From Plasmodiophora brassicae (Eukaryota), in the NCBI GenBank assembly GCA_036867785.1, contig CP145423.1, positions 1-64,000 of the forward strand: 64,000 nt of DNA. Reading direction: 5' to 3'. How positions within the stretch are numbered: the first letter of the stretch is position 1; each line of letters starts with the position of its first letter. Both the position numbers and the translations under genes were made by a program. The notes under the pieces were generated by a model that was not told the origin of the DNA, did not search any database, and was given only the letters and a program-made list of their open reading frames with translations. This document shows, one piece after another, positions 1 to 64,000 of the stretch.

Positions 1-328
1 AAACCCTAAAACCCTAAACCCTAAAACCCTAAAACCCTAAAACCCTAAAACCCTAAAACCCTAAAACCCTAAAACCCTAAAACCCTAAAACCCTAAAACC
101 CTAAAACCCTAAAACCCTAAAACCCTAAAACCCTAAAACCCTAAAACCCTAAAACCCTAAAACCCTAAAACCCTAAAACCCTAAAACCCTAAAACCCTAA
201 AACCCTAAAACCCTAAAACCCTAAAACCCTAAAACCTAACCCTAAAACCCTAAAACCCTAAAAAACCCTAACCCTAAAAAACCCTAAAACCCTAAGCCCC
301 TAAAACCCTAAAACCCTAAAAAACCCTA
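1..328. repeat. Telomeric array (CCCTAAAA)n / (TTTTAGGG)n
   Basis: About 40 tandem CCCTAAAA units from base 1. They are near-perfect to about 230, then degenerate (CCCTAA, CCCTAAAAAA, CCTAAGCCCC). The C-rich strand lies at the 5' end, as expected for a left chromosome end. Confidence 0.98.
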
Positions 329-1747
329 TACAAGGCCTCGCGGATGTATCCGCGCTGAATCCATTTTCGGCCCAGTGGTTGGCAGTACCCTGTTCAGCAG
401 TTCCGATTCAGCCGTAGCCTGGGGAACTGTTTTCACGTTTATGCACTTATCGATGATGATTCTGTCGAAGTCCTTCGACCGTTCGTCGTTTGACACTGTG
501 GCGCAAACTTTCCTCGACGCTTGTGCCCGGCTGGAAACGGTGATTCCCGGCAAGCTGTTGACCATATCGGTACGTGCCCGTTGAGTATCGTATATGTATA
601 CTCATTGCCACACTGTTGCTGTTCAGATGCATTCGCTGATCCACCTTCCGGAAGTCATTCGCCAATGGGGCCCTATTTCTGGGTTCGCTTGGACGTATTC
701 AGTGGAACGGTGGATCAAGAGGATGAAGTCGATCCTGACATCTACGCAAGGGTTGACCATGAACATCGCCGGCAACCTTCAGCTGATCTCCGCAGCAGCG
801 TTGCTGAGGCTGGACTTACACGAACGGTACACGTTCGACAACGACAACCCACATTTGTTCGGGTGCCCGGACTCGTTTCCGGTGTCGTTACCGATTGTGT
901 TCCAAGGCCATATCAAGTCCTACGTCCTGAATGATATGGAGCGTGCGTGGCTGCATGCGACACTGATCGACGAGGAGCAATGGCCCACCATTTGGAACCA
1001 TCCATGGAGGCGCCAGTACGTGCTCCTCGTCAAGCAGTTCGAGCGTTCCACTGGAATTCTGATTTCGTCCTATCATCACGTCAAGTGCCAGCTCTCCAAC
1101 TTTGACGCATTCTGCCAGACTGGAGACATTCAGCGGCAGTTCCAAGGTCTATGTCTTCCAAGTCGCCTGGATTGCTGTGATCGTCTTCTCGTTGGTACGT
1201 GTGTCTTATGGCGAATGTTGCTGTTAATCAGATTTAACCGTTGCAGATCTTAGGCGCGTGTCTCTTCCGAACGCAGGATGCTGATACCTCCTACCAGAAG
1301 TCGAGCAATTGTCACTTCTTGACGAACTTCACTGACGACGGCCTCTACCTTGGAACAGCCGCGATGTTCTGCATGCTGGAACTACCGTATCACGATGACC
1401 ATGGCCAATCTGACATTTTCCCTATTATCCGCGTTTCCGCCTGGAAGAAGCTCAAGCGCGTTGGGGGCCTTGTCGGTGGGAGACTGCCACAGTATATCAG
1501 AGGTTCACTCAATCTTTGTTGATGTCTCTCATGTATTGAGTTGTACAATTGTTCAGGAAATCCTATCCGTCCTGGTGATGACGAATCGCCATGGGTTGCT
1601 GCCGATGAGATCGAAAGCAACAATGTGGTCCTTGTTTCCTGCCAAATTCCATATGATGGCCGTCGTGTTCACGCTAAACTCGTCTGCGTAGTTCCTCGTG
1701 GCAACATGGCACCGGGCTGTCTATATTCGACAGTGCCCAACGAATAA
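329..1747 (+). mobile_element. 5'-truncated CACTA/EnSpm-like transposase remnant (DUF4218-like C-terminal region)
   Basis: QMHSLIHLPEVIRQWGPISGFAWTYSVERWIKRMK matches the HL..I..xGP....W.Y..ER motif of CACTA-type transposases. There is a GT-AG intron at about 570-627. It is homologous to the minus-strand copies at about 54 kb and 62 kb. Confidence 0.7.
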
Positions 1748-3202
1748 ACCAAGTGGGTAACGTTCTGCACGGCGCGTCTGACCTTCACAATCGTAGCGCC
1801 TGAGAGGGCGCGCCTTTCGCGGTGCCGGCTCGGTATTTACCACCAGTGCACCTTTCTGTTCCGTCCCGAGGGTGCGTCTCCACCACACGATTGTTGAATA
1901 CGGGCCCGATGCTGCACCTCCGCCACACACTGACAAGGTGGCGCGCGATCCAAATTCCGATCCGGGCCCCAATACCGACGACTACTTGGCACACGCGTCC
2001 TCATTCTTCAAATGCCGTCACCGGGTTACCAACAGTTTGTCGGGCGAGGGCCCCACCAGCCCCGGACGCCGGAACGCAAGGCGCTGTGTGCCTGGTTTCC
2101 GAGCGTGTATGCTAGGTACTGCTCCTGTGTGCGTGTGTATCCGAAATCGACGACGCTCATTACTCCCGTCTTTCAGTATTTACACTTCAGGGCAGCGAGA
2201 GATCAACGATCCGGTTAAGAACGCGATCCTACACCAGAGGATCCTGTCGGAAGGGCCTGTGCGGTTGGGTTTGCCCGCCGAAGACTGGACCTTGGAGGAC
2301 ACTCGTCAGCGTATGTCGACCATGTAGAATTTCACGTTAGAGTCGTTCTAATTTGTCGAAGTCATCAAACAACATCGGAGGTCACTTCACCGGAAGTTGG
2401 GTCAAGTTCGTCGGCGAAACTCATCAGCTGCGGCGTCTGACCGTCCGCGGTGCAATGCTATTTTCAAAGATCTTTCACGTACGTCGAGCACTTTCGTCTC
2501 TGGGGACTAATTTGATAACGGTCTATTTGATGTGCAGTTGAAGATGATCACTTGTTCAACTTCTTGGCACAGATACGAAACGAGTTCGTCAATATGGCGG
2601 AACAGCCCATTTTCGCCAGCTTTCGTTCGGTATTTTCAGAGGCCATCAAGAGGGCGCTGCGAGACGCGGTACGTATTCGATGGTTCTGACGACCCCATTA
2701 TTTACAATGTAATGGATGCAGTCCCATTATCAAGGGGCGCAGCAGCATGGCCAAAATCGTACGCAACGACAACGGTAACATCATATGTTGCATCATTGCT
2801 TTATGTATGAATTTAGGTGGAATTGCGGGCAGGCGCGTTGGAGGGTACGGCCGCTTTTGTTGGCGTCCAGTCTGTTGTATCATCTGATCAGAATTGCAGA
2901 TTATAGAACACGAGGATGTACGAGGGCGGCGGGTATGCAACGTACGAAACTTGTTCCACTTGCCGATCCTTACGGCACGTCGACGTCGCGGTCGGGTGGA
3001 TCGGCGCCCATCAAGAAACAGTTACAATAAACCATTCGTTGATTCTATTCTGTTGTAGCGAGAATATCAAATACGATAGTGTCTCAATGCCTGGGTACCA
3101 TTCCATTCTATTACTATACCGGTAGGGAGAGCAAAAAACCATACGATGTTTTTTGGAAGAACGTCCGTTGAGCGCATTTTTTGCAAAATCGGGTCCCGAA
3201 AT

Positions 3203-3242
3203 CGGCACCAAATTGGCACTACCTAGTGCCAATTTGGTGTCG
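3203..3242. repeat. Hairpin with 19-bp arms centred on CACTA-cc-TAGTG
   Basis: cggcaccaaattggcacta-cc-tagtgccaatttggtgtcg, one mismatch. Further GGCAC/GTGCC motifs occur at about 3247-3299. Confidence 0.85.
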
Positions 3243-4294
3243 TCAAGTGCCAATAAAGGGCTGACGGGCTAATCCACGGGATGGCACTAATTTGGCACTT
3301 CTATTTTTCCAGTGCACGTCGGCCTACTGAAGAAGCTCGACCAGCTGCAGAAGTCGGCCGTCGCCCTGTTCTTCGGTGGATACCGCCGCCGCATCGGCTC
3401 GTCCCTGATGCTCCGGTACGCTGGGCTCGTGCCCGCCGCCGCCCGCCATGCCAAGCTGCGCGCCCGGTTCGCGTTCAAGTAGGTCACGTGGTCGGAGCAG
3501 ATCAAGGATGGCGATCGCGTCCCGTTCCTTGTCCGCGTCACGCGTTGGGCGCTCATCAACCCGCGCAGCCGATTCAACATGATGCTGAAGGGCTGCAAGG
3601 TCTACGCGGATGCGACGGCCATCTACAGGTTTGGTTTGGTTTGGTTTTATTTGTTTTTCGCGATTTTTTCCTTTTCACGCAGGCGCCTCGGTCTCGAGTC
3701 CGAGGATCGAAGGATCAGCAGCAGAACGCCAACATCCCCCGGCCTGGCAGTGCCGGCCCGTCACCTTTGTACTGGGTTCATCGCGCCTTGGACGATATCG
3801 GAACGGGACGTGATTCGCTCGGACTTGTCGACTGCACTCTTGTCGGACCTCTTTCGCCATACCGCCTATGCCGGGGAGCCGACATACACTTGTTACGGGC
3901 CGTTCCTTTACCTCCCAGACGCTCAAGCGAGACCCCTAATTGCTCTGGCACTTTGGGCTGCCTGATCAGTAAACACCCCTTCAACATTTACGGCTGTTGG
4001 TCACCGGGACTTTTTTGGGGGAGTTCGTGCCTCGAGCTGGGGACCTTGCGGTCCCGCGACTGCTTGCTGACCTGTTGCTAGTACTCCTGACCAGCTAGGC
4101 CACTGGGGCAGCGCCCAAGGCCATCTACAGGAACGGCGAACAGGCACGCGCGATGCGTAACAACGATGAACTCGCCGACGTCGAGGCCAGCCGACCGACA
4201 CGAAAACGCCCACGCCTGCCCGATCGGCAAGACGCACTGCTGAAGGCGCTGCAGGCTGCACACATGGACCGCTGCCAACGCGTCCTGCAAGCTG

Positions 4295-4582
4295 ATGCGC
4301 CTGCAGCTGCAGGCGTACAACCTGCCGTTCCCGGCCGCGTACCACTCAGGCAATGACGCATACGCGGTGGCGTCATGGGTCACAAACCGCATCCCGGGCA
4401 CCAACGCCCAGTGCCGCGCCTGCAATGACAAGAACCTGTCGCGGTACCACATTGCCGCTCGATGTACTGACTCAATGCGCCTGCTCAGACCGATCATCGA
4501 TTGGCGCATCTGGGCGCTACACTTCAACAGGGCCGACACCGGGATCGCCATCGACTACGTGGCCATTCAGCTGCCCGTCTGA
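4295..4582 (+). pseudogene. Possible C-terminal Zn-finger region of a degraded non-LTR retroelement
   Basis: WVTNRIPG..AQCRAC.....SRYHIAARC forms a C-C-H-C pattern. Upstream frames are disrupted. Confidence 0.3.
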
Positions 4583-6110
4583 CGGCGCCGCCCGCCAGCG
4601 AAGCCGCTCGCCTGCACCCTCGCCGGATGCCGGATCCGCGCGACCCGACGTTTCGGCTGAGCGATCGCCAGCGATGCTGGCTGGCCGTCCTGGGCACGTT
4701 CATCCGCGCCGTTGCCGCCCGCTGCATCCGCGGCGAGTCGCTCGCCATCTCCGCTCAGGGCGTCGCTGCGCTTGCTGGCCTGGACGCGACGGTATGGAAC
4801 GAGATCAGCGACGATGAGGAGAACGAGAACGCGCGAGTCGCCGTTGAAGTCGCCGAACATGTCCTCGACGACCCTGCACTGGTCGGGTTCCTGGGCGGTG
4901 CGGACGCAGGACCACCCGGTCGCCCCCGTTGACGATCCCGTGCCGGCCGATCGCGAACACGACGTCGCCGACCCTGCCGGGGGCAGCATTGCGAACGGCG
5001 ACCATGAGGAGGCCGCCATCATGCCCGAAGATGATACCGCCGATCCAGGCAGAGACGCCGCCGCCCGAGCTCGTCGACGCGTCCAGCATCACACGCCGAC
5101 GATGATGATGACGGCCATCGTCCTTCGCTGTATTGCTAACGCCGTCGGTCGGTCGACGGAAGTCAATGCTGGACCGGAGCATGAAGCATGCATGTCGTCG
5201 CACCACGACGCGCCGTCGCCTGCATCGTCGCCCGGCCGTGTCCCGTCGCCACTAGATGGGCACGGTGCGGCCGACTTAGAGCGCCGCGCGCGGTCATGGC
5301 GCCCGCCGTGAATGCGGTGCACTCCGCAGCCACCGCCATTACTCGTCCTGAGCTTCCCAAAGTCTGTTTGTCGACCCAATCTACGACGCTTTGTATTTCT
5401 CACTAATACATTAGAAAAGCCCCTAAAGGTATCGGACACCGTGTTCACACCGTCAACTCAAGCAAGGTTCATACGAGTACGTCACGTGCGTGCCGATATG
5501 GCGAGGTTCAGAGCACATTGTGCATTCGGTGAGATTGCAGGTCGGAATGCTCCCGCCCAGGCCCCAGCGGCCCAGCCAGCCGACTGTCCCCCACGCCCAC
5601 CTAACACACGCCGTGCTGCGTCGGCCGCCCACTTACTACCGTGACGGCGCCCCCGATCCGACGCAGCACGGCGCCCAGCGCCGTCCAACATCAAAACCAG
5701 CGCCCCGCGACCTCCTCGCACGGCGCGCCGAGCACCGCACCGCCGCCGCTCGCCATTCCCGGCTGAGCGGCGCAGTGCGCATCATCATCAGCTGCTCGGG
5801 CGACTGGTCATCGCCTGCCGATCCGGCATCGCACCAGCCTCGCCGGGCGTCGCACGCCTGATCTATTCGCAAGAATACGGTACCGGACCTAATCGTCAAG
5901 AATCACCCCAAAACCACTGGGGCTGCTTGAAAGTGAACACAAACGCATTTGTGTACAGTTATATTTCGAACTGTTTAACTCAGCGTAATATACTATTGTG
6001 GCAACGAACTCACAGATCACATCACCGGAACGAAGTTATCGTCGACCATCTACTCGCGTAGTGTCTGCAATTGGTACAATGAAGCCGCCAGGTAGCGCGT
6101 ACTCGTGTGG

Positions 6111-6145
6111 CCAGAAAGTGTACACTAGCTAGTGTACACTTCTGG
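6111..6145. repeat. Near-perfect palindrome centred on CACTA-gc-TAGTG
   Basis: ccagaaagtgtacactag|ctagtgtacacttctgg, with a single-base bulge. Confidence 0.85.
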
Positions 6146-6565
6146 TCAAGTTCATGTCAGATGTATCGATGTGTATCAAAATGCGTCACGAATGCGTTTC
6201 GAATGCCACACATTCCTGGGTTAGAGCGCACTTTTTGTCACTTCGGCTCACATATGTGCGGAAGTGCCACAACATGCACTTTTCATCACTTCAGTCAGGA
6301 ATTGGCACATTTCAAGCACATGGGCAGCACGCGACGCCATGAATTGAATGTTGTTGGAGTTACTTTGAAGGGCGTATGCGGAATTAACAACTACCGGTTT
6401 CCCAATGAGAGGTATCTGACTAATTAATAAACTATCTCGAAATCAACCAATTCATGTAATGTACTTCCAAATGTACAGTTTCAAGCAGCCCCACTCGCCC
6501 CGGTTGCTCTACGGACTTTTGTTCCAGTTTGCCGTTGTTTTTCGTCGTCGTCATCGTCTCTCGCC

Positions 6566-6785
6566 ATGTCCGATGCGAACGCCGCGTTCGCCTTGTTCAG
6601 GCAGGCGCACGACGACGCCGTGGCGGCGAACAAGGCTCTCAAAGACGTCCGCGACGCCAATCCGGACGACCCACGCCTCCCGGGCCTGAAATGTGACGCC
6701 GCGGCCGCCGACCATTCACGCGACGTTGCCCTGGCCGCCCTCCAGGCCGTTAGTGCCGCCGCCCCGCCCGCCGCCCCACCCGCCG
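6566..6785 (+). CDS. Probable first exon of an unknown gene or pseudogene (Ala-rich helical)
   Basis: GC-rich, coding-like ATG ORF MSDANAAFALFRQAHDD... ending at a gtact donor-like site. Downstream exons were not resolved. Confidence 0.3.
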
Positions 6786-8706
6786 GTACTTCTTGCCTCG
6801 ATTTACGCGTGGCTATATTTTGATAACGCTGGTTGGACTTCTAGAGGACACGACGACCCTCGTAGGCGATTGGTTTCTCGTCGCTGCAAGAAAGACGGTT
6901 GCTCATGTATATGCTTTATTTCGGCGTCCAGGGCCGGATTGGCAACAATTGGGGTCCACTGCTGATAGTTCTCAACGGCGTTATCGCCAACATGCACCCG
7001 CCCTCAGCCGTAGATTTTCGCTGATAATGTTCGCGAACAGTTTTTTGATATTATAGCGCGCAGCCATACCTGTCGGGGACGGTTGGGATCGCAGCGCTGT
7101 TCCTGTTCCTGTTTCGAGTCTGCAATCGCCGTCGTTAAGGGCTGGTGATATTCGACGACGAGCGAAACGCAAATAAATATATCCTGTTGTCTCGCGTCTG
7201 CCGCCCAATGTCACACTAGGGTGTTGAACGCGTTTGAGCCACCGTTAGCTGGAACAAAGGTACCGTTGGAAAGGAGATTAAAAATCAGAAACAGGACGCC
7301 TGTTCGTGGTGCCGTAAGTGCCACTGTTCGTCTGCAATTGCGAAGAACGTGTCGCAATCTGGGCAAGTTGCTGGTTTCACTAAAATCGAAGCTGAACTCC
7401 GCGGGAGTGCGCGAAATGACGCGCGTGGACTCGTTTTGCGCGCCCGGTGCACCATGGACGACGGCACCGCCAGCTGGCTTCTCGTTGTCAGGCAGACGCG
7501 CGCTCGGATGATCAGCCATGAGTAGACAGCGCGTTCCACGACTGCCTCCTGTCCTGTTGGGGTCAGCACGTGATGCGCTGGCGGTAACAGCACATGATCC
7601 GGCGGCGCAGACGCTGTGCCGCATCTGATCCAGGCCTGCGTCCGCTGAACTGCCCCTAGTCATCAACGAGTTCCGCGCCCTGTTCATGGTTCGAACAACC
7701 ACATCTCTGGGGTCAGGCTGCACCTTCACATCCGTCGATCCGATACTCGGTTCTCTCCAGCACCGCATGGCGCAGGTCGTCGACGCCCTGACCTGACCCG
7801 GCTGCCTGTAATGCATGCCTGCTGCCGCGCCGATTCACCTCCGTCCAGCGGCACGGGCCAACGGAGCCAGTACGACCACAACAGGGCGTGCTGGACGCCA
7901 GCCGACGTCCCCGACACGTCTGCGTCATCGCAGTGCTTCTCCGGACAGGTACGAGTCATCGTCTGCTGCACAGTCGCCCTAGGCCTCTGACACGTTGGAA
8001 CAGGACACGTCTTCCGTCGCCTGCGGTCGAAGCGGGGCTGGGAAAACATCGTCCCAGCCTGCTGCTCAGCTGATGCGGCGCCCTGGTCGTCCGACGATCG
8101 CTGCAATCGGTTCTGCGCGCACCTGCCCTGCACCATGCGTCGATGACATCGTGATGATGGCGTGCTGCTGACCAATCAAGGGGCGTTGCCAACATCACCG
8201 TGTGCATTACGAGCGGTGCCTGCCTGCCTGCTCTGCGGCGGCACGCTGCTACAAGCCATCGACGTCCCGCTGCCATCACTGCCGGCGTTTCTTTCAACCA
8301 GAGCCGTGCCATACAAGCAGGTGAGGTTGACACGGCGTCCCAACCGGCGCTGAACGGCCGCGTTCGCTGCAATTGGTGTCGGATGACCGACTGAGGACAA
8401 TGACGTCGTCCCCGTCTGCGTGTGGTCAATGGCAGCTAAGACTCGAAGGGCAGCGCATGCATGTCGGGCGACGCAGCACGCACGTAGGAGAGCTGGTTGG
8501 GCCGACTTCCAGTAAACGCGGTTCAGTCCGTATGTGACCGCTCGAGCTCATGATCTCTGACTTCTACTTCAGTGTGCCGGATGGGGAGAAGGATGTGATA
8601 CAGTTTTGTTTGTACTGCATAGCGAGCGAGACAGTTCAGTTCGGCTGTGTTTACTGCGTTCGCACAGCCATAACCCTGTAGAACAGCAGCCGGAAGAAGC
8701 GCTGCC

Positions 8707-10130
8707 TCAGCAAGCACGCGACAGCCACGTCGGGATAAAGCTGGACGCGACTTGTGTCGCAGAACGCCCAGCCACCTGCTTGACCCAGGACACGTAATGG
8801 CCTTCGTCGTGTCCAGCGACGTGGGCATCACCCTGGTGGTCCACAAGGCCGACCAGCTCAAAGTAGGCGTCTGAGACTTGGACTACCGCCTCTGGCACCA
8901 CGTCCTGTGCAAAGGAGAAATCAGATATTCCAAGGTATCCATCCATGTTCGTTGCCGGGCCCTGCACCTACCACCGTCGTCTTGCGGCGCGCCATCGTCA
9001 CGAGCTGGCCATCCGGACCGCGCTCCCTGACGATGCGGATAGGATCTTGCCTCACGATCATCGCCTGTCCATGCACGACCTGCCCTTTCATCTGGCGCAA
9101 GGTCGTGCAGCGGTGCTCGACATCCCGACCGGAATTGCACGGCCGTTCTGAGGAGCATCTCCTGGTCAGCGTCGTCGTGTGCTCGCTGACCAGCGCCTCG
9201 GCGAGGGTCGTCCGGCCCCGCGAACCACCCAGCATAACAACCGGGAGCTCGCAGGGCGGGCGCCTCGTGGCATGGCCGCACGATGTGCACGTGTCGACGA
9301 CGTGCTCAACGAACCCCACGATCGCCCTCTCGATGGGCTGACCGTTGGACCCGGTGACCGAGTACGACGACATCTGGTGCAACAGCTCCAGCGCGAAGTC
9401 GTCCGCGTCATGCTGTTGACCGGCATCGAATGACCTCGTCGCCCGGTCAGCGTTGCTGATGACCTTGATGAGGTCAACGAGCGTAGCGGATGCCACTTGG
9501 GGATCTTCATGTCGGTTCATCACCTGGTTGTTGAGGTCAACCCAAGGGGCGTGCCCGGAGACACGTTCCCAGCCGGGCAACGCGCGCAAGATCTGCATCG
9601 GTGCAATGGCGTAACAAATCGAACGGCAGACGCCTGCCTCATCATTGTTCGAAATGCCCGCTGGCAGTAACGATCGAGCGTCACGCTGCTCCTAAAAACC
9701 CAGTTAGCATCGACGGTGCCGATAACACAGTGTCCCGCACCTGTGCAGCACGTCGCGTGTTTTCAATCGGTTCGCGGTCGACGTGTGGCACGGGCCGGCG
9801 CGCACGCTTGCCAGGGCGGACGGTCAGTGAAGCAGACGGGACACCGACCGGTGCACGTGGCCTGCTGCGCTTGTTCGCAGGGCCCTTGCTCAATGTCATC
9901 GGCGCAGCCGTCGACGGTTTCTGCGACATCTGCCGGTTAACGATTACACCCAGTCCACTGTACGCTGTAGCAAACTGACCAAACTGGAGCGAAACCTTGT
10001 CGACGATTTCGATGTGTCCGTCGATGTCGCCCTCGGGTAATATCACAGTGACATCCGTTCCGCCATTGTCCATGAACGTCAATTCCGCGACAGCGTCGAC
10101 CTCAGTCCTGCTTAGATAAGGTTGCCCCAA
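8707..10130 (-). CDS. Ubiquitin-specific protease (peptidase C19/USP)-like protein, multi-exon, possibly degenerate
   Basis: Cys-box-like ICYAIAPMQIL (about 9590-9620), the QQHDADDF motif, Zn-finger-like CTSC, and His box YFELVGLVDHQG....EGHYVSWVK (about 8785-8870). The 5' end is uncertain. Confidence 0.7.
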
Positions 10131-10473
10131 ACGGCAGCGTCAGCAGCAAGTTCAAATCTCGGATCAACAAGCATCGTCTACCCGCGCCACTGATATCCGT
10201 CACCGTATACTCTGTGGCTAAGTGCAGGTCAATGTACCGAACAGGTTCTGGTCTCCGGGCCTTCGGTTTGGTCCTATCAGCAGGGGGGACACTGAACAGC
10301 TCCCAGCTTGCAGATCGCATGAACGCAAACGAAACCACATCGCAGCTACTCTGACCATTATAAACTGCCGCGTGATGGAGGCTGACGATGTATACCACGC
10401 TCTGTTGTCGCCCTGCTGCGTGCCCTGAACACATAGAGCTGGATCTTCTCTATGTAGGTGAACCGTGCTGGGT

Positions 10474-13400
10474 TTATTTCTTGGGTTCCCCGTGGAGGTA
10501 GTAGACCCAGGGCGGTACAGTGGCCTGGTCGGCGCCGCCCGTGCATGTAACAACCAGCTTGCCGTTCGTGGGCTGGGCCCCCTGGAACCCGACCTGTATG
10601 CTGACCTCCTTCTTCGTATCGATCGTTTCGCCCTTCTTCCCGATCGTGAACGCCGGATTGTCCACCGTGTAGACGAACTCGCTGCGCTGGCCAAACACGT
10701 TCCTGAACCGGACGGCCTGCGAGGCGCCCGCTGTGATGCTGATGGGGCCCTCCGGTCGTGGCACCGAGCAGTGCCCGTGCAGAGCGCATCGGTACTCGCC
10801 GGCATCCGCCGACGTCACCTTCAGCTCATCGCGGACGTCGTTCAGGCCGGACGGGTCGAACAGGACCGTCACCTGGCACTCCACACCAGTGTCGCCGTTC
10901 GCGTCTGCGCCGGCGCACGTGACCTTCTTGTCCCCGACAACCTCCAGGTCGCGGCAGTCAGACACCCATATCGACATCTGGGCTGCTACCAACCTGGAAC
11001 GCTTGGCCACCGACGAACGAACACTCATATGTGGTCGGCTTCTTCGACCAGGACAGGAATCGGAAGCGCTGGGTGCAGGTCGCGCCGAGGTACGCGTCGA
11101 ACCGCAACGACGCATCGACGGCGGCCGCGTGCGCCTGCAATTCGAGTTCGAGCGGGAAGTCGCCCAGCTCGGGGGACGACAGCGTCAGGCGGACGCGCTG
11201 TGGCCCGGCGGGATGGCGCGCCACGACCAACGGTCGGTACGCGATCGAGACCAGCGTCTCGCGTCGCGCGACGAGGCGTATGGGCAGGCCGCGAACGTCG
11301 ACGTCGGGCGACTCGCACGTGAACGATGTCACCGAGCAATCGCGACTCAGCCTGTTGTCCAGCGACACGGTCGCGAGCGCGCGCTGACGCACAGGCGACT
11401 GCAGAGCGATGCGATCGATGACGCCGGCGTCGGCGGCGACGACCGTCAGGCGGTGCACGAGGTATTCGCCTGGGGGACAACGCATGTCAACACATGATGT
11501 CGGACCTGGTATCGTGTGCCGCCCACCATTGTCGTCGTTGACGAACTTGACGAGGGCGACCGTCGTCCCGGGACGGTACGCGTAGATCTGGAGGCGCACG
11601 TCGCGCGACACGCCCCCGGGGACGCCGACCGAGTCGCCGGCCGTGATCGACACGGTGTCGTCGGGCGGCGACTCGCGCTGGATGTCGATGCGGAACCGCT
11701 GCGGGTCGTGCAGCCAGTTGCGGACGGGCAACGTGTGGGTCGACGCGCACTTGGCCCGCACCTGGCACGCACCGTCCGATTCCAGCGCCGGCGCCTGCGT
11801 CCGACCCTGCAGCCGGTAGGACAGGGCCGACCCGGTCGGCAGCGCCATGAAGAGCGTCCCTCGGTGCAGGTCAGCGGCCGTGGTCAGCGGCGCGTACACG
11901 ACGGCCAGGTTGCAGGTGGCACCGGCGGGCACCTCCAGGTCGGTGGCGGACCACGCCCCGTCGCTGATCACCGGGTGCAGCTGCCACACCGACGTCGACG
12001 TGTTCGTGATCGGCACCTGCACGGTCTGCGACCCACGTACGGCGGCGTCGAACGCCAGGTCGATGGCGGCGTCTGCGGGCGCGTCGACCGACGACCCCGT
12101 GACCTGCACCTGCACCGCACCCGCATCGTTGTCGTCCGGCACGCACCGCAGCGTCTGTCGCAGGTCCAGGCCCGGCACGTCCGGCGCGAACGTGACGTCG
12201 ATCAGCGCGTGGTCGTGCGGGGCGATCACGCCGGTCGCGGGTTCCAGTGCCCACCTGAACAACAACAACGTATCGTCAGCCACCAGGCCGGCGGCCTGCG
12301 ATCGCCCGCGACAACGTACGCCTGAGGGAGCCGCGCCACGTCCCACTGGAACCTGCTGGGCACGTCGCCGATGTTGTCGACCTTGACGCGCTTCGTGAGC
12401 GTGGACCCGGCGATGACGGCGCCGAACGGGACCAGGGTCTGCTCGAGCAGCAGGCCGACGCCATGGCAGGCGCCAGTCAGGTGCAGCAGGTGTTGTCGCA
12501 CGCCCGACGCGTCCAGCTCGACGGCGACGTCGACGGTGAACGGCAGCAGGCGCCCGGTCGGGCGGAACGCGACCGTGAACTCGGCTCGGTCCCGAGGGCG
12601 AATCGTGGTCGTCGCCGGTGACACTGACAGCGCGTCCAGGAGGCGATCGGCGTCCAGGTCGGCCTGCAGGTGCACGGCGACGACCGCCGACTTCACGCTG
12701 TTGTTCGCCAGGGCGAACGTCGACGTCGACGTCTGCCCCGGGCGAAGGGCGCCGATCGGCAGGATGCCGTTGGCGACGTCGACCAGGTCGATGCGGGGCG
12801 CCACGCCTTCGCCGACGACGACCAGGTCGACCTTGTAGAACCCGTTGACGTCGAACTGGACCACGTCGCGGTACGCGGTGAACGCCCGCGGCGTGAACCG
12901 CACCTGGAACGTGGCCGACTCGCCCGGGGCGAGCATGACGGCGGGCGCGCCCTGCACGTCCAGGTGCGCCTGGCGCGTGAACACGAGCTCGATGGAGACG
13001 GACTGTTCCGGTTCGCGATTCGTGACGACCAGCGGGGCCGTATGCGTCACCGGCGTCGCCGACGTGAACACGTAGCGCCTGCCGAACGCGTGCCGGCGCC
13101 AGGAGAAGTCCAGGTGCGGGCGGACGGCCTGGGCGCGCACCCCGATCGTGTACAGGTGCGCGTTGGCCACCCGGCAGCAGACGCGCACGTCGTCCAGGCA
13201 CACCTCCCGGCGCGACTGGAACGCCACCTCGCAGACCTGGTCCTGGCCGGGGCCGATCGTTCCCCGCTGCGGGTGCACCTGGACGACCTTGGTCTGCTCC
13301 AGGGCGGCACGGCGCGACGCCCGGCCCGCGCCCGCCGGCACCAGGACGCTCCAGGCGAAGTCGAACTTGAACTTGCCGTTGTTCGTCAGGCGCAGCGGGC

Positions 13401-16400
13401 GCGCGACCCGCTCCACGACGTGCACGTCGCCAAAGTCAACGACGGGGGCGTCCGAGGGCGACAGGACGCGCCCGTCCAGCTCGACCTGGTCGTGGACGGC
13501 GTACCCGTCGGCCTTGATGTTCAGGCTGACCCGCTCCGATTTCTTCCTGATCCGGAAGACGACGTTGACGTTGTAGGTGCGCTCGTGGCGAGCGGTCAGC
13601 GTGACGGCCAGCGGGAGGCGCGCGTTCGGCGGCACGACGCCCTGCGCCGGGTCGATCCGCAGGCACGTCGGCGCCTGGTGCAATTCGACGGCGTCGGCGT
13701 GGAACTGGAACGGGATGTGCTCGTTGTTCACCAGGTAGACGGTCTCGGTGGCCGCCGACCCGACCAGCATCTCGGCAAAGTGCAACGACGACGCCGACAG
13801 CGTCACGTCGGGTTCGGTGACGGTGCCGACCAGCAGGAACGGCACCTGGACGCCCAGGTCGGCGATCTCGAACCGCCAGAACGCCTCCTGCAGGGCGGTC
13901 GCGTCGGGCGTGAACTCGAACACCATCTCGAATCGCTTGCCGGCCTTGACGACGCCCTTGGGCGTCGCGCACGTGAACGCCGCCGACGATTTCACCGGGT
14001 GCCCGTCGTGCAACCGCCATTCGAACGCCCACGACTGCCCGGTCGGGTTGACGACCTGGAAGCGGCGCGTGTTGCGGACGCGGGTGCCCAACGATGTGAA
14101 CTCGACGACCTTCCACAGGTTGGCGTCCAGCTTGGGCCCCGGGCACGTCGCCGACCGCCGGGCGGCGGTCAGGTAGTCGCAGTTGACCAGGTCGAAGTGG
14201 CACTGCGGTCGGCGCCCCTCGCCCGACAGGTCAATGACGAGGTCGGCCAGGCGACCGGCCGCATCGCGAATGCTCCCGGTGAACGCCCTGGCATCGGTGG
14301 GCAGGAACTTGACGACGAACGTTTCCTGGCCCTTGCCGTCGATCGCGCCGGTATCGGGTGCGATCGTCCACGGCGGGTCGCACCGCCAGGCGTACGGCAG
14401 GCGGGTCAACGCCGCGTTCGCGATCGTGAACCGGTAGGCGCGCGCCTGGAACATCATGGTCGCAGCGAACGCGATCGAGCGTGTCGAGCACGTGTACGAC
14501 ACACGATCGGCGACGGCGTTGACCGCGAGTGCCAATGTGGATTTGCGTTCGCCCGGTGACCACTCTGGTTCTGGGACGGCCTCGGTGCGCTCCTGGCCGT
14601 CCGCGAACGACACCACGTGCATGGCGTCCGTCCAGGGTGAGGCATCGTTGGCGTCGGCCAGGAGAATCTCGTTGAGCTGGCAGTGGAGCGCCCTGCGCCT
14701 GATGTCGACGGGCGCCGGCGCGTTCAGGCCGACGAGAACGGTCAGCGACGAGTGCGGATGAATGTGGCCCGCGTTCGGCTCCACCGTGACCAGGTCCTGT
14801 GCGGCCCACTCGAAGCGGTACGTGCGCCCGGATTCGTTCTGCAATTGCACCGGGCGCTGCACAGTGACGCCCAGGTCGACGTCGCCAAAGTCGACGACGT
14901 CGTCGTCGGCGGTGACGTCCTCTTCGTAGACGAGCGCCGACAGGGCCAGGTGCGTCACCTCGAACACGTTCCGTAGGACGCCCATCCGCAGGCGGCCGCT
15001 TCGTGCACCGACGCGCCCGGGTGCGACAGCGAACCCGGCTTGGAAGTCGTGCTGGGCGCCCGGTGCAATCGTCACCAGCGATCCGAGGCCCGAGAACGAG
15101 AACTCGCCGGCGCCCTCGTCCAGGTCGAAACGGACCGTGGCCGGTACGATCCCGTCGTTACGCACCGTCACCGGGAGCGTCAGCGTCCCGCGCCGAGTGC
15201 GCCCAAAGTCGACCTGGCCAGACGACCGTTCAGTACTCGAGCAATGCGTTGCGCTCAGGTGCGTTGCGCACCTTGACGGCCCCAGTAGGTGTGCGCTCGA
15301 CGGGCGCGATGGTGGACACCCGCGGCAGGGTCCCCTCGCCCTGCATCTCGAATTGCAGAACGCAGGACGGGTTGCGATCGACGGTGGCACTGAACGCGGC
15401 CTGATAGGTGCGGATAGCGCTCGGCGCGAACGTGACCGTCACGTAGCGGTGCTCGTGCGACGGGATGTGCAGGTGCGTCGGCTGCACGTCGAACGCGTTG
15501 TCCGTGTTGCCCGTCAGCGACAGGTTCACGTCGCACGGGATCTTACCCGGGTTGCTCATCTTGAAGCGCTCCTTGATCGACGACCGATCGTCGACGATGA
15601 CGGGCGCGAACCGGAACTGGCGCTCCTCCAGGGCGTACGCGTTCCTGGGTGGACCGTGCCCATGTCCGGACGGCGGTACCGGCCCGTGCGCGCCCGCACC
15701 GGCCGGTGCCGCTGGTGGCGCCCGGCCGATGACCTGCTGCTCCTCGAAGATGGACTCGAAATCGGTGGTGTTCAGGCGTGGGTTGACGGCCTCGGCGGTC
15801 AGCTCGACTTCGACGGGCGGTGCCGCCGGGTCCACGCCGGACACAATGACAGGCAGGACGGCGCGGAACACGCCCTCCTGCGTCGCGTGGATGTCGACCG
15901 TCACCGTCTGTGTCGTGCCCGGTGCAATTCGGCCACGACCAGGGCTGACCTGTACGAATGGCTAAGGGCGAGCGAATGCTGCGTTTCGTGCCGTCTTTCG
16001 TACGGTGAAGCCGGCGACGGCCAGAGGCGCGCCGCTGTCAGCGCCCGGTGGATGATCCTCATCTGACAGGCGGTAGTCGAACGGGAACTCGCCCGCGTTC
16101 ACCAGATCGAAGGTCTTCTGCCGCTCGACGTCCACCTGCATGCTGCCGAAGTGGATGGACCTGGACGGCGCCAGGCGGAACTTGGAGTACCGGGACGCGA
16201 TCGACAGGCGAATCGGCGTGGACTCCACGACGGTGCTCTTGGTCGTCTCGATCAGGTCCAGGCGCAGGACTGGTTTCGCGCGCAGGTCCATCTCTCCCTG
16301 TCAGCAGCAGCAGCAGCAGCCGTCAGTTACGTATACCTTGGTACAGGCAGCGCTGAGCGCGGCGCTTACGACGGTCTTGAACCTGATGACGACATCGGTG

Positions 16401-19400
16401 CCGGCGCTCGTGCCCGCCGAAAGCTTGCCGGACATCGGTTCGACCTGAACCTGATTGGCGAGGTCGCGTCGCAGTCTGCCTGACCTGCCCGTGAACGCCA
16501 ATGCGAACCCGACATCGTACTTGCCTGCGATAGGGATGATGATCAGAGGGGCGATCCCGGCCGCACACCGGTCGGCGCCATCCTGACCTCGGTTGTTCAT
16601 GACGAATTTCCGTTCGACGACATCGCCGACCCGGGTCGTGCCAAAGTCGATCAATGCGCCCGGTGGTAACTCCACGTTGGCCTTCACGACGAACGCCTCT
16701 GCCTGGACGCGGATCGGGCGCGTCTCGACGTGGACGCCGTTCGTGTCGTTGATGAGCAGCTCCAGGGGCAGGTCGACAACGACCTCGGCGGCGGCCAGGA
16801 ACCGGAACACGGGCGATACGGCGGCACCGGGCGCCAGACTGCCCGCCTTCGGGCTGACCTCGATCTGGGCCGGCACCGCCTGGTCCGGTCGCGGACGGAT
16901 CTCCCATCGGACGCCGACCTTCGTTGTGTTCCTCAGGTGGATCGTCCGGGCGTCCTCGGTGCCGACCAGCAACCGGTCGAACTGAACCGACAACGGGTCG
17001 GCGTTCGGGGCGTCGCCGGCGCCCTCCACTGACAGCGCCGGGCGCGCCCCGCAGCATTCCATCGGGAAGACGATGTCCCTCGGGTTGTCGTCGATTCGCA
17101 CGCGCAGCACGCGACGATGCGCGCCCAGGGTCTTGGGCACGGCCCAGACCTGCGTGGTTGCCGCCGCCAATCAGCGAGGACGCCGGCGACGCACACTGGG
17201 ATCGTGCCCTACCTTGACGACGCCGACCTCGCCAACGTTGACCTCCAGGGTTCGTGGCTCGAACCCGAAGCTGTCGTCCACAGGTGCTGGGGCTGATGGA
17301 ACAGCAGCAGCAGCGGCATCTGGTTCGGCAGGCGCCGCACCGGGCGCCGGCTCATCGTCCCAGGCAATGCGGAGGGTCGTGCGGAACAGGCCCGTGTTGG
17401 CGAACCTCCACGTCTCGGCGGTGTCGCCCGGCTGGACGCCGTTGACGAGGACGGCGCCAAAGTCGAACACGCCCGGGTCGCTGCACCACTGGCGGACGCC
17501 GAGGCGCGGGCGCCGGCCTCGACGCACGAACACGGACCGGGCGTCGGTGCCGATGTCGGGGCGCGCCGCTGTGCCACGACACGTCACCTACCGGACGCGC
17601 ATGTCATCGGACTGCGCGCGCGCACCACCCCACAGCTTGGGCCATTCGAACGCACCCTACATACCTGATGGGTGACGCGCTTGCCGGCGGCGTCGGCGGC
17701 GACGACCTCGAACAGCAACGTGCCTTCGTGGGTGCCGCATTCCGACGATCGATAGGTCAGCGGCAGGTCCAGGGCGGCGCCGGCCGGGACCACCCAGCGG
17801 GTCGCCGACCCCGCCAACCGGAACGGGCCGGGCTGGCGACGGACGCGGGGCGCCGGCCGCCACACGATCTGTTTGACGGCGCCGATCGGGATGCGGTTGG
17901 CGACGACGGCCAGCTCGCGCGACGACAGGCGGTCGTTCAGGGCGGCACGCAGCGCGTCCAGGTCGTCGAACAGGAGCGTCTGCTCCGGCTGGCCGACGCG
18001 CCACTCGAAGTCGTCGGTGGGCGACGGGGCGCCCAGCTCCGGGTCCGGCTGGACATCGTTGCAGACGATCGTGTAGAACCGTCGCCCGACGCAATCGCCG
18101 ACGTTGTCGATGGCGGCCTTCAGATCGCGGATGACACGGGCGACGCCGGCGGGGCCGTCGACGGCGACCTTGCACGACAGGGATGGGACGAGGATCCCCC
18201 GCGGGTACGGCACCGAGCTGGGCGCCAGCGGGGCACCCTCCCGGAACAGGACGTAATCGCGGACCAGCTTCGTGAGCACCTCGCCCGACAGGTACTGCGG
18301 CGCGCCCGACGCCATCGCGTCCTGCACGGATATCGATAGCGCCAGCGACGACGGATTCTCGTTCGACGTCGCGTCCGGCTTCTTCTTCTTCTTCTCGGCC
18401 GCCACCGCCTGCCCCATGCCGGATCGTTAGCGCACGCGCGCCTACCCGCCGTCGCGGCGCGTACCTTGGCGTCCAGCACCGCCGACGCGTAGTGCTCGAC
18501 GACGCGGTCGACGTTGACGACAGCGAGCTGGAACTCCTTGCTGATCGTGTCCACGGTCGCATCGCTGGCGCCCGTCATGACGACGAACCTCCAGGGCGTC
18601 GACACAGCGGCAGCGTTACCGGCGTCCGTTACGCCCGTGTCGGGTGCCACGACGGCGTCGTCCAGTTCGGCGATGCGTCGTACGCCCGGGCGCCGCGGTT
18701 CGACCAGCATGCGGCCCCGGGCGTCGAACGTGCCCCGGTCGCGCAGGCGCTGCTCATCAGCGAGGTAGGCGTCGTCCCAGTCGACGCTGAACAGTTCGGC
18801 GTCGCAGTCGCCGTCGTTCGTCACGCGCACGGAGACGGCGGGCGACTCGGCGCCCGGCAGGACCGGCGCGAACTCGACCGTGCTGCGCTCCAGGCGCAGG
18901 CGCGTGACGAGGCCCCGGCCCGTGACGGCCAGGTCGGACGTCGGGCCATGCGCGACCCGGATCGGGAGGCGCGTGTTCACCGGGCGCCCGTCGATGGGCG
19001 TGAACAGCACGGGCACGTCCTGATGGGTGCCGGGCGCCAGGGTGCCCGCTCGGCACCCATCGGCCACGGTCACGGGTTCCTGCGCCGACGGCACGACAAC
19101 GGACCAGTCGACGGGGACGGGCGTCGGGTTCGACAGGCGCACGTACCGGGTGCGCACGTGCCCGACGGGTACGTCGGCGAACTCGAGCGTGTCGCTCGAC
19201 AGGCGGACCTCGGGGACGATCACACGGCACGACAACGCCAGGCGCCAGGCCGGTCCACCGCCGCCGACGACCACCAGGTCGAACACGGATGTCGTGACGG
19301 CACGGCCGGCGCCGTCGTCCGGGCCCACTGCCCTCTTCGCCGCCGTCGACGTCGCCGCGTACGTCGCCGTCACCTTGACGGACGCGCCGGGCGGCACGGC

Positions 19401-22400
19401 GACGATCTTGGCCGGGTCCAGGCGGAACGGCGTCGGCGCCGTCGGGGCGACCAGGTCGACGTCGACGGGGACATCGCCGCTGTTCGTGCACTCGAACGAC
19501 AGGCGGCGCGTCGTGCCCCGAACAATGTACCCGAGGTCGCACGTGTACGTGCCCAGCGCTCCAGTGACGACGTCGACCGGGACGGGGCCGAACGCGCCGG
19601 GATCGGCGTCGGCCACCTGCAACTGCTGCAGGTACAGGTCGCGAGGGGCGCCCTCGCGGCCAGGCAGCGACGTCGACAGCAGGCGGCAGATGCCGACGGC
19701 CCGGACGGCAATGGAGACGGGGCGATGGAACGCGACGAACAGGTCGAACGAGGCGGCGAACGCCTGCGGGCGCCGCGGCACGATGCGAACGTGCAGGCGG
19801 AGGCGGGCGCCGGGCGCCAGCGACGCGCGGCAGGGGCGGACGGAGAGGCGCGAGCGCAGGTGGTCGGCGATCTGGACGCGGACGTCGACGGCGACCCGGC
19901 CCGTGTTGCAGACCGTCAGGTCGCGCTCGTGGACGGCGTGGAAGTCGACGTTGCCAAAGTCGATGGCGTTGCCCTCGGCGTCGATCGTGTACTCGACGGT
20001 GGCCGCGTCGCCGCGCAGGTCGATCGCGTAGGTCGGCCCGCCCTCCACCTGGCACAGCGCCGTGCAATCGGCGGCGACCTGCGCGTGCCCGAAGAACGAC
20101 AGGTCGAACGCCTGCGTGCCGCCCGGGGGCACCTCGCCCCACGCGGGCCAGATGTCGAACACTTCGTTGACGGGGAACGCCGATCCAGGCGCCGCCGCCC
20201 GGGCCTTCTTGCTGGACGCTTGCGACGACGGTTCCTGCAGGGCCCAGTGGAACGCGGCCGGGATCTCGGACGCGTTCCTGGCGACGACGCGCTCGACGCG
20301 CGACGTGTGCGGCAGGACGGGGCCGAACGTGACGACCTGCTTGTCGAATAGCAGGTTGGGGAACCAGATCTGGGCGACCAAGTCGATGTGGTCCCTGGCA
20401 GGGTGGTTCCGATGCGACACGACAAGCTGCGAACGGATGCACTCCGAGTGGCGCGACTCGTTGGCGAGGTCGAACGTGACCTCGATGGGGATGGACTCGC
20501 CCGGCGCCAACGACACCTCCAGCCGGTCCACGGTGAACGGCGCCTTGACGCCCAGGAACGCCACGATCGGCAGCGGGCACGCGTTCTTCATCTTGGCCGT
20601 CTTCCGCTGCGTTCGGGCCTACGTCGACGCGTTGGGAACCGGCAGCGAGCTGGGGCACGTCGCCCGGCGACCGAGCGACGCGCGACGTACCGAATGGTTG
20701 CGGTCGTATTTGTAGACGAATTGCATGCCGTCGAGGGAGAATTCGACGTGCGGGTTGACAAAGTTGGCGACGATGTGCGTCTCGTAGATGACCGTGGGCT
20801 CCTTGTCGCCCTGGATCAGGCTGGTGATCGTCCACAGCTCGTCGATCGGGCCGGGCGTCGCCGACCGACTCAGGATGGTGAACATGACGGACGACATGGG
20901 CTGGATGGTCACACGGGCCGGCTCCACGACCAGGGCGCTCTTCGCAGCGCACGCCCAGGTCAGCGTCTGCGGGCGCTCCCCGTAATTGTCCAGACGCACA
21001 ACCCGCCTGCATCGATGATTGGCACATGTGGGGCACACTACACGCCCCAGGCAGACACGCGCGTCCTTACGTGGCCACCTGCATGGTCATCAGGTGCGAC
21101 AGGTCGATCAGGGACAGGTCCGTCGGGCTGGTGATCGTCGTGCCGACGCCTGTCGCGCGGCACGGGATCTGGACGTGCTCGCCCTCCTGCGCACCCGTCA
21201 GACACGTCTGTGTGTGTGTGTGTGCGTTCGTCGACCCCGGCCCTTACGTCGACGAGAATGTGGAGAACGTCGCGGAACGCTACGTTGTCGTTGCAGGTGA
21301 CCTGGACGACGAGGTCGACGGCGTCGCCGGGCTGGACGGTGCCCTGGTTGGGGCGGACGCGGAACGGCGACTGCTTCCGGGCGTGGAAGGCGACGTAGCG
21401 CGCCTCGATGGGCGTCTCGTTGCGCAGGCGGACCAGGAGCTCCGCCGGCTTCAGGACGGGAATGTCGCGCCAGTCCAGCAGGGCCTTGGAGGGGATCAGG
21501 CGGGCCCCGATGCCGACGGCGCTCACCGTGACCTGCATCGGCGGCTCTGAACTGCCGCACGTTCGAACGTAGACCAGCATCTCGATGTCACCTGCACGAG
21601 GCGCCGACCCCATCCGTCAGTCAGGGACGATGCCCGCTGCAACAACAACCCAGTGTGCGTCCCGGCGCCTCACCGAGGGATTCGGCCTGGAACCCGATCT
21701 TGAGCGGCAACGTCGACCGCGGCAGGATCGTCCCGCTGTGGTACTCGAAGGATAGCGATCCCGAGCCGGCCCGGCTGACCTCGTTGGCGGTCAGCACCTC
21801 GAACTTCACCGGTAGGTCGCTGCCGTTCGCCAACTGAAGCGCCTGCTCGTACTTGTACCTGCCGACCACACACACACAAACGGTTAAGAACGGGCGACGT
21901 CCCGCGGGTGGCGCGCGCGCGCGCACGCCTACCTGAGGAAGCACTTCTTGAAGTTCACGGTCAGCTGCGGGAACGTGATCTCTGGTACGACACACTGGGC
22001 GCGTATCGGTATGGATTTCATGTTCTGGGCGACGCCCTCGATATCGACGACGACGGCGTACGCGTCGTACTCCTGGATGGTCTCGCTGCAGAGCGTGACG
22101 GTGATCGTTGCTGACTGCCGGGGAAGGATGGCGCCGACGGCCGGCTGGATGTCGAATTCCCGCCTGTGGAACGATCCGTCGCGTGGGCACCGGCAGACGT
22201 ACTTGATCGGGATGTCGCTCGTGTTCTTGAGTGCCATGCGCCGCGCGTTGTTGAACCCGTAGGACACGCGGCCAAAGTCCAACTGCTCGACGTCGACGTC
22301 GAACGACGGCGCCTGCACGGTGCCCGATAGGACCAGCTGCAGTGGGACGAGAGAGCCCTTCAGCGTCCACTGCAGCACCTCCTGGAACGGGCCCATGGTC

Positions 22401-24029
22401 GTGCACGAGAACGTGATCGTGATGGTCTCCGATTGGCCGGTCGACAGGCGCCCCGAGGACGGCTCGAAGCGGAACCGGGTGGACCCGTCCGGGTTGGTCA
22501 GCGCGAACTCGGCGTCGATCTCGCCAATGTTCTTCAGGACCACCTGACCCAGCCAGCGCTTAGCGCCATGCAGGTGGAGACACACCGTGCGAAACGATAA
22601 CGCCCCCCACCTGGTAGTTGTAGATGGCGTTGACGTAGACCTGCCCGATGTCGAGGGAATCGAACGAGAAGACGGCGGCGGGGCCAATGCCGGTCCCCTT
22701 CAGTGTCAGTGGCAGGCGACTGGACCTGCCGCCCACGTCGACGTACGCCGTACTGACGTACGTCTCCGAGGCGGTCGGGCAGAACGAGACGGTAAACTCG
22801 ATGAAGCCGCCCGGGAACACCTCGCCGGCGGCCGGCTCGATCGTGAAGTGCTCGCTGGCGAACGGGAACGAGCACGTGCGCAGGTCCCGTTCGCGTGCAC
22901 GACGCGCCCGTGCCCGCATCAGCTCCGGCGACACGTCAGCGCCTTCGTCGTCGTCGGAAGGCTCCCCGACGACGTCTAGCGCGGGCGGGTCGACCGGCGC
23001 CGGTAACGATGCCAGCAGGCGCTGACGTTCGCGTTCGTCCGTGTCCCGGTCCGGGTTGGCGTTCCAGGAGAAGCGCACGGGTATGTCGCTGTCGTTGAAC
23101 AGGCGAACCGTCGACCGCGTCACGAGATGGATGTAGGCCGACGGTAAATCCACCTGCCCAGGGCGGCGCATTAGACGTCGCTGTGTGCCCTGGTGCGCTC
23201 AACGCTGTACCTGCTCGTGTTCCAAGCTGATGTCGACATCATGGGCGCAGGCGCTGATCGTCGTCACGCGCCGCTGCTTGCCTTTATCGAACGCGATGAC
23301 GATCTGGCCGGCGACGTCCGCCAGGGCGCGCGCATCGAACTCGACCAGGACCTGGACGTGCGATTCCCGGTCGAGAACGCCTTGCGTCGGCGACACGCGG
23401 AACGGCCCCGTTGCCGTCATGGACCAGTCGACCTGGCGTCGCCCAGCGTTCCGCAGCAGGTGTGCCTGCGTCGTCGTGTAATTCGTCGGGCAGGTCTCGA
23501 ACGAGATGACGGGCGGGAAGTCGAGGGCGGCGGGCACGCCGATGGCATGGACGGGGACGGTGAACTGTTCCCGTTCCGTGACGACGATCAGGTCGCAGTC
23601 GTAGTCGTGGTCGACGTCGTCGGCGGTCAGCGTGACCCGGAAGGTGACCTCCATGCCGGGGGCCACCTTGCAGGTCTCGGACGTCGAGAAGCGATGGAAC
23701 GGCGAGATGGAGAACCGGGACGATTCCGGCGGGATCACACGGACGTGCCTGGCCTGCGTGTCCACGTTGCGAAGGCGGACGATCTGCGACGTCGGCACGA
23801 AGGCCCGGTACCCCGAGAAGGTCAGCACGGGCGGGTGCGCGGAGAACAGGGGCGTGTCGATCGGCACCGAAGACGTCTTCTGCCGCGGGTGCTGAGGGAT
23901 CACCTCCGACACGATCAGCGAATGATGCCGGGCGCTGGCCGTCCCCGGCGCGCGCTTCGACGCGTCCATGGCGCCCTCTGCCGTATCGCCTTCGGTGCAT
24001 GCGTTGCTGTTCATCATGCCGGTCGGCAT
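10474..24029 (-). CDS. HYDIN: Hydin, flagellar central-pair protein (multi-exon, roughly 4000 aa)
   Basis: A long series of ASH/PapD-like Ig domains across consecutive minus-strand ORFs separated by short introns. The N-terminal region has LFSAHPPVLTFSGY...LRNVD..ARHVRVIPP...KVAPGM. Internal motifs include FTSLGTRVRNTRRFQVVNPT and LPVRNWLHDPQRF. The C-terminus ends WVYYLHG. Confidence 0.93.
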
Positions 24030-24328
24030 GGGCAGCAGGAGACCGGCAGGGGCAGGGACCGGTGTGGTCCTAAGCCGCCTGGTGCGCCGCTCGAATAATG
24101 TGGCCGTGACCGGCGCGTTTAGGAGCGACTTCGCGTCACACAGCCAAGGTCGTCCATGTCGCGCTTATGGCTTGCATGATAGCAGCATCCCCATCCCCGT
24201 GCCGTGCCTGACGACTTCTGCACGGGGAGCCAATAATAATTATACCATGTCCATGTGCAAATTCCGTAAATAAGAGGGGGCTCACTGGCTGGACTGATAG
24301 CTCAACATTTCCGTCGCGCAGTTTGACG

Positions 24329-26254
24329 ATGGCGACATCTGCAGACACGGGGCGTCGCAAGCGCCGACGACTGGACGGTCGCGATGCGAAGTCGTGGAGT
24401 TCGCTATTGACGTGGATGCTGGTCGACGACCACGCGTGGGCCATGTTTGACGTCGAATCCGTGGTCCGCGTATCCTGCTGCGATCGGCAGTGCCGGTCCG
24501 CCCTTCCGCAACTCTATCGTCCCATGACGATGGCAACAGTGTCTCGCGTGCTGCGTCGTCGCCATGAGGCCCTCGTGGAAGAGCTGGGGTCCAGGCGGGG
24601 TTACTTCGGCTTTGGTCCACTGCCGGACGGGCTCGTGCTGCCCGATCTGGATGAATCGCCCGCGGCAGTTCTGAGTGTATGCGGGCAGTCGGACGACTCG
24701 CCAGAGAGCTGGCGGAATGCCTTCCATCTAGCGCATACGTTCACAACGTTTTCCATTTTCAAGCGTCACCGAATTCACGTTAATTCGCTGTGCACGTTCG
24801 CTGAGCTAAAGGACTTTGTCCATCAGCGAATCACGAACAATCGCAGGTACGTCGGCGGCGCCAAACTCAACGTCCTGGGGATGCCTGGCGATGACGGTGC
24901 CATCGTCGTTAATGTCCTCGCTGAGCTCGACTGCGAGCGCATTTCCGCCATCTGCGACAGCCTTTCCACCCCGAACCTGTTCGATATCGTCCGGTGCGGC
25001 AGTAATCCACAGTACCGCGACTCCCATGACCTGGTCTTCTACGAATCTCCGAAAGTGCACATCGACCATCAGTGCAGTGACGCTGATCTGGCATTCCCGA
25101 TCCTGGCCGATGCCATTCTGCAACGCCACTACAGTTTGACTCTGGGCCGGCAAAAGCATGACGTGCGACTGGAGATTTATGATGGCAGCTTTTTCCTGTT
25201 TCGAGCAGATTCGGTGACGTCGCTGCATGAGTACTTACTGCTGGCCAATGTCAAGTCATTACCGCAATTCGACGACGAAGAAGTTCCGTCGGGCCAGCGA
25301 CCGCACTCGCCTGCGTCGTTCAACGCCGATGCCGCGTTCCCCAACCTGTCTCGGTTCGTTCGCGGGAAAACGTATCAGTCGGTGGACATCAACTCCTGGG
25401 CCTTCGGCCTGTCCACGGTTCACGTCGGGGCAAACTTCCTACCTATCGACATGACGTCGCTCGATCCCCGCCCGCATTCGCTGCACGCGATTCTCGCCGA
25501 ATTGGACTTGCTTTGTGCTCCTGCGAACGTTCGCCAGAGACGTAAGGAGTACGCGGACACCCAGCATCAGGAGGAGTCAATCCCGGACGAATATCGACAT
25601 CGACGATTCACGGTGCACACCAAAGCCGCTCGCGTCGCTAATCGCGGATCCATCTTCTCCAAGCGGTCGAGTGAACGCCATGCGAACGCTCTGGTTGGCA
25701 GCAATGTGTTTCAGCAGCCGTACCCCGACGAGTTCGTGTTCGAATTCGAGGTTTTGTCATGTCCTATGGATCCGGAATTCGATTATTTCGCCACGACCAT
25801 GTTTGGGCTGGTCGATCCCAGCGAGCAGCCGAAAATGCGTGCCATGTCGACGTTCAGGGCGCAGTACTTTCAACCGATGCGCCCTGACCGGGTGTTCTTC
25901 GGCTGGACTGGACACAAGTTCTCTGTTCTGGGCAAGGCGGTCTTCCCCGCGGATATCAACGATGCCCCGGACGATGTCGGACAAGCACCATTCAAGAAGG
26001 GCGACCTCATATCGATCATTGTCGATCGATCGAAGGGTCACGTCTCGTTCGCTCTCAACGGTCTCGTTCAACCGTTCTACTTCGTCGGCGTCCGCATGCA
26101 GAATTTTTACGCGACCGGGCTGCAGGCCTTCGTCGCTCTCAATGGCTTGGATAATTACCTCTGCATACGGTGCAACGACCGGCCGAGGATGGAATTCGTG
26201 TACCCGGACAGCGCATCCCGCACGGCATTCGACCTATCGGAAATTGCCACGTGA
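24329..26254 (+). CDS. SPRY-domain protein with possible N-terminal F-box-like motif (single exon)
   Basis: About 641-aa ORF. The C-terminal FKKGDLISIIVDRSKGHVSFALNG is SPRY-like. The N-terminal AMFDVESVVRVSCCDRQCRSAL resembles an F-box. It is divergent from Hydin across about 300 bp. Confidence 0.65.
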   Translation: MATSADTGRRKRRRLDGRDAKSWSSLLTWMLVDDHAWAMFDVESVVRVSCCDRQCRSALPQLYRPMTMATVSRVLRRRHEALVEELGSRRGYFGFGPLPDGLVLPDLDESPAAVLSVCGQSDDSPESWRNAFHLAHTFTTFSIFKRHRIHVNSLCTFAELKDFVHQRITNNRRYVGGAKLNVLGMPGDDGAIVVNVLAELDCERISAICDSLSTPNLFDIVRCGSNPQYRDSHDLVFYESPKVHIDHQCSDADLAFPILADAILQRHYSLTLGRQKHDVRLEIYDGSFFLFRADSVTSLHEYLLLANVKSLPQFDDEEVPSGQRPHSPASFNADAAFPNLSRFVRGKTYQSVDINSWAFGLSTVHVGANFLPIDMTSLDPRPHSLHAILAELDLLCAPANVRQRRKEYADTQHQEESIPDEYRHRRFTVHTKAARVANRGSIFSKRSSERHANALVGSNVFQQPYPDEFVFEFEVLSCPMDPEFDYFATTMFGLVDPSEQPKMRAMSTFRAQYFQPMRPDRVFFGWTGHKFSVLGKAVFPADINDAPDDVGQAPFKKGDLISIIVDRSKGHVSFALNGLVQPFYFVGVRMQNFYATGLQAFVALNGLDNYLCIRCNDRPRMEFVYPDSASRTAFDLSEIAT

Positions 26255-26743
26255 GGCCGCTCTCAACGTCTACAGCAGTAAAGTCGAATATGTTCACGGC
26301 AGCAGGTTCTAAACCCTGTGTCGTTTTAGCCATTAGGAATGTTATTGGAGATATGAGTTTCGAGGCCTGACTGGCGCCGGCCTGGAGTTGGTCCACCCCG
26401 ACCGGACAAGCAAACCCGTCTGCAGAAGGCCACGACTGGCACGTCTGGGGCAATTGCCATCAAATCCCAAGTTAAATCCTATGGGCGGGCTTGCGCTGGC
26501 GCCGCGCAGACGTCATAAACAGGGATAGCGAACTGCTCCTCTGCAGTGACGACGACGGATCTCGTTGTAGTAGACGTGGTCGACGTCGTCGGCGGCCGTG
26601 GTGAGTGCCCCCCCCCCCTGAGGGCGACCTGCATGGGCGGGGGCCACCCTTGCACTGCAGGTGGCGGTCGGTCGGTCGCCCGGATCTCGTCAGCACACAC
26701 AGTCGTCTACGGAGTTGCGCATCGACGACACCGGGCGAGATCG

Positions 26744-29700
26744 ATGCCGGACGAGGCGCTGGGCGCCACGTCGTCGGCAATGGCACAGGTCGTCTACTGG
26801 AAGGTCGTCGATATCGTCAGGTCGGCCTCGGACCTCGACGCCAAAGCCGTACAGGCGAGTCTCGACGATATCGTCAAGATGTATGGCGCGGACGCACATC
26901 TGTTTACCGTTCGTGCGTTCCTGGCGCTGTCCCGCGATATGCCCGACGCCGGCACAACTGGCGGTTCCGACACCATCCACAGCACGTTCCGGCAGTGCCT
27001 GTCGCGTTTCGAATCCTCCCCGCTGTTCGAAGGCATTTTTGTCAACGCGTTCGAGTCGCTGGGCCTGCATGATTCCTTCTTCAGCGAGATGGTCGCGTCG
27101 CTGTCCTTGGACAATAACATTGCCGTCCGGTTAGCACTGGCCCTGAACCGATCCAGCAGAAAGTCTTCCGTTCAACAGGTACGTATCCGTGTAGCATGAC
27201 TGGAATCGTATGGTTGCTCAGTCATTGCTGTAAAGGGTCGCCGGTGGCTGAGCGGGCACCTGGACAAGGTTGCCCATGATAATTCGTTGTCCGAACCTGT
27301 CCTTCACAGCCTAATTGAGTTCACCGCACGGGACTCGTCAGTGCCAGTAAACGTTCGCGATGCAGTCCTGCGAACAATACGGGATCTGTACCCGGAGCGC
27401 CTGACGTCCACTGTCCTGCACCCGGTTCTCTATGACACGTCGTGTACAAATGCGATCGCTAAGGTGCGTTTACGAGCCCTGGCTGTTGTGTAAGTTATCC
27501 TCAACATTTCTGCTCAGAGCCCGGACGCAATCACGATGCCGGACGGGCCTGGATGCCAGCTGCATCTGCTGCTGTCTGATTTGGGTTACAGCGTCTGTGC
27601 CTCGAAGGCGGCCCTATCCGATGTCGTCTCACAGTTTTCGAGTTGTTTGACGGAGAAGGATGTCGCGCTCTGCATTGGCAAGTTCCTGAGGACACATTCC
27701 GGCCTGGTTTGCGAAGACGCGCTGCCCAATGTACTCTCAATGGTCGTGCGAAAGAACTGGGAAACAACGGCGGCTGCCGTTGCACCGGCTAGCGATGCGA
27801 ACGCGGCTAGCGCTTCGACATGGGACGTTGGAGTATTCGTCGACGTCGTTTCGTCCTTGTGCCCGTCAATTAAGTGGCCAGCCGTGTTTGACAACCTCGA
27901 CCAGCCCGACTTCATTGTAAAAGATCAGAAGGCGCTGGACGTTCTCCTCGAGGTCCACCGATGCGCGCAACCTGGTCAGCCGTTTCCCCTTAACATCCTC
28001 TTCAAGCCGTGGAAGAATCGCATGGGCCATTTGTCGCTGGTTCGCATGGCCATTGGATGCCTTGTTATTGATTTCAGTCTATCCGAGCACGTCGTCCGCC
28101 CCATTCCGGGTGTGGCGATCGCCAAGGGCGGGTACGGCATGGCCAACAACAGCTGGGCGTCTGTCGATCTCGTCCGGGCTCTTGTCGATCTGGTACGTTT
28201 GTTCCTAGGTCCGATTTCCAGCTGTTACTGAAGCTGAGCGCGCGCAGGGCGAATCGGACCTGTATGGCGCTGTTCGGGCATTGTTCAACTCCCCTCTCGA
28301 GAATGCACCTGACCTTCTGCTGTGCACGCTGGCACAAGTTCGCGTCCAGAACAGCACGTTGAAGAACGAGCTGCTGGACATTGTCATGAGCAGGTACCTT
28401 CGTCATCACCCGTCGTCGGGTGCCGTACTGCAGCGCGTCTGGGCCGATGACCCGTCCATAATCGTGTCCTGGATGGTGCGCGTCTATCTTGACGACCGGT
28501 CATTTCTGACGCGCATCCTGGACATTGCCCAAGACTTGAAGGACGCGCTGACGGTCATCCTCGAGGCACAGCCTTTCCAGTTTGCCATCGACCTCGCCAT
28601 CCTGGCATCCAGGCGGGATTTCCTCAACCTCGACAAGTGGCTTCAGCTGCGACTCGTGGAGCACGGCAACTCGTTCGCGACCGCGTGCCTGGATTATGTT
28701 GCGTCCGCCATCACATCCCATGTAGGGAATCGTTGCCTGCGTTTCGCGTACGCTGCCTAACACTGCCCTGCAGTCCCATTCGCCTGTGCCCATGACCGTC
28801 GAGCTGGCAACTTCGTTCATTTCGGGTCTACGGGCGAACGCATCGATTTTGTCCTCGGAGAATGCGGCACGATATGCGGAGCTGGCGCAGCTGCTCGCGC
28901 AGTCGGCGCCTGCGCAAACGCCGCATGTGACCATGCCGTCGGCGACGAACGCGATCGCGGCGCAGGCAATGGGCGCTGCGGCGCAGGCAATGGGCGCTGC
29001 GGCGCAGGCAATGGGCGGTGCGGCACAGCCGGACAAGATCGAGGAAGAGGCCAATGCCTACTTCCAGAAGATCTATGACGGCAAGATGTCGAACGACGAA
29101 GTCATTAGCATGCTGGTATGGTCGACGACCGGCGACCTGTGCGATACCGACCGTATTGATCGATGTCCGCTGTCAGATGGCGTTCAAATCCTCCACCTCG
29201 TCCCGTCGGGAGAATGAAATCTATGCCTGCATGATCCATAATCTATTCGATGAGTTCCGCTTCTTCCACAAGTACCCGGACAAGGAGCTTCGCATTACTG
29301 CTGTCCTATTTGGGACACTGATTAAGCACGAATTGACGGGCCGCTATGATATGGACACGGCGCTGCGATATATTGTCGATGGTCTATCGTCGCCACCGGG
29401 TTCGAAGCTGCACAACTTTGGCCTGTGGGCGATCGAGGAGTTTAAGGAGCGTCTACCGGAGTGGCCAGAGTTCGCGGCCACCGTTGCTGACGTGCCGTCG
29501 CTCGCTGACCAGACCGAACTCATGTCGTACCTTCGTGGTATTGTACATCCGTCGGTACCGCCGCCTGTCGCTCCTGTGAGTAGCAATCGTGTCGGGCTTG
29601 GATTCGAAGGCTAATTCCCGTGTTTAGACTTCCACTTCAGCTGCGCCAGTTGCACGAGTTTCTGCAACGCCTGTGACCGCCCCAGTGCCATCTGGCCCCG

Positions 29701-32700
29701 CAGCAACGATGGGGCTTCGGGTGGGATCTTCGGTTAATATCGACGTTCTTCTGGAGTCCAAAGGATTCGTTCTTTGGTCGTCGCTGCCCGCTGACATTGC
29801 GGATCGTCTGTCTTTCATTGTCAACAATGTCGACATTCAGAATATGTCCGCCAAAGCTGACGAACTGCGATCGCTGCTCACTCCTGACCGTTTCGGGCCG
29901 TTCGCTCATTACATTGTCGTCAAGCGCGTAACAACAGAGGCGAACTTCATCAAGACCTACGTCGGGTTCCTTGATACGGTACGTCCCCCGCGCATCACAT
30001 GAGGTCCTATTGTCGCTGATTGCGTCGCGAATAATAGCTGAAAGTGCCCGCGCTAACACGCGTTATTCTGCTGTACACCTACGAAGCTATCAACATTCTG
30101 ATCCAGTCGGAAACAATTGTGTCGTTGTCGCAGGAGCGGTCTCTGCTAAAGAACCTTGGTTCGTGGCTGGGTATGCTGACCATCAAGAAGAACGTTCCGC
30201 CGCTGGCGCGGTATCTCAAGTTCCCCAATATTATCCTCGACGCATACAATCAAGGGCGTCTGATCGCCGTTGTCCCTTTCGTCGCCAAGGTTCTGGAGCA
30301 TTGCCCGGAATCGCGCGTGTTCCGACCGCCGAACCCTTGGCTGATGTCGCTCGTCTCCATGCTGGCGGAGATCTACAATGTCTCTGACTTGAAACTTAAC
30401 CTCAAGTTCGAGATCGAGGTCCTGCTGAACAAACTCGGCATCACACTGTCCGATGTCGTTATCCGCAAGAACTTGCCGATTGTCAACCAGGTACGCTGCT
30501 ACCTTATCCTATATCGTTTGACGGGGTCACCAATTGACGGCTGCACAGGCTTCGAACCCCAACTTCCGCAACCCGCGGGAGTCTCACGAACTAGTGTCGT
30601 CAGTACCGTCAATGCAGAACGCGTTCCGAGTTGCAGGCGACGCAGTGCCATCCCGTATAACGTCGGTCCCGTTCCCAGGAACTGGGCCGACACCGGGGTC
30701 GACTGCGGCCGCCCCTGGCGACGAATCGGGCGTTTACGTCACCATCAACCCGAACCTGGCGCTGTTCACTGCCAACCCGCGGCTGAAGGCCTGCGTCACG
30801 ATGGCTGTCGACCGCGCCATCAACGAGATCATATCGCCTGTCGTCGAACGCTCCGTTCACATTGCCTGTATTACGACGCGTGAGCTCGTATGCAAGGTGC
30901 TCGCCGCGTCAATGCTGCATGTGTGCTTGTGGCTGACGATGTAATGTAGGACTTCGAAATGGAGGCGGACGAGCACCGGCTGCGGAAAGCCGCCCATGCC
31001 ATGGTGCAGACGCTGACGTGCGCGCTGGCCCTTGTGACGTGCAAGGAACCGCTCCGACTGTCCATCTCGAATCACCTGCGATCGTTGCTTGTGGCAAACA
31101 ATGCCGATCCGTCCTTGGCCGAGCAAGCCGTGCAGCAGGTGTCGGGTGACAATCTTGATTTCGGATGTTCCATCATTGAGAAGGCCGCGTCGGAACGTGC
31201 CGTTCGCCAGATCGACGAGACGCTGCAAGTCGAGTACGAATTGCATCGCAAGGCGCGTGAGCACAAGCAGACGTATGCCGATCTCGCGTTCCCGCAAGGG
31301 CGCATGTCTCGATACCCGTCGTCCGTCCCTGAGGCGCTTCGTCCACGTCCGGGTATGTCTGCTGCCCAGCTGCAGGTCTACGACGACTTCTCAGCGGTCC
31401 GTGCGGCCGTTCATGCGGCGACCTCGGCGATGGGTGCTGTTGGTGCTAGTTCCGGCGCGTCGTCGTCGTCTACTGTCCAGTCGACGTTGGACCAGCTGGC
31501 GTCCCTGCTGACGCAGATGCACGCCGCTGCTGCAACATGCACATCGCTGGGCGACGACCCGAACATCCGGGCCATGCTGAACTCCATCCAGATCATCCTT
31601 GGGGCATCTCTGGACCACGAGGAAGTCGCGCTCCATTTCACCAAGAATGTTTTTGCTTTGTACGCCGCACCGAACAACACGCCCATCTTCATCGAACTCT
31701 ATCTTGCCGTCCTCAAGGTTTGTGGTTTGCTGCGATATGCTGCAGTGACATTGTCATTTGACTGGTTCGACCGTTGCTAGGTGACTTGCCATACGGTGCC
31801 ATCTGGCGTCAAGCTGGTCACGTTGTGCGCCATCAGCGCGGATGCCCAGTCGCCCGGTCCATCGCTGTTCACGCTGAACGTGACGCTCATGCGTGGGCTT
31901 CTGCGGGATGGTCTTTGCCTAACGTCACAGCTCGACGCGCATTACGCGTCCCAGTTCGCGTCGTCCGTATCTGCCCTGTCCATTCAGCGCATCGCGGCCC
32001 TGACCGCATTGCTGCAAACGTTCATTGTCCATGAACGTGTCGTATCGGCTGTCGAGTTCCCGGCGACGCTCGACCTGCTATCACGGGTGAGCGATACATG
32101 TCGTCTCGCCGAGGGTACTGCGTGGTCTCTGACGCGATCTGTTTCCAGGTCTGCACTCCGCTGTCGAACATGAAGCCTGCGTTGCGGGACACGATCGTCG
32201 CCATGTTGGCTGCCATTGAAGCACTGCACAGCGCTCCTGAATCGCCGTCCGAAGCCGCTGGACAGGCGGCCGTTCCCGGGGATTCGCGCGAACAGTACGC
32301 TGTGCTGTTTAACAAGTGGATGTCGATCTGCCTATCGCAGTCGACCAGTCTCGACGATGCGTTCCATCCCTATCTTGGGCTGCTCAAGTCGCAACGCGTC
32401 CTCCAGAGCGAGGCGACTGTGGAAGAGTTCTGCCGAGTTGTCACCCTGATTGCCATCGAATCGGCGATCGCCCAGCCCGAACTTACGTTCCGGTCGATTG
32501 ACGGGTTCTGCAAACTGATTGTCTGTCTCGTGAAGGTGTGTTTTCGACCCGGCGTCCCCTGCTTGTCCACTGCTGAACCTGAGTGCAATGCCGCAGGTGC
32601 TCTCCCCGCAAGGCGCGGTGTTTGTGTCAAAGATGGGGCTGCTGACGACGACCCTGAACGTTGTCGCCGATGTTCTGACTCGCGATTTCGAACGCGACCC

Positions 32701-34086
32701 AGAGGCGTTCAACCAGCGGCCGTACTTCAGGCTGATCGTCAACCTGCTGCAGGATCTGAATGCGAACGACCCGGAGCTGGACACTATCTCGGCGCAGATC
32801 CTGGCTGCGTTCGCGAAAATGTTCCACGATATGCGCCCGGTCGTCGTACCGGCATTCGCGCTGGCCTGGCTCGAGCTCATCTCGCATCGCACGTTCATGC
32901 CCAGACTGCTGCAGTCGAAATCGCACCAGCTGATGGGGATCTTCAAGTCGCTACTGGTCGATCTTCTCTCGTTCCTGCAGGTCCGCGTCTCTCGGTCGTC
33001 CTGTTCTCTGGTTCGTCTCACTGACGGTGTCGCTGAAGGTGTATTTGCGATCCGCCCATTTAACGGATTCCGTCCGCCTTCTCTATAAGGGTACGCTTCG
33101 CGTTCTTCTCGTCTTGCTGCACGACTTCCCCGAGTTCCTCTGCTCGTACCACTTCTCCTTCTGCGATGTCATCCCGCCGTCGTGCATCCAGATGCGGAAC
33201 TTGATTCTGTCGGCGTTCCCGCGCCACATGCGCCTGCCGGATCCGTTCTTGCCCAACCTGAAGGTTCATCGCCCGTCCCTCGACCGTCTGCGTCATCCGT
33301 CTGGATGCTAACCGTTTGGGTGTCGCAGGTGGACAACTTGCCCGAGGTCAAGGAGCCGCCCATCATTCTGTCGGACGTGTGCGCGGCCTTGGTGCAATCT
33401 TCGTTGCTGTCCGAAATCGACGCGTTCATGTCCGCCATGCCTGGCCAGCGCGACCCGTCGTTCTTCGCCGACCTGCACGCCAAGATGCTTCGCCCAGCGC
33501 ACGAGATCGCAGCGGCTGGCACCATCTACAACGTCCCCGTCATCAACGCCGTCGTCCTGTACGTCGGCCAGAAGGCCATCATGGGCGCCTCCGAGCCGAA
33601 CAGCGCCGCCATGGAGATCTTCCAGACGCTGGTGACACAGCTGGACGAAGAGGGCCGGTACTATTTGCTGAACGCGATCGCCAACCAGCTGCGATACCCG
33701 AACAACCACACGCACTACTTCAGCGTCGTCCTTCTGTTCCTGTTCGTCGACGCCACCGCCGACGTCATCCAGGAGCAGATCACGCGCGTCCTGCTCGAAC
33801 GGCTGATCGTGCACCGGCCGCACCCGTGGGGCCTGCTCATCACGTTCATCGAGCTGATCAAGAACCCGGCCTACAAGTTCTGGAACCACGAGTTCACGCG
33901 ATGCGCCCCCGAGATTCAAAGGTACGCGCGATGATGCGGGTCCCGGGTCTCCCCATGCGCTGACAATGAATGTGTGTGTGGCCGCCCAGGCTGTTCCAGT
34001 CTGTCGCCCGCAGCTGCATGCCGACAGCGCCGGGCGTCAACGCTGGGCCGTCTGCGGACGATCCCGTCGTGGACTCGGCGTCCTGA
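26744..34086 (+). CDS. NOT1: CCR4-NOT scaffold subunit NOT1 (multi-exon)
   Basis: Motifs include [91 protein letters not shown] and [24 protein letters not shown]. The last exon ends with TGA at 34084-34086. Confidence 0.97.
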
Positions 34087-34723
34087 TCGGCGTCCCCTCC
34101 CTGCACAGTGCGACCTGCTCGATGGACGTTGACGGTGCGCACCTCGTGGCGTGCCCAGCATTACATGACCGGTTGCGTTTGTTTATTGTGTCAGCAGCGG
34201 ACGGGTCGGATGGCGTCGTCTTGCGCCGCTGCGTTGCGGTCGTCGTCGTCGCCGGCCTTCGCGTCGTCGTTCGGGGCGCCGTGTCCTGTCGGTCTGCTGC
34301 TGCTGCGTCGGGCAGTGTCGTTGGCAATGCGGAGCAGGGCGTCGACCTCGTCGGCGTTGAGGACGGCCGCCCACTGGCTGGGCGTCCAGAGCCCTTGTCT
34401 GCCGGCCATTCCTGTGCGGTTGACGCGACGCGCCCGGCACGCGTACTCCTTTGTGTGTGTGCCCCGATGCTGACTCACTCTTGGTTGGGTCTGTTGCCCG
34501 CCACGCGCCGCCCCCATGACTCGTCCTTGGTCGTTACGGTCCCGTCTGTGCACGCCCGCTGGACCCCAGGCGCGTCGCGCGACTCTGACCCTGTGCTAGC
34601 TTAGGGCACACGTGCGCCCGACCATCAGGATTGTACATTCGTTCGGGGCCATCTCGACACGGAGGTTGGTGCCGCGACCAGTATCGATTGTTCAGACGGC
34701 AGCCGGGCCGCGCCCGACTAAGC

Positions 34724-35584
34724 CTAGCCCGGCATCGCCTGGATCAGAATCGCGGCAGTGAGGACGGCCGTCGTGTAGACGAAGAACACGGCTTCGGCGG
34801 TCGCCATTGTGCACCTCTTCACCATGGCCATCATGGTCAGGTTCGTTGCCGAATGCAACGGGATCGTCAGGATCGCAAAGTAGGGCGAACGCGCGATCAG
34901 GAGCGTCATCGCGATGTGGAACGACGTTGCCGAGACGCGCTCCAGGGCGCCCAGGCACATGGCGGCCGGGCTGGGGTCCAGCGCGTTCCGCATGGCCTCG
35001 TCGCCCATGACGTCGGTGAGTCTCGCCCGTGCCTCGTCGCCCTTGGCGTCGGTCCGCGACAGGAGCCGCTGCGCCACGACGCCTTGTACGATGCTGAACA
35101 CGATCTCGACAGCACTCCATCCGATGCCAATGGAAGCCGCCCGCCGGAACGTGGTGGCCCCCGGGACGACGTAGACGAGTACGCAGCGGGCAACCTCTTC
35201 AGCGGGACCGGACATCGCAGGCATGAGGAGCGTGGACGCGCGCCGATCACCAACCCGAAGGCGCTTCAGTAGCAGGCCGACGGGTACCCTGGCCAGCAGG
35301 GCAATGTACCTGGCGGGTCACAGCAACGGCGCGGGTGTCAGCGTGGGCCCCGACGTGGCGGCTGTTGCCCGATGTACATACCATCCCAGGGCGCCGTACC
35401 CGAACATGCCCACGCTGAATGGCAGCCCAGCCAGCTGAAACGCCACCGCGTACAGGACGGGGATACCCAGCACCAGCAGGGTTACGCCGATCCGCCAGTG
35501 CACTGACGCCGCCGCCACAGAGCCGCCAGCAGCCTGCTGCGGTTCGGGTAGGTCGGCGGGTTCGTGTTCGCCGGGAGGCCCCAT
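34724..35584 (-). CDS. YhfC-family (PrsW/CPBP-like glutamic-type) intramembrane protease, 2 exons
   Basis: Splicing a GT-AG intron at 35310-35381 gives FGYGALGW/YIALLARVP...SGPAEEVAR...SIGIGWSAVE...ERVSATSFHIAMTLL...IPLHSATN. This has the EExxR, E, H and HxxxN motifs and multiple TM helices. Confidence 0.8.
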
Positions 35585-36072
35585 CGCCGAGGGGGACGGA
35601 GAGGCGGGCGCACACACGACCCGCTCTGGTCGTCGTCACACACTGGCTTAGGGTGCACAGACGAGAATCTGCCGCCCATTCGATATCTTGTCCCATCTCG
35701 TGCCTCACTGTGGGCCCGTGAATTCGGGCGCTTCCGGGCCACAGCAGCGGAACGTCCGCCCCCGACGCACGACGCCCAACCGGAACGCGCGACGTTCGGG
35801 ACCGTTGCAGGAATTATCGGGAACCTGGACGGGCAGCAGTGGCCGTGGCCGTTGGCCCGGTCTGTTGTTGTACCCGTGGTGCTGCCGGCCGATGTCGGCC
35901 AGACCGATCATCAGCGCCCAGCCCTCGTTTTGGTGGTGGCGGTGGTGGTGCGCGCGGCGCGTTCCGGAGCGGCGTACGGCATTTCGCGAACGTCGTCGGT
36001 GGCTTCGAGCGAGCGCGAGCGTGGGAGAGACCGGCGTGCGTGCGTGCTGCAAGTGGCAAGCGCCGCCCGACC

Positions 36073-37242
36073 ATGGTCAACGTCAAGCTGAAGACGCTGG
36101 CCAATAAGACGTACGATGTCACGCTGCAGGATGACCAGACGGTAGGCGGGTGTGCGCGGTCCAGGCCCCCCCCTGGTGGTCGTCGTCGCTGTGGCTGACG
36201 GGCCGTCCCCGACCAGGTCGCGTCGTTGAAGACGTACATCCACGAGGAGATCGGCCTCGGCGAGCCCGACCTGATTAAGCTCATACATACCGGCAAGGTC
36301 CTGAAGGACGACCAGACGGTGTCGGGCGCCGGCATCAAGGACGGCACCTTCATTGTCGTTATGGTCGGTGACGCGCGCGCGCGCTTCCGCATGCCGCCTG
36401 TCGCGTGCTGACCGTATTGGCAGGTGTCGAAGAAGAAGGAACAGGCAGCTGCGCCTGCACCTGCTGCTGCTCCAGCACCCGCACCTGCACCCGCACCTGC
36501 TCCCGTACCGTCGCCGGCGTCTGCCGCCGCGCCTTCTCCAGCGGCGCCGTCATCCGCGCCGGCCCCGTCGGCCGACTCGGGCCTGGTTCGCGGCGCCGCC
36601 TACGAGACCGCCGTCGAATCGCTGATATCGATGGGGTTCGAACGCGACCTGGTCGTCCGCGCCATGCAGGCCAGCTATAACAACCCGGACCGCGCCGCCG
36701 AGTACCTGTTCAGCGGCAACGTTCCTGCTGGGCCCGCCCAGGGACAGGGACAGCAGCAGCAGCAGCAGCAGCAAGGCGCCCAGGACGACCAGCAGGAGCA
36801 GGGGCACGGGGCGGATGCGGGCGGCGGCCCAGGCGGACCGGTGGCCGTCGACCTGGCCGCCCTGCAGCAGCTGCTGCAGGAGCGCCCCGAAGTGCTGGAC
36901 GCGCTCATCAACCAGATCGCGGCGTCGAACCCGGCGCTGATGCAGGTGATCGGGCAGAACCGGCAGGCGTTCGCCCAGCTGCTGCAGAACCCGGCCGTCC
37001 TGGGCCAGGTCCTGCAGGCGGCCGGCCTGGGGTCCGTCCAGGGCGACCCCCAGGCCATGCAGGAGAACGTCATCGAGGTGTCGCAGGCGGACCGCGAGGC
37101 GATCGCGCGGCTCGAGGCGCTCGGGTTCTCCCGGGACCAGGTCCTCGAGGCGTACCTCGCCTGCGATCGCAACGAGGAGATCGCCGCCAACTACCTGTTC
37201 GAGAACGGCGCCGACGCCGACCTGATGGACAACGACCAGTAG
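36073..37242 (+). CDS. RAD23: UV excision repair / proteasome shuttle RAD23 (UBL-UBA-STI1-UBA), 3 exons
   Basis: UBL MVNVKLKTL...LIHTGKVLKDD, UBA1 MGFERDLVVRAMQASYNNPDRAAEYL, and UBA2 AIARLEALGF...EAYLACDRNEEIAANYL. Introns are at 36142-36216 and 36364-36423. Confidence 0.96.
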
Positions 37243-37363
37243 TGGACCGGCGGCGGCCCCTGGTGGGCCGACCTGTCCCGCTCGCTCGTCGCTGGACTGT
37301 CGTCCCCGCTGGAACACACACACACGTACACACACACAGAGATAGCGGAATGAACCTGGGGAT

Positions 37364-37807
37364 TTAGCGTTTCGGTGAGGCGGCGACGAACTCGATCTCG
37401 GGGTTGTCGATGCAGAGCTCGACGAGCGGCTGCCAGTCGGTGTCGTTGCCGAGCTTGACGGATTTGTGGAAGGCGGGCGTCGCCGCCTTGTACTGCTTCA
37501 GGTGGTACAGGCTGAACGCCAGCAGGTGCTGCGCCTCGCGCTGCGTCTTGCTCGTCCGCAGGCAGTAGGTGAGGCCGTCCACCACCAGGTGGTACTCCTT
37601 CGTCTTGTACAGGCCGCGACACGCGTACAGCCAGCTGAACGCGTCCCGCGGCGCCATCCCCGTCCGCTCCAGCAGGACGGCGCGCACGTCGCGTTGCCCC
37701 TGCCGCTCGTCCGGGTCGCCGTCCTGCTTGCCGCTGCCCTCGTCCAGCGGTTCCTTCAGCGTCGGCACGACCGGCGCCGCCGCTTCCGCTGCCGCTGGCT
37801 CCGACAT
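37364..37807 (-). CDS. Small TPR-like protein
   Basis: Clean ATG ORF of about 147 aa. The helix pair EAQHLLAFSLYHLKQYKAATPAFHKSVKLG is TPR-like. Confidence 0.7.
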   Translation of the reverse strand: MSEPAAAEAAAPVVPTLKEPLDEGSGKQDGDPDERQGQRDVRAVLLERTGMAPRDAFSWLYACRGLYKTKEYHLVVDGLTYCLRTSKTQREAQHLLAFSLYHLKQYKAATPAFHKSVKLGNDTDWQPLVELCIDNPEIEFVAASPKR

Positions 37808-38127
37808 CAATGTCGGTCGTCCTCCGGGCGTACGCCCCCCGGGCGATCGATCGATCCTGTGGTATTAGACGCAGGACGGGGCCAGCGGACTCGGGTCAGT
37901 GGACTCACGCGCGCCCGCCTGGGATTCGCTTGCCCGTCGACACTGGAGCGGATGAGTCACACGGGGCGGGCAGCGTGACGCCACAGGGCCCGCCCCCTGC
38001 GGCGACGACGATATCGCTAGGCGAGGCCAGCGTCCCCTCATTCTGCAATATTATCGATAGTTCGCCAACCTCGACCAACGCCTCGTCCCTCTTCTGCACC
38101 TATTCGGCACGGACGCCCCGCTCTACA

Positions 38128-38584
38128 ATGAAGGTCACGCTGGCATCTGCCCTGCTTGCTGTCATGCTCGCCCTGGCATACGCCGGCGACACGGTCGTCG
38201 AGTACGTCAACGCGTATCGTGCCCGCCTCGCGCCTTGTACTGACCCTGGTGCGCCCTGGCAGTGTTCAGCACGGCGACGGTCACGTTGACAACCGGCGCG
38301 ACGTGAGGGAGTGGGACGGCGAGCACGAGCACGGCGACCACGAGCACGGGCACGGCGACCACGGGCACGGGCACGACGGGCACGAGGGGCACGACCACGA
38401 CGGGCACCTGCACGACGACTTCCTGCACGGCGTCGAGGGGTTCCGCGACATGCACGACTTCACCGAGCACGACGGGCACCACGAGCACCCGCACAGCATG
38501 GCCGGGCCGCACAACCACGACCACGCCGACCAGTTCGTCGACCACCACTACGACGAGCACCACCACGGCCACGACCACCACTAG
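38128..38584 (+). CDS. Secreted His/Asp/Gly-rich protein A (2 exons)
   Basis: Signal peptide MKVTLASALLAVMLALAYAG. An intron at 38202-38262 joins in frame to VQHGDGH...HEHGDHEHGHGDHGHGHD...HHHGHDHH*. Confidence 0.85.
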
Positions 38585-38739
38585 GCTGGCGTCCGCTCAC
38601 TAAGTAAACTCGACCGCGCGCGCGGTCTCCACACGACATCCCGACGCGTCTGAACAGGGCGGCGCGCTGGGCCCGGCTCACAGCAACGAACGTATACCGA
38701 GACAACCTGTAGGGCGGGTGCTGGGCGCGCCCGCCCGCT

Positions 38740-40101
38740 CTACAGCAGGACGAAATCGTCGTCGTCGGTCTCCTGCTCGGCCTGGGTGTCGGACGCCGGG
38801 CGATGCCAGACGGGCGCCCGATCGCCAATGTCGAACCCGGTCGGGGATTTCATCTGCGCCGACCACGGCCGTCACGATGGATGCGATCGGCGCGCGCGGC
38901 GGTGCCGACTTACGCCTTGCAGTCGACGCCACATGTCGTTGAGCGAGTCGGCGGAAGCAACGTAGAACCCTAGGATGGCAAACGACGACGCGCGACAGGC
39001 GGTCGGTCAGCAGGCAGCGGTGCCGCGCGCCGAGTCGCGTCGACGTACCAAGCGCCAGGCACGGATCCAGCTGGTCGATCATCATGGTGCGGCACTCCCG
39101 GCAACAGAACGTGGACACCTGTGGACGGGGCACACACGCGTCGTCAGCACACGCGCGCGGCGCCGGCGCCGGTGCTGAAACGCACGCTCTCGTCGGCGGA
39201 CGTCACGTCGCCGACATGGTCGTGGATGGTGTGCGGGTCCAGGTACAGCAGCTTGCGGCCCTGGAACCCGACAAAGTACAGGGACGATCGCGGCCGGCCA
39301 CCCTATCGCACACTCAGCAAACGTCGGCCCGGTCAGCGCGGCGACACGCATGCGACGAACAATGAAGCCGAGGGACTGCGGCAGCGTCATCATCTGCAGC
39401 AGCGACTCCATGTAGATCGGGTTCAGGTCGTCCAGACCGAGGCGCAGCGGCACGAGGACGACGACCGGCCGCCAGCCGTCGTGCGGTTCGCCCTCTCCGC
39501 GCGCCGCCTCCTCCACATCGCTCCGGAACAGACCTACGCCCGCAACGGTTGGTCAGTGGTCCGGCGTTGTCGCAGGACGCGACCGCGACGTACCGTCGGA
39601 GCACACGACGCTGGCGAGGTCGCCCTGGGCCGCCCTGCAGCAGGCGTGCATCATGCGGCAGACCTCCAGCGGGCCGAACCACTGGTCGGGCGCCTTCTGC
39701 TTGTCGGGGCACGCGTCGACGAGTCGATGGATGGAGAAGGGCGCCGCGGGCGTATCCAGGAACATGCCGATGACGCGGCGCCGGTCGGCGCCATGGCGCT
39801 GCAGGGCGCGCGCCAGCATCATCTGCCCGGTCCGGATCATGCAGCCCCAGCCCGCGTCCGACGTCGTCCGGGACGGTGGCGGGAGCGGCGGGAACCCCCG
39901 GCGATACGTCAGCCAGATCAGGTCCTGGACGTGGGCCCGCGCGTCCGCCACCGCCACGGCGCCCGCTGCGCCCATCATCACGACGCCGCCGTCGGCGTCG
40001 TCGAGGTCAGCGGCCTGGCCCACGCGGAAGTACGACCGCAGGCCGGACACGACACGGTTGAACGCGGGCGATGCGGCACCCATCCAGTCACCGGTCCACA
40101 T
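38740..40101 (-). CDS. ATG4: Autophagy cysteine protease ATG4 (peptidase C54), multi-exon
   Basis: IWLTYRRGF...TSDAGWGCMIRTGQMMLA, PFSIH, WFGP, LVPLRLG...QSLGFI and LYLDPH motifs. It ends with the LIR-like tail ETDDDDFVLL*. The start is at 40101 or 40083. Confidence 0.95.
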
Positions 40102-40188
40102 TCGGCCGCCGCCGCATTCCCCAACAGACGCACCGCCCAAGCCGGTCCGTCAGGCACCAGCGCCCCCCGCCCGCTCGACGCAGTCGCC

Positions 40189-40398
40189 GACGCACTGTGC
40201 AACTGCAATGTCTGCACGCCGCCCGACGCACTCTGCAACTGCAATGTCTGCACGTCGCCCGACGCACGGTGCAACTGCAATGTCTGCACGTCGCCCGACG
40301 CACAGGGGAACTGCAGTGTCTGCACGTCGCCCGACGCACTGTGCAACTGCAAGCTGCACGCCGCCGTCGCACTGTGCAACTGCAATCTGCACGCGGCC
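40189..40398. repeat. 36-bp minisatellite, 4 full plus about 2 degenerate copies
   Basis: Unit gacgcactgtgcaactgcaatgtctgcacgtcgccc starting at 40189, 40225, 40261, 40297 and 40333. Confidence 0.95.
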
Positions 40399-50799: not shown

Positions 50800-51440
50800 T
50801 TACCCAACGGTTGACCTCCCTTGTTCGTCAACGATTGGCCTGCGAACCGGTGCCGTCGAGAATGACATGTCTCGGCGGCAGCAATGGCGTTGCCAGATTC
50901 AAAGTCGACGGCGACTTCAGGGTTGCCCTGACGCTCCGATTACGGATGTATCCGGCGCCGTTAGTTCCGTTGTCCCGGTATGGGATGGACCTGTGTGGGA
51001 CTGAGGCTGCTATGTGTGCACAGTGCCGTGCATTGGTACGTCGACAGTGTGGATGTCGGCGGCAAAGTGGCCGACAGGCACCTCCAGAGGACGTGGACGC
51101 GCATACCCGATACTTCGGCAAGAACCAGTATCAGCTGGCCGCGGGCCGTCATGAGCTCAAGGTGTCAAGAAACTAGTCGAGATTGATGGATTCGTCACGT
51201 TAGCTGAGTGCGACGTACGAGATGACGACCCTGAAGGGGAAGAAACTTCCGTCGATGGGATTTGGCAATATATCTGCCCAGCGGGACGTTGAACGGCGCG
51301 TACCGAGGCATCCCACCCAATCGAGTCAATTGCCGCTGCACGCTCCTCCTCGCCTCGGACGAACTGATCAGGCGGACGGTCTTGGTCGCCTTCAGATACT
51401 GAAGAACGCGCCTCGCTGCCCGCCAGTGTGTAATGCCGGG
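50800..51440 (-). mobile_element. Ty1/Copia reverse transcriptase remnants
   Basis: DPGITHWRAARRVLQYLKAT matches the Copia P...HW.A.KRVLRYLKGT motif. VGHFADDI is a decayed YVDD motif. Frames are disrupted. Confidence 0.65.
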
Positions 51441-52276
51441 GTCGACCTGTCGCACCTGATGACCATGTAGGTGTCCCCGTCGGCGTGGCGAGCGTCTCTT
51501 GCCTGTCCTGCACGTGACGCGCGTGCCCCGAACCTGCAGGTCGTCCTGGTCGGCAGCAGTCGATGAAACCGGTGCAGGGAGAGGCGCCCGTTTGCCGGTC
51601 GAGGGCACCAACAGCCGATCGTCACCGAATGACAGACAGTGGCAGCAACGCCCATGCCATGCGGATGCGAACGGGTGTGGACGCGAGTGAACACGTCCTC
51701 AGACAGTATTGAACTCGGATGATGACGAAATGTACAGCATCGGCTTGAGCGCGTGATTCGACAGGTTGGACCTCTGCAGCAGTCAGGCGACGTGAAACTG
51801 ATCTGTACGAGATCCTGCTAGTCGATCGGGCATGAGCACGCGGACGTGGGATTATGCCAAAGTGGAGCGGTGCTCCTGCAGCTGTCGGCTGCATAGGATG
51901 GGAAATCAAAGGTACCTATCATCTGCGCAACGCTTTAAGTCGGTCGCTGACGTCGTCTGCCTGTCATCACCATCGATGGATGTTTCATCAGGTGCCGTCG
52001 CAGACTGATCGGGAGTGTCCACGGCTGGTGTACTTGACCGAACGCCGGTGAATCAGACTGCCTGTATACACCGGCGCGCGACGCAGACGGTCAAACGCGG
52101 CTTGCCCAGCCACAATCATCGCTGTCGCGTGCATCGGTTACGCTGAAGCACAACGTTTCCTAGCGACGAGTGAATCGGCATTCTCGGGATGAACCAGCTG
52201 CCCAGTTACCAGGACCCTGGACACTGAACATGTGCCCGAAGTCGTTCAGGAGCAGGCTAATGACGCCGTTCGCCCA

Positions 52277-53750
52277 GCAAGTTGCCCTCCAGGAGCGTCA
52301 ACGAAGAGTGTGATAGAGGAACGTCGATATGTGTCACTGCTGCATGTTGGGTGGAGTCTCGTATGTAGACCGCGTCTAACAACGTTATTTGTTCACATCC
52401 GGGCACCACGTATAAACATCTAGGATGTCCTGAGAACGACCATGCGGTTGACAGGGGGATCGGCCGTCATTCGTCATGCGACAAAGCCGATATCACGTCC
52501 AGCGCTATGCCTTCACAAATCGAAGAACTAATAGACACGCGTAGCATTAGGGTTCACAGCGCAACGCCTGGCGCCCAGCACGCTCGCTATCAATGACGTC
52601 CAGCTCGGCAGGAACCATTAACCGTGAGACCAGGACGGCATCCACACAAAGGCGCCCGGCATGCAGCCAAGGCGCTATATTGTGACTACTGGTCAATAGG
52701 AACGCTGATGTGGTCCGCCCAGCTGGGCATCTGGAGGGAGGCTTGTTGGTGGGAGCTAGACGTCAAGACGATCGTCGCTTTGTCACAATCCACGAACAAT
52801 ACCTTCAAGAACGTGCTGGACTTGCTGCCGAGTAAGATGGACTGGTTCTCGACTTTGAACAATCGTCGAACGTTGCGGATCACGACACCCGGCCCCTGTA
52901 CGTGACCAGTTACATCAATAAGGCCATCGCCTTGGATGACAAACCCTTGATATCGACTGCCTCTTCAACCACCCAGCCCTCGGATCGCTTGACGAGGGCT
53001 GTCACCGTCCGCTCGCCCAGAAGTTGGCGAACAAATAATTTCAGTTGGTGCGCCAGGGTCGCCCTGTTCCCCGCCGGGAAGGATACGGTGGGCGCAGCAC
53101 AGCAGAAGGTGAGTGCAACGACCTACGTGTATACCTTTACCTGCATAAGCAGGCAGGGGTCCCAGCCCGCCGTCGGTGTCCCCGTCGCCACCAATTCAGT
53201 GTAGTTGGCGTGTTGGAAGGCGATGGTCGTACGCCCAGTGTCGTTCTCGATCGCAATCTGCACGCTGTCGTACGTTGGCGCGGCGCCGTCCCGTAGGATT
53301 TCCGCACCGGTGCCATGCCGTCTCATTCGGTTGCCCGACCGTGATCGAGTATCTGCGCAGCAACGCGGGACGGCGTGCCGCGCCAACCTACGACGACGTA
53401 CAGATCGTGATCGACAACCTCACTGGGCATTCGACCGCTGCCTTCCAACACGCCAACTACGTTGAAGTGGTGGCGACGGGGACACCGACGGCGGGCCGGG
53501 ATCCTAAAGGTATACACGTCATCAGGTTGCCGCACTCACCATCTGATGTGCAGCGCCCGGGGAACAGGGTGATCCTGGCGCACCAACTAAAGTTATATGT
53601 TCGCCACCTGCTGGGCGAGCGGACGGTGGCAGCCTTCGTGAAGCGACACGAGGGCTGGGTGGTTAAGAAGGCAGCCGATATCAAAGGTTTGTCATCCTGC
53701 CTCCAAATGTCAAGGCGATGGCCTTATTGATGTAACTGGTCACGTACAGG
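52277..53750 (-). mobile_element. Degenerate non-LTR (LINE-like) RT fragment with fold-back duplication, copy 1
   Basis: GRDPKGIHVIRL...VILAHQLKLYVRHLLGERTVAAFVKR (RT domains 1-2), LFVDCDKA (domain 3), TVNGS and an LGVP-like motif. Inverted arms are about 52895-53292 and 53367-53750. Confidence 0.55.
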
Positions 53751-56197
53751 AAGTCCATCAGAAAGCGTGAAATGCACGACTTCGCATAGGAAGCATTGAT
53801 GGCCTTGTTGCGAAAAATGCATTGGCCTTTGACAACACGGCACCAGAATAAAAGACAACAAGAGAAGAAGCTCGCGAAGTAGAGCGAAGCGTTTCCGATG
53901 GGCGAACGTTGCCGAACTCAGCTCGTATATGCGGCTGATTCGAGAATGCATCGAATTGCGCAAGACGCTGACGAATTTGGAGGTTCGAATTTGTCTGTGC
54001 AATGCCACCTCGAAGCCTCTCACGAGGCTGAAATATCGATGACGCCAGGAATGCGAATCAACCGCCGCCCATTGCCTCATGGTGATGATATGGATGTGCA
54101 GCCAGCAGCGCTCCAGAGAGGATAAGGTGTAAGTGCCGAATGACCCATGCAGAGAAATTGCCGGGAATAATGTGCCACCATTATCGGTACAACCCACGGA
54201 AGAAACGTGGCCAAACAGCAGCGGATCGTCGGAACGGCACGTCAGGTGTCCATGCATATCCGCTCTGATGAGAGTTGTCGCCATCGCAAGTTGCAGCTTC
54301 TTGCCGATACTGAACGCTTCCGATACTGTTGAGCTCAGGAGCTCTTTCATGAACTTGATCCAAAGCTCCATACAATAGGTCCACAGAAAACCATAAACGG
54401 GGCCCGATTATGTCACCGAGATGCGCGAGTGAATGCATCTGATTCCATTTCAATCAAACAAATTATGGACCATGCCTGGGCATATGTCTTACAGAAATTG
54501 TCAGCATCACTGGAGAAATAACAGATTCAAGGCGCGCTAGTGAATCCAAGGACGATTCGGACCGCCGGTTTAAGTCGGACCTGACAAGCGCCTTCGACAG
54601 GATCTGAGACGCCCAAGTCCCAACGCAAAAAGTCGAAGAACGTTATCCAGAACTTGACCGCGCGTTCACTGACGTTCCTTTCGAGGACGACTCGAGGAAT
54701 GACCGAATACGAAAGTCCAATGCCCACGTTGCCGAGCCAACCGATGGGGTCTGAAGTTTTCCATGATTTCGACGTAGCCCATCACCTATTCGATATATCA
54801 GATATGCCGTTAGACATAGAGCGGTTGCCATTACCATCGATGCAAACGTGCAACGAACCACTTGACGAGAGGACTTGAATGCATCGTATACCACAAACGC
54901 ATAATGATACATTATGTTTAGCTCAAATGCATGTAGGCGAAGAAAATTTCGTCGATGGGCTTTGGCAATATTTGGGATCAAGAAGACCGGTTGCATCAGC
55001 CCAACGTTGCAACGGACAGCTGCTGACAACCCCAGAACAATCTGTACGAGCGGTACAACCGATCTTGATCCCCATCTGAGGACATCCGCACCGTCAAGCA
55101 TTGACGAAAGTCCCAGAGGGAACTCATCGAATCGCATGCACCGCCGCATGAAATCGGCATAACGCACAGAGAAGTTTGCCCCGTCGGTCCAGTCACGGAA
55201 GGTATCGGCTGGCTCGTCGAGTTGATTGATATGTCTAGCGTATTCTTCGTTCAACTGTTGAGCAAACGTTTTGGACCGGAACAGCGACTGGAGGAAGAGG
55301 ATTCGCGAGAATTAAGGAAATGGCTCCGAAGTAGCACCGCAAGCATTGCCAGGCGCGTTCGTGTCCGCTGGCGAGATATGGCCCTCGGAACATACACGAT
55401 AAGTCAGGGAAGGAATGGCTAGGCCGAGGTCGAGGAGATGCCTCCGCAGACGAGCGACAGAGGCGATGCCGACGTTTGTGCTGTTTCGCGACAACATGAA
55501 ATCGTCAAAATCGCCGATGTCGATGCCTCTCGTGGTCGCCTATTCGTGAACCTACAGGGGTAGGATATCGTCAATCTGGGTTTCAGCATCCTTGCACAGT
55601 GCACCTTACCAGCGCGTTATGCTTCTCAACCAATTTCATCGACCTTTCACAGCTAATCTACAGTCGGCTGTCGACAGCCTGGCACGAATGGCCTCGTCGA
55701 AAACATCAACGGCGTCCGTGTCCAGTTCGTCAATTGCCACGGGCACCAGACGAGAGTTCATGTGCGTCATAAGATGATCGTAGAGAGCAAAGCTCGGCCA
55801 TATATCCACCCTCGTTGTCACGACGCCAATCGTCGAACGAATCGGTGTTTTCACGAGCCGCAACGTCGAGGAGTGCAGGTCGAATGCCGGATGCCGCGAC
55901 TCGTGGTGTATCATCAGGTCCCTCGAGTTCGAACTGTGCCGGACCGTCATCGTCATTCACGAGTTCAACATCATCACCGCCAGACATGGCATCCCCATTG
56001 TGGCGACGTCGGATCCATTGACGCAGGAAATACTCATTTGCGTCACCCTCGTCCGGCAGTTTCGCTTCGCCGTCATCGCTGGACTCCAACCATTCCCGAA
56101 GAAAGAAGTTGCCATCGACGTCGTCATCGGGCGACTTGGCCTCGACACCATCGCCACGCCTCGCCCATTCCTGCCAGAGCAGTCTCCCACTGCGTCA
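52277..56197 (+). repeat. Segmental duplication, copy 1 (copy 2 at about 60020-64000)
   Basis: Colinear, high-identity match at an offset of about 7.75-7.8 kb. Several ORF translations are identical between the copies. Confidence 0.96.
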
Positions 56198-56290
56198 TCA
56201 TCGGTCGACGACTTCTCCTCCAGTGCGGCGTTCACATCACGACTCATCGGCGCGAATCGCACGCTGGACCACCCGCGTTCGTTGCGGAGT
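53751..56290 (-). mobile_element. CACTA/EnSpm-like transposase pseudogene, copy 1
   Basis: DTFRDWTDG...LGLSSMLDG......SVVPLVQIVLGLSAAVR..VGLMQPVFLIP is tnp2/Transposase_21-like. The QMHSLAHL..II.GP motif is present. It carries frameshifts. Confidence 0.7.
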
Positions 56291-56301
56291 GCGTGGTACC
56301 T

Positions 56302-58030
56302 TCAAGTTTCAACTTCCATGACGATCCGGCCGCGCAGAGAATTGGATCCTGTAACCGATTGCTGTGGCTGCAAGCCGTCCCCAATTGACCGAAATTGACA
56401 TTCTCTGTAATGTTGACCTGAATTTGACGCGGAATTTTCCCAGAGATGTCGAGACGTTCCGTTGAGACGTGCCTGATGTACCATTCGATTGCACGACGTT
56501 TCGATCTCGTGCACGTTGATCGGACCCAGGTCGACTTCACTTGAAGATGGCTCAGCGGAGTCTGGTTCCTGAGGGGCTTGAAATTGGTTCATTCTGGCAG
56601 CCATGCGGCGCACAGTCTCGATCGAATCAACGTCGACCGCAGCGCATCCTGAGAGCGTATCCATCTCGGTACATCCCGATGCGATGATGTTCTCCAATAG
56701 CTTATGCGGGTTAATGAGAAGAGCAGACAGGAGATTGTCATCAAACAGAATCACTGAAATCGTGTCGGAGACGTAGTAGGTCACATGGTACAGCTTAAGG
56801 TTGCCAACCTCAGTCTCCAGAGCTAGTCGTGACTGGAACTTGTACCGTACCATTCTCATGATTGTCCCGGTAACCTTGCCTTCTGCGGAAGTGACTTCTC
56901 GTGACTGGACGTCGCGAAATGTGGCTTCAGTCAACTGGTCAGCTAAATGACCAGGAATTATGTTTCCACCACGACAGCCCGAATCCAGCTCGTATGGGAC
57001 GCGCATGCCTCCAGCACTATACTACATGTTGTAGATCGTCCTCAGTCCCAGCGTACCCGTTAGTCTTCTGGACCTTTATAGGGCGATTGGCGCGAACGAG
57101 CTGGATGCAGCGTTTCTTCGATGGCTTCGTCGGGCAGACTCGCAATCCGTGGTCGCCGCCGAAGTTCCAGCAAGTGATCTGACCCTTGCCGGCGTCCTTG
57201 TTGTCAGGGTCGTCCCTCTAGCTGTCGCTTCGTACCAGGTGTCTCATTCCCGTTCGGTGGTGCTCCAGGAGCCATAGCTTTCGATGCATTCGGCTGCGTG
57301 TTGTGAACGATAGCATGCTTCGGACGGGTCGGTCGGTTGGTAGCGGGCGATGCTGCGGGACGCGCCGAACGCCAGTTGCCAACGCCACTTGATACTTGTG
57401 ACTCTTGTCGTTGAGGTGTACTTCGGCACAGGTCTTGTTAGACACTTCCGCGATCTGCGTGGAGCCTTGCACGAAGACCTTGTATCTGACCCATTCCAGG
57501 GCGTGCTTCATGATGGCCTTCAAGTCACCCTCGCCCTCATGGCCTTGTCGTCCTTGACCCACTGCCGCAAATGGTCCCATAACGGTCACGGCTGGAGTGA
57601 ATCCACCAACAATCGACCCAGTGCTCGACGTCCACCGGTCGTGTCGCGTAGATGAAGTCATGCGCGTTTCCACTGGATCTCCGTCATCCGATCCAAAATG
57701 GACTGCACCCCTGATCCTTCAGCGTAGGGAGGCTTACGTCCATCGACAACTCCTTGGCAAACTTGGCTTCGATGTCCTGAGACGTGAGACTGTGGCTGGC
57801 CGGAAGACTCTTGATCTGGCCAGCGATCCACCCTTCAAGTTCGTCATCAGTCAGCATGTCGACGCTGAGAAGGAAGAGGTGATTCAGGGCAACAATGGAC
57901 GTCAGCTGTGGCGTCGTGAAGCAAAGCGGATTGCTTGCGGCTTGATCCTAGCTGCCTCAGATCGTTGTCCTTCGCGATCATTCACGACGGCGCAGTACCG
58001 GTCACATCGCACCTTTCAACTTCAGGGTCG
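56302..58030 (-). mobile_element. LTR retrotransposon (probably Ty3/Gypsy) gag-protease remnant
   Basis: Decayed zinc knuckle ITCWNFGGDHGLRVCP (about 57135-57180), followed by the aspartic protease motif YELDSG. It is truncated against the CACTA-like remnant. Confidence 0.7.
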
Positions 58031-58447
58031 ACGTAGCATCCAGCTTCGTCGCGCGCGGGAGAATGCTGATGTCGGCCGAGCTCTTGACGTTGCCGACGTT
58101 CACGCCTTGCGACTCTGATGCCATGACCGAACGAAGATATATGCGACGATCCACCGTTTGTGGACGTGATAACGTAGACCTGGGTGTCTAGCGCCCATTG
58201 GCACGTTCGCCGGTGAGCGCACCGAGCACCACGCGCACTGTCGTCGGCTCGCCACCCGGTTTGGCTGAGCCACGCACTGCGCATGGGTCATCGACTCATC
58301 GTGCAAGGCGGCTGGACAACGCCGCCGACCTGTGTCGCAGCTGCTCATCGCCGCGCCAGGTGTCGAATAGCCGTTTATTCTTGATAACGTTCGTTGAATG
58401 GCAAAATCCTGTGAACAGGCATTGATGGAAGCATTGCTTTGCTCAAC

Positions 58448-59852
58448 TCACATCGTTATCCTCAACGCCAGTGTCTTGTTGCTCAACTCATCATCGTGCG
58501 ATTCTTCCTTAGCTTCGCCCCTGCTCAACTCATCGTCATCTTCAACGTCAGCGCGCGATTCTTCCTGAGCTTCGTCGTCGCTCAATGCATCGTCATCTTC
58601 AACGCCAGCGCGCGATTCTTCCTGAGCTTCGTCGTCGCTCAACGCATCGTCATCTTCAACGTCAGCGCGCGATTCTTCCTGAGCTTCGTCGTCGCTCAAC
58701 GCATCGTCATCTTCAACGTCAGCGCGCGACTCTGGTTGAGTTTTGTCATTGGCTAGCTGGTTGGTAATCCGACGAAGAGCATGTAAATCGCCAATGTTGT
58801 TGTTCACAAACTCAATCCCTCTCCGGCCTCTAATGAAATCATTCTGCCGCCAGTACCTCGCACCAGCCACAACACGCTCAAATTGGTTGGAGCTGATCTT
58901 GAATATGGGTGTCGTAATTTCAACCTGGCCAAGGACGAGCCTCTCTTTGGCCATTCTGGCGAAATTCATCGCCGTTTCGCTAATGTCGGTGAAGGTTGAG
59001 ATATCAAGAGCACGTTGCTCTTCAATGTCGAAAGCAAGAACTTCGCGGTCATCTTTGAAGAACACCTTCTGCTTAATTGAATAGAATATTGCATAATGAG
59101 GGTCGGTCGTGAACGATATATACGCCGACATTTCTGTGTATCCTTCCTCTATATGCTGTGACTCGCTCCGCGTACTCAGAGGGGCGCCGGGTCGCAGGCA
59201 CGGAACATCAGCGCCCAGTTGAGTTTCGTCGAAATTGAATTTATGGCACGCTCGGTACAGACGAACGTAACCTTCTTCGACGCTAGCAAGACCGGAGGGC
59301 GTCATATCGGCCCCTGTTAGCGAGTCGCCTACTTGCTGAATATTGCGGTTAACAGGCGACGACGACGACGACGATGACGATGCGAAAATACAAAATACCA
59401 TTGACGGCTTCCACCCAAAACGAAATTTCCCCGCGTCATTTGTCAACCCTGGGTCCATCGCCATTATCAAGCATGTTGAGGGCATCAGAAGGGAGTTCTG
59501 CATTACAAGGGGTTGTTTGCGAGTTTGGGCCTCCGTCGGCTAAATACAACGATACCGTGCCAAGAATGCAGCACCACTTGGGCAGATTTGCTGATTTCAC
59601 TTTCAAGTCAGAACTGAACTCCGTGGGAGTGCGCAAAATGCCTCGTGTGGACTGTTTTGGCACTGCCTGCGAATCTTGGATGGCATCGCCTGGCGTCTCG
59701 TTCTCCAGCAAACCTGCGCCCTGATGATCAACCATGGCTAGATCGCCCGCTTCAGCCCTGCCGCATTTCCAGTCAGGGTCTGGGCACGATGCGTCGCCGC
59801 CGGCAGCACTTCGTTTAGCTGTGTCCCGCGTTTCCGTTTGTGCTTCCTCCAT
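58448..59852 (-). CDS. ADP-ribosyltransferase-fold (R-S-E type) domain protein with acidic repeat tail, probably multi-exon
   Basis: VRLYRA...QHIEEG...SAYISFTTDPHYAIFY...AMNFARMAKERLVLGQV lies in an open 351-codon frame. The upstream ORF 59436-59852 is a likely first exon, but the 5' structure is uncertain. Confidence 0.65.
58499..58729 (-). repeat. 57-bp coding tandem repeat (AQEESRADVEDDDALSDDE), about 4 copies
   Basis: The 57-bp period is visible directly and is in frame within ORF 58448-59503. Confidence 0.95.
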
Positions 59853-60019
59853 GTCTGGCGTTCGTGCCGGTGTCGTCAGGCATGGCGTCGGGTGGCGACG
59901 CTGTCCTGAGGTCGACCCCGCTCGGCATTCGATGTCCAGGTGTTATGGCATCTGTGCCCGGTGGCACGCCTGCTGCTGGTGATTAGGCCCTGACGCTGCG
60001 CAACGGCGCCGTTCGGCCT

Positions 60020-63000
60020 GCAAGTTGCCCACTAGGAGCGTCAACGAAGGGTGTGATAGAGGAACGCCGATATGTGTCACTGCTGCATGTTGGGTGGAGT
60101 CTTGTGTGTAAACTGCGTCTAACAACGTTCTTTGTTCATATCCTGGCACCACGTATCAACATTTAGGATGTCCTGAGAACGGCCATGCGGTTGACAAGGG
60201 GATCGGCCGTCATTCGATGGAATTGGCACCCATTTCGCTCCATTCATGCGACAAAGTCGTTACATCGCCCAGCGCTATGCCTGCACCAATCGAAGAAGTA
60301 ATAAACATGCTTACGAAGCATTACGGTTTACAGCGCAACGCCTGGCGCCCAGCACGCTCGCTAGCGACGATGTCCAGCTCGGCAGGAACCATTAACCGTG
60401 AGACCAGGAGGGCATCCACACGAAGGCGACCGGCATGCAGCCAAGGCGCTATATTGTGACTACTGGTCCATAGGAATGCTAATGTGGTCCGCCCAGCTCG
60501 GCATCTGTTGGGAGGCTTGCTCTTGTCCATGGTCGACGCAAGATGACAAGACGATTGATGCTTTGTCAAAGCCCCAGAGCCACACCTTTAAGAACTTGCT
60601 GGAGTTGCTGCCGAGAAAGATGGACTGGATCTCGACTTTGAAGAACCGTCGACCGTTGCGGATCACGACAACCGGCCCTGTACGTGACCAATTACATCAA
60701 TAAGGCCATCGCATTGACATTTGGAGGCAGGATGGCAAACCTTTGATATCGGCAGCCTTTTTTACCACCCAACCCTCGGGTCGCTTGACGAGCGCTGCCG
60801 CTGTCCGCTCGCCCAGCAGGTGGCGAACATATAATTTCAGTTGGTGCGCCAGGGTCACCCTGTTCCCTGCCGCGAAGGACACGGCGTGCGCAGCACAGCA
60901 GAAGACGAGTGCAACAACCTAATGGCGTGTATACCTTTACCTGCATGTGCAGGCAGGGACCCAGCCGGCCGTCGGTGTCCCCGTCGTCACCAATTCAACG
61001 TAGTTGGCGTGTTGGAAGGCGATGGTCGTACGCCCAGTGTCGTTCTCGATCGCAATCTGCACGCTGTCGTACGTTGGCGCGGCGCCGTCCCGTAGGATTT
61101 CCGCACCGGTGCCATGCCGTCTCATTCGGTTGCCCGACCGTGATCGAGTATCTGCGCAGCAACGCGGGACGGCGTGCCGCGCCAACCTACGACGACGTAC
61201 AGATCGTGATCGACAACCTCACTGGGCATTCGACCGCTGCCTTCCAACACGCCAACTACGTTGAAGTGGTGGCGACGGGGACACCGACGGCGGGCCGGGA
61301 TCCTAAAGGTATACACGTCATCAGGTTGCCGCACTCACCATCTGATGTGCAGCGCCCGGGGAACAGGGTGATCCTGGCGCACCAACTAAAGTTATATGTT
61401 CGCCACCTGCTGGGCGAGCGGACGGTGGCAGCCTTCGTGAAGCGACACGAGGGCTGGGTGGTTAAGAAGGCAGCCGATATCAAAGGTTTGTCATCCTGCC
61501 TCCAAATGTCAAGGCGATGGCCTTATTGATGTAACTGGTCACGTACAGGAAGTCCATCAGAAAGCGTGAAATGCACGACTTCGCATAGGAAGCATTGATG
61601 GCCTTGTTGCGAAAAATGCATTGGCCTTTGACAACACGGCACCAGAATAAAAGACAACAAGAGAAGAAGCTCGCGAAGTAGAGCGAAGCGTTTCCGATAG
61701 GCGAACGTTGCCGAACTCAGCTCGTATATGCGGCTGATTCGAGAATGCATCGAATTGCGCAAGACGCTGACGAATTTGGAGGAAGGTTCGAATTTGTCTG
61801 CGCGATGCCACCTCGAAGCCCCTCACGAGTCTGAAATATCGATGACGCCAGGAATGCGAATCAACCGCCGCCCATTGCCTCATGGTGATGATATGGCCGA
61901 GCAGCCAGCAGCGCTCCAGAGAGGATAAGGTGTAAGTGCCGAATGACCCATGCAGAGACATTTCCGGGAATACTGTGCCACCATTATCGGTACAACCCAT
62001 GGAAGAAACGTGGCCAAACAGCAGCGGATCGTCAGAACGGCACGTCAGGTGTCCATGCATATCCGCTCTGATGAGAGTTGCCGCCATCGCAAGTTGCAGC
62101 TTCTTGCCGATACTGAACGCTTCCGATACTGTTGAGCTCAGGAGCTCTTTCATGAACTTGATCCAAAGCTCCATACAATTGGTCCACAGAAAACCGTAAA
62201 CTGGGCCCCAGTATCGTATTATGCCACCGAGATGCGCGAGTGAATGCATCTGATTCCATTTCAATCAAACAAATTATGGACCATGTCTGGGCATATGTCT
62301 TACAGAAATTGTCAGCATCACTGGAGAAATAACAGATTCAAGGCGCGCTAGTGAATCCAAGAACGATTCGGACCGCCGGTTTAAGTCGGACCTGACAAAC
62401 GCCTTCGACAGGATCTGAGACGCCCAACGCAAAAACGTCGAAGAACGTTATCCAGAACTTGACCGCGCGTTCACTGGCGTTCCTCTCGAGGACGACTCGA
62501 TGAATGACCGAATAAAAAAGTTCAATGCCTACGTCGCCGAGCCAACCGATGGAGTCTGAAGCTTTCCAGGATGTCGACGTAGTCCATCACCTATTCGATA
62601 TATCAGATATGCCGTTAGACTTACAGCGGTTGCCATTACCATCGATGCAAATGTACAACGAGCCACTTGACGAGAGGATTGAATGCATCGTATACCACAA
62701 ACCGATAATGATACATGATGTTCAGCTCAAATGCATCTAGGCGAAGAAAATTCCGTCGATGGGCTTTGGCAATATTTGGGATCAAGAAGACCGGTTGCAT
62801 CAGCCCAACGTTGCAACGGACAGCTGCTGACAACCCCAGAACAATCTGTACGAGCGGTACAACCGATCTTGATCCCCATCTGAGGACATCCGCACCGTCA
62901 AGCATTGACGAAAGTCCCAGAGGGAACTCATCGAATCGCATGCACCGCCGCATGAAATCGGCATAACGCACAGAGAAGTTTGCCCCGTCGGTCCAGTCAC

Positions 63001-64000: not shown

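Follow-up and report, generated by a model that had tools for sequence, protein, structure and literature searches.

The window analysed here is a stretch of 64,000 nucleotides from the genome of the clubroot parasite Plasmodiophora brassicae. The gene under study lies on this GC-rich eukaryotic chromosome within a repeat-rich, lower-GC stretch, where an uninterrupted open reading frame (ORF) on the minus strand encodes protein P0001. Two direct copies of a large repeat, 94% identical to each other, flank it on either side. The features are as follows.

52264..56197, plus strand: left copy of a repeat of at least 3.9 kb, containing a nested 856-bp foldback (52895-53750)
58448..59503, minus strand: ORF of P0001, 351 codons plus stop
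58491..58733, minus strand: tandem repeat, 4.3 copies of a 57-bp unit, encoding 19-residue acidic repeats (ESRADVEDDDALSDDEAQE)
58718..58888, minus strand: basic extension of about 57 residues (206-262) after the core, pI 10.6
58889..59272, minus strand: predicted ADP-ribosyltransferase (ART) core, residues 78-205 of P0001 (AlphaFold2 model, fold matches to ARTs only, profile match to PDB 9ZDM)
59303..59305, minus strand: Met67, candidate true start
59357..59380, minus strand: eight consecutive serine codons (TCG repeat); the short hydrophobic MVFCIFA (residues 35-41) precedes them
60007..64000, plus strand: right copy of the large repeat, running past the window end

An earlier note on this DNA had drawn the open frame from 58448 to 59852. 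Its lower part, 58448-59503, stands, but 59504-59852 belongs to a second ORF (59436-59852) that runs in a different frame. This second ORF was considered as a first exon and set aside, having no Pfam match, no homologue and no spliced contig. Contigs that match from 59503 upward continue differently elsewhere (with a joint at 59537>59605 and a loose end at 59503), so the sequence there is repeated DNA. A possible splice donor overlapping the stop codon (GTGAGT, which contains the TGA) was likewise rejected, because contigs read straight through it. From 58362 to 59522, contigs from four runs in four studies are colinear with the window, with no differing letter and no joint. Contigs break at the serine-codon run; in the four runs compared, 57000-58358 is uncovered, and contigs from three studies end at 58362, 58370 and 58426. 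The same note had placed the gene in transposon debris. It does lie between two copies of a repeat, but none of the 49 flanking ORFs matches a transposase, reverse transcriptase or integrase in Pfam, and the sole hint of a mobile element among them is a weak aspartyl-protease match (56305-57021, E 0.025). The gene has no paralogue within the 64-kb window, and its cluster at 90% identity has one member on one contig.

The public gene call of this ORF begins at Met35, giving P0002 (317 aa). Judging from the alignment, Met67 is likely the true start, giving a protein of 285 aa: the methionine column is invariant in A1, the alignment and profile of the three eukaryote-type members, and this start position is common to the ORF and both of its eukaryote-type homologues. 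One of these, P0003, opens with MTLDD...GYIRLYRAC. The gene could be a silent relic, meaning a toxin gene acquired horizontally or carried in by the repeat and no longer used. Its codon usage is atypical (GC3 of 0.55, where six other ORFs of the window have 0.64-0.90), its neighborhood is rich in repeats, and none of the runs that contain the stretch whole or in part (18 runs, 6 studies) is recorded as RNA. However, all 351 codons are intact, the catalytic residues are all kept, the core is 47% and 34% identical to two relatives, the sequence is identical in contigs of four studies, and the tandem repeat remains in frame. Disuse is thus a distinctly unlikely reading.

Scans with Pfam (E <= 10), NCBIfam, PADLOC and PHROGs assign the protein to no family, so it stays "hypothetical" in routine annotation. 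What ties it to known ARTs is a set of profiles, a single bacterial intermediate and a predicted structure. Searching 1.84 billion representatives with phmmer gives four matches at E <= 0.001, one being the gene's own call. Two are real close relatives: P0003, a 217-aa protein encoded on a 10-kb contig (47% identical, E 2e-44), and P0004, a hypothetical protein of Blastocladiella emersonii ATCC 22665 (locus H9P43_003360; 34% identical, E 3.6e-9). The bacterial repeat protein P0005 (1,686 aa, E 1.8e-6 over 7 stretches) was treated as a repeat artefact and kept out of all alignments. Two other matches were dismissed: SURF2 (E 0.22), which sits in the acidic tail and was taken as compositional, and interferon-gamma, a chance hit that is the sole phmmer match of the core in the PDB (E 1.8).

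The eukaryote-only profile A1 finds the bacterial protein P0006 in one of 401 genomes of one bacterial order (E 1.4e-6 per genome), and hhalign pairs the two over 120 columns (94.9%, E 4.4e-8). Against PDB sequences, A1 already ranks 9zdm_B first (E 0.052). With P0006 added (profile A2), the same chain is matched at E 3.3e-6, the next match being at E 0.46, and a chain offset of 1387 puts its aligned residues at the published R1403, S1445, Y1456 and E1497. This chain is RhsF-CT, or TreThr, of Chromobacterium violaceum (PDB 9ZDM), the only solved structure matched by sequence. In Pfam, P0006 (E 8.4e-5, 23.2 bits) and P0004 (E 5.8e-3, 17.2 bits) score below the 27-bit cut-off of DUF7587 (PF24494), which no family member reaches, while the window protein has no match to it at E <= 10. 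P0007, a true DUF7587 Rhs tip (45.3 bits), matches 9ZDM at E 2.6e-8, and hhalign of A2 against it (87.6%, E 3.5e-6, 88 columns) gives profile-level homology to a bona fide DUF7587 member. Since P0007 both matches 9ZDM and aligns with the family profile, DUF7587 is the TreThr-type ART domain. These comparisons establish, at the level of sequence profiles, that the protein is homologous to the Rhs toxin-tip group, and they identify the tips nearest to the family as those filed in Pfam as DUF7587, RhsF-CT/TreThr included.

The family is very small. DUF7587 itself scores above its cut-off in one of 401 bacterial genomes, as an Rhs tip and an orphan tip. Among the nine genomes searched from the family of P0006's genome, that genome alone has a match, and none of 381 genomes of a second bacterial phylum holds a relative. 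Searching a bacterial phylum with A2 gave matches in 3 of 401 genomes, the best being an FRG-domain protein and not a relative. Neither metagenome contigs (two scans), prokaryote genome contigs, viral contigs nor longer proteins contain further relatives, and a fused form is absent from 8,000 longer candidates, which is weak evidence. Further weak or short matches in the bacterial profile searches (E 0.008-0.027), including three other genomes with A1 (E 0.012-0.027), were left unused.

The first AlphaFold2 model (201 residues, 3 sequences) has a pLDDT of 43, and its fold matches (Z <= 3.9, to unrelated proteins) are meaningless. For the 140-residue core with a five-sequence alignment, the prediction reaches a pLDDT of 84.9 and a pTM of 0.80; this confident model depends on an alignment including two bacterial toxin-type sequences. 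Compared by VIA-align with 48,161 chains, it gives 41 matches at Z >= 5, of which 7 reach Z >= 8, led by TreX (Z 11.9, rmsd 2.8, 117 aligned of 128), EcPltA (10.8), pertussis S1 (9.7) and Scabin (9.3). Re-scoring 413 Foldseek chains leaves 53 at Z >= 8. Over both comparisons, pertussis S1 scores 9.7-10.8, and heat-labile enterotoxin (LT) and cholera A1 score 8.8-10.0. The best Foldseek rows are ART toxins with a probability near 1, although their best E is only 3.9e-3. All listed structural matches of the core model are ADP-ribosyltransferases, and the predicted structure has the split beta-sheet of the ART fold. The core thus models as an ART, the outcome for which structure prediction with Foldseek had been proposed as a check. 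The language-model neighbors (top score 0.95, one row sharing 182 features) are of the same kind: of the nine best listed, the seven with a Pfam assignment fall to pertussis S1/Scabin-like, NarE, DUF7587, Lart1 or ArtA.

The resemblance might still mislead, the protein having some other fold and function and the ART assignment being an artefact of a shallow alignment. The window protein has no direct family match, the first model failed, and the same profiles weakly match FRG-domain proteins (E 0.016 and 9.6e-6). Against this, three independent lines agree, namely the in-register profile E-values, the confident ART-only model and the language-model neighbors, and the profile built from eukaryotic members alone had already put an ART at the top. 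We therefore regard such an artefact as very improbable.

The predicted active site can be placed on this framework. The motifs follow one another in the ORF as LYRA (R84), YISFTTDPHYA (S130-F-T132) and NFARMAKERLVLG (E187), with 46 residues from R to S and 57 from S to E. The positions, all on the minus strand, are the following.

59252..59257, minus strand: Tyr83-Arg84 on strand 1, the predicted NAD-binding Arg; R is invariant in 5/5 sequences and aligned with VYR (R1403) of RhsF-CT
59153..59155, minus strand: His117, between the Arg and Ser motifs, invariant in 5/5 and aligned with the RhsF-CT His in "QEHVENG"
59108..59116, minus strand: S-x-T motif (Ser130-Phe131-Thr132) within strand 2; both its S and its T are invariant in 5/5 and aligned with S1445-T1446 of RhsF-CT
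59081..59083, minus strand: Tyr141, on the helix that follows the S-x-T strand, aligned with Tyr1456 of RhsF-CT
58943..58945, minus strand: Glu187, the predicted catalytic Glu, invariant in 5/5 and aligned with E1497 of RhsF-CT

In the model, Y83-R84 lies within strand E9-17, placing the Arg on strand 1 behind an aromatic residue, S130-F-T132 lies on the second strand (E58-62), and E187 opens the fifth (E117-121). The five-sequence alignment (three eukaryote-type and two bacterial members) is invariant at R84, H117, S130, T132, N180, A182, E187, L189 and G192, and this conservation indicates that the R/S/E motifs are not there by chance. The Tyr141 column is not invariant, with Y-F in P0004 and K-W in P0006. 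The equivalent Tyr1456 is reported as required for RhsF-CT toxicity (bioRxiv 10.64898/2025.12.06.692724). The canonical Q/E-x-E is absent, because Ala185 stands two residues before Glu187 (A185-K-E187; the relatives have A-Q-E, A-S-E, S-S-E and H-Q-E). TreThr is an active ART that also lacks it (D-Q-E), so the missing motif does not exclude activity.

We put at roughly three in four the probability that the ORF is an undisrupted gene encoding a free-standing mono-ADP-ribosyltransferase in the R-S-E (cholera/pertussis/Scabin-like) clade, from a very small eukaryote-type family whose nearest outside relatives are Rhs toxin tips. The earlier note had recognized a cholera/pertussis-type R-S-E ART related to polymorphic-toxin tips from its R, S-x-T and E motifs; all of these are present in order, R84, S130, T132 and E187 are invariant, and the match to 9ZDM brings Arg, Ser and Glu into register. 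With this family, a known toxin superfamily gains a tiny new branch in eukaryotes. Its source was probably bacterial, by horizontal transfer, and the low GC3 gives the gene a foreign look. The cleft of the split beta-sheet would bind NAD+, and the enzyme would transfer ADP-ribose to a macromolecule; alternatively, it may only hydrolyse NAD+.

The closest comparison is with RhsF-CT/TreThr. In the alignment, R84, H117, S130/T132, Y141 and E187 find their counterparts in its Arg, His, Ser-Thr, Tyr and Glu, and in both proteins the ART core is minimal, at about 125 residues. The differences lie in the setting: TreThr is the tip of a type VI-delivered Rhs toxin of about 1,500 residues with an immunity protein, whereas the window gene stands alone on a eukaryotic chromosome. 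No Pfam match in the 49 flanking ORFs points to Rhs/YD repeats, a delivery domain or an immunity gene. The window protein also differs in its acidic core, its added 57-residue extension and its acidic repeats. TreThr is described as a type VI-secreted ADP-ribosyltransferase that modifies charged tRNA-Thr(GGU) (bioRxiv 10.64898/2025.12.06.692724; PMC13617354). With a pI of 5.2-6.4, the cores of the eukaryotic members are mildly acidic, unlike the basic bacterial ones (8.2 and 10.9), so this tRNA target cannot simply be carried over.

Other ARTs are matched by structure. TreX of Xenorhabdus bovienii (PDB 8S2M, 9GCO) is the best structural match, with 15% identity in the structural alignment. It is described as an antibacterial Rhs tip of the R-S-E clade, Scabin-like, whose C-terminal extension binds a partner, thioredoxin (PMC11606950), and as modifying FtsZ (PMC13617354). 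Pertussis S1, EcPltA, typhoid PltA, cholera A1 and heat-labile enterotoxin A superpose at Z 8.8-10.8 over 116-127 residues. Like the window family with His117, pertussis and cholera toxins have an invariant His between the Arg and the Ser motif. By the starts of the alignment ranges, R84 falls on what we take to be R9 of pertussis S1 and R7 of cholera A1. In the same way, it falls on R9 of EcPltA (R9: bioRxiv 10.64898/2025.12.06.692724). AB5 toxins, however, pair their A subunits with B pentamers through an A2 linker, act on animal-cell G proteins and carry Q/E-x-E in the A subunit, whereas the window protein has A-K-E and no such partner is evident. At E <= 0.1, none of the 49 flanking ORFs matches a toxin B-subunit family, a search in which divergent partners would be missed. 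Scabin and ScARP (Z 9.3) and pierisin-1 (Z 7.2) have the same fold, but the window family gave no direct match to them in sequence; they target guanine in DNA, nucleosides or tRNA. All three carry Q-x-E, and pierisin is a precedent for the R-S-E toxin clade in eukaryotes.

Within the ART reading, one possible role is that of a secreted or translocated effector, exported by the parasite to ADP-ribosylate a target in the host plant. The source organism is a parasite, the surroundings of the gene are rich in repeats and lower in GC, its nearest relatives are delivered toxins, and the Met35 form would start with the short hydrophobic MVFCIFA. But this stretch is just 7 residues long, with no basic residue between Met35 and it, and inspection of the N-terminus reveals no evident signal peptide. 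Moreover, the conserved start Met67 directly precedes the domain, P0003 and P0004 start without a hydrophobic leader, and one homologue comes from Blastocladiella emersonii, which is not known as a plant parasite. Export is therefore rather unlikely. An opinion paper remarks, in general terms, that the genome of P. brassicae encodes signal-peptide-bearing members of the ART family (PMC8193517). The literature on DUF7587, on Plasmodiophora ADP-ribosyltransferases, enterotoxin and secretome, and on Blastocladiella ADP-ribosyltransferases yielded nothing on this gene. In a pathogen of crops, the gene would be a candidate for a toxin that acts as an enzyme. More generally, it gives a eukaryotic side branch to a family of toxin tips of which the first to be characterized, only in 2025-2026, is a tRNA-modifying ART. 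It also adds to the list of bacterial conflict domains acquired by eukaryotes.

Beyond the core, the protein carries two elements that the bacterial Rhs tip lacks. The 57-residue basic extension is conserved in the three eukaryote-type members, and it is modelled solely in the low-confidence first model. The tail (residues 263-351) contains 40 Asp and Glu among 89 residues, and the C-terminus of P0003 has one similar acidic stretch (DAEDDDEL). The extension and the expanded tail may regulate or aim the enzyme. Another possible role is that of an unsecreted ART working inside the cell in conflict or regulation; it might, for instance, supply the toxicity of a repeat-borne selfish or defence module and be restrained by its acidic tail or by a partner. 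A leader is missing from all three eukaryote-type members, two copies of a large repeat flank the gene, the family is tiny and patchily distributed, the acidic tail common to P0003 is expanded here, and the bacterial relatives are reported to be held in check by a protein that blocks access to their active site (bioRxiv 10.64898/2025.12.06.692724). However, no partner gene was found among the neighbors in the window, there is no sign that the repeat is mobile or carries the gene along, and the window has a single copy of the gene, whose 90% cluster has one member. A role inside the cell is thus a tentative possibility.

A bolder and quite improbable view is that a plasmodiophorid and a blastoclad fungus both keep a domesticated TreThr-type tip. 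The 19-residue acidic repeats would then act as a nucleic-acid-like or substrate-like tail, masking the active site until the target is reached and replacing the immunity protein, and the enzyme, once released in the parasite, would ADP-ribosylate part of the translation machinery of the host, for instance a tRNA. As a small protein with clear loss-of-function controls (R84 and E187), the window protein is well suited to asking what its eukaryotic target is and what the acidic tail does.

The minus strand from 59503 to 58448 reads as one uninterrupted frame of 351 codons plus a stop. The R, S-x-T and E motifs lie in it in this order, as the earlier note had described for an intact open frame:

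within EEGYVRLYRACHKF, minus strand: Tyr83-Arg84 motif, first in frame order
within SAYISFTTDPHYAIFY, minus strand: Ser130-Phe-Thr132 motif and Tyr141, second in frame order
within NFARMAKERLVLG, minus strand: Glu187 motif, third in frame order

Directly C-terminal to the ADP-ribosyltransferase (ART) core are about 57 basic residues, followed by 19-residue acidic repeats encoded by a 57-bp unit present 4.3 times in tandem (58491-58733). The gene had also been drawn as far as 59852, and this part has no support: 59436-59852 is a distinct ORF in another frame, it has no Pfam match, and neither a homologue nor a joint was found that ties it to the gene. The stretch that carries the gene is present, in whole or part, in 18 public runs from six studies, none of the 18 being recorded as RNA. 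Contigs from four runs of four studies cover 58362-59522 colinearly, with no differing letter and no joint. From 59503 upward, higher-depth contigs run on into other sequence, which indicates that the DNA there is repeated. The TGA stop codon is embedded in GTGAGT (58448-58453), a consensus splice donor; splicing over the stop codon was considered and rejected, as contigs of three runs pass straight through.

The frame offers six possible start codons (Met1, 7, 14, 16, 35 and 67). Homology favours Met67, since this methionine, just N-terminal to the domain, is invariant, as are the motif residues, in the three-way alignment with the two eukaryote-type homologues P0003 and P0004. A leader-like sequence, MVFCIFA followed by eight serines, exists only in the Met35 form; it is short, has no basic residue between Met35 and the hydrophobic stretch, and is absent from both homologues.

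These homologues are rare. Among 5.8 billion proteins, a word-indexed search matched only P0002, the public call of this gene (317 aa, beginning at Met35). Run exhaustively over 1.84 billion cluster representatives, phmmer returned four proteins at E ≤ 0.001, that call included. Two are the homologues:

P0003: 217 aa, 47% identical, E 2e-44
P0004: 231 aa, 34% identical, E 3.6e-9; hypothetical protein of Blastocladiella emersonii ATCC 22665

The remaining one, P0005, is a bacterial repeat protein and was judged an artefact. Neither a profile search among proteins of similar length nor one among longer proteins added a relative, and metagenome, prokaryote and viral contigs yielded none when scanned; no paper was found in the literature on this gene or on any eukaryotic DUF7587-like family. 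From its sequences, this is a real but very small eukaryote-type family.

Even with the threshold relaxed to E ≤ 10, no Pfam, NCBIfam, PADLOC or PHROGs family recognises the window protein. The profile of the three eukaryote-type sequences, searched against 177,635 PDB sequences, ranks chain 9zdm_B first (“Probable Rhs-family protein”), with a borderline E of 0.052. In 401 genomes sampled from one bacterial order, the same profile matches a 244-aa ORF, P0006, over positions 3-129 (E 1.4e-6 per genome, about 6e-4 corrected for 401 genomes); weak and short matches in three further genomes (E 0.012-0.027) were left out. Aligned by hhalign, the profile and P0006 share 120 columns at 28% identity (94.9% probability, E 4.4e-8). 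Pfam DUF7587, whose cut-off is 27 bits, gives 23.2 bits for P0006 (E 8.4e-5) and 17.2 bits for P0004. Searched directly in 401 genomes of the phylum, DUF7587 exceeds its cut-off in one, as the last ~130 residues of a full-length Rhs-type ORF of 1,446 aa with a “DPxGL” boundary, an Rhs-type motif. This tip, P0007 (DUF7587 45.3 bits), matches 9zdm_B at E 2.6e-8 and aligns to the family profile with 87.6% probability (E 3.5e-6). Once P0006 is added, the profile reaches residues 14-118 of the 126-residue 9zdm_B chain at E 3.3e-6, with the runner-up at E 0.46.

Some details of these bacterial loci may be added. An orphan DUF7587 tip of equal score lies 3.9 kb downstream of the 1,446-aa ORF (genome G708, contig 1), an arrangement like that of Rhs orphan-module arrays. 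The N-terminus of P0006 is long, basic and of low complexity. Its gene, absent from all eight other genomes of its family, immediately follows one for a 380-aa GNAT acetyltransferase (genome G349, contig 85); an adjoining fragment faintly matches type VI secretion VasJ/ImpA (E 0.14). The family profiles also weakly match two bacterial ORFs, at E 0.016 (locus L121, 1249-2289, plus strand) and 9.6e-6 (L130, 1366-2163, plus strand); the matched part spans the S-x-T strand together with the helix and strand that follow. Both are FRG-domain proteins by Pfam (E 3.4e-17 and 4.9e-12).

9ZDM is RhsF-CT of Chromobacterium violaceum, the tip of an Rhs toxin secreted by a type VI system; it has an ART fold, and its toxicity depends on R1403, Y1456 and E1497, with S1445 also at the site (bioRxiv 10.64898/2025.12.06.692724). 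A second study names the same domain TreThr and shows that it ADP-ribosylates charged tRNA-Thr(GGU) in the anticodon loop, in an NAD-dependent manner (PMC13617354). A single offset of 1387 between chain and protein numbering, counted from the HMMER alignments, turns R16, S58, Y69 and E110 into R1403, S1445, Y1456 and E1497. These four align with R84, S130, Y141 and E187 of the window protein. The proposed kinship with R-S-E (cholera/pertussis-type) ARTs and polymorphic-toxin tips is supported, with the catalytic residues in register.

The predicted fold agrees. A first model (201 residues, three sequences) was unusable (pLDDT 43), and its structural matches were noise. The second, of a 140-residue core (residues 71-210) aligned with P0003, P0004, P0006 and P0007, reaches pLDDT 84.9 (pTM 0.80); four models out of five exceed 78. 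It was compared with 48,161 representative solved chains, of which 41 score Z ≥ 5 and seven Z ≥ 8. The best rows are these:

Structural matches of the core model
TreX: Z 11.9, rmsd 2.8 Å, 117 of 128 residues
EcPltA: Z 10.8, 127 aligned
Pertussis toxin S1: Z 9.7
Scabin: Z 9.3
Heat-labile enterotoxin: Z 8.8
CARDS toxin: Z 7.6

Pierisin, DarT, diphtheria toxin, PARPs and Tpt1 come further down. Foldseek, the check suggested at the outset, gives modest E-values (best 3.9e-3), its top rows being ART toxins at probability near 1; when its 413 chains were re-examined, 53 scored Z ≥ 8. Among the nine neighbours listed by a protein-language-model search (first match 0.95 for the core), all seven with a Pfam family are pertussis S1/Scabin-like, NarE, DUF7587, Lart1 or ArtA. 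The core is thus confidently modelled as an ART fold. R84 is placed in strand 1, S130-T132 in a strand following a helix, and E187 first in another strand following a helix. R84 would correspond to residue 9 of EcPltA and pertussis S1 and to residue 7 of cholera A1, as read off the alignment range starts assuming a gap-free first strand.

There are departures from textbook ARTs. Two residues before Glu187 the window protein has alanine (A-K-E), neither Gln nor Glu; the relatives have A-Q-E, A-S-E, S-S-E and H-Q-E, and TreThr, itself active, has D-Q-E. The core is mildly acidic in the eukaryote-type proteins (pI 5.2-6.4) and basic in the bacterial ones (8.2 and 10.9). The 57-residue post-core extension is common to the three eukaryote-type proteins, but the Rhs tip lacks it. 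P0003 ends in a single acidic stretch resembling the repeat unit, which is expanded fourfold in the window gene. The extension and the acidic tail may regulate or aim the enzyme.

By sequence comparison, then, the gene is an intact ORF of a small conserved family homologous to the toxin-tip ART group, with invariant catalytic residues. Sequence and model together suggest an active NAD-using enzyme. Its sporadic occurrence, atypical codon usage (GC3 0.55, against 0.64-0.90 in six other window ORFs), the lack of a visible intron, and a nearest outgroup among bacterial toxin tips point to acquisition from bacteria.

The window itself is eukaryotic in character, with long GC-rich ORFs carrying HYDIN/CFAP65-type Ig domains and a Not1 fragment. 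A repeat at least 3.9 kb long flanks the gene in two direct copies, which are 94% identical and 7.74 kb apart (52264-56197 and 60007-64000) and contain no recognisable protein domain. Because the right copy extends past the window end, the pair could be long terminal repeats, two separate insertions or a tandem duplication. Inside each copy, an 856-bp foldback (52895-53750 and 60677-61549), its arms ~75% complementary overall with terminal inverted repeats perfect across 40 nt, resembles a nested element of foldback or MITE type. The “transposon debris” of the earlier note is borne out only in part: the gene lies between the two repeat copies, but among the 49 flanking ORFs none has a transposase, reverse transcriptase or integrase domain and one has a weak aspartyl-protease match. 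Two stretches show weak traces of mobile-element proteins:

56305-57021, minus strand: weak retroviral-type aspartyl protease match (E 0.025) with a DSG motif
594-1253, plus strand: weak match to DUF4218, transposase-associated (E 7.5e-4)

Elsewhere, the very long GC-rich ORFs at 10958-21036 (minus strand; GC3 about 0.90) carry numerous HYDIN/CFAP65/ASH-type Ig domains and presumably represent a flagellar central-pair gene. A 456-bp piece of this region (11793-12248) recurs inverted at 49194-49607 with 86% identity, adjoined by a 222-bp palindrome (49607-49827).
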